Made by a program: the position numbers and the translations under genes. Shown piece after piece: positions 1-64,000 of a stretch of 64,000 nucleotides of DNA (positions within the stretch are counted from its first letter, which is position 1; each line of letters begins with the position of its first letter). A model generated the notes under the pieces. The model did not search any database. It saw only the letters and a list, made by a program, of their open reading frames with translations, and had not been told where the DNA came from. The stretch is from Azolla caroliniana (Eukaryota > Plantae > Polypodiophyta): positions 1,178,001-1,242,000 of the forward strand of contig JBHGNT010000022.1 in assembly GCA_043228905.1 (NCBI GenBank), written 5' to 3'.

Positions 1-303
1 ATGCACCAGTACCTACTCGGGCACGGGTACTGGAGTTACGTGGAAGGAGCAAATGAAACAACATCGGATTCGAGACATAGAGATTTCCCGGCTTGGGAAC
101 AAGCAACAAGCAAAGTTCTTTACTGCTTTGCATCGTGTGTGTGCGATCAACTTTTGGGCTATATCCAAGATGCCATGATGCCAAAGGATGTGTGGGAGAA
201 CCTCAAGAGGATCTTCGCCGCAAGCACGATGGCCAGGAAATTGCAGCTCAGGTAGGAGCGCAACAATGTTCGGTAGAAAGATTTGTCTGTGGCCGATTAT
301 GCA
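1..303 (+). pseudogene. Copia A gag fragment (Retrotran_gag_2/UBN2-like), with in-frame stops; element begins upstream of the window
   Basis: QYLLGHGYWSYVEG...KDVWENLKRIFAASTMARKLQLR*ERNNVR*KDLSVADY is typical Ty1/copia Gag. Confidence 0.8.
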
Positions 304-548
304 ACCCGAATCTAGTGTTATCCGTGGGACGAAAGGCACGAGGGGTGAAAAGAATTTTAAAAGTAAAGTGTGAAAAGGGACAAGTATGAAAAGGAGAAAC
401 AAGTCAAGCACTAGCAGTCGAGGAAGGTAAACCAAAAGACAAGCAACCGTGAAAAAAGGCCGAGAATCAGGAGGAATTAGCTGAAGCGCATAGGCTATAT
501 AAATCATTAAGAAGCGGGAGGCAAGAGAGACAAAAAATATCTCGTTAA

Positions 549-2477
549 TGTCATGGACACACCAACCATGGAGCTATACTTGATGAGGCTAGAAACTCGG
601 GAAGTTGGGGGTGACGAGGTGAGGAACTTAAGAAGCAGGGCCCGACACAAAGAGCATGAAGACAAAGATAAAGATCAAAGAGACAAGATGACGCGAAATT
701 AGAATACTAGATTGATGTGTCAATGATTGGTGTTGAATCCCTTGAACGGGACCAAGGAGGTTACAAGTATTTATATTGTGAGCTGAAGTACATGCATTAG
801 AATATTTTAGAGAATATTTTGGAGAATATTCTAGAACCTTCTAGTTCTCGAATTTTCTTAACACTCCTAGAACTTGAATAGATAATCTACGACGATATAT
901 ATAATATGGCCATGTTTTTGGGTGTGTTGGTTACAACATAACACTTGAGTATAATACAAGAGATCAAGTGTTTGAATCTTGACATAACTGTTGTCATGTT
1001 TGTGACATTACTCTCCCCTTTATGGCCGCCCTTTCGAAAGCGTCATGGTGCAAGGGTGAACTAAAGTACAAAATCAAAGTTGATTGATGATTGAGCAAGT
1101 CCTCACGAGAAATAACAACACGAATGGATGTGAGCGACCATGTGAGGTCCTCATTGGAGATTGGAACATCAATGCTCCCCTTTTCGAAAGAGCGGGAAGT
1201 GGAGCACTGACAGGAGTCAGAAACCATGTGTTGTCCTCATTGGAGACTAGGTGAGCGACCATGTGCGGTCCTCACCAAAGATTGGAACACAAACGGGCAT
1301 GAGTGACCATGTACGGTCCTCACCGGAGATTGGAATCATTGCTCGCTTGCACTCCATTTTCATTTTGGTCCACACTTCGCTCCACTTTCTTGGTGGGGAA
1401 CATGAACGGGAATGAGTGACCATGTGTGGTCCTCACCGGGAACAGAACAACAACGAACGAAGGAGTGCAAGTTAAGCGGTCAACTCAACTTCTTCTATCA
1501 TTAGAGGGTAAATAGTCGAGGTTGACCCAAAACACGGCACAAATGGTAGTGCTAGCGAGAAACCAACACGATCCCCACCAAGAAAGTGAGTGGTTAGGAC
1601 CCCCACTGGAACTAGAAGGTGAGCGATCGAAATCTATCCTCGTTAAAGGAAAGTGGAGTGAAATGTGGACCAAAATTAAAATGGAGTGCAAGCGAGCAAT
1701 GATTCGATCCCCATCAAGAAAGTGAGTGGTTGTAACCCCCACCGAAACTGTGAAGGTGAGCAATCGAAATCAATCCTCGTGAAAATCGTGAAGCAAAGTG
1801 ATACCTATAGATGAGGACAATGACAATGAAGAGGGCGGAACAATGATGATAATCAAAGGCCACACAAAGTAGTGTTGATGAGGATGAAGGTTGGGCGAAG
1901 TAGCGTTTGAGGAAGACAACAAGAGGTGCTGAAAATGATCGTGTCGAAGACAAGGCAACAAAGACGATGATGATGAGAAGCGTCTCTAGAAAGAACGATT
2001 GTGACTATGGTGATGATGGCGTCTCTAAAAGCAAGGACGGTGACAATGGTAACTCTAGAAGCAAGTGTGATGACGAAGATGGGTGATGTTTCCAGTTGGA
2101 AGGGATTCAAGATATCACTTACACACCAACCACGGAGCTATAAGTGACGAGGCTAGAAACTCGGGAAGTTGGGGGAGACGAGGCGAGAAACTTAAGAAGT
2201 TGGGCATGACACAAGAGCATGAAGAAAAAGATAACGAGACAAGAGACAAGATGGCGCAAAATTAGAATACTAGATTGATGTGTCAATGACTGGTGTTGAA
2301 TCCCTTGAAAGGGACCAAGGAGGTTACAAGTATTATATATTGTGAGCTGAAGTACATGCATGCATTAGAATATTCTAGAGAATATTTTGGAGAATATTTT
2401 AGAATCCTCTAGAACTTGCTAAACACTCCTAGAACTTGAATAGATAATCTACGAAGATATATATAACATGACCATGT
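549..2477 (-). mobile_element. Element B: non-autonomous LTR element (TRIM/LARD-like) with LTRs resembling chromoviruses D/G; 3' LTR 549-1007, 5' LTR 2113-~2477 cut by a pogo end
   Basis: 557-915 and 2121-2476 are direct repeats; 3' LTR bounded by TGTCA...TGACA; PPT (AAGGGGAGAG on minus) at 1011-1020; 1.1-kb interior has no gag/pol motifs; TTCTAGAA-rich U3 as in D/G. Confidence 0.7.
1333..1705. repeat. 57-bp inverted repeat (arms 1333-1389 and 1649-1705), next to ~60-bp degenerate direct repeats (1130-1440), inside element B
   Basis: GAATCATTGCTCGCTTGCACTCC...TCCACTTTC matches the reverse complement of GAAAGTGGAG...GCAATGATTC with 3 mismatches. Confidence 0.8.
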
Positions 2478-2597
2478 ACATTAACCATTCGGTTAAGTGC
2501 GCACTTTGAACACAAGGAAGAAGTGCGCACTTAACTGAGCCGCGCACTTAGGGCTTTCTTACTCAAATCTTTTTTTCCCCAATTTTTTTTTCTTCAT
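2478..2597 (+). mobile_element. Orphan terminal fragment of the pogo-like family seen at 37980-41530
   Basis: TA|CATTAACCATTCGGTTAAGTGCGCACTTTGA...AAGTGCGCACTTAA..GAGCCGCGCACTTAGGGC matches the reverse complement of ~41410-41530. Confidence 0.85.
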
Positions 2598-2599
2598 TG

Positions 2600-4850
2600 A
2601 CGAAGAGTATTTCTCGACTTTGGAGAAGCTGCAGCAGCTAGGGGTCATTGAGATTGGCGATGACACCCCTCACCCCATCGAACACATTGGCAATGTCCCT
2701 TTGAGCCATGTCGGCCAGAGAGGAATCATGGGAAATGTCTTGCATGTGCCGACAATCACCAAGAACCTGGTGTCAGTCGGACAAATTGTCGACTAGGGCA
2801 TGCAAGTTCGGTTTACTCACCTTGGGTTCTTTATTGAAGAGGAAGGTTGAATCATCGCTCAAGGGCGCTGAGAAGAGAGGATGTTTATCCTCGAAACGAA
2901 TGACGTAGACACCGCTATGTTCGCCAAAGGGCAGAAAATCAAAACAGGTATCAACTTCTGGCACAAGTGGTTTGGCCACATCAACTTCCCACGGCTTCGG
3001 GAAATGCAAACAAAGAATATCGTTTTCGGCCTGCCGAAATTCAATGGCCGAAAGGGCCAAGTTTGCGAATCCTACCAATTAGGGAAGCATCATCGACTTC
3101 CATTCCCCAATGAGTGCAATCGGAGCCGAAACAAGATCACTTTGATCCACTCGGATGTGTGGGGACCAACACAAAACGTGAGCATCGGAGGGAGCCGATA
3201 TTTCATGACCTTCACCGATGACTTCACTCGGCATACCTGGGCATGCCTGATTGAGAAGAAGAGCGAAGTCTTCTCCTGTTTCTTGAAGGTGAAGAGCCTT
3301 GCCGAATGGGAAACTAGATGAAAGATCAAATGCCTCGAGGCTAATGGCGGAAAGGAGTACTTTTTCGACCAGTTCTCTAGTTATTTGCAAAAGGAAGGAA
3401 TTCAACGTGAATTCTCCTGCAGATATACGCCGCAACAGAACGACATGGCTGAGCGAAAGAATCAACAATAGAGGAAGCGGCACGAGCAATGCTTGAGGAG
3501 AAGCATATGCCGAAGTTCTATTAGGTCGAAGCGTTAAGGACAACCATATACCTTTAGAATCAGACTTCTGCAAATGGAGGAGTGTCACCACATGAGCTAT
3601 ACTTCGGGAAGAAGTTGAATTTGGGATACTTGAGGGTGTTCGACAACATAACATACGTGCATGTGCCAAAGGAGAAGCGAAGGAAGCTAGATGCCAAAAC
3701 CGAGAAGTGTATCTTAGTCAACTACTTGGATGAGCAAAAGGGTTATAAGTGTTATAACCCCCAAATGAAAGAGGTCCGAGTAAGCGGAGATGTCGTATTC
3801 GATGAGGCGGCTTCATGGTACTTGCCCTCTTCTCCAACCCTTGTTACCTTCGTTCTGAATTTTGAGGATGAGGCCGAGATGCTCTTCGAAGAAGAAGAAA
3901 TCAGAACACTAGAAGAGAGTCTGGTCTCATTTCGGTTAAGTGGGTTGAATGAAGGATTGAGTCAGAACGATCTGTCAGATGTGGAGCCGGTGAGTCGTGG
4001 AGACTCAGTTGTACAATCCCCTCGCAAGGAACAAAGGAGACAACTTACATGCAAGGAGAAAGGGAAGATGAAGATGTCGGAGTACGACACAGATAATGCG
4101 GTGTCAGATCAGGGAGAATCTAACACCAACCGGAGTGAAGACGGACCTCAAGAGTTGAGGTTAGATGTGGTCAAGAGGGCCATTAAATCAATCAATGAGA
4201 AGCTACACCGATCGATTCGCCACAAGAAGCCAATGATCAGGTATGGTTATAATGACTATATGGCACATCATTATGCGTACATGGCGAAGGTGGCAGAAGT
4301 GTGTGAGCTAGAGAGTTATTACACAGAAGCGACAAAGGACACGAATTGGTGTGCCGCTATGGAGGAAGAGATGGCATTGCGTGCATTGGTGGCAAATGAG
4401 ACATGGGACCTGGTAGATGTCCCCAAGGGTGTGGCGTCGATCAGGCGTTGGTGGGTGTACAAGGTCAAGTACAACGTTGACGGCTCCGTCAACCGATACA
4501 AGGCTCGATTGGTGGTAGAGGGTTATGTGCAACAACGCGACATCGATTACAATGAGACGTTTACGCTGGTCGTGAAGATGAAGACCGTCAATGTTTTGCT
4601 AGTGGTAGCGCAACAAAGGGGTGGCATCTACATCAAATGGATGTAAAGAATGTGTCCTGCAAAGCAAGCTTCAAGAATAGGTATACATGGTACAACCCCC
4701 TGGATTTCTATCCAAACAGAACACATCAACAGTTTTCCGACTAAAGAAGTCCTTTATGGCTTAAAGCAATCCTCTCGTGCTTGGAACGCGAAAATCACGC
4801 AAAGGTTGCGTAGGATGGGGTTTGCTCCCTCATAATCGAACTCTTCCTTG
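2600..4850 (+). pseudogene. Copia A pol, part 1 (protease remnant, GAG-pre-integrase, integrase, RT N-terminus), with stops and frameshifts
   Basis: LHVPTITKNLVSVGQ, WHKWFGH, IHSDVWGP, FTDDFTR, KLDAKTEKCIL, YKARLV, LYGLKQSSRAWN; integrase precedes RT (copia order). Confidence 0.92.
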
Positions 4851-4941
4851 TGTTGGTAACTAAGACCGTCAATGCGAAAACATCAACACTTTGCGATGAA
4901 GATCATCGAGTGTACAGGATGAAGGCAAGATCAGAGAACCG

Positions 4942-4991
<50 letters not shown>

Positions 4992-5434
4992 AGGCACACA
5001 AGAAGAATTGTATTATCCAAGCTCTCTCAACAATGGCAACAACATTAACAACTAGGTTACAAAGCCCATTATATACTAAATGGGCTAGGGCAACTGCCCT
5101 TTGACATATTTATAGAATTGTCCTAAATCTAGTTGGTAAAAGATACAATGTGACTACGGCCATTATAGACTAGTATTTGACACTCCACCGTAATGGGCAT
5201 ACACAACAGAAATATGTAATAAAGAAAGCAAATAGACAATACAGATTTTTACAAGATCGTCAAACAAATCATATTTTTGTTCGAGTCGGTAAACTCTGAA
5301 AAACAGGAGGCCGAATCGGCCGGGGTCGGAGGAGCTAAGACCGAACCTCGAACTGTTGATGATTGTTCGAAACCATCCTAAATGTCTGACTCAATTAGAC
5401 TAATTCTTCATTACGTCCATTTGTGCCGAAGGGA

Positions 5435-6467
5435 TCAGAATTGATCTGCCGAAAGACACTTGGTCATCCCATCTACGACATTATCGGATGTAGATATTTT
5501 CTCAAGACCGATTTTCCTTGAAATGACGCAGTCCCAAACAAAATGATATCGAACTTCGATATGCTTTGAGTCATTGTGATGAACTGGATTTTTTGATAGA
5601 GGAACAACACCCTGATTGTCGTTGTAGACAACTGGAGCCAAGTTAGAGTCGACTTGTCGAAACGTGTGTGCTAGCCGACCGAGCCATAAAGCCTTTTTCA
5701 CCGCATCGGACACGACTACGCATTTGGCCTCAGTTGTTGATGTGGCCGTGCACTCTTGAAGTTTTGATTTCCACGAAATTGCTCCATTGTCGAATTTGAA
5801 GGAGTACCTGGTTGTTGATTTTCGGCAGTCCACACAGCCAACGAAATCTAAGTCGGTGTAACTGACTACACCTAAGATTTTGTGCGGACTGAAGAGGATG
5901 CCAAGGTCGTGTGTGCCCATCAAGTATCTGAATGCATGCTTAACTACATTCCAATGCGATCGGCCTGGGTTGTGCATGAATTTGCTGCCAACGACATGAA
6001 CAATGTTAGGCATGATCAATCTCCTACGGCATGAACAATGACAGGCTGTGTCGCAAACATCGCGTACATCAAGGAGCCGATTGTCGGTGCATATGGTACC
6101 GACTTCATAATTTCCCCCTCCAGACCGGATGTAGGTCAAAGTAGATTTGGCTGATTGCATGTGGAAGCGCTCTAAGACACGTCTGATGTAGTCAGATTGA
6201 GACAGAAAAGTTGTCTTTGATTCCGATTCCAACTTATCTTCATCCCAAGAATGTGTCTTGCTGGACCGAGGTCCTTCATTGCAAACTTCCACCACAGTTG
6301 CCGAACGAGTTCGGCGAGCTCTTCGGCATGCCGACCAGAGAGTAGCATGTCATCCACGTAGATGATGAGGAAGACGGGTGACCCATCTTGAGTTGTTTTC
6401 GTGAAGAGGTAGTGGTCCTCATCGCTCTTGGAGAAGCCAATTGATTCGATGAAGTTGTCAAACTTCT
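5435..6467 (-). pseudogene. Copia C RT C-terminus and RNase H
   Basis: YVDDML, FAMKDLGPARHILGMKI, ISWKSKLQ, STTEAK, SKHIEVRYHFV. Confidence 0.92.
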
Positions 6468-6556
6468 TGTCAGGAATAGTACTAAAGTAGAGAGGGAATT
6501 AGTACTAAAGAAGAGAAGTACTATTAGTACTAAGAGAACGGGACTGCGTAAGATTC

Positions 6557-6596
<40 letters not shown>

Positions 6597-6919
6597 AAGA
6601 GGGAGATAGAGAGGAAGAGAGAGAGAGATGATGATGATAACAGCTAATATATTATGTGAAGGATAAGTACAAAATGGCTAAGAGGCTTAAGACTAGCGTT
6701 GAACCAATTTGGTTCAATATAATGCCTAGTGCCTTCTTTTATACTATTCTCAAGAGTAATCTTGAAGCTTCTAGAATGTTCTAGAGAAATCTAGAATATA
6801 CATTAATTTCCTATAATAAAACTTAAATGACAATAATATCCTATGTATTACAATAGATGGTATAATGGTCAAGAGCTCGACCCATATAACATAAGGTCAT
6901 GGGTTCGAGTCTTGCCATA

Positions 6920-7863
6920 TCATGACACTCTCTCCCCCTTAAGGCGACGAGTGAAACGAGTCGGTGCTGATTGCGGACCGGGTTTGTCCGGATACTTTAG
7001 ATGGAACTCAGCAAGAAGATCCTGAGCATTGGCGACATGCTCGACGGGTTCCCAAGTACGTTCAATCGGACTATAGCCGAGCCAATCAACCAAATAATAA
7101 AGTTTGTTGCGAACAAATTTGGAGTCGAGGATGGTAGCAACTTCATACTCTGGGCCGACGTCTAACTCAAGCGGGGGCGGCGGTGGTGTAACACGATCTA
7201 GAAAAGTGTTTGCTTTATAAGGTTCAAGAAGAGAACTATGGAAGACCGGATGTATCCGAAGATGCGGAGGAAGATCAAGGCGGAACGTGACATCATTAAC
7301 CTTACCGGTAATACGGAAAGGACAGAGTCGGCGATAATCCAACTTGTCGCACGGTCGAGTAGTCTTGATGTGACGAAGTAAAAGCCATACTCGATCTCTG
7401 ATGGCCAAAGAGGAGGGAAGCCGATGACGATCCGCGTAAGTCTTCTATGTTTGTTGAGCATGACGAAGATGAGTAGAGAGATCCATCTGGATCTTGCGTA
7501 GTCTCTCCAAATGATCCCCAACACAAGGATTGGTAGGTAGCTCCAGGGTGTCGATCACCAACTAGCGAGGATGAGAACCGGTATAAGCGTAGAATGGGGA
7601 GACTCGAGTCGAGGAGTGAACAACATTATTATACGCAAACTCCGCAAAGTGGAGAATCTTGTCCCAATCGTCCTGTTGATAACTCAAGAAACACCGGAGA
7701 TATTGCTCCAGCGTTTGGTTTGTTCGTTCCGCCTGCCCATCGGTCTGAGGATGGTAGCCGAAGGAGAGGTTGCAAGAGACCTTGAGCATCTTGAAGAGAT
7801 GCTGCCAAAATTTGGAGACAAATTGCAGTCCTCGGTCACTGATGATACTGTATGGGAGGTCGT
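6920..7863 (-). pseudogene. Element D integrase C-terminus and chromodomain
   Basis: IISDRG, YHPQTDGQAERTNQ, IHPVFHSSLL, EYEVATILDS...YYLVDWLGYSPIERTWEP. Confidence 0.93.
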
Positions 7864-9618
7864 TGTCGCGAATTTTCACGCGCATGTGTTACTTGGGCGG
7901 GACCACAGGGGTCTCGGACTAGGGAGTACTCGAGGGATAGAGAAGACCCGAGGTTTGCTTTATGACAATACTACTTTCCCACCCCTTCCCGAGCAAGGTC
8001 TCGTTCCCCTTTTGTTTTGTGAGGCCGGTGGCTCTCGTTGATCACGACTCGTCGACCTTCCGAGATCACCGTACGACCCAAGTGACCAAACAAGTACAAG
8101 CAAGATGAGCACGCAACATGAACGCACAAGGGGACGATAACACAAACACGAATGTCCGTACGACTTTATGAGGAGGAGAGGTGCATGGGCGCGCCTGAAC
8201 ACTCCCTTGTGACAAGACGTCGAACGTACGAGGAAGACACAAAACACACGCACAAAATGCTCGTATGCCTTTATGAGGAGGAGAGGTGCATGGGCAAGCC
8301 CGAACGGTCCCCTTGTCACAAGACGGTCGAACGTACAAGGAAGACACAAACACACACACAAATGCTCGTACATCTTTATGAGGAGGAGAGGTGCATGGGC
8401 AAGCCCGAACGGTCCCCTCATCACAAGACGGCCGAACGTACAAGGAAGACACAAACACACGCACAAATGCTCGTACGCCTTTATGAGGAGGAGAGGTGCA
8501 TGGGCAAGCCCGAACGGTCCCTTCGTCACAAGACGGTCGAACGTACAGGGAAGACACAAACACACGCACAAAATGCTCGTACGCCTTTATGAGGAGGAGA
8601 GGTGCATGGGCAAGCCCGAACGGTCCCCTCGTCACAAGACGGCCGAACGTACAAGGAAGACACAAACACACATACAAATGCTCGTACGCCTTTATGAGGA
8701 GGAGAGGTGCATGGGCAAGCCCAAACGGTCCCCTCGTCACAAGACGGCTGAACGTACAAGAAAGACACGAATAAAGAAAGAAGGAGAGAAAGAAACACGA
8801 ACAATATTGACCAAAGAGTTAAATACGTGTTTGATTCTAATGCAAGAGGACCCTTTATAAAATAGGGTTTTGTTTACAATGGCAACTTATAGTTAACCAC
8901 AAGCTCAATCAAAACATAAATATTAAATGCCCTTAGAGACAAGGCAAAACCGAACACGGCGAAGACGAACACACGAGCACCACCAAAATGTCAATCCCAA
9001 CGAACCACGACCACCCGAACAGCAAGCACACGGGCTCGCAACGACGAACAGGGCGGAGCAACATCAAGCCAACGAAGCTTGGGCTCACGAGCACGTGGCG
9101 ATGGGGGGATGAAGGGGTATGAGATGAAGAAAAGTGGTGAATAAGGAGATGAAGAGCTTCGAAGGAAAATTGGCGATAGTCTCCTCCTCCCAAAACGTCC
9201 TTCGAAATGAGCCCCCCTCGACCTCTTTTTATAGGAAAAAAAGAAGGGGGGGGTCGCCAAAATTGTCTTCAATGAAAAAGGAATAAAATTCCTTAAATCA
9301 CACTACATTGTAAGACTAGATTTGAACCGTGCACCTCTAGCTAGTAGTCAATGTGATTATCCACTAACCCACTAACTCTTTCTTATATAATATATAATTC
9401 TATCTCTATAAATTTATAGCCTGTCTCCCCTCTACCCTTTATCTCACCTCTCTCTTACTTTTTGCACGAGCTTCTATACCTCCCTTTTACCCTTTCTTTT
9501 CCTTTTTATTTTGCATATGCACAATTAATCGCTTTTGTGTGCACACACATTGCACATGCACATTTTTTACCCCCTTTTCGCCGGTTTTTCCAACCCTTGA
9601 GCACGCCACATCACGACA
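7864..9618 (-). mobile_element. Element S: 1755-bp solo LTR of a family related to element E, inserted in D integrase
   Basis: Ends TGTCGCG...CACGACA; 4-bp TSD CCGT (left copy TCGT); shares GGGCGG.ACCAC.GGGGTCTCGGACTA and a CCTCT..TTTATAG TATA region with the E LTR; D integrase rejoins across it. Confidence 0.8.
8150..8770. repeat. Tandem array of six ~105-bp units inside solo LTR S
   Basis: TTATGAGGAGGAGAGG recurs at 8166, 8271, 8376, 8481, 8587, 8692. Confidence 0.95.
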
Positions 9619-11987
9619 CCGTGATGCCGAAATACCTCACGCATGACAAGGGCAACGATTACCTCACTAGTGATGGCCTTAGTACACGGCACAAAATGTG
9701 CCATCTTCATATATCGATCGACGACGGTTAAGATAGCATCGAACCCCTTCGAGACCGGCAAATCTGTGATAAAATCAAGACAAATAGACTACCACGGCTT
9801 ACTTGGAATCGGTAAGGGTTCCAACAAGCCATATCGATGGTGTTGTGGCATCTTTGCTCGGCAGCAAGCATCACAGGTCCGAACGTAGTCGTTGACAAAA
9901 CGTCGCATATGGGGCCACCAAAAGGATCGTTGAACTAGATCCAACGTCTTAGTGCTATCGAAATGTCCCGCCATATGGGTGTCGTGACAACTTTGGACGA
10001 TTTGAAGGCGACAGGAGCAATCGGGGACATATACAAGCTTTTTAAAGAATAACAAACCATCATGATATTCGAATTGGGTAGTCCATACCTGGTTGCTGAG
10101 ACTGGGAACAGGATGCCCGAGAGGTATCAATGTGCACTAGAATGTCTTGAGCAAAATTGTTCGTCTTCAAATTCGCACGTATGGTGTCGATAATATGGGA
10201 ATCCATTGGGGTGTGAAAAATCCGCGTTATGTGCAATCGTGTTGGTCCCAAGATTACTTGTTTTTTATTATCGAACGTGGGATCACCAAGACAAGGTGCA
10301 AGATATGAACGTCGTGATAGTGCATCTGCCTTTCCTTGTTGCTTCCCTGGTCGATATGTGATTTTGAAATCAAAACGTGTGAGGAATTGAGCCCACCTAG
10401 CTTGCCGTTGATTTAACACACGAGCGTTCTGGAAATAAGAAAGATTCTTGTGATCACTGAAGACAATGACCTGATGTGGAGAGCCCTCCAAAAAATGCTG
10501 CCATTGCACAAATGAATCCACGATGGCTAATAACTCCTTGTCATGTATTTCATAGTTGATTTCTGCAGCATCAAATTTGCGCGAATGGAAAGCCACAGGA
10601 TGTAACTCTTCTTTATCTCCTTGTTGAGAAAGGATGCTACCGAGGGCGAAATCTGATGCGTCGGCCTCCATGATGAATGGTTTGCTTGTATCCACATGGG
10701 CTAGAATAGGTGTTGATGTAAAGGCTTTCTTAAGATGCCAAAAAGCCAAATCCGCTTCATTGGACCAAAGAAATGCTTGTCCCTTCTTCGTAAGTTGTGT
10801 GAGAGGTAAAATAATCTTCGAGTAATCCTGTATAAACTTGCGGTAGAAGTTAGCAAAACCTAGAAAACATTGTACATCTCGTATTGACCGTGGAATTTGC
10901 CACTCTAGCACAATTTGGACTTTAGCTGGATCCATGGAGATGCCCTTTGAGGAGATAACATAGCCTAGAAATTCCACTTGCTTGCAGTCGAAGCTGCATT
11001 TTTCTAGCTTGGCATAAAGACCATTCTCGCGGACTCGGTTTAGTACTAATAGTACATGAGAATCGTGCTCTTCCTGGGTCTTCGAATAAATCAATAGATC
11101 ATCCAAATAGATGATCAAATAGATATCCAAGAGGTCTCTGAATATATCATTTGCCATGTGTTGGAAGATTGCGGGTGCATTGGTTAGACCGAACAACATA
11201 ACAGTATATTCGAAATGCCCATACCGCGTGCGAAAGGCAGTCTTCCATTCATCTCCTGGTCGGATCCGCACGAGGTTATACGCTCCTCGTAGATCGATTT
11301 TTGTAAAAAACTTGGCACCATTAACTCGCTCTAAAAGACTTGATATAAGAGGAAGTGCATACCTATTCCGGATGGTGACCTTATTTAAACCGCGGTAATC
11401 AACGACAAGACGAAGTCAGCCATCTTTCTTCTTGACAAAGAAGATGGGTGCTCCGACCGGAGATTTCGAATGACGAATAAACCCACTTGCCAAGTTCTCC
11501 TCTATGTTGGCTTGAAGGACTTCTAACTCGGTGGATGACAAGTTGTAGATTGGTCCCCATGGTGGCTCTGCTCCTGGTTGTAAATCGTAGGGACAATCGT
11601 AGGGACGATGATGAGGAAGAGTACCGGCTTTTACCTTGTCAAATACGTCGACATAAGGATGATATTTTGCCTGAAGTTGCACTAAGGATTCCTCCTTAAT
11701 ATTGCTGGAAGGATGTACTGATATGGCAAATAGGAACATTGCCTCCTTGTGTCCATCTTCGCGTAGTTGATGTAATGAAATGGTTGAAACTCGATGAGTA
11801 GATTCTTGGGGTTGCCCATATCGGACTTCTCTTGTTCTCCAATCTATGTCTGGATTATGTAGTTCAAACCAAGGTAATCCCAGGACAATGGGATGCTCTG
11901 GACCACTAATTATATTAAATGATACTACACACACAAAACTACCTAGGACAACCTAAATGGGTTCTGACTCCTCTACAATTTTCCCGG
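9619..11987 (-). pseudogene. Element D pol (protease C-part, RT, RNase H, integrase zinc finger), frameshifted
   Basis: WKTAFRTRYGHFEY, YLDD, EADASDFALG, YEIHDKELLAIV, H-H-C-C motif. Confidence 0.95.
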
Positions 11988-12679
11988 TGTCGCGTTGTTA
12001 CGCGCGTGCGTGGAGAAGGGCGGAACCACGGGGGTCTCGGACTAAGGAGAAGGGGAGAAGGAATAGGACTTCGGAATGGAGCTTAGCACAAGAAGAGAAA
12101 GAACGAACAAGAGGAAGATGGAGGCCAAATGCTCAACAAGATATATTAGAACCGAACACCGATTACAAAATGGCGGCCGCGTAGGCCGCACCAAACGGCT
12201 ATGATAAACCCGAAACCCTAATCCGACGAAGAAGAAAAGAAACCCTAACTAAGGAACCCTAAACGAAATGGTATACCTCACTCACACTCCAAAATAAGGC
12301 AACCCCCACAATGGTGCTCTTCCTCTCCCTTTATAGCACAAGGAGGGAAGACCGTTACATAAAAGGGTGCTACAAAATATCCCCTTTCAATCAATGGGGA
12401 TATTTCCCTTGATTTTAGGGGAGGTGGGAAGGATGGGTCTTAACTCCCACCTCTACACGAACTACTATGTACCTATCTCTCTCTCTCACGTGGATGTGCG
12501 CGCAAAAGCACATCACCTCTACACTTTACAAATCCTAAGGTGCATTTCTAGCACCATACTTATCACTATCGATAAATAGAAATACAACATGGTGATGTGC
12601 AACGTTGCACATCGCGGGTTTGCTTGCTTCGCTCGGTTTTCCGCCTATGGACGAAAATCTTCACGACATCCGCCCCCAC

Positions 12680-15600
12680 CTAACCGCACATCCACCGGTA
12701 TGTGCCAAAAGGGGAACAAAACGCGAGATTTTCGGCCAAGGCGGCCAACCGAGCCCTTGACAACCTCGTGGGCTTGCCCGGCTTCGTCTTCCACTTCGAG
12801 CAAGTCCACCCCGTCCACACGAACCACCGTCGCCTTCCGGCCCACCATCTCCGCCGAATGGTCTCGAACCGTCGGCTCCATCCGATCCGCCACATCCACC
12901 GTGTTTCCTCGAACCACCGACTACACTCGGACCGCCATATCCGATGCCCGCGCTTTCCTCTCCGTTCGGTCCTCCCGAACGCCGTTGCCGACCCTTTGTC
13001 CGTCTCGCATATCCTCCGGATCCGCCTTTTTCGTGCCGCGCACCTCGTCGTGCCGACTCTTCTCGCTCCGCGCTTGCCTTCCGTAGGCTTTCCCCGTACG
13101 TCGGTGTCGTCCTCCGAATGCGTGCTCGTGCTTCGGTCCTTTGATGACCCCATCACGCATTTTCCGCCTTCCCCTTGCTTGCCGTGCTCTCTCGCCGTAG
13201 AGCATACCATCGTTCCCGTGCTCGTTGCTTGGCCCTCATGCGGCCGTATTGCACGTTTCGCATTCCGCTCCTCTTCACGTACCCTTTCGGAAAGGTACCC
13301 TTCTTCCCCGACCTCCGTTTCGCTCGAAGGAACACCCTCTTGGCCCTCTTGGCCCGCTCGACCGCACACATCCTTCGTGATGTCGTGTTCGTTCCTTTGG
13401 GCGCATACATCTTCGTTCACCGCGACCTCCCGTATGCCTCTCTCGGTGCCTTCATCCGTTGTGGCCTTCGTCCCCTCGCCGCCACCGTCCGCCACTCTTG
13501 GTCTCACGTCGGCACTCGCGCCGATCGCCGGAGTCTCTATAGCCGGTGTGGAGGATCCCTCTCGGGTCTTATCTTCGTGGCCGCCGGTCTTAGCCTCTCC
13601 GTAGGCCACCTCTTCCCACCAATCTTCCCTAGCATCGTGCCGGGTCTCGTCGTCGCCGCCTTCCTCCTCGTATTCGCCTCTCGAAGGCGTGATCCGACCG
13701 TCATCTTCGGTCGCTCGATGTGGCTCCTTCGTAGGCATGCTTGTGTCTTGGCCCTCCATCGGCCGTATTGCATGCATCTCGTCTCGCTCTTCCGCCGTAG
13801 ACCCGACCTCCGTGTCGGTCCTCTCCTCCTTTGTCGCCGTAGCCCGTTCCGACACGGGCTCGCCGTCTTGGACCCACCCGTCCACCATCTCGTACCGGAT
13901 ATCCGTTCCGGTAACCTCGTACGCTCCGGCCTCCGACTCCTCGCCGCCACCCGCCGTTTCTCCGGTCTTATGTTGATCCGCAACCGCCGTAGTCTCTAGA
14001 GTGGGTATGGAGGGTCTCGTTTGTTTCCGTTTTTCCCCCGAACCATGGTCGTCGTGCCCGGTTAGCCTCCATCTCGCGCTTACCGGCTCCCATCGTAACC
14101 GTAACCGTAACCGTAACCGGCCAATCGGTCTCGCCGGCTTCCTTCGGTTTGGGCCCGGTTCGCCGGCCCTTACTCTCTTCTTCTTTCGTGCCGTACTCCG
14201 GTCGGGTCGGTTCCCGACTCTCTCCTCGTTTCCGCTCCGGTCCTCTCCGTCGGACCCACCGTATACGCCCATTCCGGGCCCCGCATACTCGTCTTCGTAT
14301 GCGCTCTCTCCGGGCCTCACCTCCTCACGGTCACCGCCCATCTCTCCGGTCTCACGTTGGCATTCGAGCACAACCGCCGAAGTCTCCGGCCCCGGTGTCA
14401 AGGGGTCTTGCCTCCGTCCGCTCCAATCTTCCTTCTCGTTTCCGTTGCCCGCCTTGCCGCCGTCACCTCCCGTCGCACTAAGCCTCATGCCGGCACTCGG
14501 GCCGGCCATTGGAGCCTCTAGGGTTGGTGTGGGTAAGGACCCGGCACCGCCGCTTGTTGTCTCCGTAGCCGCTTTCGTTCGGACGTCGTTGTCCGCGGCT
14601 CCCCCATCTCCGATTCCGTAAGCCTCTAGTATGCTTGCCACCACCTCTTCTTCGCCGTTTTCCGCGTCATCTTGTTTGCCCGCCTTGCCGCCGCCACCGT
14701 CCGTCGTTCTAGGTCTCGTGCCGGCACTCGGGCCGACCGCCGAAGCCTCTAAGGCCGGTGTGTGGAAGGTCGCGGCACCACCGCTCGCCTCCTCTCCGCT
14801 CGATGTTTTGGGCCGCCGTGCCCCGAATCTTCCGCCCACTTTCGAAGTGGCGCTCTCCGCTTTGTAGTCACCGGCCTCATCCTTGGCCGTCCATTCGCCG
14901 CAAGACGAGAGGGTTGCTCGCTCCGCACCCTCTCCCATGTCGTCATCGTTTCGGTTGCCCGCCTTGCCGCCGCCACCGTCCGTCACTCTAGGCCTCTCGC
15001 CGGCTCTCGGGCCGGGTGCCGGAGTCTCTAGGACCGGTGTGTGGAAGGTCGCGACACCACCACTCCTCTCGTCCGTAGCCACCTCCATTCGGACATCGTC
15101 GTCCGTGGCTACCCCGTCTTCGGTTTCGCAAGCATCGAGTATGCTTGCCGCCGCCTCTTCTTCGCCGGTCTCGTCCTCATCTCGGTTGTCCGCCTTGCCG
15201 CCGCCACCGTCCGTAGCTCTAGGTCTCGTGCCGGCACTCGGGCCGACCGCCGAAGCCTCTAGGGCCGGTGTGTGGAAGGTCGCGACACCATCGCTCGTTT
15301 CGTCTTCCTCCTCCATTTCGCAAGCCTCGAGTATGCTCACGAAATCCTCGTAGAACGTTTCGGGCAACCGCGTCCCGAAACTTCCGCCCACTCTCGAAGT
15401 GGCGTCCATCGCTCCGTAGATATCGGCCTCGTCCATGGCCGTTCTTTTTCCCCGAGATGAGACGGTCGCTTGCTCCGCACCTTCTCTCGTGTCGACGCCG
15501 TGGTCGCCCGCCTTGCCACAGCCACCGCCTTTCACCATAGGTCTTACGCGGGCACTCGGGCCGGCCGTCGTCATCTCCAGGAATGACGCGTGTAAGGTCG

Positions 15601-16894
15601 CGGGACCGCCGCTCGTCGATGTAATGTCCGCAGCCACCTCCGCTCGGACGTCGTTGTCCGTGGCTACCCCGCCTCCGTATATGCAAGCATCGGTTATGCT
15701 TGCCGCCGCCTCTTCCGCGGTCTCCTTTCCGTTGTCTCGGTTGCCCGCCTTGCCGCCGCCACCGTGCTTTTCCCTCGGTCTCACGCGGGCGCTCGGGCCG
15801 GCCGCCGGGGTCTCTTGAACCGGTGCATGGAAGGTTGCGGTACCGCCGCTTGTCTCCTCCGTACTCGATGATTCGGGCCACCATGTCCCGAATCCGCCAT
15901 GTCCGCTCGAATCGGCGATCGCCGCCTCACCGTCCCCGACCTCGTCCTCGGTCGTTCTTCCCCCCCATGTCGAGAGGGCGGCTCGCTCCGCACCCTCTCC
16001 CGTGGTACCGATGTACCATTCTCTTTCGGCCTCCGCATAGGCCCCGTCCTCCATGTGTGAGGAAGCTCCTTCCTCCGCGTCCTCCGATCCGCTCGGGCCC
16101 GACCCCGCAATAAGCCATTCTTCGGCTTCGATTTTCGCCATTACGAGCCCGCACGCCTCCCGTATTAGCGCTTGTAGGTCGAGCCCCTCCAAACCGGTTT
16201 GCGATGAGCTCTCGTCCGGCGGCATGGCGTAGTCGGTCGTCGCTCTCTCTTCTCCCCCGCTCGCGGGCCGTGTTGTGGCCGACCGCCTCGCCTCATGTTG
16301 CCGACACACCCATTCCACTTCGGGCCACTCCTCGGTGAGACCATGCGCCCCATAATCGTCTTGAAGCTCGAACATGATGTCCATCCTCTCCTCATGATGG
16401 ACCGTCTCCAAAAATAGGAGGACTTTGTCCGCCCCCACCGTTCTTCGTTCCCACTCCGAGAGTTGAGAGAAACGACGCTCGAACTCTCGGAATGCCTCTA
16501 TTGCGCTCCGATGGCGCCTCGCCGACGCCATCCACCGATCGAACTCTCGCCGACCTCTTACCTCCGATTCCGCGCACCCGTATGCCTCCATTAGAGCCCC
16601 TTCAAAGGACTCCCACGATTCGTGAGCTTCTTGGAGCTCCTTGACCTCCTCGTACTTTGATGCGGCCGCCGCTCGACGAAAGAACTCTAGCCTCGTCGCT
16701 TCGTCCACGCCCATCCCCGTCATTTCCGCATCGTAGGCTCTCAAAAATTTTGGGACCTCCTTCCCATCGAACCGGCCGACTAGACGGACCACCCTTTCGA
16801 CCGCTTGTTGAGCCGCCTCTCGCCTCGCCCTCTTCCGTCCGGCGTCCATCAAGATCTTTGTCATCATCTCCTCGAAGTCGAAGCCTTCTTCCAT
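12680..16894 (-). CDS. 1404-aa protein of element E: N-terminal Gag/capsid-like domain plus a long acidic Gly-rich higher-order repeat region; no PR/RT/RH/INT
   Basis: Uninterrupted ORF spanning PBS to PPT; RFDGKEVPKFLRAYD...SWESFEGALMEAYG...FREFERRF resembles Ty3 capsid; repeated ATFHTP..E...GPSAG.RPR.TDGGGGKAG motif. Confidence 0.8.
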   Translation of the reverse strand: MEEGFDFEEMMTKILMDAGRKRARREAAQQAVERVVRLVGRFDGKEVPKFLRAYDAEMTGMGVDEATRLEFFRRAAAASKYEEVKELQEAHESWESFEGALMEAYGCAESEVRGRREFDRWMASARRHRSAIEAFREFERRFSQLSEWERRTVGADKVLLFLETVHHEERMDIMFELQDDYGAHGLTEEWPEVEWVCRQHEARRSATTRPASGGEERATTDYAMPPDESSSQTGLEGLDLQALIREACGLVMAKIEAEEWLIAGSGPSGSEDAEEGASSHMEDGAYAEAEREWYIGTTGEGAERAALSTWGGRTTEDEVGDGEAAIADSSGHGGFGTWWPESSSTEETSGGTATFHAPVQETPAAGPSARVRPREKHGGGGKAGNRDNGKETAEEAAASITDACIYGGGVATDNDVRAEVAADITSTSGGPATLHASFLEMTTAGPSARVRPMVKGGGCGKAGDHGVDTREGAEQATVSSRGKRTAMDEADIYGAMDATSRVGGSFGTRLPETFYEDFVSILEACEMEEEDETSDGVATFHTPALEASAVGPSAGTRPRATDGGGGKADNRDEDETGEEEAAASILDACETEDGVATDDDVRMEVATDERSGGVATFHTPVLETPAPGPRAGERPRVTDGGGGKAGNRNDDDMGEGAERATLSSCGEWTAKDEAGDYKAESATSKVGGRFGARRPKTSSGEEASGGAATFHTPALEASAVGPSAGTRPRTTDGGGGKAGKQDDAENGEEEVVASILEAYGIGDGGAADNDVRTKAATETTSGGAGSLPTPTLEAPMAGPSAGMRLSATGGDGGKAGNGNEKEDWSGRRQDPLTPGPETSAVVLECQRETGEMGGDREEVRPGESAYEDEYAGPGMGVYGGSDGEDRSGNEERVGNRPDRSTARKKKRVRAGEPGPNRRKPARPIGRLRLRLRLRWEPVSARWRLTGHDDHGSGEKRKQTRPSIPTLETTAVADQHKTGETAGGGEESEAGAYEVTGTDIRYEMVDGWVQDGEPVSERATATKEERTDTEVGSTAEERDEMHAIRPMEGQDTSMPTKEPHRATEDDGRITPSRGEYEEEGGDDETRHDAREDWWEEVAYGEAKTGGHEDKTREGSSTPAIETPAIGASADVRPRVADGGGEGTKATTDEGTERGIREVAVNEDVCAQRNEHDITKDVCGRAGQEGQEGVPSSETEVGEEGYLSERVREEERNAKRAIRPHEGQATSTGTMVCSTAREHGKQGEGGKCVMGSSKDRSTSTHSEDDTDVRGKPTEGKRGARRVGTTRCAARKRRIRRICETDKGSATAFGRTERRGKRGHRIWRSECSRWFEETRWMWRIGWSRRFETIRRRWWAGRRRWFVWTGWTCSKWKTKPGKPTRLSRARLAALAENLAFCSPFGTYRWMCG

Positions 16895-16914
16895 CTCTTT
16901 CTCCCTTGCCGCCC

Positions 16915-16932
16915 TTCACGTCGGGTTCACCA
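16915..16932 (-). promoter_or_regulatory. Primer-binding site complementary to the tRNA-Trp 3' end
   Basis: Plus strand TTCACGTCGGGTTCACCA equals the 3' 18 nt of plant cytosolic tRNA-Trp(CCA) as I recall it; 4 nt from the 5' LTR. Confidence 0.85.
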
Positions 16933-17617
16933 AAGATGTCGCGTTGTTACGCGCGTGCGTGGAGAAGGGCGGAACCACGGGGGTCTCGGACTAAGGAGAA
17001 GGGGAGAAGGAATAGGACTTCGGAATGGAGCTTAGCACAAGAAGAGAAAGAACGAACAAGAGGAAGATGGAGGCCAAATGCTCAACAAGATATATTAGAA
17101 CCGAACACCGATTACAAAATGGCGGCCGCGTAGGCCGCACCAAACGGCTATGATAAACCCGAAACCCTAATCCGACGAAGAAGAAAAGAAACCCTAACTA
17201 AGGAACCCTAAACGAAATGGTATACCTCACTCACACTCCAAAATAAGGCAACCCCCACAATGGTGCTCTTCCTCTCCCTTTATAGCACAAGGAGGGAAGA
17301 CCGTTACATAAAAGGGTGCTACAAAATATCCCCTTTCAATCAATGGGGATATTTCCCTTGATTTTAGGGGAGGTGGGAAGGATGGGTCTTAACTCCCACC
17401 TCTACACGAACTACTATGTACCTATCTCTCTCTCTCACGTGGATGTGCGCGCAAAAGCACATCACCTCTACACTTTACAAATCCTAAGGTGCATTTCTAG
17501 CACCATACTTATCACTATCGATAAATAGAAATACAACATGGTGATGTGCAACGTTGCACATCGCGGGTTTGCTTGCTTCGCTCGGTTTTCCGCCTATGGA
17601 CGAAAATCTTCACGACA

Positions 17618-19065
17618 CCGGAAGCAATGGGACGACCATCAATGACTACTACAAATGCGGGGCAAGGAAGTTTTCTTAAGGATATCTGAGAAGCTTGGGC
17701 AAAATTTCGATCCATGAAACAGGAATTGGCTCCGGAATCTAAAAGTGCTAGGAGTTGTACTTGGGGAGTACTTTTAGTACTAACCATGATTTGGGCTAGG
17801 AACACATTGCTAACTTGCTTGGAGGGAATGGAACCACTAATGGGTTGTACAGATCTAGGGCTGTCCAACCAAACGGCTCCTATTTTTGCTAGACTCAATC
17901 GTTTAACTCTTATCTAATTGACTAAGGATTTCAAATTTGTTTGAGATACTTGGGCTATTAGTACTATTAATACTATCAGACACTCCTAAGGGAAAAATTG
18001 GCTCGGGTTTAGTACAGGCTACGATTTGATTTACCTATCTTCTTGGCCTATGGGGACAATTGATTGTGATATGCCCTAGTCCACCGCAATACAGACATAA
18101 TCGATTTGCACGGCGTCGTTGCTTTTCTTCTTCCGATAACGGGCCACGTCGATGCATGGTGTCAATCTCCATCGGTGTCGGAGTATTTTCTTGGGGTACG
18201 TCGCGTGCGAACGCTTTAGCCTCGACTGAGGCGTATGTGGGCTCCGGCCTAGAGCGTGGTATTTGTAATTGACGTTCGGAACGTCGTTCGAAAAGGCGGT
18301 TGTCACATCGGACCGCTCGACTGATTGCCTCCGTAAGAGATTTTGGTTCTTCGGGGAAGGTTAAAAGTAAATCTTTTACATCGTTTCGCAAGCCATAGCG
18401 AAACTGCTCCATTAGTGCCTGATCATCCCAGGGAATATCAGAGGCGAGTAGAAGGAAATCCGCCGCGTAGGCAGAGGCTGGACGATCGCCTTGACGCAAT
18501 CGCCGGATCTTGTTGATCATCATCCTGATGTTGTTGGTGTCTCCAAAGCAAGCTTTAAACTCACTAATAAAATCTTCAAAGTTATTAAGCAAGGGCAATT
18601 GTTTTTCTAGAAGCGGAGCGAACCATGCTAAGGCTGAGCCACTAAGCAACGTGCCTATTAGGCTAACTCGGGATGCATCAGTGGGGTATCGGGAAGGATG
18701 CATTTGGATAACTAATCGTACCTGATTAAGGAATCCCCTGAATTGCGATCGCGTTCCATCAAATTTCACAAGAAGTCCAATCTTCGACTCTTTATGAAAT
18801 CGTTGGGGACTTGATCCTTGTTGTTGCAATGCTGCTTCGAGTTGTTGTACCCGTAACGCTAACTCCTCATGTTGTTGCTACGTTTGTTGTTTTTCTAGAG
18901 CAATTTGTTGCAGATCCCCTATCAACCGTTGGTTTTCTTGTTCCAAGGAAATGAAATTTTCTTTTAGGCACGTTGGTTTTCTTGTTCCAAGGAAACGAAC
19001 TTTTCTTTTAGGCACTGTAGCTCAAAGAAAACGGATTGATATTCTTGGGCGCTAACAGTAGCCAT
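17618..19065 (-). pseudogene. Element D gag (zinc knuckle CLYCGGLGHITINC) and protease N-part (LLDSGA)
   Basis: Homologous to G gag; broken by a 44-bp tandem duplication (~18927-19014) and stops. Confidence 0.93.
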
Positions 19066-19590
19066 AGTATAGGGAAAAGGGTAGGAGGATGAGGGAGAAA
19101 GACAAGTAGGTTGGAGGAAGGCAAATTAGTTCAAACTGTCAGGAATAGTACTAAAGCAGAGAGGGAATTAGTACTAAAGAAGAGAAGTACTATTAGTACT
19201 AAGAGAACGGAACTGCGTAAGATTCCCGAGAGAGAGAGAGAGAGAAGAGAAGAGAGAGATAGCGAGGAAGAGAGAGAGAGAGAGAGAGAGAGATGATGAT
19301 AACAACTTAATATATTATGTGAAGGATAAGTACAAAATGGCTAAGAGACTTAAGACTGGTGTTGAACCAATTTGGTTCAACATAATGCCTAGTGCCTTCT
19401 TTAATAGTGTTCTCAGGAGTAATCCTAAAGCTTCTAGAATGTTCTAGAGAAATCTAGAATATACATTAATTTCCTATAATAAAACTTAAATGAAAATAAT
19501 ATTTTATGTATTACAATAGATGGTATAATGGTCAAGAGCTCAACCCATATAACATAAGGTCATGGGTTTGAGTCTTGCCATATCATGACA

Positions 19591-21845
19591 CTTCTTATAC
19601 CACTGTCTCGGTGCCTACTTTAGGCCGTATAGACTATTCCTAAGTCAGCAGACTAGATGTTCTTGGCCTGGATGCCACAAAGCCTTTCGGTTGCTCCATA
19701 TAGATTTCCTCCTCTAAGTCAATTCGCCTGCATCCATGAAGAAGACTCCAAAAGAGTACCCCTCCAGGGGCTGCGACAATCTCTCGGATCTTCGAGGTAT
19801 GATTGGACTAATCGCATCAGGTGTCAGAGTCGGTTGGTCCAAAGCCGAGTCATTCGGTTGTGCTAAGTCGGGTACTGGCGAGTCGGTGCTAGAGGATTCA
19901 GCTACCCATGAAGCTGACCTTGTGTTATGGGTTGGGCCTTCGTGATGGCAAGTCTGAGAAAACTAGCCTTCGGACTTCAATAGGCCTTTCGATTGTCTTA
20001 TGCATAGCCGACTAATTGAACACTACATCCGAACTTCGGACGATATGTTTGTGCTCAAGGTCCCAGAGTCGGTATCCAAACTTGCAGTCTGGTCCATAAC
20101 CGAGGAAAATGCATTACCTAGTCCTTGGTGCAAGTTTGTGGTAGTCGTCTTTCTGTATGAGGGTGTATGCCTCGCATCTGAAAATCCTAAGCTTGTCATA
20201 ATTCGGCTTACTGTCAATCCATAATTCCTGAGGTATTCGAAGTCCTAGAGGCCTACTTGGCGACATATTGATTATGTGTATTGCCGTAAGTAGGGCCTCT
20301 GCCCAGGAGCCATCCGACAACCCGGAGTGTTGGAGCATGGATACTATCCTTTCCTGAATTGTCCTATTCATCCGCTTGGCAATTCCATTCTGCTCCGGAC
20401 TATAGGGTGTCGTATATTCACGTCGAATGCAGCGTTGTTGGAAAAATTTGACGAATTCTTCAGACTTAAACTCTCCTCCATTATTGGTTTGAAGGCATTT
20501 CAACTTTCGACCGGACTGGTTCTCTACCATAGCGCGCCAGCCTTGCTGAGGTGCCCGAGTTGTCCATGCCATAGTGATGACACGGGAATGTCAACCAGGA
20601 ACAAGTCACCCTCTTTAAGTGTGACGTATAACTGGTACATCAAATGTACTTTCAGTCCTTGAGCAAGCAGGAGATTCCCCCTGTGCATTCTCCACCCTCC
20701 TAATCAGAAGCTGGCACAGATGTCGTGTTCCTCAAGTTGTCCGACTAAGATCAATGGTCTTGAGAGCTCAAGTACATGTTGAACATTATGTAGTATCAAT
20801 ATAGAGCCACTTGGAAGGTTGAGCTCTAATGTGCCGATTCTAATTATGGAGTGTTGTGAATTTCCGACTCAAACTAAGTCAAAGTGTCGGGCCAAGTATT
20901 GTCAAAATTGTGATATGTTAGGAGTCACATGATAAGACGCACCTGAATCCAAGAGCCATGTGCTCGATTCCTCAATCGTGAGCAAAACATCTGATTCAAT
21001 TGGGTTCTCAATGTATAGTATGTTGGGATCGTTCGACAATACTTTGGCTGAAGAGCCGACGTAATTGACCTCCTCATGTCAGACACTCTTTTGATCAGCT
21101 CATTGAGCCATATCATTCTTGGCTTTGAATGCACAATAATGAGCTTTGATGTACTTGGGTTTCTTGCAATAGTTGCATATTCGATTGTCTTAGGACTTCG
21201 TTGGTTGTTGGGTTGTCGCGAAGAGCTTCTTCCTCGACTGTTCGATTGGTCAGTCGAACCTTCTACTACGTAAGCGTTGTTGGCCAAATCATTTGCAAAT
21301 GATTTTCTCCGAGCTGCTTAAATCAGAATTGCACTCGTGACTGAGGAGTATTTAATGGCAACAATCAACGCGTTGCACACAGTAGTGACGAAAGTTTCCC
21401 ATGAAGGGGGGAGACTGCTCATGAGCAACATTACTCTCAGTTCATCTTCGATCGTCATCCCCTACGCAACTATTTGGGAGCTTAAGCTTTCATACTCGTT
21501 CAAGTGTGCCTGGACCGAGTCGAATTCTTTCATCTGATGGTTGTAGAGGCGCTAAATCAAATATATCTTTGTGGTGGTGACCTTCTTCTCATAAGTGTTT
21601 GACAATAGGTTGCCGAACACAATTGTACTGTGAAGTACATTGACTATGACAAGTGCATTCGAATTGTGGCACATGTCTAGCTTCTATCATTCGTTCAGCT
21701 TGTATCCTTCTGGAGCATTTTCGTTTTCAATGGGGTTGATTTGCCCCTTGACTATAAGATAGTCTTGCATCTGCTCCTTCCAAAAGTTGAAGTTCGATCC
21801 GTCGAACTTCCTTAGACTCATCTTTGATAAGCCGGATGTTGATGT
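19591..21845 (-). pseudogene. Copia C gag, protease, integrase and RT fragment with internal deletions
   Basis: LRKFDGSNFNFWKEQMQDYL, LQTNNGGEF, PEQNGIAKRMNRTI, RKCIFLGY, EEEIYMEQP. Confidence 0.88.
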
Positions 21846-21898
21846 TGTTGGGAAATCGGTCCCTTCGGATGGGATCCAATTATGAATGAAGAGGACTT

Positions 21899-22045
21899 GG
21901 TGAGAACCGGAAGAGATCCAGAAACTGGATCGGATGGACCTGGTGAGAACCGGAAGAGATCTGGAAACCGAATCGGATGGACCCGGTGAGAACCGGAAGA
22001 GATCTGGAAACCGAATCGGATGGACCCGGTGAGAACCGGAAGAGA
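21899..22045. repeat. 43-bp tandem repeat in the F LTR (3 units plus a partial in the 5' LTR; 1 plus a partial in the 3' LTR at ~31049-31108)
   Basis: GTGAGAACC at 21900, 21943, 21986, 22029 versus 31050, 31093. Confidence 0.9.
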
Positions 22046-22524
22046 AGACATATTTGTAAATATGTTTTGAGTAAGCCTATTGAGGCTATATTTGTAAATA
22101 GCCCTAGGTTCATATAAGTATAAATATGACTTAGGGCAATTACTTTAGAGATAGGTGTCATATTGTTGTATGTGTATCACTATTGTATAGAGAGTGATAG
22201 ATAGAGAGAGAGAGAGGAGATACAGAGTGATCTCTGTTGTAACCGCCACTTGGTGAAGAAACAGAGCTCGAGGTCAATGCCTCCAAGTCTCTGATTGTAC
22301 TTTCTCGTATAGTGAAAGTTTGGAGTCTGTGGGCTCTCGTGGTTTTTCCCTATTAGGGTTTTCCACATAAACATCCTATGTACTTTCGTTTCGTGTACAA
22401 GTATTCATCTCTATTCCCATTTCTGTGTTTGATTCTTAAACGAAGTGATCTAAGACTCGATTGTGGCCAAACAATATTCCACGCTATTTCTTACAAATTG
22501 GTATCAGAGCGAACAACACAAGAA

Positions 22525-24335
22525 ATGGAAGAATTGTTAGGCGGCATGTTCAAGCTCACCGGCTCCAACTACTCAGTGTGGAAGTCAAAGATGAGGGATA
22601 TGCTGGTGGTTAAAGATCTTTGGTTGCCGGTTCAATGGGCTGATACACCAAGCTACCTTGTTGGAAGTACCTCTCGCGGATGAAACACTCGCATTGCTCC
22701 TGCTTGGTTCCCTCCCAGATAGTTGGGAGACGCTAGTTTTCACATTAGGCAACGCCGGGCCGGAAAAAAAACATTTGTCCCTAGCAAGACTCAAGTCAAG
22801 CTTGCTAGATGAAGAAGCTCGCTGGAAGGACCGAGAGTTCAGAACCGATCCGAAGGCCTTGGTCACGGAAGATGACCACAACCGGGGAAGAGGCCGGTAT
22901 CAGAGTCCCCAAAACCGAGACAAATCGGGGATGAGGTCGAAGTCAAGGGGGAGGCCTACTTGCTTCTACTGTGGGAAGTCGGGGCACTTCCAAAAGAACT
23001 GTCGGCATTTCCGGAAAGAGAAAGAAACCAGCACTACCGATTCGAAGAAGAGTTCGGACTGAAGAGGCCCGGATCGGAAAGGAATGTCGGCAATTGCGAC
23101 AAGTGAAGAAGAACTGATGCTCATTACCGAAGAGAATGAGTTAAACCTTGACTGCGACGAGACAATGTCGGTTGTCGATTCCAGAGCGTCGTTCCACCTG
23201 TCACCGGATCGGAAATGCTTCTCATCCTACATAACCGGTGATAATGGTTGTGTTCGGATGGGGAATGAAGGTACATGTTGAATTGTCAGCATAGGAGATG
23301 TGTTGTTGACGACATCAACCGGATGCAAGTTGTTGTTGAAGGATATCCAACACGTTTTGGAGGTTCGATTGAACCTGATATCAGCCGGTCGGCTAGATGA
23401 TGAAGGCTACACGGGTAGCATCCGGAACTAAGTTATGAAGTTCAGCAAAGGAAGCCTGATTGTGGCTCGAGCCCCGAACACCAACACGCTATATCTGATG
23501 CATGCCCGGATATGCCGGGAAGAAGTGAACGTAGCATCTGACACTGTTGGTGAGTTGTGGCACAAAAGACTGTGTCACATGAGTGAGAAGGGGATGAGAA
23601 GACTTGCCGAAGACAACCTCATTCTGGAGGTGAAAGACGTGCACCGATTGCTTGGCCGGCAAGCAAAACCGAACCTCCTTCCGGTCAAGACCACCGATGA
23701 GACGGAATGCACCACTGGAGCTAGTGCATACCGATGTGTGTCAAGTGGATACGAAGTCACATGCCGGATCGCAGTACTTCGTGACATTCATAGATGACCA
23801 CAATCGGAAGTTGTGGGTCTCACCGTTACCGTTGAAGACGAAGGATCAGGTGCTATCCATCTTCAAGGAACTCCAAGCGGAGTGGAAAGAGAAACCAGTC
23901 GGAAGTTCAAGGCCGTTTGAGCAGACAACGGAGGAGAATACTGGGGGCAATTCGAGGAGTACTGCCGATCAAAGGGAATCCGGCTCAAATTTACCGTGTC
24001 GAAGACGCCGAAACTAAACGGGTTGGCTGAACGGATGAACCGGTCCGTGATGGAGAGATTCCGGAGCATGTTGGCACATGCAAAGTTACCCAAGACGTTT
24101 TGGGTTGAGGCACTGATGACGGCAACCTATGTGATAAACAGATCACCCTCAGCACCCTTGGAAGGAGACTCACCGCAGAAAGTACGGACCGGTAAAGATG
24201 TATCTTACTGGCATCTGAAGGTGTTTGGTTCTCTTGCTTATGTGCATGTTGCAAAGGACAAGAGAGCAAAGTTGGATCCAAAGTCCAGGCCATGCATATT
24301 CCTTGGATACGGCGATGATGAATTTGGTTACCCGG
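22525..24335 (+). pseudogene. Copia F gag, protease and integrase
   Basis: FKLTGSNYSVWKSKM, LLGSLPDSWE, CFYCGKSGHFQKNC, WHKRLCHMSEKG, VHTDVC, NGLAERMNR, CIFLGY. Confidence 0.92.
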
Positions 24336-24630
24336 TGTCATGATATGGCAAGACTCGAACCCATGACCTTAGGTTATATGGGTCGAGCTCTTGACCATTA
24401 GAACATCTATTGTAATACGTAGGATATTATTTTCATTTACATTTTATTATAGGAAATTAGTGTATATTCCAGATTTCTCTGGAACATTCTAGAAGCTTCA
24501 GGATTACTCCTGAAAACACTATAAAAGAGGGCACTAGGCATTATGTTGAACCAAATTGGTTCAACGCCAGTCTTAAGCCTTTTAGCCACCGTTGTATATT
24601 CTCTTCATATAATAAATATCTTTCTTATCA

Positions 24631-24687
<57 letters not shown>

Positions 24688-24793
24688 GTCTCGCTCACTT
24701 CTTCCTTCTCTCGAAGAAGTTCCACACCTCTCATAGTACTAATCCTTCGTTCAATACTAATTCCTTCTCTGTCTCAGTATTGTTCATGACAGT

Positions 24794-24805
24794 TTGAACC
24801 AATTT
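24794..24805 (+). promoter_or_regulatory. Non-tRNA primer-binding site, complementary to LTR 24553-24564 (predicted transcript 5' end)
   Basis: TTGAACCAATTT is the reverse complement of AAATTGGTTCAA, which lies 33 nt after TATAAAAG (24520). Confidence 0.8.
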
Positions 24806-24864
24806 TCCTACCTTCTGTCTCTCTCATTTCCTACTAATCTTTTATTCCTCTTTTCTTTCATCCC

Positions 24865-26016
24865 ATGGCCACTGTTAGCGCTGAAGAATATCACTCTGTT
24901 TTCTCGGAATTCCAATGCTTGAAGGAGAAGTTCCATGCTTTGGAACAAGAAAACCAACGGTTGCTGGGGGATCTTCAGCAAATCTCCTTAGAAAAGCAGC
25001 AAACGCAACAACAACATGGGGAACTTGCGTTACGCGTGCAACAACTCGAAGCCACCATCGTAGCGATGCAACAACATGGGCCCGGAACACAAGGGATTCA
25101 TAAAGAACCTAAGATTGGCCTTCCCACGAAGTTCGATGGAACGCGATCGCAGTTTAGAGGGTTCCTTAACCAGGTACGATTAGTTATTCAAATGCATCCT
25201 TCCCGATATCCCACCGATGCATCACGAGTGGGTTTAGTAGGCACTTTGTTAAGTGGCTCAGCGTTGTCATGGTTCGCTCCACTATTAGAAAAGGAATCTC
25301 CGTTACTCAACAATTTTGAAGAGTTTCTGGGTGAGTTTAAAGCATGTTTCGGAGATACTGACAGCATTAGGACCGCAATCAACAAAATCCGGCGATTACG
25401 CCAAGGTGACCGTCCAGCCTCCGCATACGCTGCAGATTTTCGCCTACTCGCCGCCGATATCCCTTGGGATGATCAAGCGTTGATGGAGCAATTCCGTTAT
25501 GGTTTACGCAACGACGTCAAGGATTTACTCTTGACCTTCCCCGAAGAGCCAAAGTCCTTAACAGAAGCAATCAGTCGCGCGGTGAGATATGACAACCGCC
25601 TCTTTGAGCGACGTTCGGAACGACAGCTACAGATGCCGAGGGCAAGATCAGAGCCCACCTACGCCTCAGTGGTAGCAAGACCTTTTCCGAGGGAGTCATA
25701 TAATGCGTCTCCAGCGAATACTCCGACTCCGATGGAGATTGACACTACACGTCGTCGAGGGCCGTTATCCGAAGAAGAAAAGCAGCGACGCCGTACAAAT
25801 CGACTATGTCTTTACTGCGGTGGACCAGGACATATCGCAATAAATTGCCCCCATAGGCCAAGAAGACAGGTAAACCAAATAGTCGCTAGTTCTAATTGTA
25901 CTAAATCCGAACCTATTTCAGTAGGGATATCTGATAGTCCTAATAGTACTAATATCCCAGATCTAGCAAACAAATTTGATGTCCTTAGTCAGTTAGAAGA
26001 AGAGTTAAACGACTAA
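24865..26016 (+). CDS. gag: Element G Gag, 383 aa (coiled coil, Ty3 capsid, CCHC knuckle)
   Basis: PTKFDGTRSQFRGF, LRQGDRPASAYAADF, PTPMEID, CLYCGGPGHIAINC. Confidence 0.95.
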   Translation: MATVSAEEYHSVFSEFQCLKEKFHALEQENQRLLGDLQQISLEKQQTQQQHGELALRVQQLEATIVAMQQHGPGTQGIHKEPKIGLPTKFDGTRSQFRGFLNQVRLVIQMHPSRYPTDASRVGLVGTLLSGSALSWFAPLLEKESPLLNNFEEFLGEFKACFGDTDSIRTAINKIRRLRQGDRPASAYAADFRLLAADIPWDDQALMEQFRYGLRNDVKDLLLTFPEEPKSLTEAISRAVRYDNRLFERRSERQLQMPRARSEPTYASVVARPFPRESYNASPANTPTPMEIDTTRRRGPLSEEEKQRRRTNRLCLYCGGPGHIAINCPHRPRRQVNQIVASSNCTKSEPISVGISDSPNSTNIPDLANKFDVLSQLEEELND

Positions 26017-26056
26017 GTCCAGCCAAAATAGGAGCCGTTTGGTTGGACAGCCCTAG
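26004..26056 (+). promoter_or_regulatory. Predicted -1 ribosomal frameshift signal between gag and pol
   Basis: G TTA AAC in the gag frame, 6-nt spacer, 11-bp stem (26017-26027 with 26038-26048); conserved in D. Confidence 0.7.
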
Positions 26057-26105
26057 ATCTGTGTAGCCCATTAGTGGTTCCATTCCCTCTAAGCAAGTTA
26101 GTGAT

Positions 26106-29100
26106 GTGTTCGTAGCCCAAGTAATAGTTAGTACTAAAAGTACCCCTCCAGTACATGTCCTAGCACTCCTAGATTCCGGAGCTAACTCTTGCTTTATGGA
26201 TAAGAAATTTGCTCAAGCTCATAAGATATCCCTAAGAAAACTCCAGTGTCCAGCCTCTGTAGTAGTCATTGATGGACGTCCTATTGCTTCCGGAAATATC
26301 CTAGAAGAGTCAGAGCCCATTAATATTGTCCTAGATAACTTAGTATGTGTAGTATCATTTAATATTATTAGTATCCCAGAACATCCTATAGTTTTAGGAC
26401 TACCGTGGTTCGAGTTACATAACCCTGACATAGATTGGAGAACAAGAGAAATCCGGTGTCGAAAAACCCAAGGGTCAACTCAGAAGATGGCAACCATTTC
26501 GCTACGTCAGTTGCGTAAAGAAGGGCACAAGGAGGAAATGTTCCTCTTTGCAATATCAGTAAACCCCTCCAACACCACTAAAGAAGAATCCACCGTTCAA
26601 CTTCCCGAGAAGTATCGCCATTACACCGATGTGTTCGATAAAGTACAAGCCAACACACTTCCTCATCATCGACCGTACGATTGCCCCATCGATTTACAAC
26701 CGGGAAAAGAGCCGCCATGGGGACCGATCTACAATTTGTCACCAACCGAGTTGGAAGTCCTTCGGGCCTATATAGAGGAGAATTTGGAAAATGGTTTCAT
26801 TCGGCATTCGAAATCTCCAGCCGGTGCGCCCATTTTCTTCGTCAAGAAAAAAGATGGATCGCTTCGTCTCGTTGTAGATTACTGTGGCTTGAATAAGGTT
26901 ACAATCAGGAATAGGTATGCTCTTCCCCTTATCTCAAGTCTTTTAGAACGGATCAATGGTGCCAGGTTCTTCACGAAGATCGACTTACGGGGAGCATATA
27001 ACCTCGTACGGATCCGACCAGGAGACGAATGGAAGACCGCGTTTCGCACCAGATATGGGCACTTCGAGTATACTGTCATGCCGTTCGGCCTCACTAATGC
27101 GCCGACAGTCTTCCAGCACATGGCTAATGATATATTCCGAGATCTATTGGATGATTGTTTGATCATCTATTTGGATGATCTACTGGTTTATTCAAAGACC
27201 CAAGAAGAACATGATTCTCATGTACTATTAGTACTAAAACGACTTCGAGAACATGGTCTGTATGCAAAGTTAGAAAAATGTAGTTTCGGGTGCAACCAAG
27301 TGGAATTTCTCGGCTACATCATTTCGTCAGAAGGCATCTCCATGGACCCAGCTAAGGTCAGAACGGTGGTAGAATGGCAGACTCCGCGTTCGGTACGGGA
27401 TGTGCAATGCTTCTTAGGCTTTGCCAATTTTTACCGGAAGTTCATACAGGATTACTCAAAGATCGTTCTACCTCTCACACAACTTACCAGGAAGGGACAA
27501 CCGTTCACCTGGTCTGAAGAAACGGACATGGCTTTCGAGAGTCTTAAAAAAGCATTTACATCGGCTCCAATTCTAGCTCATGTCGATCCGGAGAAACCAT
27601 TCATTATCGAAGCTGACGCATCGGATTTTGCATTGGGGAGCATTCTGTCACAACAGGGGAATGATGAAAAGCTACATCCTGTGGCTTTTCACTCACGCAA
27701 GTTTGATGCCGCCGAAATCAACTACGAAATCCATGATAAGGAGCTATTGGCAATAGTGGATTCTTTTATGCAATGGAGGCATTTTCTGGAGGGATCCTCT
27801 CATCCAGTCACCGTATTTAGTGACCACAAGAATCTTGCCTACTTTCAGGATGCCCGTGTGTTGAATCGACGTCAAGCTCGGTGGGCCCACTTCCTCACGC
27901 GTTTCGACTTCAAAATTACATATCGTCCGGGGAGGCACCAAGGGAAGGCAGATGCATTATCACGGCGTTCGTATCTAGCACCCCGTCCTGGCGAGCCAGC
28001 TTTCGATAACCAAAAACAAGTCATCTTGGGACCGGCACGATTACAAGCAACACAAATCTTTGACATGCCTATGGATTCCCGCGTTATCGATACCATACGT
28101 GAAGACTTGAAGACAGATGCGTTCGCCCAAGCTATACTAGCACAAATTGATCCCTCTCGAGCGTCGTGTTCACAGTCGCAACCACCAGGTACGGACTATC
28201 GGCAATTCAAATACCATGATGGATTACTCTTCTTTAAAGAACTTTTGTATGTTCCTAATGGTTCTTGCCACCTTCGAGTAGTACAAAACTGTCATGACAC
28301 ATATACAGCTGGGCATTTTGGTAGTACTAAAACATTACATTTAGTACAACGATCATTCTGGTGGCCCTGTATGCGACAATTTGTCGAGGATTTTGTTCGG
28401 ACTTGTGATACATGTTGCAGAGCGAAAATGCCAAGGCATCATCCATATGGTTTATTAGAACCATTATCAATTCCAAGCAAGCCGTGGCAATCCATTGCTC
28501 TAGACTTCATCACAGATCTTCCAGTCTCTAAGGGGTTCAATGCGATTCTAACGATGGTCGATCGATATACGAAGATGGCTCATTTCTTGCCATGTACTAA
28601 GGAGATCTCCAGTGAAGACACTGCCGAAATTGTCATGCGTGAAGTATGTCGGCATCATGGACTCCCCGATAGTATCATCAGCGACCGTGGACCCCAGTTC
28701 GTGTCAAAATTCTGGAAGCACCTTTTTAACATGCTCAAGGTCACTTGTAACCTCTCTTCCGGCTACCACCCACAAACTGACGGCCAAGCTGAACGAACAA
28801 ATCAAACGTTGGAGCAGTATCTGCGGTGCTTTCTCAGCTATCATCAGGACGACTGGACAGATATTCTCCACTTCGCCGAATTTGCCTATAACAACTCTAT
28901 CCACGGATCCACTAAAGTTACGCCATTTTATGCTTATACGGGATGTCACCCCCGGTGGAGTGTACTTGAAACCCCAGAGGTGTCCACAAATCCGTGCGCG
29001 GAGGATCGTTTGGAGCGGTTACGCAAGATACAAGCGGATTTATCTACTCATCTCCAGCAAGCTCAACAAACACACAAGGTCTACGCGGATCGTCATCGAC

Positions 29101-29600
29101 TTCCATCTAGTTTTAATATTGGAGATCGGGTGTGGTTGCTACGACGACACATCAAGACTACTCGCCCATGTGAGAAGTTGGATTATCGGCGATTAGGTCC
29201 TTTCCGTATTATTGGAAAGATTAATGATGTTGCTTTTCGTCTCGATCTACCTCCTCAACTTCGGATACATCCGGTGTTTCATAGTTCTCTCCTCGAACCC
29301 TACCACGAGAGCACCATCCCAGAACGTCTTATCCAACCTCCACCCCCGATCGAGCTTGAAGATGGGCCGGAGTACGAGGTTGCCGCCATTCTTGATTCCA
29401 AGATTGTTCGCAACAAGCTCTACTATCTAGTCGATTGGCTAGGCTATAGTCCCAGCGAACGTACTTGGGAACCGATCGAGAATGTAACCAATGCTCGTGC
29501 TCTTCTTGAAGACTTCCATCGTCAATATCCACACAAACCGAGTCCTCAATCCAAGACGACTCGTGACACTCGTCGTTTTAAAGGGGGGATAGTGTCATGA
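26106..29600 (+). CDS. pol: Element G Pol (PR, RT, RNase H, integrase, chromodomain); -1 frame relative to gag, preceded by an in-frame TAG at 26064
   Basis: LLDSGA, YLDD, DASD, HHCC, LDF/SDRG/AER, GPF, EYEVAAILD...TWEP. Confidence 0.95.
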   Translation: MFVAQVIVSTKSTPPVHVLALLDSGANSCFMDKKFAQAHKISLRKLQCPASVVVIDGRPIASGNILEESEPINIVLDNLVCVVSFNIISIPEHPIVLGLPWFELHNPDIDWRTREIRCRKTQGSTQKMATISLRQLRKEGHKEEMFLFAISVNPSNTTKEESTVQLPEKYRHYTDVFDKVQANTLPHHRPYDCPIDLQPGKEPPWGPIYNLSPTELEVLRAYIEENLENGFIRHSKSPAGAPIFFVKKKDGSLRLVVDYCGLNKVTIRNRYALPLISSLLERINGARFFTKIDLRGAYNLVRIRPGDEWKTAFRTRYGHFEYTVMPFGLTNAPTVFQHMANDIFRDLLDDCLIIYLDDLLVYSKTQEEHDSHVLLVLKRLREHGLYAKLEKCSFGCNQVEFLGYIISSEGISMDPAKVRTVVEWQTPRSVRDVQCFLGFANFYRKFIQDYSKIVLPLTQLTRKGQPFTWSEETDMAFESLKKAFTSAPILAHVDPEKPFIIEADASDFALGSILSQQGNDEKLHPVAFHSRKFDAAEINYEIHDKELLAIVDSFMQWRHFLEGSSHPVTVFSDHKNLAYFQDARVLNRRQARWAHFLTRFDFKITYRPGRHQGKADALSRRSYLAPRPGEPAFDNQKQVILGPARLQATQIFDMPMDSRVIDTIREDLKTDAFAQAILAQIDPSRASCSQSQPPGTDYRQFKYHDGLLFFKELLYVPNGSCHLRVVQNCHDTYTAGHFGSTKTLHLVQRSFWWPCMRQFVEDFVRTCDTCCRAKMPRHHPYGLLEPLSIPSKPWQSIALDFITDLPVSKGFNAILTMVDRYTKMAHFLPCTKEISSEDTAEIVMREVCRHHGLPDSIISDRGPQFVSKFWKHLFNMLKVTCNLSSGYHPQTDGQAERTNQTLEQYLRCFLSYHQDDWTDILHFAEFAYNNSIHGSTKVTPFYAYTGCHPRWSVLETPEVSTNPCAEDRLERLRKIQADLSTHLQQAQQTHKVYADRHRLPSSFNIGDRVWLLRRHIKTTRPCEKLDYRRLGPFRIIGKINDVAFRLDLPPQLRIHPVFHSSLLEPYHESTIPERLIQPPPPIELEDGPEYEVAAILDSKIVRNKLYYLVDWLGYSPSERTWEPIENVTNARALLEDFHRQYPHKPSPQSKTTRDTRRFKGGIVS

Positions 29601-29887
29601 TATGGCAAGACTCGAACCCATGACCTTAGGTTATATGGGTCGAGCTCTTGACCATTAGAACATCTATTGTAATACGTAGGATATTATTTTCATTTACATT
29701 TTATTATAGGAAATTAGTGTATATTCCAGATTTCTCTGGAACATTCTAGAAGCTTCAGGATTACTCCTGAAAACACTATAAAAGAGGGCACTAGGCATTA
29801 TGTTGAACCAAATTGGTTCAACGCCAGTCTTAAGCCTTTTAGCCACCGTTGTATATTCTCTTCATATAATAAATATCTTTCTTATCA

Positions 29888-29932
<45 letters not shown>

Positions 29933-30041
29933 GTCTCGCTCACTTCTTCCTTCTCTCGAAGAAGTTCCACACCTCTCATAGTACTAATCCTTCGTTCAGT
30001 ACTAATTCCTTCTCTGTCTCAGTACTGTTCATGACACCCGG

Positions 30042-30985
30042 TGGACGCGATCAAGGCAAGATTCGGATGCTTAAGAAGGCTCTAAACCGGACCTTCTCAA
30101 TGAAAGACTTGGGTTTAGCAAGACATATATTGGGAATGCACATCATCCAGGACCGGTTGAAGATGTTGTTAGGAGAAGTATGTGACAAAGGTGCTTCAAC
30201 AATTCAACATGTCGGAGGCAAAACCGGTCGGATCGACACTTTCGGCAAACTGCAAGCTATCCAGAAAACAAAGCCCAAGGACAAAGGCGGAGAAAACGGA
30301 TATGATGAAGATACCATATGCCTCTGCCATCGAAAGCTTGATGTATGCGATGCTATGTACCCAACCGGATATCGGATATGCAGTCGGAGTGGTGAGCCGG
30401 TTCATGAGCAATCCCGGAAGAGAGCACCGGAACGCGGTCAAGTGGATACTCTGGTATATGAAAGACACCTCAAGTATGTGCCTCCGGTTCGGCCCCGGTA
30501 ATCCCCAACTTGACAGATTCACATATTTGGATATGTCGGTTGATGCAGATACCAACCAGTCTACATCCGAATATGTCATGACTTATGCAGACGGAGTTGT
30601 ATCGTACCAGTTGAGGCTGCAGAAGACGGTTGCGTTGTCAACCACGGAGGCGGAGTACATGGCAGTTGTGGAAGCCGGCAATGAGATAATCTGGATGAAG
30701 GACTTCATTAGAGAGCTAGGGATCCAACAAGAGGAATACCGGCTCTACTGCGACAGTCAAAGTGCCATCCACCTTGCAGAGAACGCAGCCTACCATTCCC
30801 AGACGAAACATATCCAGCGAAGGTACCACTAGATCCGGGAGAGAGTAGAAGATCAAGAGTTCTTGTTGACGAAGATCCACACGAAGGAGAACGGGTCGAA
30901 TATGTTGACCAAGGTGTTGACAACCGACAAGCTGGACGCGTGCCGAAAGTAGATCGGGCTGGCGAGACATCCCATGCCAGAGTGA
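30042..30985 (+). pseudogene. Copia F RT C-terminus and RNase H
   Basis: FSMKDLG, IPYASAI, VALSTTEAEYMA, YCDSQSAIHLA, TKHI. Confidence 0.92.
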
Positions 30986-32390
30986 AGGGGGAGATTGTTG
31001 GGAAATCGGTCCCCCCGGATGGGATCCGGTTATGAATGAAGAGGACCCGGTGAGAACCGAAAGAGATCCGGAAACCGGATCGGATGGACCCAGTGAGAAC
31101 CGGAAGAGAAGACATATTTGTAAATATGTTTTGAGTAAGCCTATTGAGGCTATATTTGTAAATAGCCCTAAGTTCATATAAGTATAAATATGACTTAGGG
31201 CAATCAATTCAAAGATAGGTGTCATATTGTTGTATGTGTATAACTATTGTATAGAGAGTGATAGATAGAGAGGGAGAGGAGATACAGAACGATATTCTGT
31301 TGCAACCTCCGCTTGGTGAAGAAACAGAGCTCGAGGTCATTGCCTCCAAGTCTCTGATTGTACCTTTCTCGTATAGTGAAAGTTTGGAGTCTGTGGGCTC
31401 CCGTTGTTTTTCCCTATTAGGGTTTTCCACGTAAACATCCTGTGTACTTTCGTTTGGTGCACGAGTATTCATCTCTATTCCCATTTTTGTGTTTGATCCT
31501 TAAATGAAGTGATCTAAGACTCAGTTGTGGCCGAGCAGTATTCCGCGCTATTTCTTTACAGATGTCATTTGTGTTGGCTTGTTAGACTATGTTTGAAGTT
31601 GACTACAAATGGTGGTCGGATGCAGCCGACTAGCTCACCCGATATTGTTCTAGTCGGATTCGAACATGAGTCGAATTGATTCTACCAAAGAGGTTACAAT
31701 CGATTGACTTAGCCGAATTGGACACAAATGCGCCGATTAGCCGATCGGATTTTAAATGTCAATTTCAAGAAAATACCAATCACAGATTATATGCTAGTTA
31801 TCCAAGCCAATCCTGCTTCGAATGCCAACGACGATGAGAGGATCAACTAACTAGTGCTACCAAATGTTGTCTAGTCGAATGAAGCACAAATAGGGGTTGT
31901 TCCTAGGACAAGATCTACTTTGAGGGAATACGACAAGCAAATAGATTGTGTCTAACCTTGTAAAGCACAATCTCAAAGGCTGATTTGATGGAGATTCCAC
32001 TCTGAGTGGTTGCAATCACAAAAGCAAGGTACAACCAACTGGCTTACCTTAGTAGTGATCTAGCAAAGTAGATTGTGAATCTTCAATTTTCTTTCTCTCC
32101 TCTAGATGAGATCTCGAACTCAGGTTCTTCAAAGGAGACGAATCAGGAATGTTGTTGAAGACTGATGATGGTTGGCAACGAGTTGAATAACCTCTGCTCT
32201 AATACCAAATGTTGGCGATTGAGACCGTCAGTGCTAGGTTACAATGACAACAACATTAACAACTAGGTTACAAAGCCCATTATATACTAAATGGGCTAGG
32301 GCAACTACCCTTTGACAGAATTGTCCTAAATCTAGTTGGTCAAAGATACAATGTGAATACGGCCATTATAGACCAATATTTGACACCTTG

Positions 32391-33395
32391 TTCATTCACC
32401 CAAGTCGGATCGGACCGATTAGCATTTTGCTATGTGCCGATGATTTAGTCATCACCAGTGCCGACCTCGAAGAAATCGGCCATGTCAAGTCTTAACTAAC
32501 AACATCATTTGAGATGAAGGACCTGGGGGACCATCATTATTTCCTCAGGATCGAAGTGATCTGCAACCCCGAAGGCATATTGATCAGCCAACGTCATTAT
32601 GTGTTGAATATGTTGTTCAAGTTCAGGATGACGGATTGTAAATCCGTCTCAACTCCTTTGGATAGAAATATGAAGCTTCGCCCCAAATCCGAGAAGGCGT
32701 GCAACCCAACATGGTTCCGACAGATAGTCAGAAACCTTATTTTCTTGACCATCACTCGGCCATACCTCAACTATCCAGTTGGATTGATCAACCAATTCAT
32801 GTCGCAGCCGATGACCGAACACCTTCAATGCGCGCAACGGATATTGCGATATGTCAGCGGCACGAAGATAGGGCGTTGCTATATCGCGTAGGTGTAACCA
32901 AAAAACTTGTCGACTACACGGATGCCGACTAGGCCGGAAATGCCAACGATCATAGGTCAACATTTGGATTCACGTTTTCATTGAGAAGTCCTGCGATCGC
33001 TTGGAGTAGCAAGAAGGAGTCGATACTTGCACTATCGAGCACGGAGGCCAAATACATAGGAGTAGTTGTCACTACATGTGAAGCCATATGGCTCAAGCGG
33101 CTACTGAAGGATCTGTGGGTGGAGGTTCCCAATCCGATGATGATCTATTGTAACAACCTCAACAACATCTAGCTAGCTAAAAACCATGTCTTCCACGCCC
33201 GGACAAAGCACATTGAGGTGCACTATCATTTCGTCTGTGAGACAATCCTCTCCGGTGAAGTGGAACTTGTGTTTGTTCTTATTGATTGGCAAGTCACCGA
33301 TATTTTCACCAAACCTCTCGGCCTAGACAAGTTGCGGCAATTCTCGAGCATGCTTGGCATATATAGCCTCTTGAAATGCCAAACTTGAGAGGGAG
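32391..33395 (+). pseudogene. Copia A pol, part 2 (RT C-terminus, RNase H), ending in PPT-like TTGAGAGGGAG
   Basis: ADDLVIT, MKDLGDHHYFL, IAWSSKK, ALSSTEAKY, HARTKHIEVHYHFV, DIFTKPL. Confidence 0.9.
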
Positions 33396-33899
33396 TAGAG
33401 AGATGAAATCCGAAAGATGAATCGAGTGAAGAATTCGATTTCGAAACTACTGAAGAAGTCAGAACGTCCAGATCGGCTAGAGAAGCCGAGGATGTGTGGA
33501 TAAATGGAAGAATATTGGCTAAGTGGAGAGTAGCCAGATGCAGGGGGAGTGACCGAAAGAACGGAGCCGAGAAAGGAAAGGTAGGTGGCAGAGACAAGAA
33601 GGGCAGAGCTGACTTGAAGATAAAGGCCAAGACCAAGACATGGTCAATTGTGGTTAAGGGCCAAAAGGAGGATGAATTAGAGACAACCAATTCGGACAAG
33701 AGCGGGAACGAATCGAAGATAGCCGATTCGATCGAGAAGAGTGATTCAGAAGAACCAAATCACATTAATACCAAGCGGATAAGGAGGCATCCAAAGCCGA
33801 CGCCGATACGGAGGGCGCCAATGCCACAATAGCAAGGGAGCTGACAAGGGCTTGGGTAGCAGACAAGCCGACCAATATTAGGGTTTTGTTCAAATTAAC

Positions 33900-35288
33900 A
33901 AGTGTATTCATGAATGTACTAACTACGTGTTCAAGAGCTGCATAAGGATTTGTGTGTACTACATCCCCTCCACCAATATTAGGGTTTTGTTGTCTAGATC
34001 TACGAGAACGAAGTCCTTGATTTAATTGAGGTTGTACCACCCTTCCTAAAGAATCAAATTGTAATTAGTTGGACAATCTCTGATTTCGCACTTGTTTCTA
34101 CCAAGGATTTTTCTTAAACCCCTCCTTCAATCTCAAATTATCTTTTGGTAATGTCGTACCATAAGTATTTTTTTATTCCCTTTGTATGCCAACACCCTTC
34201 CCTTTTATCTTATGCTTCACTTGATGCCACTCTCCATCTTCAACATTTGGGCCATCATTATTACATACTCCATTCTCCTCCCCAACACCTCTAACATGAC
34301 CATGAACTTTAGGATCTCGCTCTAACCCATGAGATGTTCCCTCATCCATGACCATATCAACCATTGAGACAATATCCTTCTCAACATCTTCCTTATTTTT
34401 CCCTTTGACATTATTTTCTGGGGATAGTTCACTATGATATTGGCATTCAGCCATAAAATGCCCCAATTTACCACATTTAAAACAATGTCCTACAAAAGTT
34501 TCCCATTGAAGCTTAAAACGAAATCGACCAAATCGAGATGTATCGATACTCAACCATCCTGGAAGTTTACAACTTGTATCCCATAACATGAAAAATCTAC
34601 ATTTGTTCAACGAATTAACATGAGGAGCAACCAAAACTTTACCAATTTGGTACGTCAATCCTTGTAGAAAATCCCAAAAGAATGAGTTACTACAATCAAC
34701 GGTCACCCAAATTGGATATTGTTGTTTTAATAAATCTTTATAATCCACCATTGGAACCCATTCCATCACATGCACTAATCTTCTATCAAAAAAGATTGGT
34801 ACTTTTGCCATCAAAGTCGTATGGTGTTCTGACGATCGAAAAACTACATCACAGAAACCTCTTGGACCCACATACACACCCTCAACACAATTAGGCATTA
34901 TGAATGAATTCAACCACTGCTTAATCCATGATATCAAAGGAAGTTTGTTGGTGAAATACAAAATAACACCACGATCATAGAACCTGTCAAAAGTTGCTCA
35001 CATAGAGTTGGTCTCCATCACCACCTCAACATCTTCCTCCACGCAATCTTTAGCATCTTTCTCATTTTTTTCCATAAAATCGGAAAGGAAAGCCTTAACA
35101 AAATCACAACGAATGTTAATATCATAATCATCTCCAATAACATCTTTCCCACCAATAATAGTTGCATATGATGTTTTCTCATGTTTTGTAGAATCAATAC
35201 ACTTTTGCCTCTTGTAATTTTCATAACCATCATCACTACCACATCCATCAACAATCATCAACTCACTTCCTGTTGTTGTGTTAGCCAT
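33900..35288 (-). pseudogene. L1-type ORF1-like gene (DUF4283/RRM-like plus CCHC knuckle) with in-frame stops and no ORF2 behind it
   Basis: ORFs 34998-35288, 34173-34961 and 33765-34040 share one frame; GPRGFCDVVF, VMEWVP, PIWV, IGKVL, CFKCGKLGHFMAEC, GEWHQV, NPYAAL. Confidence 0.75.
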
Positions 35289-35586
35289 CCTAATAGAAAT
35301 TGAGAGAACTAACCTCTCTCTCTCTCTCTCTCTCTTAAAGCTCTCTGTAAGTTCACTCAGGCCATTGTTTTCTACGCTCTATAGCTCGTTGGAAAGCTCT
35401 TTCAAAGAGCTTTCTAAAGAATGTTCATTTACTGAATTCCGTTACTGTGGCAAGAAGTTATGAGCATTTTCATCTGCAACCATCTTTGCCCCACGGTTCC
35501 TCAAACGTAAGCCCTAAATCGAGTGAAAGGTACATTCTCTCTCTTTCCCTCTTTGTCTCTCTCTTCCCGTAGGGTTTGTCCCTGCA

Positions 35587-36456
35587 ATGGCAAATACTTG
35601 TAAAGCCGCCGCCAAGTTCGGGGGTATGATTGATAATGAGCCGAGATCACCAACAAATCTCGATTCCAATGCAATGGACAAAATGCTTATGAGTCACTTG
35701 ATTTCTCTTCAAGAAACCATAAACAAGCAAGGTGAAGAGATTAGGACATTAATGAAAGAGAATGCTAAGCTCCAAAGTGTTGTCATTGAGAATGAAAGTC
35801 TTAAACAAGTGGTTGCAAAACTTCAAGAAGAGATTCAAGAATGTAAAAGAGCTTCTTTCAAAACAAATGAGCGCCTTAACAAGATTGAGTTAAAGGAAGC
35901 ATTAAAAGAAGAAAAATTGGACACGATGAGGCAGGATGTAAGTGAGATGAAAAATGTATGTACAACGAAGTCATGGGCCGATGTATGTGGTGGGGATGTG
36001 CTATCAAACTCATCTACTATGCATGTGATGCATCAAGAGAAGAATATAGAAAGCATAGATGTCCGAGAATTGAAAGAACGTGAACGACGATCAAAGAACA
36101 TTGTCGTCCATGGGATTAAAGAAGAGAGTATGGAAACACTCGCATCCCTTGGAAAGGCCATTGGTGAATTTTTTAGCATGCATTATGGGATGTCAAATGT
36201 GAATGTATATGGGGCACACCGAGTTGGGAAACATGGTGTTACTCGCTCCGGAGAAAGGCCTATTGTATGCACAATGACAGATGATACAAAGCGGCGGATC
36301 ATACTTGAAAATAGTTGGGTATACCTCAAAGGTACGCAATGCTTTGTGAGTGAAGATCGTACTATCGCACAACAAAATGCTTGTCGTAAAGCATATGAAG
36401 AAAGATTGAAAAATAAGGTTAAGGATGTGCCTAAAGATGGAAATGTAGGCAAATAG
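35587..36456 (+). CDS. LINE ORF1 (coiled coil plus RRM-like domain), 289 aa
   Basis: Heptad-rich N-half; RERRSKNIVVHGIKE, HRVG, RPIV, VSEDRT motifs typical of LINE ORF1; directly upstream of the APE domain. Confidence 0.8.
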   Translation: MANTCKAAAKFGGMIDNEPRSPTNLDSNAMDKMLMSHLISLQETINKQGEEIRTLMKENAKLQSVVIENESLKQVVAKLQEEIQECKRASFKTNERLNKIELKEALKEEKLDTMRQDVSEMKNVCTTKSWADVCGGDVLSNSSTMHVMHQEKNIESIDVRELKERERRSKNIVVHGIKEESMETLASLGKAIGEFFSMHYGMSNVNVYGAHRVGKHGVTRSGERPIVCTMTDDTKRRIILENSWVYLKGTQCFVSEDRTIAQQNACRKAYEERLKNKVKDVPKDGNVGK

Positions 36457-38276
36457 GGACACGTGATCTATGAGACTAACCCACGCCTTTTACGACTATG
36501 CTTTTGGAATTGCAATGGATACCCATGGAATACGGGATTTGGCATAGAGGAGTTCACCGATAACTCGGATATCACACTTCTTGTTGAAACATGGGAGCAT
36601 GATACTCAAAGGATTCAAGGTTTAGGAAACTATAATGTACACTCTTTGATATGGAAGAAAAATCCAAGAGAAAGAAGATGACAAGGAGGGGTGGCATGTT
36701 TGATTAAGAAGGAAATAGAGAAATATGAGTCAATCATAAAAAATGATGAACATAAATGCTACATATGGCTCAAAATAGAAACACCTAATGATTTGCCCAC
36801 TTTTGTAGTTGGATATTACATTCGTTATCAAGATTCTAACTTTTATGCTTGTTTGGATAAAGATCAACCGTTTGCCAATCTAGAAGATGATATTGCTTAT
36901 TTCAAATCCAAAGGGGAAGTTATTGTCTTTGGTGACATGAATGCTCGTACAAGAAGTTTCCAACTTGATTCACAAGAATCTTTCATGCCACATATCTCAA
37001 GGATGCAAGAGGATATGCAAATGTATAGTCGCTCTTCTAGCGATGAAAAAGATCCAAACCAATTTGGCGAGTTACTCCTACAAATGTGCAAATGTACCAG
37101 ATTGCTTATTGCAAATGGTATTTCCTTATGGCCCAACACTAATGGTTTTACATGTAAAAACAAAACGGAAATAGTGTGATTGACTATGTGCTACTTTGTG
37201 AAGGTATTTTGGATCGTATACATAAATTCTCACTTGGTGAATGGACACCGGAATCCGATCATAGGCCTTTATGTATTGATCTCAAATGTATGCATAGGTT
37301 TGATTTTGAGAAGGCTATATTGAAAATAATAAACAACCGCACTTGAGCATGAACCTTAAGTGAGCACCCATGTATTCCAAGATGGTTGAGGATATGTTAC
37401 AAATGAAAAAGATACAACATGGTGCCACACTAGAATACAAATGGGAAGCTTTCAAGAAAGTCATTTTCTCCTGTACAAACAAATGTTTTTCAACCAACCA
37501 CACATCTTGGAAATGCACCAAGAAACTTAGGAAAAAATGGTTTGATAAAAAATGTCGTGAAGCTCGAAAGTGCCTTATGGTTTTAGATGTAGTTAAGGAT
37601 AAAGAGAATCACCAAAAGCATTTGCATGAGTATAAAAGGCTTATTCAAAGAAAGAGAAGAATATGGCAAGTTACTCAACAATTTATCCAAATGCAAGAGA
37701 AAGCACATGCATGTGCTAAATTTTGGGGAAATCTAAAGGGGAAACGTGTTGAGAGTTATGGTGACTTAACTCTTCACGACTTATCTATGCATTGTAAGAA
37801 TTTATATGAGTTATCTCTTTCCGGAAAGATGATGTGTTATGGTTCTCTTTCACATATGCCTCCCTTCTTTACAATTGAAGATATATGCATAGGACTTAAG
37901 AAATTGGCCTCTCGAAAGGCAAGCGATCTTCAATGTATAAAGGCTGAAATGCTCAAATGGACGGGAAAGGAAGCACATACAGTAACCATTCAGTTAAGTG
38001 TGTGTCCAATTAAGTGTGCCATTCTATTAAGTGTGCTTTTTATAGATGTCAAAATCTTGTTCAAAAAAATTACATTGTTTTATGACAAAATACATTGAAC
38101 CAAATGGAAACTATGTTCCAAAAATTCAAAAAACAACAAAATCATCAATAAAAATCAGATTTCTAAGTTCTTTCACAATTTCATACCAACATCATGTTTG
38201 GTCATTTGCCTACTTTTAGCGAGAACTTACAAAAAATGGCAAAAATTGAACAAAAATAAGATTTCTATGTCTTTCG

Positions 38277-40025
38277 CTATTTCATACCAAAATCATGTAA
38301 GGTCATTTGCCTACTTTTAGCGATACGCTTAGAAACAATGGCAGAATTTGCTTCTTGAATAATTCTACGAGCACTCAATAAAGCTGATTTTACTTGCTTT
38401 GCTTTCTCGGAACTCAAATAAGTTGTTGTCATTATTGAGTTGAGCATGAGTTTGGTATCAACAATATTTTGCAATACTTCAGGAATAATCACATCTTCTT
38501 GCTTTAAGCATCCATGCATATCTTGCATCTCAACAAACTCAGAATCTGAATCATTTTCATCATATGCAAGTGGTTCATTGGTGTTGGATGCTTGTGCTAT
38601 AACTTCATCAATCTCTTCAAGGAGATTTTGATTTAGTTTTTCTTATTCATTTGCATCTGCATTGACACATTCCATGATTTCCTCTCGAATTTCTTCTACA
38701 TTATGTGCATTCTCAAGAAAACTGCAGTTACATAACAAAGCAACAAGATCATCAAGGCATTGATCTTCCATTTCAACAACTTCAACATCATTAATGCGGA
38801 ATGATGGAATAATATCTGCCTTTCTATAGCAATTAAAAAGTGTTTCTTGCTTGATCTCATTCCAAGCAATAACAATGAGATTGGCAGCATCTAGCAAATG
38901 TGCCGACTTTCCAAAAGTTAAACCAATAGAACCTCTTCTCATTCGTTTAGCAACATCCTCCAAACGAATCTTAACATTTTCTGGACTATCATGATATGTC
39001 AAAATTTCTCTTATCAAATGATATTTGTACCTCTTTTTCAACGCTGCAATAATTCCCATATCCATTGGTTGCTTCCATGATGTGACATTGGCTGGGAAAA
39101 AAATCACTTTGATAGCATCACGCTCAAATGTTTCGGCATGACCAGGAGCATTATCAAGGATTAGAAGCACTTTGCAATTAGTTCGAGAACGAACAAAAGG
39201 TACAAACACATGATCAAACCACTTATTAAAAGTAGGGATATCAATCCAAGCATTTTTTTGTGCTAAATACGGTAATGGCCAAGAATTTCCAACAATACAA
39301 GCTGGTTCCTTAGCCTTTCCAATCATTGTAATGGGAACTTTTTCAATTCCAGTCGCATTACAACAAACAACTAAGGTAACTCTATCTAGCAATTTTTTCT
39401 TACCTCGAATTGTTGTAGGATCTTCACTAGGCAAAAGCACTATATATCTTGGGACTAATCGAAAAAATAAGCTTGTTTCATCCATATTGTAAACACAACT
39501 AGCATCATACTCGTTGATTATAGCATAGAGCCTTTCCAAAGAAGCCAACAATTCTGGGTCATTTCGATTAACTGCCCCTCCTTCGCCATACAAACTAATA
39601 GTATTCAAACATTGGCGATGACGAAATTTCCTAAACCAACCCCAAGTTGCTTTGAAATCATCATCACAAATATTCATTTGTGTAGCCAATCGCCGAGCCT
39701 TCTCCATAATAACGGATGGAGGCAATGCAATTGACAATCGACAAGATGCATCAATCCAAGCATATAAGCGTTCCTCTAATTCTGGATATTTCCCTTTGGA
39801 TCCCCTAAAAGTTGTTTTCCTTGTATTATGATCTTTTAATTGGACACGCATTTGTATCTCATCCTTCTTCTTGATCAAACTTCTAATCGCTGATTCACTT
39901 ACACCAAAATTTCTACTTATGTTGCGAAGAGAAGGAGCCAATGGTTGTTCCACTATCTCCAAAATTTGTAGCCTTTGTTCATCATTCAAACAAGGTCCAG
40001 CACCTCGCTTATGGGTTGAATTCAT
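38277..40025 (-). pseudogene. pogo-family transposase (HTH, CENP-B-like HTH, DDE_1; DD30D) with one in-frame TAA at 38643-38645
   Basis: GWFRKFR, YNMDET, LILDNAPGH, QPMDMGII; ORF 38277-38528 continues the same frame. Confidence 0.9.
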
Positions 40026-40074
40026 CTCTGTAATAAGGCTAATGAGCTAATTTCACATTGACTTATATCTATTA

Positions 40075-41225
40075 TTTTCTAATTCCCTAAACCGTCAATC
40101 TAATTTATGAACCCAATCAACAAATGTACTCAAATTCAACAGTAAAAACAACACAAATACATCCACATACTCATCCACAATCAAATTATTTTCTAATTCC
40201 CTAAACCCGCAATCTAATTTATGAACCTAATCAACAAATGTACTCGAATTCACCAGTAAAAATAACAAAATACATTCACATACTCATCCACTATCAACTT
40301 TTTTTCTAATTCCCTAAACTCGCAATCTAATTTATGAACCTATTCAACAAATTTACTCAAATTCAGCAGTAAAAACAGCAAAATACATTCACATACTCAT
40401 CCACTATCAATTTTTTTTCTAATTCCCTAAACCCACAATCTAATTTATGAACCTAATCAACAAATGTACTCAAATTCAGCAGTAAAAACAGCAAAATACA
40501 TTCACATACTCATCCACTATCAACTTTTTTTCTAATTCCCTAAACTCGCAATCTAATTTATGAACCTAATCAACAAATTTACTCGAATTCAGCAGTAAAA
40601 ACAACAAAATACATTCACATACTCATCCACTATCAACTTTTTTTCTAATTCCCTAAACCCACAATCTAATTTATGAACCTAATCAACAAATTTATTCGAA
40701 TTCAGCAATAAAAACAACAAAATACATTCACATAATCATCCACTATCAACTTTTTTTCTAATTCCCTAAACTCGCAATCTAATTTATGAACCTAATCAAC
40801 AAATTTACTCGAATTCAGCAGTAAAAACAGCAAAATACATTCACATACTCATCCACTATCAATTTTTTTTCTAATTCCCTGAACCCACAATCTAATTTAT
40901 GAACCTAATCAACAAATTTATTCGAATTCAGTAGTAAAAACAGCAAAATACATTCACATACTCATCCACTATCAAATTTTTTTCTAATTACCTAAAACCC
41001 GCAATCTAATTTATGAACCTATTCAACAAATTTACTCAAATTCAGTAGTAAAAACAGCAAAATACATTCATATACCCATCCACTATCAAATTTTTTTCTA
41101 ATTCCCTAAACCCGCAATCTAATTTATGAACCTAATCAACAAATTTACTTGAATTCAGCAGTAAAAAGAGCACAAACACATCCACATACTCATCCACAAT
41201 GAAATTATTTTTTAATTCCCTAAAC
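40075..41225. repeat. Tandem array of ten ~113-bp units upstream of the transposase, inside the pogo element
   Basis: AATTCCCTAA (or a 1-nt variant) at 40081, 40195, 40308, 40421, 40534, 40647, 40760, 40873, 40986, 41100, 41214. Confidence 0.95.
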
Positions 41226-43527
41226 ATTTGGCCTTAAAAAACCTGAAAATGCGCAGAAACTCTACATACCCGAAGAAGACTGTAGGTGCACAATAGTGTC
41301 TTGAGCAACAACGTGGTGAAGCAGGAGCCTTGTGACCAGCTACGTGGGATTGATTAAGGTGCAAAGAGGGTCTGATCGGTGGCTGTTGGGGCTACGCTTA
41401 CTCAAATGTGCAGAGAAAAGAAAAATTGGGGGAAAAAAGTTTTGTGTGTAAAAAGCCCTAAGTGCGCGGCTCGATTAAGTGCGCACTTTTCCCTTCAGAT
41501 CAAAGTGCGCACTTAACCGAATGTTTACTGTATATGGATAAGCGATATGTTTAATGATGCATTGCAACATGGTATGACGTACGATTGGACAACAAATTGG
41601 ATCAAACCTTTACATAAAGGTGGAGATATAAATAATGTAAACAACTATCAAACCATCATGGTTGGCTCATTAATGGCAAAACTATTTGGATGTATAATGG
41701 AATCAAAGATAAGTGTATGGGCTGAAAAAAATGGTAAGAGAGCTTATGGACAAGCTGGCTTTCGGAAACACCATAGCACCATTGATCACCTTATTACCCT
41801 TCGAGTATTAATGGAGGAAACTCACCTTAGAGGTAAAGGCTTATATTGTTGCTTTGTAGACTTCAAGAAAGCTTTTGATATGGTACCTCGTGAGCATCTT
41901 TGGAGGGGAATGGAAGAACTTGAGGTGCCAAGTGAATATATGCTTGCAATTTCCCGAATTTATGAGAAGGTTATATGTTGTGTGCGCATGAGAGATAAAC
42001 TTTCAGATTTTTTCAAAAGCATTATTGGTGTTAAGCAAGGATGCCCACTCTCACCAACACTATTTGGTCTATGCATTGATGAATTGGAAGAAATGGTTAC
42101 CAAGTTTGCAAAGGAAGAATGTGTTGAAGAAGTTGCCATTGGGAATGTTGTGATTATGCTTTTGCTATATGCAGATGATGTAGTGTTTTTTGCAAATACT
42201 TTAGGAGATGCACAAAAGCTTATGAAGGCATTGGAAAAAATTTGCATGCATACTAAATTAAGTGTCAATAGCTCTAAAACAAAGATTATGCTTGTGAATA
42301 GCCAAAAAAGAGATAAACCATGCATTATGTACAACAATGAGCCACTTGAATGTGTGGAAAGCTTCAAATATCTTGGCCTTGAAGTTCCTTCAAATCATAG
42401 ATGGAATGAATGTGCTACGCGCCGCTTAAAGGCGGGTAAACGAGCATACTATGCATTTGAGAACACATGCAATCTTGGAGATATTAAGTGTTGGGTCCTC
42501 AAGAAATATCTTTTCGACACTTTGGTGACACCAGTTCTTCTCTATGGGGTGGAAGTATGGGGCGGTAGCATCCCTAAATCTATGTGGAAAGTGTTTGAAA
42601 ATGTCCAAAAACATTTTCTTACAAAGTTTCTACAAGTTAAGAAACAAACACCCTACACCCTCCTCCTTGAGACGGGATCACTTCCCATTGAGATCATGGC
42701 CATGGAAAGGGTTGTAGAATGTATGAGAAATCATACATTCATCAAATTCTTGAGCTTCTTCATTGAGATTAAGTGCTCAAAAGTAAATCCAAGATCCAGT
42801 ATACAATTATGTCACATTAGAACAACTACAATCGCAACTCTCAACTTTAATACCAACAAAATCACATAAGCCTTACTAACCTTGCAAGAATGAATGATGC
42901 AAGAGTTTAATGAACTTCAACCAATCGAGAGAATAAAGCACTCAACAATATACTTAATAGGACCCATCAACAATATATTTAACAACCATCTAATTCACAT
43001 GCAAAAAGGGAGTGGAAACTCTACCACCAATGGTACTAAATGAAAGGTTTGATTATTATCAATACAAATTGCAATTATATTGTCTCCTCCAAAGTCTTAG
43101 GATCCTCAATAGATAACACCATATGCTTCATATAATCAAAGATCCCCCCCAAACGAAGAGAAAACTCATCCCATACAATATAAGCGCAATCGAACAAATT
43201 CTGAAGAATAAATTTCACATAGGAACTAGATTTTGGATGACTGAGAAACTACTAAATCTTTTATCTGTTTGTCATTGTTGGCATACTTGAGCAAGTTGTT
43301 CAACTTGTTGGAATGAAGGACGTTATGACTTGTAACTTCCTATGCACGGACAGAAATACAAATACGTTAAAAGAATAACTAGGTTTTTACTATATTAGAA
43401 TATAATTTGGTATTTTGGTTCAAGGTATCATTAACCTATGAGAAAACAAGAGAACTTTGTGGAAAATACATGAAAATGCACAAGAATTGTGAAAGATAAA
43501 CAAGAGATCTTTTATGTATGTATGTAT

Positions 43528-43575
<48 letters not shown>

Positions 43576-44739
43576 CCCAAGCTCATGACGAACAAGAGAA
43601 ATATACATAGAAGCCCTCAAACCGATAAAGTGGATTGGAATTGTTTGACGAAAATGTGGCATCTCTATATATGAGTAATCCAAGGCAATTCTCACTACCT
43701 ATGGGGGTGAGCATAGTACTTTCTGGACATGTGAACTTTTCCTTATTTGTATCCACAACCCTTATGGTAGGTATGAACAACTAAACGTTAAATTGTGTGT
43801 TCCCCAATAAGTTTGTCATTTGTCTATGACCATCATCAGGCACCAAGTATGAGTCTTTTGCAACTCATCTCATTCGTTGTCTTTGCTAATTACTATTGTC
43901 ATTTATAAAAGGCTTCCATTTAACCAAAGCTTTGAGACTATATTTTAAAAGTTCAAATTGTTCTTCGAGGATATGAACACCATCTAGCAATATCGAAGAT
44001 GCAACACAACCGTCAAGCTCTTGATAGAGATGCCTTCACGTTAAACCAAAGACAAATTTTTTCCCCATTGAGTCTACACTACACAATGCATTCATAAGCC
44101 CCATAAACTACATTTGGACTTTGTCAACCAACTTACAAATGTAGGAGCATGTCATTCACATATTATACAAAATAATAACGACAATCCCCTGTGAACCACT
44201 AGATTTGAAAATTATATGCATTTATATATATAGCACAACATTCATTTATTTCTTGATGAAAAACAATGGATTTCAAACATCAAACACTACATGTTCATTG
44301 ATTTTGAGACAAAATAAATTTGAATGTAGATTGTGACGTCATTAGTAAAGCTTGACAAATAAACTAAATTTTAGATTATTAGGCTTAAGGATAAAAGGAA
44401 AGTCGCCATGTAGAACAATATTAGAACACAATCCACCAATTCATAGCTACAAGAGATTATTGTTTCCAATCCCACAAAGTATGTTGTTTGGCAAAATTAA
44501 CAAAAAAGGACCTCTAATGATGATGGTACCCTCTAGTTAGTGCATATGCTCCAATCACTTTGAGGTGTATAAACCCACAAAACAAAACACAAAGCCAAAT
44601 GAAGATTGCACTCGTGAAGAACCAAGGTAAGGGCAAACCATGCATAATGTACAATAATGAACCACTTCAAACTACGAGAAACATCAAACACCTTAAACTT
44701 AAAAGTTCCATCAATAATAAATAGAATGAATTTGCTATC

Positions 44740-45340
44740 TAACACGGGAAAGAAAACATATTATGTATTTGAGAACACATGAAATGGTTAACAATTAAAT
44801 GGCATGTCCTCAAGAAATACCTTTTTGACACTTTGGTGACACTAGTGCTTCTCTATGGGTGAAAGTATGTGGCAATAACATCCCTAAGTCCGCTTAAAAA
44901 TGGTTCAAAAACATCTAAAATCTATTTTCTTATAAAGTTTCTCCAAATCTAAAAACCTTCTTAAGCCAATATCACTTTTGATTAAGATCATGGCAATGAA
45001 AAGTGTTATTGAATACATGCTTAAGGTTCAAAAATGTCCCCCACACTAATTTCTTAAGATCACATGGGAAGCAAGTAAAATTATTCCAAAAACATATAAA
45101 GACAATTTTTGGTGTTTCCAATTGGATTTAGCACATGAAAAACTTGTTTGAAAGATGAGATGCAACATGCATGCTTCACGATGCATCATTACATTCCTCA
45201 TTGAATTGAGGCCTTTTTGCAACACCAATGTATGACATGAGACAAATGTGAACATTGATCACACTTCACACACTTTACTATGTAGGTTGCACCTAATTAT
45301 AAAGTTATATCCTTCAAAGAACAAGGAAACTGAACACATC
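44740..45340 (+). pseudogene. Older, 5'-truncated fragment of the same LINE family (post-RT region)
   Basis: GTCCTCAAGAAATA..TTTT.GACACTTTGGTGACAC.AGT.CTTCTCTATGGG matches 42494-42550, and the similarity extends to GATCATGGC.ATG. Confidence 0.8.
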
Positions 45341-45521
45341 TATAGGTCATATTCAACCTTGGGCTAATAGTGGTAAATTGTTACACTATTCACCCTACGT
45401 CTTGGGTTCGAAACCCAATTTTCTCACCTCTATTACCCCATACATAAACTCTTCACTTACTAGATGCCACTGAGGAATGCAAGGATTAAATTAGACTTTA
45501 TTTACTAAGGTATACATATGT

Positions 45522-45555
<34 letters not shown>

Positions 45556-45670
45556 TGGAGAATGCCATCTTAAAAGCTACCATTGTTGAGACCACCAAAT
45601 GAGGTATATGCCTCTAATGCTGTAGCACATTTTGAGTACATTCATATGACTACAAATATCCTTCCAAACT

Positions 45671-46031
45671 TCAAAGACATCCAGAGTTGTAAGAAACCGA
45701 ACCCAAAAGTTCCGGGCCGTTTAATCGAGGATTGTTCTCAAAACTGAAGCAACAAAAGGAAATAACAAAGTGTGTCAAAACATGACGGCCATGAAAAGTT
45801 TCTTACTATCATCATATTCTAGTTAATTTGCTCCTAATTTTAGAATGTTGTATAAATCTCAATAGTAGTGGAAATTTAGATGTGATTGTGTGAAAATATA
45901 AATTCGCAAAAAAAAGTAGGGAAAATCATTTTATTTCATAACCTTTTCATAGGAAAATGCTCGAATGGCCCAGAGACTGGTATTGTTCCACACAAATTGT
46001 TTGCCGATAAGTCACTACAAAAGAACTCCAT

Positions 46032-46068
<37 letters not shown>

Positions 46069-48144
46069 TACATACACCCGCATTCATTTGTACAAATACA
46101 TTTACATTTACACACACATATACTTGCTTACATACATAGACACACCTATGTAGATATCAATAGGCATATATCCATCATCTGCAAATGCATACACACACAC
46201 ACACATACATATTTATGTAGAAAAATATAAACGGATGGAGAATACAATCACACACAAACATGCATGCATGAATTTGGAAAATTAACCACGAGTGCTAATC
46301 ACAAAAGGACGTCTTTTAATTTGACATACACGACTTTGAGGCTGTTGATGCTCGTAAGAGAGCGAGGTATTTGACCACTCAAACGATTATTGTTGAGACG
46401 CCTGCACATAATACAATTATGAATATATAAATCCTATAATACCCAGCATCATTAAAGGAATATAAAAGATGAGGGGGGGAAAAAAACTCACAAGAATATC
46501 AATGACTTGAGGTTCCCTAGAGACTCGGGGATAGCTCCAGTGATATTGTTATTGTAAAGGTCTAGACTTATAAGGTTCTTAAGGTTGCCAAGTTCTGGAG
46601 GGATAGTGCCAGTTATCTCATTTTTATACAATTCTCTACAATAGTTCATCGAAACTCGAGCATCAAACATTTATACTTGTTATATAAAGAAAAAATAAAA
46701 AACAAAGAAGGTATCCTATGATGAGTAATGACTCACAAATATTGCAAGTGTTCAAGTTGTGCAAGCTCCGGAACAAGATGCCCTGACAGTTTAGAATTCC
46801 CAAGATCACTACGATACAAAAGATGTGATGTTATCCTTAGGACACTTTCTCGCCTCTGATGTATTGTGTATTGTGTGTGTGAATGTATGTATGCATGTAT
46901 GCATGTATGCATGTATGTATGTATGTATGTATGTATTTTTGCATTCGCACACACACACACACATGTATTTGTGTATATAAGTTGTTGACTTGATGTTACA
47001 TATGTTCTATAGAACAAGCAAAAATGCGCGTATAATGCAATCTTACACTCTTGTGACAACACTATCTTGGTTACAGGTCACGTGAAACCATGTGCACGGA
47101 TTGACGAGTGTTGGATCCCAACTTTGCAACACATTGTCCGGATCAGATAAGCTTCTCCTAAAGGCATGGAGAGCATCACCTAAAGAGAAAGCATAAGAAG
47201 AAACTACAGTGATGAATCATGGGGCAAAGTAATAGGTCTTCCTCTCCAACTCTTTGGTCAAAAATAAATAAATAAAGAACCATGGTAAGGCATCACTGTA
47301 ACAAATTGTATGAGTTCAGGATTTTCGGTATAGTGGATAAACTCCAGCGTATATGTATATAAACATGTGTAATATATGTGCATTTCATTTTAAAGAAACT
47401 GAGGATTATGGTTGTATATAGGGGACAAATTCCAATAGAAATGTTTGTGTTTATATATATATATATATATATAAATTATATGAGTGTTTTATTCTAGAAT
47501 CTAGAATTATTACTGAATACCTCTTTAAGTATGCATTCATGCCGAGATCAATGCACTGGATTAATATGGCCAATGCCTTGAGCTCAAGATCCATGAATGC
47601 ATCATATATCCAGTGGTATGATCAAATATCTCTAAATTATGACTCTAAGGCCAAAATTGGCCCATGAGACAAATGGTTTACAACAAAAAAAAATGGGGTA
47701 TTTACCCCCAGAGCTCAAGATTATTTTGGAAGCATGTGTTGGATTATGACTGAACAAATCCAAGAGAGGACCCATGTCAACACCGTGATAGATTCATGGA
47801 TCCATGGATACATCATGTATCTTAAATATGATCGATTCCCTCTAGGTTATCTTTCTAGATCCCAAGATCATGTCAAAATCATGTGTTGGATTATGACTGA
47901 ATAACTCTTGAGTTAATATCCATGCCGGGGTCATGGTAAAAACAAACAAAAACAAAAAACTATGGAGATTTATGATAGATATCCCTAGATTTCTGTCTCT
48001 TACTTAAAAGGAAAAAAAAAACAAAATTGCTTTGATTTGTTTAGTAAGCAAGCAGTTCTTCTTACCTTCGGGATTGGCGGAGATCATCAGAGGTGTTAAT
48101 GAGCACCCTAGAATGAACCACAAATAGAGGGCCAGTCTCTCCAT
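45671..48144 (-). CDS. Short secreted LRR protein, SERK-ectodomain-like (LRR1/LRP type), 214 aa; exons 48066-48144, 47047-47179, 46737-46808, 46492-46635, 46330-46401, 45943-46014, 45671-45743
   Basis: GT-AG introns; exon sizes 79/133/72/144/72/72/73; signal peptide, [30 protein letters not shown], LRRs, [14 protein letters not shown]; no TM or kinase. Confidence 0.93.
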
Positions 48145-51100
48145 GCCCTTCTTGCTTTCTTTCTAGAAACTTCTAGAAGGATCCCCACCCCCCCCCCACA
48201 CAGAAAAACAAACCACACCCTTCCTGCAAGGAAAGAAAAAGCAAAGATAATCATGTCAGAAGTTTTGGAAGAGGGAGGAAAAAAACACATCTTGTTTTTA
48301 AATTTTAAGAATTTCAGGAAAAAAAAAAAAATTCTGTTGATCAAAAGCTTAAAAAGAAAACAGTGCTCATTCAAAAAACCCACAAATTTTGTTGATATAA
48401 AAAGCCCCCAACGTTTTAATGGAAGAAAATTCTTCCATTTCCAGAGTCTAGACAGGCCCGCAATATTTGTGATTTAGAACCCCGCAGATTTGTTTAGTAG
48501 GAGATAGCATTTTACAGAAGAAATTTCTTCTATTTTCCAGAAAGACCCACAGGTTTTGATACCCACAGAAAATGTTGATTAGAACCCGCCAGTTGTTTAT
48601 TAAAAACACCACAAAAAAGTAAATTTTTTTCTGGATTAAAAAAACCCAACAAAAACTGCTGCAATTAGAAAAGAAAAACTCACTTTTGATTTTTGCAAAC
48701 CCAAAGAGGAAATTCAGAAATGGAAGGGTGAACCTCTTATACAGCAGTGATGAGACAAAGAAGGAGAGAAATCAAAAGAAATCGGTGAACTGTAAAGGGT
48801 CTGATTCTGAGATGAGGGCAGATGAAAATGGCTAATACAGAGAGAGAAAGAGAGAGAGAGACCTCCAAAATTATTTGTTGAAGAAACTGGTTAGGAATGA
48901 AGCACAAAAAACCAAAGACTGTATTTGATCAATACAATACATATACTTCACTTTCCCTTTCAGTTAAAACAAAACAAAAAAAAACAGACAAATACATAAA
49001 TAGACAAGGAGCAGAGCAGCTATACAGATGTATATGTACATACATTTCTATATGTATACATATACATATACTGTTATACATATACATATACGGTTATACA
49101 TATACATATATGTACATACTACATCATATGCATACATTGATATATACATACATACATAAATACATGTACACATACCTATACATATACATATACATGCATA
49201 AATACACATATACAATAATACATGCATAAATACATACATTCGTATCTAGACATAGTCTATATGCATAGTATGAACCATACGTGCATTCGCATTTTAGAGA
49301 ATGTTTCAATCATTCGAGTATGGTAAATACCTTTTGAAGTATGGTAAATACCATACTTTTGTACTCATTATTTATTATAAGGCAAAAACAAAATTTTAGG
49401 TAAGAAAGTTAAGGTAAAAAGTGTAATAAAAAATAAATAAATCAACATACGAATGTTTTGATAACATACGCATTCGTATGGAAAAGGAATGTTTGCCAAT
49501 GCATTCGCGTATATTACGTACTATGGTCTATAGATATATCATATATGATATACATATATATACTTATTTTTAGTAACACTTTTATTACTAGTGGGAAACC
49601 TCAAATTGAGGCGAAAACCCACAAATAATTAAAGAGAAATATACAACTTGTCGATTAGACACTAAAGAGCTTAGAAGCACTCAAAGTAAAGAGTGTAAAT
49701 CTGGCTCTAACTAAGTTGTAGACAATCAAAGAGAGATTGCACTAGGAATTGCTTAAAGAAGCTAACTTCATGCAGTTGGTTTCAATCAAAAACCTTATTA
49801 TTGCGTATATGTATATGTATATATGAATGTATGCATATGATGCACAGTTATGTAAATGTACATGTATACGTATATACATATACATGCATAAATATGTACA
49901 TACATACATACACAAATACATATACATGTATATTATTATATCTATATAACCAATGCTTTGTTTTTGGTTGGGGGAAAGGAGAAAATGATTTTTCTTTCTT
50001 CTCTTCTTCTTCTTTGCATTTTGTTTTGTTGTTTAGGGTTTTGGGGGGGCCATTCACACACTTTGAAAGAACTTACAAGTGTCCCATTTTCCCGCACCTC
50101 GTTCGATCACATAAAATTTCATGATTGTCTTTTTTGGCCCCAATTTCTCGTCCGACACCTTAGGTCTCCATACCAAACCACGAGCCGTTACTATGCTTTA
50201 CTTACTACAACGTGATGACGAAAAAACACATAGAGCTTTTGTGTACAAATTTTGAAGAAGCCGTTTGTGTATATTTATATATCTCCTTTTGTTGCGATGG
50301 CCTTCTTAGCTTGACAATCAAACAGAGCTTTTCAAATCCCGGCCGACACTTCCCGTGAACAAACCATACCTTTGTCCAACTTACTTTGAAAGTGAGTGTT
50401 GGGAGAGTTATGATTAGTCAGAGTCGCCTCCCACAATCACTAAGATTTTATAGCATTACGAAAGGAAAAAAATATTACTTTTCACATCCTACATCTCACA
50501 TATTGTCATATAAAATTTAGGATATGCAATAGACAAAAGAAATTTTTAAAACAAATGTGTTTTCACTTTTTACCAAAATAGTCAATATGTCATGTTGGTT
50601 TAATCCTCTGAAAGTCTTGAAGTACTCCTACACACCGACGTTTTAAAGAACTCGATAGCATTTGAGGGAATAAAGTTGCTAAACTTATCTACACATGGTG
50701 ATGAAACTATGTGTGGACACGATTGTATTTTCAACATTCTTGGATTTTAACGTAAAGCGATTAAAATGCACTAGAATGGTGTCTTCATGGGGTTTCTAAG
50801 AGAAACCAAATTAGAGGAGAAGATTAGGGTATTTTCTCTTTTAGCCACAAGATATATTAATGTCAACAATAGAGTATTAAGGCAGTTGTCATGTTTTCAC
50901 ATATGGGCCAAGGCTTTTTTTTACTATCAATGGCAACAAATCGAGTTACTAACTTACTAGTTAGGTACTATGCGCAAGAAATATGGATTACCGTGTTTGG
51001 TTGTCAATGTCTCATATGATTCTAGGAGGCAATGAATGATAACAACAAAGAAAACGAATATCATTAAAGTCTTTATGTCGTGGTTTTCCATGTGTACAAA

Positions 51101-52595
51101 TGATGCATCATGGCACTATATATGATTTATTGCCTCAGGACAAGAAAACTTGATTTCAATTGGTGGTGAAAAATGTTCAATTATACTAGGATATAAAAAA
51201 GAGTTTGATGCATGTTTTTGCTCTCGGATACTATGTACATATTGCATCCATTAACTCTTAGTTCGAGTCGTAATTATAATGTACTTTGGAATAACAAACC
51301 AATTCAAGTTAATTCATTTAGAACAGATACACCACATACACCCTCGAGGTATATGTTGGGATTGCAAAAATGATTTCACAATGATCATCTTCCATAGCAT
51401 ATCTTTAAATGCAAGAACAAGTTTTTTTACATTCCATGCAAGATTCAAGATGTGAGGTGGTTGATATTATGAAGCATCATTGTAAGTTGACTATGCGACT
51501 CCTGAAATCCATAGGGTGCACAAACGATGGGTTGTTTATTAGAGATTGAGCTCATAGTGAAATTTAGGGTTTTATAGTCTTAAGTGAATTTATAAACTAT
51601 ATAGTATAAATTATTAGTTAGCAAGGTTAAAGGTATTTGATCCAAAGGAATTGGACAATTGGAAATTGTAAAACGGGTTAGAGATTGTACTGAAATATTT
51701 GGAATGAACTCGATTGATTGAAATGCACATGGTCTTTGATTGGTGAGACCAACATAAATTTGGACTCGAAGTTATCGTTTTTATTTGTCTAACTTCAATT
51801 TACAAGTTGTAATTAGTGGACAAATAACTAGTGACCACACTTTTCATTGCTCTATTATGGACTTTACATAACCTCATTTGTGGGCCCCAATTCCTAGCTC
51901 ACAAAGTATACTCACTACCTAAAGACAAATTGGTTGGCGTCACATGTTTCTTGAACACGAAACATAAGAGTTATGTGTAGGTGATTGAATGCATATAACA
52001 TTTGTTCACGGGTAATCACTACAACATAACTATGATGAATGAACATAGTTAAGCACAAAATCTTGAGAATAATCTAACAAATAGACATATTTGTATTAAG
52101 TAAAGGCTTTATGTACATTAAGAATATCGTACACATACACACACATTCATTGAGTTTAGTTTTCTAGTTAAAAAAGATCCGCAAAGTCTCTTCATTGGGT
52201 GTGTTGCATTTACAGTAGGTAAATTTTGTCACACACATAGGAAGCTTCCTCATCTCTAACATGACTCCATATATTACGTCAACCATCTAAATTGCTCTCA
52301 ATCTCTCGAACAAAAAGCATAAAGAAAACTCATGAGGAAAAGATATAGAACATGCCGAAGTCATATTGATTTATATGATTATATATCTTGATTACAAGCA
52401 TGCTGCTCTATTGAGGAGCTCCACATGCCCTACCTAATGCTATCTAGTTCTAGGTCTTGCAAAGTCTTGGGCTCGTGTTTTCTTTTACCACCAATCTTCA
52501 AGCTTCTTTAATTCTTCTTCTTTTCATTCTTGGGTTTTTTCTTTCTTCACTATCTCAATGTCAATCAATCCTTCCCTTTTTATTGTAATTAGCTT

Positions 52596-52815
52596 AACCT
52601 GGGGGTAAGTTGTTTACACTACATCTTAGGTTCGGAACCCAATTTTCTCACCTCTCTATTACTCTATAGATATCATCTTAGGTTTGAAACCCAAATTTCT
52701 CACCTCTCAATTACTCCATAGATATCCCTTATTTCACATGAGCCACTATGGAATGTAGGGGTTCAACCTATGACCACCTGGTCTCCATTGGGCAACCTTT
52801 ACTAACTGAGCTACA
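52596..52815. repeat. Dispersed tRNA-derived SINE-like repeat; second copy at ~45355-45510
   Basis: Shared GGTTCG.AACCCAATTTTCTCACCTCT...GCCACT..GGAATG; B-box on plus strand; A box TAGCTCAGTTAG and B box GGTTGAACCCC on minus strand. Confidence 0.55.
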
Positions 52816-52819
52816 TGCA

Positions 52820-52864
<45 letters not shown>

Positions 52865-53610
52865 CAATTACCTTATTTTTTTCATTCTTGTTAAATTGGC
52901 ATTGCTTCCTTCCAATTTTGGCAATCCACATCTTTTTTTCTCTTCTAATTTTTGTTCTATCTTTCTTTTCTCAAAGGTGTGTGCCGAATACTAAGGACAT
53001 GTGAACCTCCACACTCACAAATTACTAAAGTATGGAAAAACGGGCATTTTCGTAGGCCACAATATGATGACACGTATAAAATTTACTGTATTTATTATAT
53101 GTTGATACAAATCCCTCATTGTGCCCAACAAACCTCGTGCGACATGTCAACTTTTCTAGAGAGAAAGAGTACCATCAAGGGCCATTACATGAACACGAAA
53201 ATGAAGCAACTAGAATTATATTAAAAGAGACAAAGTTGATCCTAATGCAATTGTTTATTACTCCCACACATTCCATTCCCTCAAATCTGCCCATCTGTCT
53301 CTCTATAAATCATATATGAAAGAAGCACACAAAATCCTAGAGAGATAAAATCGTAAAACATACAAAAACAAAATTTTCATAAGAAGTCAAAGCAACAAAA
53401 CACCTTTCACGTGTACCGTGATATAGCAACATTCATTATGTGTAATACGTTGGTAGGATACATCCCACATGATGTTTGTAGACATCATGAAGATTAACAC
53501 GATATTTAATGCACATTGTTGGGCCTTTGAAGTGTGTTGCATTGCATAGATTCCTTATGGTTGTATCGAGATTCATATTGTTCTAAGCCATTCTTTTGAA
53601 TAGATATATG

Positions 53611-53642
<32 letters not shown>

Positions 53643-54617
53643 TGTATACACACATACACACACACATTTACATTTGCATGGGTGTTTCTTTGTCCAGTAC
53701 CGCAAACCAATAACCGGATCATGTAAACCAATAGTTTGGCAATATTGGGATTCATGAGTCAATCCTTGCCATTCCCAAATACTTAACAATCACTTTGTCT
53801 TAGGAACTCCCGGTAGATTTCTTAAACCATATCAATGACACGACAAGCTTGTAGGGCATACTTAAAAGATTGCATGATTTTGTCTATAAACCAAGGCTAC
53901 AATATACTTACATCAAACCAAGTTTACTCCCTAATTTTCCTTATTTTGATAGCCTTCTATAATGAAAGAAATATCATCAAAATAGAGGGCCGCATTTGAG
54001 TTATGGGGTCAAAATCACTCTCAATTATTCTTTGATAATTGGACAATAGTTTGGCTTTTATACAAGTTGAATGTCTATGTTTTGGACCAGGGTTTCACAT
54101 GCATAATTTTCACAACAATAGTTATGAGGTTGCACCAATAAGCACACTTGGAAATTACATAACTTGATAAAATTATGTAGTGAATTTATATCATTCTCAA
54201 ACCGAACATGATATAACCAGTTATGTTAATCAAATTTAGGGTTTTATTTGGAGAACTCAAAATATAGTCAACTATTTACATGAAATAAATCTTCACGTGA
54301 TTGCAATATGAATGGAATTGTAGGATAGAGGAGAGCAAGAGATTAACAAATGACACAAGTCATTGCATGCGAGAGTGAAGTCATACGAATGCATAAAGAA
54401 ATATGATAGAATCATCATATGGTAGATATCGAAATCGATAAAAATAAAGCATTGCCATTCTTGTTTTCATTATGTAAGTTTACATGAGAGAATATTGAAA
54501 TGTTCAAATACATTCTACCTTATGTGAGTTGGTGTGTTCTATCTTCTTTAGGATCAAGCAAGATAAATGTGTACTCATGGTGATAGCATAATATTTACAT
54601 ACATGCTACATTATGCC

Positions 54618-54912
54618 AGTTGACGCATTCTATTTGCTTTAGGATCAAGTGAGACAAAAACTACTAATAGTTACTAATTCTGACATATAATTCCACCAAC
54701 CCCGGTAGAAAGATGTAGTTATAACCTCTTAATAGGACAAGATCAAAGATCAATCAAGAAAAAAGAGAGCCAGCCAATTGACGCGTTGTATTTGCTTTTG
54801 AATCGAACAAGACAAAAACATATTAATAGTACACTCATTCCTACACATAATTCCATCAACCATGGTAGAAACATGTAGTTATAAGTTATAACCTCTTAAG
54901 AGGACAAGATTG
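54618..54912. repeat. Degenerate ~160-bp tandem duplication
   Basis: TTGACGC.TT.TATTTGCTTT...GGTAGAAA.ATGTAGTTATAA...CCTCTTAA.AGGACAAGAT occurs twice. Confidence 0.7.
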
Positions 54913-57150
54913 ATAATTACTCAGGAGGAAAGAGTTTGCATGTTATGATTGTTAAAGCTATAGACAAACAAAAGTTCATCATATCAACATCGGCTATGAA
55001 ACATTTTAGATCTTCATCATTATTATGCATGTAGTTTGAGGTGTGTTTTAGTGTTATCATTCATACTAAATTTTGGATTATATGTATTTTGATGGTATTC
55101 ATCATGTATACCGTTGGTTTAAACTACATAATCACATTTAGTATGAAAGCACAAAATTGTTTGAAAGGACTCAACTTTGTCAATGAAACTAATATGAAAT
55201 CCTTAGAAAAAACCTACTATTGTTCTACTGGACAAAACAAAAGTAGGTACAATTTGTGCATAGTTACAAAAGATATCTGATACCACGCAAATTTCAAGTA
55301 TCAATGGTCAAATTTTCTATAAATATAAGCATTCCACGAGATTTAATAAAATAATCATAACATCTAAAACATGAATACAAGCATGCACTAGTATTATTTG
55401 TGTCTTATGTCACCCATGATTTTATCAAGACTCCTCTTAAGCCTACCGGTTTTTATCGATACACTTTGTGCTACATATGAAGTTATTAAGAGAAACTAAT
55501 ATTGGTTTGCACACATGCCAACCATACAATGCTTACGAATTTGACCACTATTCATAAACTACTCGTACTTCTGTTGCAACATTGAGGAAATTTCTTACAA
55601 AAGATTGTTTCTCTCCCCAATATTCTAAATGGGTACCTAGAGTATTGTAAGTTATATGATCTACCACCAAGAAAATTGCGCTCATTCACTATATCAAATA
55701 TTTTACTTGAAGCACTCAATAGCTCTTAAGGAATCTTGATAACACTCGAGTATGTATTATACTATACAACCCACCTATATCAAAGGGTATCATTTAATCA
55801 CCTATATTACCAATCCCAACACATTGTTGGCTTATTAACACCCACTCATCAAAGATTTATTCATCATCTTTAATTTATACATCTTCAAAAAGATACTTCT
55901 GTTCCATCAAAGCAATTGTTCCATCATCAACCCCTAAATTTAGGTTCAACCTAGATAGCTCCTTGTATGTAGGTTTATTTCTTTATTTGTAAGTGTCTCC
56001 GGTAACAATTTGCGATGTTTTGGCTTCCCTAAATGGGTCATTCTCGAGCCATAGTTATCAAATCACATGCGTGTATCTCTGCCGAAATATTTATGTTATC
56101 GTTACAAGCAATGATTACTACTTCGCAAGTGGATCTTGCACCCAACATTATCATGGACAATACCATCAAGGAGGTCCCACATCTATCACTCAAATCATTG
56201 AAATTTCCTTAAAACAACTATCTTTTTATTCGTGTCCTGAAAGAAATCATTGATAACGTATGCCTTCTCTTATCGTTACATAACTACAAAACATTGTGAT
56301 TGACGCCCCAAGATAAGTCATAAAATAATTTCATTATTATTTATACAGATAAAATATATTGATATTAGAATAGTATCAATCAATACATACCTCATAACAT
56401 TCATAGACTCCAAAGCACAAGCATCAAATCCAACAAATTCTAATGTTCATTTCTTAAGTGTTAAGGTACAATGACAAAATCATAATCGAGCAAGTGCCAT
56501 GCATAAGTACAAGCACTATAGTGAAAGAGTTCAACGTTTTCCAAAAATTTGCAAACCCCAATGGCTAAGGTCAAATATATTTAAAAGTTCCATTCCTAGG
56601 TGCATCAAAAAACTATGAATATTAAATAATATACGTTTTTAAGGAATCTCCGATGTTTAGACCCAGACTCGAAGGTAGTTCCCACTCAAGATTTTATGAC
56701 GTATTGAGTAATGCAACTTTTTGACACTCAAACAATTGGAGGACGCGTTGAAGGCCATGGTTTGGGGTCTTAATATTTATAACAAAGATTTGGAAGAGAG
56801 AGACAAAGTGTGTGTCTTCAGTCACATCAATAATGTAACTGGCATATAGAAAACCATGTCACCAATATCACATCCCATTATATTGAGTGTAATTGGCGCT
56901 ATACGATAATCGATTTTTTCGCCAATAATAATTGGCTCACTTGCCTCTATGCTCTCCCACTCATTCAGTTGAAATTTTGCCGATGTGATATCCTTAGAGG
57001 AATAAGGTCAAAGTTCCAACACATTACCATGTTCTATGTGTAAAAAAAAAGAGATCGAAAGTTATAGAAAGTTGCATGTGAATGGATAAAAAGAGATATT
57101 CCATTATTATAGTTCATTATTTAGAATACAGTGTGTTAAGTTTTCACATT

Positions 57151-57235
57151 GGGGTGGTGGCGCAGTTGGCTAGCGCGTAGGTCTCATAGCTCTTGAGGTA
57201 TCCTGAGGTCGAGAGTTCGAGCCTCTCTCACCCCA
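57151..57235 (+). tRNA. tRNA-Met: Elongator tRNA-Met(CAT) with an 11-nt intron (57189-57199)
   Basis: GGGGTGGTGGCGCAGTTGGCTAGCGCGTAGGTCTCATA[intron]ATCCTGAGGTCGAGAGTTCGAGCCTCTCTCACCCCA, then a T-run terminator; canonical plant sequence. Confidence 0.97.
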
Positions 57236-60200
57236 ATTTTTACATATTTGTCCATCTTTGTTTATATACTTCGTTGTTTTTACTTAATCCATACTTGTTT
57301 ATTATAAATACTTCATTGTTTTTACTTAAATCCATCTTCAGTGTTAAAAACATATGTTTAATCTATGGTGCACCCGAATTTCTACTCATGTGTGCATTCA
57401 ATATATTATACATTTCTAAGGTGTGGTGCACTGTTTATATAGGTTTCTGTTGAGGTGGTGCATTCAAAATTCTACTGTGTATGAGCTTTCTTTCAATATG
57501 TATGCAAATAAGCTAAAAGTTTCGATGCGTGTTTTGGATGAGATAATGTGAACTAGTTATTACGCAAACATGAGACAATCCGGTCACAAAGGTTGTTTTG
57601 GCCTTCTTTAAATATGCGAATGGTATGTATCTTCATTTCCTAGCCTTTGTGTTCTTTATTACAGTAATATTTAAAATTTTAGAAAATCTTTGCTCACGGG
57701 AATTCACATGGAGTTGTCAATTGGTCTTAGGATATGTATGACACCTTTAAAATAAAATTTGAAGCTTCTTGCAATTATGATTGCCTATGTATACTTTGCA
57801 AAAGGTTTCACTTATGTTGATTTTTGATAGGTGAGATATCTATGATATAACCGACTATTGGACACTGCCCAATGGTCTTGGTCTTGTATAGGTTCTTGAT
57901 CACCATCGTCTTCTCATCAACCAATGTACAAATCTTATGACAACTAATATGTCATGCAAAATGTTCATCATCAGCGCATGATAGCCCAAATAAATCTTGA
58001 AGTACAATTATAGTAAACATATCCTTTTGGCTTATTATATAAGCAATTGTGTTGGATTGTCAAGAATCAATGAAAGGCCTAGCTTTTCAGTCAAACCTAG
58101 AAAGCATGAGAGTAAACACGTGAATGTGTGTGTAAGAAGACGTTACATGCTATAAGCATAATATGAACATTGCCTTATACGCTACATCAGACTAAACATC
58201 CCGACATTGATGTTACAAATTATTGAAATGTGAAAATACGAGTAACAAAGATATTATATGCCTAAGACATCATATAAGACACTTTAGGACATATCAACTT
58301 GTGGATCTAACAACTTATTGCTCATAGTGCATATTACTTTCTTATAAATCTAAAACATAATGGTTTAGTGACAAAAGGCTTGTGCTTCCAAAACATAAAT
58401 ATTTCAAAACTTTTTTTATTCAAGATCGTGCACACCATCTTATTGATCCTAAAATTATGTGTTTTCAAATCATTTTCCACAAACCGAGGATTGAAAATGA
58501 TATCATGGCTTAAGGTAATGGTAAAGAGGTGCACATGCGAATCGAATTAAGATGAGCAATGAGCATCATCCCTTTTCTACTCTTTGCTTTACACATAGTA
58601 TAATGATATAGTTTAAGGTAAAGGTCATCATGTTCAATGTTTCATGTTGCTATAACAAATTTTTTAGATGTTTTTTTTGTCATGGAGAATTTACGTGGCT
58701 CATGTCTAACATTGAAATTCATACACAATTCCCCATGTCAACACATCACAATGGTTTCATGAAGATTATGTGAACAGATTTGCATTTGAAAGAATGTAAA
58801 CAAATTTGTGTTGAGAAGAATGAGTTGGTGTTGAAGATGTCAATTCATTGGGAAAGTAGGTGAGATTCGCGTATCCATAAATTGTCCTTTATAGCATACC
58901 ACATGCAAATAATGCGGCAATCCCAACTTTTCTATTTGATACTGGTGTCCACACCATGAAGTTTCCTTAGCCCTGTGTTGTAATGTCCAAGCAATAAAAA
59001 TTTATCAAAAGGCAATAAACTTTTACACCATTTTGCCAAAGTTACTTATATAACCAATGTTTCCATTTTGAATCATATTCTAGAAAAAACATTGATGTAG
59101 TAGAGTACCCTCCATTTTCAATCCTTGTGTTGTGGGTAAAAATGTATCATTGTCAAATAATCTACAACATTATCTCAAACAAATGAAGAGTTTTTATTTC
59201 AATTGTGTAATCAAACCTATTTATTCATATTTGAAACCCAAAAAACCTTAATGTTGTGGAAGGATATAAGCTTTTACAACCATGTTAAAGTGTTTAATAT
59301 CAAGGAGTTCACAAATTACCATTAACTAGGTGAATATGTAAGGAAATATTTCGATATTTGAAAGTATTTATCCTAATATTCTTTGGGTTGCACATCATAC
59401 TATATTTGCATGAAATCTCTCCTTCCTCGTTGCCATTCACACGAGAGCATGATACATATCTTTTTTTGGCTCCGCAACACAAATATCCTTTGGCTTCTTC
59501 GTCCACAACTTATAGATGAAGTCCTTGCAACACAATTTACAATCCACTCTTCTTCAACTACTCTATCATTGCAAAATGAACATCCCCACACATTTACCCG
59601 AGGCTTCCAATTCATTGGGTGAGATTTCGTTTACCTCATGTATTGGTAATTTCACATTATAGAGACGAAAATTGAAATAGGATGAAGTGACCTGGCATCG
59701 TTAGGCCAGACAAAATAACTACCCAAAGACTCGTCTTCAAAGAAAACATAGTTTTCTAGAAGACCATATTATATTCAAATTCCTAGCTCGACCAACCTAC
59801 ACCAACACAAGCACCCCCTTGAGTGGAGACGGTTGCAAAGTTACCTTTGCTCCGAACAAATTTGTGCTGATGACGGAAACATAGATTAGGAGGAGATATA
59901 TATTACTCTTTAACTATCAATGTTGTCTTTCTGCAGAAATTATGCATATGACATAGTGACATACGTTATTGGGTCGCTCTTGCACCTTCGAACAGTTTTA
60001 ACACTTAACTTTCTTTCCTAAAATACCATTATTGCAGCTACATGATTTCCAACACAAAGACTGCACCCTTAGATGTCCAATGATCAAAATCACCATCATC
60101 TCTTTTCTTTTGTGAGAGAAGAAAAACTCATGTTAATGACTGAAATATAGTAGAAGGAGAAGTTGAGGAGATTATGGGAGTCGATCTCTTCATTGTCAGC

Positions 60201-60489
60201 ATTAAATATTTCATCTCAGCCATTTATTAATAATATCTGGTATGTCAGTGGCTTAAACAATTGAGTTTTTACAAGCATATTATAGTGCACATATTCAATC
60301 ATGTAAAATATGGGTTGTCACTTCATTCGGATTTGTTAGTGAGGAATAATTGCATATACCCACCTTTTCAAATCTACAGATAACTTGTGTCAAGCTTAAA
60401 CTTGATCGCCAAAACAATACGTTACAGAGTTATGAGCTGAAAATATATAAGCACTTGATCAATCTGAAAACCCAGCTTCAATGGAATTA

Positions 60490-63400
60490 TTAAGTCACGG
60501 AATCAGCTTGTTGAACTCCCAAAGTTCCCTTTTCCTCCAAGTAAGAAACCATCCGAGCTGCCATTTCTTCAGGTGTAGGACATCTTCCATCAATGGGTTC
60601 CATTATAACCTTCCAAGGAGTTACATTAATCAAACTTGATAAAACAATTGGTTACATTACAACCTCACAGGAAGTTGTGTGAGTATACTGATAAAACATA
60701 TTCAAACTTGATAAAACAATGGATTATATTACAACCTTACATGGAGTTATATTTTGAAAATACCTATAAAACATAAGAGTTGACCAAACATATATTATGT
60801 AATGCTAGTTTCTCACCTCACAATTCAAGGGGGCTTCATATGGATCATCTACACCAGTGAAGCCTGTAGATGATTATGTGCCAAATAAATAATTTTCATT
60901 GAAGCAAACAATTACTTGCACAAACTATGCCAAAGAAAGTATCTATGAATATCTACTCAAAATATGAGAGAGGTTAAGTTACCTTTTATTTTACCAGCTC
61001 GAGCAAGCTTGTAAAGACCTTTGGGATCCCTCTCTTCGCAAAGTGTAAGAGGAAAATTCATATAAACCTAATTGCAAACAAGAAAATTTACACAAACAGT
61101 GTTCCATTAGGAATACAAACATTTAAATATGGCATAGAAAAATACTTATCAGACCAAATTCCAGTATTATGGAAAATTGATACTGCAGATATTAGGTGGC
61201 AAAAGACAAACTGTTGCTTAATTCAATAACGTAGTGCATAATTTCAATAATAATAATAAAATAGTAAAAAGAGTGGAAATTTCCACACTGGCCAAATTTG
61301 TAGGTAACAATCACCGAGACCAATGTGCTCTACCATTCAATATTTGAGGAGCAACGGACTATAGGCAGCACCAACCAATAAATCACATAACCAAATTTTT
61401 CTATGGGGCCAGCGGATATATGCACCTTTTCATATAGAAATATTCCTAAATTTGCTCAATGCGAATAATCAACTTTGCCAACTAGCACTTTCTCATATAT
61501 ATTGATATTCCATTCCAAATGCTGCATACTTTACCCTTGAATATGACTGTGATATATCGTGCGTCTTCTACAACTCCTATCCTCTTTAATGGCCTATGAT
61601 GAATTGTATGTCCTTGATTAGGTTTTCATGAGCATACACACGACGACAAGGTAGTTGAATAGATGATGGGTTTACTACTCTAAGCTCACTCAACCAATAC
61701 TGTAGTCAGGTGTATGATCATGGTACGAGTCTAGCCTTCTACATGTTTGTTTATTAATTGAGCATGTCCACTAGATTAAACATGTAAGTAGGAGAGTGTT
61801 AGGATTCTACATGCTTTTATTTATTGACCATGCATACTAGGTTAGACATGTAAGCAAGAGAGCCTTCTACATGTTTTTTTGTTAATTGACCATATATATA
61901 CTAGGTTAAGAATTCCTTGAATGTTTTGTTTTGGTCCCATGGACAATAATAAATATCATATCATATCTAACATATTGATTTTTTCATTCCTAAAAAATGA
62001 GATTGATACAACAAAGACGAGACAATCTATGCATATCCATACATTTTAAAATTCATTTGAACGAGAGTGAAAGAAGACAGCACTGAGAAGTACAAATAAA
62101 ATCTTAAATGTATAATATGCTTCGTAAAACAATACCTCAATAAATTCCCCTTCTTGTAATAGTCTCCGGCATGCATCTCTATCTTTTCTGTAAGGAGATA
62201 TTACACTTGCTATACAAAGGAGTCCAGCGTCAGCAAAAAGTTTTGCAACCTCCCCTATAAATCACACATGATCCTTCATACTCAATAGTAATTTACACAT
62301 ACAAATAAGAACCAAGATGCAATTTCCAAAAATGTCTCAACTAATTCGAAACAAAATCGAACAAAAACTTACCAATACGCCTAATATTCTCGGCCCGATC
62401 ACTTGCACAAAATCCCAAGTCATTGTTAAGACCATGTCGGACATTATCGCCATCAAGAACATAGCTGAGATTTCCCCTCTTAAGAAGAAGCTGCTCTAAT
62501 GCGCATGCAAGGGTACTTTTGCCTTCATGAAACCATAACTATATCACTTAAAAGGTCATAATAGTGAAAAAAACGCGTCTTTTCATATATGTCAAAGGTG
62601 GCAAACCTGATCCGCTAAGGCCAGTGATCCATATCACGCATCCTTTTTGACCAAGTAGCTTTTGCTTCTCTTCCTTTTTCACCCTGCATTTTTGCCATGC
62701 AATATTTGTGGATTTTCCAACTGTTATCACTGAGCACGTATTCAGACCTACGGAAGCAAGAAAGTATGGGTTGACAAAAAAGTTGTAAAAGTTTTTACCA
62801 AAAGGTAAGATTGCCAAGAAACAAAAACCGAGCTACTAAACCTTGTTGCATACAACTTTTCATAAGAAAACGAGAAACCACTTACAATAATCTCATATGC
62901 ATTCACTGCATTTTAAGCAAAGCTATACTACCCAAATGCACATGTAAAATTTTAGATATACAGTTTTGCATATACACATGTATGGAATGCAAAGAAATGA
63001 GTCTGAGCTATACAAATCCACAGCATGCTGTCAAACAATGACAGGTAATGCAAACGTTTCTAACATTACTATTGGTGCAAGCAATGTTTATCAGAAAACG
63101 AGAATTCTGGCCTGGATACTTTTTAGGGCAAATCTCTGTAATACCCTGAGTTTCCTTTATTTCCCCAGTCAAATGTTCCTGAGTTTTCTTTTATCTCCAC
63201 AAAATGCCCATTGGTTAGCCCCAAAAGAGAGAGAAGGGGGGTGAATCGACCATAAAATCGATCAAATTGAAGATACAATTTCTCTTTTGAGGTTACTCAA
63301 GGGCATTTCCGAAAGAACAAAAACAAGGCAATTGGGGAAAGTAAGAAAAACTCAAGGGTGTATTGGAGTTTTTCCCTACTTTTCTAAGCATTGCTTTATG

Positions 63401-63565
63401 CAGTGCTGTGCATATACAATCGTGAAGATTTAGTAACTTACATGGAAGGGATGTTGCATTGGATGTATCCCTTGATTTTGGGGACTTTACCATTTGATCT
63501 AAACACGCCGAATTGGAATTATGATTCAAATTAAAGACTAGATGGTTGTTTTCTCCCTCTGCCAT
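60490..63565 (-). CDS. APK: Adenylyl-sulfate (APS) kinase; exons 62607-62747, 62373-62522, 62136-62254, 60983-61067, 60817-60863, 60490-60609; tentative first exon 63442-63565
   Basis: [62 protein letters not shown]; GT-AG junctions in phase; 5' end uncertain. Confidence 0.92.
61735..61910. repeat. Three degenerate ~60-bp tandem units in an APK intron
   Basis: TTCTACATG.TT...ATTGA.CAT...ACTAG.TTA repeated three times. Confidence 0.65.
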
Positions 63566-64000
63566 CCTTGGCACTTTGTAAATGGGTCTTGCAGAATCTT
63601 CTTTGACACTCTGCTATGATTTTTTGCACAGAGATAGATAGTGCCTTTCACACAGATCTGAATTTATTTTGTGAAACCTTTTCGCTTTCTGATACAGCCA
63701 AGACGAAGCCCAATAGAATCCTTGCAATCATAGATTTCAACAGGAAACCCTAATTTCTGATCTTCAACGGATTCTTCAAGTTTGGCCTCTTTATCCTTGA
63801 GTTCATAAAAGAAAATGTTAGTTTGTTAGGTATAAACGCCAAGATGAAGCCAAGATGTAGATATTCAACATAAAAACCATAATGTGTCAGTCGGTATCAT
63901 AAGCTTGAATTCACAAAAGCAAATATTGTTTGTTTTGAAGAAAAAAATAAAGCCAGATTGTAGACTGCAATGTAATTTCCAAGAGGGAAACCCTAACCTC

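What the first reader, a model, noticed from the sequence alone, without database searches (positions are those of the whole stretch)
11988..17617. Freshly inserted pol-less LTR element devoted to one 1404-aa Gag-repeat protein
Seen: two 681-bp LTRs with no differences visible by eye, a perfect CCGG TSD, an 18-nt tRNA-Trp PBS and a PPT. One unbroken ORF starts ~20 nt after the PBS and stops inside the PPT. It has no protease, RT, RNase H, integrase or CCHC motif and is much more GC-rich than the host DNA. Known: gag-only non-autonomous elements (TR-GAG) exist, and Trp-primed gypsy elements occur in non-seed-plant lineages (Phygy/Selgy, from memory). Inference: the element borrows Pol in trans but keeps its own capsid fused to ~1100 aa of acidic, disordered repeat. 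That tail could help it hijack helper particles, form condensates or counter silencing. I do not recognise this architecture.
Basis: partly seen in the sequence, partly recalled or inferred. Interest (0 to 1): 0.85.

Follow-up and report, generated by a model that had tools for sequence, protein, structure and literature searches.

The report
Capsid-only retrotransposon with filler tail
A plant jumping gene with identical end repeats carries a predicted capsid gene but no copying enzymes, so it likely borrows them from complete relatives, and its long protein tail changes freely in sequence yet stays free of stop codons, likely because being translated to the end protects its RNA.

Summary
Observation confirmed: identical 681-bp LTRs, CCGG TSD (empty site seen in a paralogue), PBS, PPT and one 1404-aa ORF without pol or zinc knuckle. 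Residues 7-207 model as a two-lobed Gag capsid (Arc/Ty3-like). The element is a non-autonomous member of a Phygy-like gypsy lineage, probably in a fern. It is a multi-copy family, likely transcribed. Autonomous gag-pol relatives share its LTR ends, TATA region, PBS and PPT block, and are the likely helpers. New here: eight pol-less relatives form one old capsid clade; the capsid N-lobe was lost twice; the capsid is under relaxed purifying selection (dN/dS 0.2-0.5), whereas the tail matches neutral expectation (0.66-0.91) yet has no stops where 7-9 are expected, and runs to the PPT at lengths of about 400-1200 aa. Best reading: the tail is mostly filler that keeps ribosomes running to the 3' end, replacing the protection from nonsense-mediated decay lost with pol; a loosely acidic disordered function is the main rival. 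Against: a capsid-less relative has lost the frame, and some copies are frameshifted. Gag-only elements are known (TR-GAG, Sabrina/WHAM).

The parts
11984..11987 (.). Target-site duplication CCGG, left copy (fits the Phygy NCGN preference)
11988..12668 (-). 3' LTR, 681 bp, identical to the 5' LTR; TATAAA at 12335
12669..12708 (-). Conserved ~40-nt 3' block ending in the G-rich PPT; shared with autonomous relatives (L016 and L078 at 93.8% over 48 nt including the LTR start); holds the ORF stop codon
12680..16894 (-). Single ORF, 1404 aa: Gag capsid plus long low-complexity tail; no protease, pol or zinc knuckle
12683..13294 (-). Basic, Arg/Trp-rich C-terminal ~200 aa, with a 45-nt unit of variable copy number (1404 vs 1419 aa); possible RNA-binding stand-in for the missing knuckle (inference)
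13295..14314 (-). Mostly non-repeated acidic low-complexity tail (aa 861-1200), with one repeat unit at 13477-13550
14436..16014 (-). Diverged in-frame repeats: six ~116-nt cores at 231-318-nt spacing, nested in ~510-555-nt units; dN/dS among units 0.86
16274..16573 (-). Capsid C-lobe (aa 108-207); kept in all eight pol-less relatives; dN/dS 0.17-0.42
16574..16876 (-). N-terminal helix and capsid N-lobe (aa 7-107); deleted in five of eight pol-less relatives in the tree
16915..16932 (-). Primer-binding site, 18 nt, 4 nt from the LTR (the commonest spacer, 62 of 102 related PBS matches); tRNA-Trp assignment recalled, not shown by a call
16937..17617 (-). 5' LTR, 681 bp; TATAAA at 17284 in a motif shared with autonomous L044 and L038; last 30 nt identical to L044 and L100
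17618..17621 (.). Target-site duplication CCGG, right copy
6468..19592 (-). Host: an older chromovirus (chromodomain-bearing gypsy element; LTRs 433 of 455 aligned bases identical), interrupted in its protease region by this insertion

Best explanation
This is a pol-less LTR retrotransposon with one ORF spanning PBS to PPT, whose first 207 residues are predicted to fold as a Gag capsid; it likely uses the protease, RT and integrase of autonomous Phygy-like relatives, and its tail is likely kept for being translated without a stop rather than for its sequence. Shown: the anatomy, the multi-copy family, autonomous relatives with matching cis signals, purifying selection on the capsid, neutral-rate amino-acid change in the tail, and a deficit of stop codons. 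Inferred: the RNA starts in the 5' LTR and is translated almost to its 3' end (about 400 nt of 3' UTR instead of about 4 kb if translation stopped after the capsid). Autonomous relatives appear to have a -1 frameshift into pol, a type of recoding that shields RNAs from nonsense-mediated decay; an element that lost pol lost that shield, and a filler ORF would replace it. The capsid domain likely joins helper particles and favours its own RNA; helper RT then primes on the shared PBS and PPT, and helper integrase inserts the copy at NCGN sites.
For: Fold: AlphaFold pLDDT 93.1; VIA-align ranks 1-15 are all Gag-type capsids (dArc1 Z 10.1, 158 aligned, rmsd 8.1; Arc N-lobe Z 9.0, rmsd 1.9; Arc C-lobe Z 8.5, rmsd 3.0); Atlas nearest clusters are Retrotrans_gag/Ty3_capsid at 0.93. 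Family: five further 1419-aa variants on 4.6-5.1-kb contigs, the size of the internal region plus one LTR; 20 of 24 listed runs from 11 studies hold the stretch. Contigs join the tail to the PPT and LTR (X1 record 2, X11 record 1, X19 record 23). Helpers: of 7 distinct loci with a whole internal region, 3 are gag-pro plus pol (L014a, L016, L078), 3 are pol-less with an ORF reaching within 90 nt of the 3' block or past it (L014b, L033, L047), and 1 is a ~200-nt mini element (L096). Shared LTR end, PBS and leader 79-84% over 100-124 nt in 7 of 8 autonomous loci compared; the eighth (L065) shares only 27 nt. A GGATTTTT site at the gag-pro end in 5 of 5 autonomous loci. Selection: capsid C-lobe dN/dS 0.42 and 0.22 against neutral 0.81 and 0.74 (11 of 400 and 0 of 400 simulations as low); tail 0.91, 0.66 and 0.86 against neutral 0.81, 0.66 and 0.82. 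Stops expected 9.4, 6.6 and 3.3, observed 0 (1, 4 and 59 of 2000 simulations). 14 of 22 homologous proteins examined end at or near the PPT, at lengths from 618 to 1419 aa. Expression: in three guessed-RNA runs and one untyped run the host flanks fall to depth 0-17 while the element is covered (peaks 29-1789), whereas in four DNA runs the flanks are at 38,802-280,633, far above most element bins. Precedent: long 3' UTRs trigger NMD, and readthrough or frameshift elements protect (PMC6277124, passages).
Against: No experiment on NMD, translation or packaging; the NMD link is inference. A capsid-less relative with tail remnants (L046; the same short first ORF in L024, L083, L106) has no ORF over 181 aa in 2.1 kb, so an open frame is not needed by every relative. 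8 of 22 proteins end early: P0174, P0234 and probably P0003 by frameshift, the rest possibly at contig ends or foreign junctions; these proteins were picked by length-limited searches. Asp+Glu is enriched in the coding frame in all four tails (0.155-0.184 against 0.06-0.13 in the other frames; z 4.6-10.5), which points to some protein-level constraint. L014b's internal repeats give dN/dS 0.47 (0.30-0.79). The filler idea does not explain why the tail is kept rather than deleted. The capsid is only 31-35% identical to the candidate helpers' capsids, and its dN/dS is 3-5 times theirs (0.06-0.12), so co-assembly is uncertain. The 47 listed read differences give 4 non-synonymous to 1 synonymous in the capsid, no sign of purifying selection in that small set. 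Foldseek alone gave no hit at E<=0.001. The RNA label of the runs is a guess by the tool.
Confidence: 0.55

Rival explanations
1. The tail is a functional disordered region selected on composition, not sequence: an acidic spacer plus a basic Arg/Trp-rich end that binds RNA in place of the missing zinc knuckle, helping the capsid enter helper particles or condensates.
For: Asp+Glu enrichment is frame-specific in clades of very different GC (0.44-0.46 against 0.61-0.63). A Trp-rich motif near the C-terminus recurs in the window, P0004, P0005, P0017, P0180, L033 and L047. The C-terminus is net basic in the window and L014b. The frame decays in the relative that has lost the capsid. No knuckle is present, whereas 4 of 4 autonomous gags checked have one.
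Against: dN/dS is neutral throughout, including 1.17 in aa 1201-1404. Tail length varies about threefold. Net tail charge ranges from -63 to +10. Order-promoting residues are not depleted against shuffles.
Confidence: 0.3
2. The element, above all its N-lobe-less relatives, works as a dominant-negative capsid that restrains the autonomous family, like Ty1 p22/p18, while still being copied.
For: The N-lobe was lost twice independently while the C-lobe stayed under purifying selection. Ty1 p18 is a Gag fragment related to Arc that blocks assembly (PMC8458377, abstract). Drt2 appears at Z 6.5 in the fold search.
Against: The window copy has both lobes. These families keep complete cis signals and transpose, which needs working helper particles. 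No binding or interference data.
Confidence: 0.1
3. The open tail is a passive leftover: recent tandem expansion of a T-poor coding unit, not yet decayed, in a one-off deletion derivative.
For: The sense strand is T-poor (about 11%) and the repeat spacings are multiples of three. Some copies are frameshifted.
Against: Simulations on the real sequence with the observed substitution spectrum expect 9.4 and 6.6 stops, with none seen. The eight pol-less capsids form one clade at 100/100 with deep branches. The tail has no blastn or tblastn match to eight autonomous loci beyond the terminal block.
Confidence: 0.05

Closest known systems
TR-GAG elements (Chaparro et al. 2015, PMC4350172; abstract, first of two parts of Results, and Discussion read)
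   Same: LTRs, PBS, PPT and TSD with one Gag ORF and no pol; multi-copy and transcribed.
   Different: Defined as under 4 kb with a 5-bp TSD; TR-GAG1 has a 433-aa ORF with a zinc knuckle, no internal duplication, and no autonomous partner found. Here: 5.6 kb, 4-bp TSD, 1404 aa, no knuckle, a repeat-bearing tail, and candidate helpers found.
RLG_Sabrina and RLG_WHAM with RLG_Wilma in wheat (Wicker et al. 2021, PMC9744471; passages read)
   Same: Old semi-autonomous Gag-encoding families with minimal internal homology to the helper but shared PBS, LTR termini and a TATA-side motif; several derived variants with novel coding segments.
   Different: Sabrina_SA encodes Gag plus protease with a tRNA-Asp PBS. 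The passages read give no dN/dS ('purifying' has 0 occurrences) and describe no PBS-to-PPT filler ORF.
Phygy clade of non-chromovirus Ty3/gypsy (Neumann et al. 2019, PMC6317226; passages and supplementary file 5 read)
   Same: 4-bp NCGN TSD and Trp-type PBS; capsid 29-33% identical to Physcomitrium, Riccia and Adiantum gags, several with DUF4100; partners without chromodomain or aRH hits.
   Different: Described there as a Physcomitrella-specific clade of autonomous elements of 7.7-10 kb; 'non-autonomous' has 0 occurrences in that paper's main text.
Ty1 p22/p18 and DRT2 (PMC8458377 abstract; other papers seen only as a search listing)
   Same: Gag reduced to the capsid C-terminal lobe, as in five relatives here.
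   Different: Those are restriction factors from a subgenomic RNA or a domesticated gene; here the C-lobe forms sit in mobile elements and are fused to a long tail.
NMD evasion by RSV and plant RNA viruses (May et al. 2018, PMC6277124; passages)
   Same: The problem of a long 3' UTR after a 5' ORF; protection by continued translation.
   Different: Those use RNA elements or low-level recoding; here the proposal is a fully translated filler frame, untested.

Membership tests
TR-GAG | Two LTRs (TG...CA), PBS, PPT and TSD | tested here: met
   the TSD is 4 bp, not the 5 bp of the paper
TR-GAG | Single ORF similar to Gag capsid, with no protease, RT, RNase H or integrase | tested here: met
TR-GAG | At least two copies | tested here: met
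   Variants in other assemblies and high depth in read sets; the window's own genome was not held
TR-GAG | Length at most 4 kb | tested here: not met
   5,630 bp. It works like a TR-GAG but is not filed as one; PMC13570524 (passages) also reports Gag/protease families above the size limit
Phygy clade | Placement by RT, RH and INT phylogeny with REXdb references | not testable with these tools
   The element has no pol, and the REXdb sequence files (additional files 1 and 3) were too large to read
Phygy clade | 4-bp TSD with NCGN preference | tested here: met
   CCGG; table
Phygy clade | PBS complementary to tRNA-Trp | tested here: inconclusive
   An 18-nt TGG-starting PBS is conserved in 100 of 121 loci; the tRNA identity is recalled, and no tRNA gene was found
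Phygy clade | No chromodomain and no aRH in pol (tested on the autonomous partners) | tested here: met
   No Chromo or second RNase H family in the three complete pol ORFs L014a, L016 and L078 at E<=0.01; absence of a Pfam hit only
Phygy clade | Gag related to Physcomitrium gypsy Gag | tested here: met
   P0077 (Physcomitrium) E 4.3e-15; DUF4100 in long homologues and in partners
TatI (4-bp TSD, tRNA-Trp) | Additional aRH domain in pol | tested here: not met
   One RNase H region only in the partner pol ORFs
Selgy | tRNA-Ala PBS (90%) | tested here: inconclusive
   Table; this PBS matches the recalled Trp end rather than Ala, but no tRNA sequence was retrieved
Ty3/Arc-type Gag capsid | Two helical lobes matching CA-NTD and CA-CTD | tested here: met
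   (each lobe Z 8.5-9.0, rmsd 1.9-3.0); Foldseek weak, with dArc1 and Arc at ranks 1-4, E 0.58-1.2
Semi-autonomous partner system (five criteria of PMC9744471) | Shared PBS, LTR termini and promoter motif with an autonomous family | tested here: met
Semi-autonomous partner system (five criteria of PMC9744471) | Matching subfamily structure and insertion ages | not testable with these tools
   No whole genome held

The most novel reading that the evidence does not exclude
An old lineage of retrotransposon parasites keeps a kilobases-long reading frame under selection for openness alone, as a translational shield that replaces the frameshift protection lost with pol, while its capsid has twice shrunk to a p22-like C-lobe and still rides in the particles of distantly related helpers.
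Probability: 0.4. Interest if true: 0.72.

Novelty: new variant of a known kind. Interest (0 to 1): 0.52.

Why it matters
Why gag-only retrotransposons keep an ORF, and what their Gag does, is left open in the TR-GAG paper. This lineage splits the question: one part is conserved as protein (the capsid C-lobe) and another only as an open frame. If the shield reading holds, RNA surveillance shapes the architecture of non-autonomous elements, and long repeat-rich ORFs in pol-less elements need not encode useful proteins. The natural series (full capsid, C-lobe only, capsid-less, mini element) with identified helpers makes this directly testable. It also extends the Phygy-like lineage, with parasites, beyond the moss in which it was defined.

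Tried and rejected
No whole genome was held, so there is no copy census or age distribution. Pfam on the ORF and its first 230 aa: no hit. Profile search of PDB sequences: two unrelated hits at E 0.67 and 0.98. Atlas on tail aa 330-860: no usable hit. Homologue search with the tail: 5 hits, all family members, among the 7,990 best-scoring candidates of 772-2457 aa; proteins over 2457 aa were not searched, so a longer in-frame fusion is not excluded by protein search. Tail as a remnant of helper gag or pol in any frame: nothing beyond the terminal block. The antisense ORF 12702-13604 (+, 300 aa) and the second-frame ORF 12661-13152 (-) have no Pfam hit; I treat them as shadows of a GC-rich frame, not tested further. 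RNA fold of the last 92 nt of the internal region: z 0.08, no unusual structure. Attempts to retrieve a tRNA-Trp gene: 31 viral loci with no tRNA, and no match in genome contigs. No RNA holder is listed on record; RNA status is a guess. Copy number from contig depth (element unitigs 275-475 in X1, 1,647-2,451 in X3, 429-571 among the well-matching long pieces in X8, against the lowest variant depths of about 10, 36-42 and 11-14) suggests tens of copies, but the tool says depth is not copy number. P0121 was a false repeat hit. No complex prediction was sent: capsid lattices suit that tool poorly. Not in print as far as searched: five searches listed no paper on gag-only Phygy-like elements or on a filler ORF in a non-autonomous LTR element; I saw only listings for most hits, and subscription papers are not covered. 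Dropped rows: dN/dS used only ungapped in-frame codons of blastn matches (1,017 kept and 21 out of frame dropped for window against L014b; 572 and 2 for L033 against L047); the tree used 25 hand-picked rows with usable capsid sequence; L013 duplicates L014; the read-difference count used the 47 in-ORF rows visible out of 488 and 326 places.
Full report
1. Observation. The element is at 11988-17617 on the minus strand. Its two 681-bp LTRs are identical. It sits in the protease region of an older chromovirus (6468-19592). A second copy of that host family at 24335-30036 lacks the insertion and shows one CCGG, which fixes the TSD at 4 bp. The PBS (16915-16932) is unique in the window. One ORF of 1404 aa starts 20 nt after it and stops at the PPT; shuffles give 27 or more stops in all 500 trials. 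With a recalled plant LTR rate of about 1.3e-8 per site per year, 0 differences in 681 bp bound the age at under about 0.2 million years; the rate in this host is unknown.

2. The N-terminus is a capsid. Pfam is silent, but phmmer found 298 representatives at E<=0.001. Of 31 proteins scanned (longer hits and family members), 8 carry DUF4100 and 2 of those a gag protease match; 3 match Retrotrans_gag weakly. Named ones come from Physcomitrium, Riccia and Adiantum. A model of aa 1-215 from a 40-row alignment has pLDDT 93.1. VIA-align puts Gag-type capsids at ranks 1-15, with each lobe matching separately at low rmsd; these Z values (7-10) are in the range that the tool calls middling for helical proteins, so the case rests on the agreement of the ranks with the Atlas result and the sequence links. 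Foldseek had no hit at E<=0.001, though Arc and Ty3 capsids led its list.

3. Lineage. The REXdb table gives Phygy a 4-bp NCGN TSD (100%) and a tRNA-Trp PBS (81%), TatI 4 bp with Trp and an aRH domain, and Selgy tRNA-Ala. The element fits Phygy. The tRNA assignment of the PBS is my recall; three calls found no tRNA gene to confirm it. The additional files with the reference sequences could not be read, so membership by phylogeny is open. The host is probably a fern: that comes from earlier unreviewed notes on this genome and fits the relatives found, but I did not test it.

4. A family, not an accident. Five other 1419-aa variants differ from the window protein at 49-53 alignment columns (15 from one insertion) and from each other at 2-20, on contigs of 4.6-5.1 kb. 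Twenty of 24 listed runs, from 11 studies and four organism labels plus metagenomes, hold the stretch. In four DNA runs all parts of the internal region are covered, with long pieces of similar depth within X1, X3 and X8. In three guessed-RNA runs and one untyped run the high-copy host flank nearly vanishes while the element remains, which suggests transcription. Contigs of two studies end at 12292 and 12281, 43-54 nt past the TATA box of the 3' LTR, a weak hint that the 3' UTR is about 400 nt.

5. Helpers. Autonomous elements have a ~710-aa gag-protease ORF with a knuckle, then pol in another frame with RT, RNase H and integrase, and no chromodomain. They share the LTR 3' end, PBS and leader, the 40-nt block before the 3' LTR, and in L044 and L038 the TATA region. 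L044 and L100 share the last 30 nt of the LTR exactly. They are as GC-rich as the element. This meets three of the five partner criteria in PMC9744471; the other two need the genome.

6. An old parasite clade. In a 25-row capsid tree the eight pol-less rows group at 100/100, with L002 and then autonomous L065 as sisters, apart from the L015/L016/L078 helpers that match best in cis. The N-lobe is missing in P0004, P0005 and L014b, and separately in L033 and L047. Capsid identity to the helpers is 31-35%, little more than to moss and liverwort gags (27-33%).

7. Selection. Autonomous gags have dN/dS 0.06-0.12. The parasite capsid has 0.17-0.42 in the C-lobe and 0.33-0.51 against nine partial loci, three of which carry stops; simulation puts the neutral value near 0.75-0.8. 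The tail has 0.91 (934 codons), 0.66 (459 codons) and 0.86 among internal repeats, each inside the neutral range; L014b's own repeats are lower at 0.47. Yet no stop occurs where 9.4 and 6.6 are expected. L014b, L033 and L047 were found by PBS, not by ORF, and all three are open from PBS to near the PPT although GC differs by 17 points. They are probably collapsed assemblies, so they reflect the replicating lineages. The listed joints whose inserted letters are shown and fall in the ORF mostly have net lengths divisible by three (five of five that I worked out by hand), but several do not or cannot be resolved.

8. Against. Eight of 22 proteins end early, at least two by clear frameshifts, as expected of dead copies but not proven to be such. 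The L046 group has lost both capsid and frame and recurs in four loci. Acidic residues stay enriched in the coding frame, and a Trp-rich C-terminal motif recurs across the clade, so the tail may have a loose protein role.

9. Mechanism. Borrowed pol is about 90% likely. For the tail, I favour selection for uninterrupted translation. Long 3' UTRs trigger NMD, and low-level readthrough or frameshifting protects; a translation-linked route to transposon silencing is also reported, with low GC3 as a mark (bioRxiv 10.1101/2020.04.08.032953, passages; PMC12535099, passages). An autonomous element has a frameshift; a pol-less one that still makes capsid would stop 4 kb from its 3' end unless the frame runs on. 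This step is inference.

10. Verdict. A real, young, gag-only retrotransposon of a Phygy-like lineage. The class is known (TR-GAG, Sabrina/WHAM); it fails the TR-GAG size limit. The knuckle-less capsid with a neutral but stop-free tail, the repeated N-lobe loss and the identified helpers were not found in five literature searches. New variant of a known kind; interest 0.52.

Noticed in passing
window 7864-9618: A second insertion in the same host element: 1,755 bp, ends TGTCG...CGACA, flanked by TCGT/CCGT (NCGN, one mismatch), 78% like this LTR's end over 64 nt, with 105-bp tandem repeats at 8137-8771; likely a solo LTR of a related family.
   Followed up: partly
window 24336-30036: Young, apparently intact chromovirus (gag, then 1177-aa pol with chromodomain; LTRs 443 of 445 identical; 5-bp CCCGG TSD).
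   Followed up: partly
L014 1-12351: An autonomous element followed through an LTR by an N-lobe-less pol-less element whose 3' LTR is of another type; either an assembly chimera or a template-switch product between helper and parasite.
   Followed up: partly
L010 35-3217 (+): A 1047-aa ORF right after the PBS that joins a Gag-like start to RT, RNase H and integrase without a capsid match, followed by a second Gag start at 3815: a possible pol-only (BARE-2-like) form, or a misassembly.
   Followed up: no
L001 847-2718 (+) (also L086, L113); L061 827-2767 (-) (also L117): Elements with the same PBS and a 614-636-aa ORF that has no capsid, pol or Pfam match: further pol-less families with unknown proteins.
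   Followed up: no
L096 (619 bp): Mini element with only about 200 nt between PBS and the shared 3' block: a TRIM of the same lineage.
   Followed up: no
L046 1222-3344 (also L024, L083, L106): Relative with tail remnants, a 12-22-aa first ORF, no capsid and no long frame.
   Followed up: partly
window 38643-40046 (-): 467-aa Tc5/pogo-type DDE transposase frame, next to a 113-bp tandem array at 40042-41246.
   Followed up: no
window 41517-42869 (+), 34173-34997 (-), 3558-4646 (+), 20114-20590 (-), 22595-23062 (+): LINE-type RT and ORF1-like remnants and copia fragments; none of the 19 frames scanned looked like a host gene.
   Followed up: no
window 12702-13604 (+): 300-aa antisense ORF over the tail's end, His/Arg-rich, no Pfam hit; treated as a shadow frame.
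   Followed up: partly

What the first reader, a model, noticed from the sequence alone, without database searches (positions are those of the whole stretch)
24520..24805. tRNA-independent self-priming, supported by covariation across three elements
Seen: no TGG-type tRNA PBS follows the 5' LTR of G, D or B. Instead, 2 nt past the LTR lies a sequence complementary to an LTR segment ~30 nt downstream of the TATA box. In G, TTGAACCAATTT (24794-24805) pairs with AAATTGGTTCAA (24553-24564). In D (minus), TTGAACTAATTT (19123-19134) pairs with 19362-19373 via one G-U. In B (minus), TTGAATCCCTT (2100-2110) pairs with AAGGGATTCAA (2296-2306). B changes both partners compensatorily. Known: S. pombe Tf1 primes with the first 11 nt of its own RNA after RNase H cleavage. 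Inference: these plant Tcn1-like chromoviruses use the same mechanism.
Basis: partly seen in the sequence, partly recalled or inferred. Interest (0 to 1): 0.75.

Follow-up and report, generated by a model that had tools for sequence, protein, structure and literature searches.

The report
Self-priming Tcn1-type plant retrotransposons
These plant jumping genes carry a primer site that pairs with a piece of their own terminal repeat rather than with the end of a tRNA, so they likely start copying themselves with the front of their own RNA, as already predicted for this group; dozens of rearranged copies elsewhere in the genome are joined exactly at that pairing.

Summary
G and D are Ty3/gypsy chromoviruses of the Tf1/sushi-Tcn1 type; B is a non-coding relative. 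Self-priming is already predicted for this clade (83% of 1500 Tcn1 elements, PMC6317226), so the main claim is not new. The window gives only one real comparison: D shares G's LTR segment, and its G-U pair is a private change. Genome-wide support is stronger. Six primer/PBS sequence types are each fully paired, start 2 nt after the LTR, and lie 32-33 nt behind a TATA box; tRNA-type controls show nothing. New here: 40 of 1055 exact PBS junctions run from U5-PBS straight into inverted U3, often inside one target-site duplication. The inverted U5 pieces mostly stop just 3' of the primer (9 of 14 that get there end at R12-R19). This is likely a fossil of the cut that frees the primer, but host repair of a DNA stem-loop could give the same picture, and family B did not reproduce the sharp peak. 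The transcription start was not measured. Tf1's side helices are not conserved in G or D. The scan noted similar self-pairing sites in other genomes (Copia, BEL).

The parts
24336..24791 (+). G 5' LTR (456 bp, TG...CA); target-site duplication CCCGG at 24331-24335 and 30037-30041
24520..24526 (+). G TATA box, 33 nt before the predicted self-primer; 32-33 nt in all 22 fully paired genome elements
24545..24565 (+). Perfect 10-bp palindrome across the predicted U3/R border; its left arm is predicted to block primer:PBS pairing in RNAs that start upstream; G-like families only
24553..24564 (+). G predicted self-primer (R1-R12); predicted transcription start at 24553 (C then A)
   Evidence: start inferred, not measured
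24794..24805 (+). G primer-binding site, 2 nt after the LTR, exact complement of 24553-24564
24838..26016 (+). G gag frame (Retrotrans_gag, Ty3_capsid, zinc knuckle)
26067..29600 (+). G pol frame (protease, RT, RNase H, integrase, SH3, chromodomain), -1 to gag; a stop just upstream separates it from gag, whereas the two frames overlap in 7 of 7 relatives checked
29580..29592 (+). G polypurine tract
29593..30036 (+). G 3' LTR, 96.9% identical to the 5' LTR
19137..19590 (-). D 5' LTR; target-site duplication AGAAG; element interrupted by element C
19362..19373 (-). D predicted self-primer, same sequence as in G
19123..19134 (-). D primer-binding site with one G-U pair (private change)
6468..6927 (-). 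D 3' LTR
2113..2476 (-). B 5' LTR, outer ~90 bases missing, decayed end (TGATA)
2296..2306 (-). B predicted self-primer (11 nt), followed by a segment that pairs with the U5 end in the family
2100..2110 (-). B primer-binding site, 11 of 11 complementary
548..1007 (-). B 3' LTR, preceded by a purine tract; no gag or pol similarity between the LTRs

Best explanation
G, D and their non-coding relative B carry a primer-binding site that is complementary to their own LTR, and they likely prime minus-strand DNA synthesis with the first 11-12 bases of their own RNA, as Tf1 does. Shown: the pairing, its fixed geometry (2 nt after the LTR; 32-33 nt behind TATA), its covariation over six sequence types, and genomic junctions made through this duplex. 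Inferred: transcription starts at the first A of the paired segment; that segment anneals to the PBS; the element's RNase H cuts after base 11 or 12; RT extends the freed primer across U5 to R13. Inferred from Tf1: the primer stays on the minus strand and is copied into the PBS, so part of the covariation may be templated rather than selected.
For: Of 60 loci chosen from gag and SH3 family hits, 32 gave a TSD-bounded element. 27 lack TGG: 22 have a perfect 11-13 nt complement at offset 2 (0-1 of 300 shuffles), 3 have one change, 1 has lost the PBS, 1 had its LTR end miscalled. The 5 tRNA-Met-type elements and element C reach only 4-6 nt. Six types differ from G at 1, 2, 3, 4 or 5 pairs, always on both sides; positions 3-9 vary; one B copy (L039) has a further private double change. 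The duplex is predicted at P 0.91-0.95 in 8 of 10 RNAs started at the primer. The RT tree puts these elements with frog and fish elements (92/90), apart from the tRNA-Met plant chromoviruses (100/99). 40 of 1055 exact junctions join U5-GT-PBS to inverted U3 against 1 fold-back at the U3/R palindrome. Inverted pieces end at R12-R19 in 9 of 14 at risk, 0.6 expected. Clade prediction: PMC6317226.
Against: No transcription start or primer was observed; RNA-seq gave no pile-up of ends. The side helices of Tf1's three-duplex structure are not found above chance in G or D. The duplex is not predicted in L069 (P 0.00) and only partly in L082 (0.56), although the folding cannot show pseudoknots. 8 of 16 old B-family copies have unpaired changes. 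G-type and L082-type PBS regions also match 11 nt of a tRNA-Thr T-arm. The tRNA set tested was small and lacked the positive control. In family B only 1 of 3 pieces at risk ended in R12-R19.
Confidence: 0.9

Rival explanations
1. A tRNA fragment ending in the T-loop primes these elements, because TTGAACC is the complement of the T-arm sequence GGTTCAA.
For: G- and L069-type sites match 11 nt (offset 1) of a tRNA-Thr(GGT) copy; L082- and L093-type sites match 10-11 nt of a tRNA-Gln-like gene, and tRNA-Thr copies with the matching T-arm exist.
Against: B, L081 and L113 types match at most 6-8 nt internally, and no family matches a tRNA 3' end beyond 3 nt among 41 distinct genes. Each LTR carries its own exact complement, longer than or equal to the tRNA match, and covarying. 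The matching tRNA-Thr looks organelle-type (recalled). Limit: 41 genes of 12 anticodon types only.
Confidence: 0.04
2. The R/PBS pairing is a structural element (packaging, translation or dimerisation) and priming uses something else.
For: Transcription start and cleavage are unmeasured; Tf1's side helices are missing in G and D.
Against: The complement sits exactly where a PBS sits, no tRNA site is there, its length (11-12) and TATA spacing match a 5'-terminal primer, and the related Tf1 uses this mechanism (PMC7175516 passages).
Confidence: 0.05
3. Rival for the fold-back copies only: they arose in DNA, not from the RNA cut. A single-stranded LTR or cDNA end forms the same 12-bp stem, a host structure-specific nuclease cuts near the stem's edge, and microhomology repair finishes the job. 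The loop boundary alone would then explain the pile-up at R13.
For: End points are ragged (R12 to R44), not sharp; 5 of 38 pieces run past R12, one as a near-clean inversion; 6 of 18 TSDs are imperfect; Tf1 cDNA with a single-stranded PBS end enters the genome by host annealing (PMC11042837 passages).
Against: Clean inversions, the expected product of simple template switching between inverted repeats, are rare (1 of 38 in G- and L069-type, 1 of 11 in B). Inverted pieces are as close to the element's own 3' LTR (28 differences in 2260) as the U3 arms are (75 in 4796), so they are about as old as the insertions. The fold-back at the palindrome occurs once.
Confidence: 0.45

Closest known systems
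Tcn1 clade of plant chromoviruses (REXdb; Neumann et al. 2019, PMC6317226; Novikova et al. 2010, PMC2864245)
   Same: Chromodomain, gag/pol in overlapping -1 frames in relatives, 5-bp TSD, 5.3-5.9 kb, LTR-complementary site 0-5 nt after the LTR; self-priming predicted for 83% of 1500 elements.
   Different: Nothing in kind. The passages read give no covariation table, no TATA spacing and no rearranged copies; their per-element table (supplementary file 1) was too large to read and may hold these very sites. Novikova 2010 saw no self-priming signal in SM-Tcn1.
Tf1/Tf2 of Schizosaccharomyces pombe (Tf1/sushi group)
   Same: 11-12 nt of R complementary to the PBS; no tRNA site; chromovirus; RT closer to fungal and vertebrate elements than to seed-plant ones.
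   Different: Tf1's start site and RNase H cut are proven, these are not. Tf1 needs two further helices; G and D show none above chance, B shows one. G-like families add a U3/R palindrome. Tf1 has a single ORF (recalled; implied by a reference title).
Integrase-independent Tf1 insertion through the single-stranded PBS end (Li et al. 2022, PMC11042837)
   Same: The copied primer at a cDNA end anneals to homologous sequence; tandem elements sharing one LTR, also seen here (L159, L169, L199).
   Different: That paper's passages describe direct tandem products and contain the word 'inverted' 0 times; here the PBS is joined to the antisense of R, giving inverted U5 pieces.

Membership tests
Tcn1 clade chromovirus (G, D) | Ty3/gypsy domain order with C-terminal chromodomain | tested here: met
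   (G); D shares RT, RNase H and gag domains
Tcn1 clade chromovirus (G, D) | Chromodomain with aromatic cage | tested here: met
   Y, W and Y at the cage positions in G; positions assigned from recalled chromodomain consensus
Tcn1 clade chromovirus (G, D) | 5-bp TSD and size 5.5-9.4 kb | tested here: met
   G 5701 bp, CCCGG; D AGAAG; range
Tcn1 clade chromovirus (G, D) | gag and pol in separate or overlapping frames | tested here: met
   overlap in 7 of 7 relatives; separate in G
Tcn1 clade chromovirus (G, D) | RT groups with Tf1/sushi elements, not with other plant chromoviruses | tested here: met
   with frog and fish rows 92/90 (not starred); tRNA-Met plant group apart at 100/99
Tcn1 clade chromovirus (G, D) | RT groups with named Tcn1 references (Tcn1, PpatensLTR2, SM-Tcn1) | not testable with these tools
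   no named reference sequence was returned
Tcn1 clade chromovirus (G, D) | Host is a moss or club-moss | not tested
   host unnamed; non-seed plant inferred from the element set only
Tcn1 clade chromovirus (B) | Coding domains that place it in the clade | tested here: inconclusive
   no gag or pol hit in B; first 60 LTR bases of two relatives are 75-77% alike to Tcn1-type L113 (E 2e-6); shared GTTTG and CACCAGT motifs
Tf1-type self-priming | 11-12 nt R segment complementary to a site just after the 5' LTR, no tRNA 3'-end match | tested here: met
   (tRNA set incomplete)
Tf1-type self-priming | RNA starts at the first base of the primer | tested here: inconclusive
   RNA-seq too thin, no 5'-end pile-up; TATA spacing and C-A start fit
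Tf1-type self-priming | RNase H cut after the duplex | not testable with these tools
   indirect only: end points of inverted pieces
Tf1-type self-priming | Two side helices (three-duplex 'pretzel') | tested here: not met
   G and D: 143-234 of 300 shuffles as good. B: one helix, 0 of 300. L069: a 15-bp helix that its sisters L075 and L097 lack. Definition from bioRxiv 2022.12.06.519325 passage
Tf1-type self-priming | Primer kept on the minus strand and copied to the cDNA end | not testable with these tools
   compatible: L170 has 3' internal end + LTR + PBS, but tandem arrays give the same template

The most novel reading that the evidence does not exclude
The genome holds a fossil map of self-priming: about 4% of these elements were inserted as reverse-transcription accidents in which U3 and the primer are fused to the minus-strand strong-stop product, and the end points mark the RNase H cut at R12/R13. 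Such junctions would be a general sequence-only test for self-priming in any LTR lineage. In G-like families a U3 palindrome arm would also mask the 3' copy of the primer and disarm read-through RNAs.
Probability: 0.45. Interest if true: 0.6.

Novelty: new member of a known kind. Interest (0 to 1): 0.36.

Why it matters
Self-priming has been shown by experiment only in fission yeast elements (per the passages read); for plants it is a prediction from complementarity. The covariation table and fixed TATA spacing give exact start and cut sites to test in a plant. If the fold-back copies are reverse-transcription products, they are in vivo evidence for the duplex and the cut, readable from a genome assembly alone, and a recurring cost of self-priming (about 1 in 25 junctions).

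Tried and rejected
RNA evidence: no RNA holder was listed; three poly(A) runs laid on G (83-133 reads each, none 99% alike) and on L069 gave no 5'-end pile-up: no evidence either way. Conserved side helices: not found. The U3/R palindrome as a requirement: rejected, since it is weak or absent in L069, L081, L082, L093 and L114 (47-121 of 300 shuffles as good) and fold-back junctions also occur without it (17). A T-arm-like hairpin in G's R segment: its 3' side does not covary in other families (inspection). D as independent covariation: rejected. 28 of 60 fetched loci gave no TSD-bounded pair and were dropped. Of 19 hits to the B-type junction pattern, 11 were true junctions and 8 were LTR variants or other structures. 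One of 24 G-type hits (L129) is not a full fold-back; two duplicates (L173, L212) were removed before the hazard test and L152's end point was taken. Seven L082-type junctions were counted but not inspected. Lin and Levin 1998, Esnault and Levin 2015 and Atwood-Moore 2006 were not held; I saw only their titles and second-hand statements.

Full report
Observation. G spans 24336-30036 with 456/444-bp LTRs, TSD CCCGG and a purine tract; D spans 6468-19590 on the minus strand with TSD AGAAG and is interrupted by element C; B spans 548-2476 on the minus strand, is old (LTRs 88% alike) and has no coding similarity. The G and B matches beat 300 of 300 shuffles; D needs its G-U pair. D's LTR segment is identical to G's, so the window holds one informative contrast, G/D against B, with three pairs changed on both sides.

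What the elements are. G encodes gag and a pol frame with protease, RT, RNase H, integrase and a chromodomain. Named relatives over RT-RNase H are frog, fish and basidiomycete elements at about 50-63% identity, seed-plant ones at 44-51%. In an RT tree of 47 rows the non-tRNA elements of this genome group with frog and fish rows (92/90), apart from the tRNA-Met chromoviruses of the same genome, Closterium and Tanacetum (100/99). No named Tcn1 reference was in the tree, so the Tcn1 label rests on this placement plus the features listed for the clade.

What is known. Neumann et al. 2019 (PMC6317226; passages and supplementary file 5) state that most Tcn1 elements lack a tRNA site and are predicted to self-prime, 83% of 1500, detected as LTR complements of at least 10 bp starting 0-5 bp after the LTR. 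Their per-element table could not be read and may list these sites. Novikova et al. 2010 (passages) found no such signal in SM-Tcn1. For Tf1 the first 11 bases pair with the PBS and RNase H cuts between bases 11 and 12 (PMC7175516 passage); three helices are needed (bioRxiv 2022.12.06.519325 passage); about half of Tf1 cDNA keeps a single-stranded PBS copy at its 3' end (PMC11042837 passage); Tf2 RNAs that start downstream cannot prime (PMC5341516 passages). The central claim is therefore already in print as a prediction.

Covariation in the genome. I fetched 60 loci picked for variety from 300 gag and SH3 hits; 32 gave TSD-bounded elements. Of 27 without TGG, 22 have a perfect 11-13 nt complement that starts 2 nt after the LTR and lies 32-33 nt behind a TATA box, opening with a pyrimidine then A; three have one change, one has lost the site, one was miscalled. 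Five tRNA-Met-type elements and element C reach 4-6 nt. There are six sequence types; relative to G they differ at 1 (L082), 2 (L093), 3 (B), 4 (L081) and 5 (L113) pairs, each on both sides, and only the last three bases and the opening A are fixed. Old B copies carry one-sided changes in 8 of 16 cases, as expected after insertion; one (L039) has a private double change. Types are related, so these are not independent trials, and copying of a retained primer into the PBS would produce covariation without selection. Either route implies that the segment acts as primer.

tRNA rival. Among 41 distinct tRNA genes (12 anticodon types, from 62 Rfam hits of which 20 regions were fetched, plus 6 pattern hits) no 3' end matches beyond 3 nt. 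G- and L082-type sites match 11 nt of a T-arm; B, L081 and L113 do not. The set lacked initiator tRNA-Met, so the positive control failed and the test is partial.

RNA structure. Started at the primer, the duplex is predicted at P 0.91-0.95 in 8 of 10 RNAs, 0.56 in L082 and 0.00 in L069. In G, D, L065 and L082, starting 15 nt upstream drops it to 0.03-0.13, because the primer is the right arm of a palindrome (24545-24565 in G). This would hide the 3' copy of the primer and disarm read-through RNAs, but B, L081, L093 and L113 keep the duplex, so it is not general. Tf1-like side helices are not above chance in G or D; B has one.

Fold-back copies. One B relative (L060) ran from U5-GT-PBS directly into the reverse complement of U3. 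Exact-pattern searches found 24 such sites with G-type U3 (23 full), 17 with L069-type U3, which has no palindrome, 11 true of 19 in family B and 7 uninspected with L082-type. The first two sets share a PBS that has 1055 exact junctions, giving 40 of 1055. A fold-back at the U3/R palindrome occurs once. The usual layout is TSD, U3 from base 1, R1-R12, inverted GT and U5, a switch with 0-8 nt overlap into the internal region, 3' LTR, TSD. Of 18 with an own 3' LTR, 12 have a perfect 5-bp TSD, 4 one mismatch, 2 two; inverted pieces differ from the own 3' LTR at 1.2%, U3 arms at 1.6%. Among 38 independent events, 24 end before R20, 9 end at R12-R19 and 5 pass; 0.6 were expected in that window from the earlier rate (binomial P about 1e-9; 8e-7 for R13-R20; window chosen after seeing the data, and the rate is already raised from about R33). 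In family B, 6 of 11 ends fall at R16-R54 but only 1 of 3 at risk ends in R12-R19.

Reading of the fold-backs. They show that the R segment and the PBS sequence paired in vivo around the time of insertion. The stop just 3' of the primer fits a template that begins at R13, that is the RNA after the cut or its strong-stop copy; a tRNA-primed RNA starting at R1 would put the stop at R1. A DNA stem-loop opened by host repair has the same boundary, so this is not proof. Literature searches (listings only) showed no description of such copies; most subscription papers are not searched.

Verdict. Real, best explained by Tf1-like self-priming (0.9), and already predicted for the clade. New families of a known kind, with better evidence than a single complement, and one unreported by-product that may map the cut site (0.45). 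Interest 0.36.

Noticed in passing
window 11988-17617 (element C, minus strand): LTR element nested in D with identical 681-bp LTRs, 4-bp TSD CCGG (the NCGN form listed for Phygy), a TGG-type PBS that looks like tRNA-Trp (recalled, not tested), a GC-rich interior and a 1411-codon open frame at 12680-16915 without Pfam hit; weak gag lead from the Atlas (score 0.88). Probably a young gag-only element.
   Followed up: partly
window ~26004-26010; L069, L074, L082, L093, L119: GTTAAAC at the end of gag in G and 5 of 7 relatives, where gag and pol overlap in the -1 frame: candidate frameshift site.
   Followed up: partly
L159, L160, L164, L169, L199; B family L038, L045, L050: Tandem arrays sharing one LTR (internal-LTR-internal), as described for integrase-independent Tf1 insertion.
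   Followed up: no
L156 (G000:C4:19601200-19611160): 656-bp mini element made only of U3-R12 plus an inverted whole LTR, with a perfect TSD GTAGA.
   Followed up: partly
L129 (G000:C9:8705109-8708133): Normal LTR and leader, but the PBS is followed by 7 bases of inverted U3: a very short templated insertion.
   Followed up: no
L066 (G000:C6:4451373-4460873): Element with 99.6% identical LTRs and intact TSD whose PBS is mostly deleted.
   Followed up: no
L069 leader: 15-bp exact complement of the U5 end 20 nt past the PBS, absent from sisters L075 and L097: likely a small private inversion.
   Followed up: partly
L235, L237 (G000 C2 and C14): tRNA-like T-arm motifs in chromosomal contigs; L235 is a tRNA-Thr(GGT) copy that differs from the copies on C73 and C1503, probably an organelle insertion.
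   Followed up: no
window 3558-4646, 38643-40046, 41517-42869: Copia-type fragment (RVT_2), a Tc5/DDE_1 transposase frame and a further RT frame.
   Followed up: no
window 8120-8771 and 40042-41246: Tandem arrays of 105 bp (inside D) and 113 bp.
   Followed up: no
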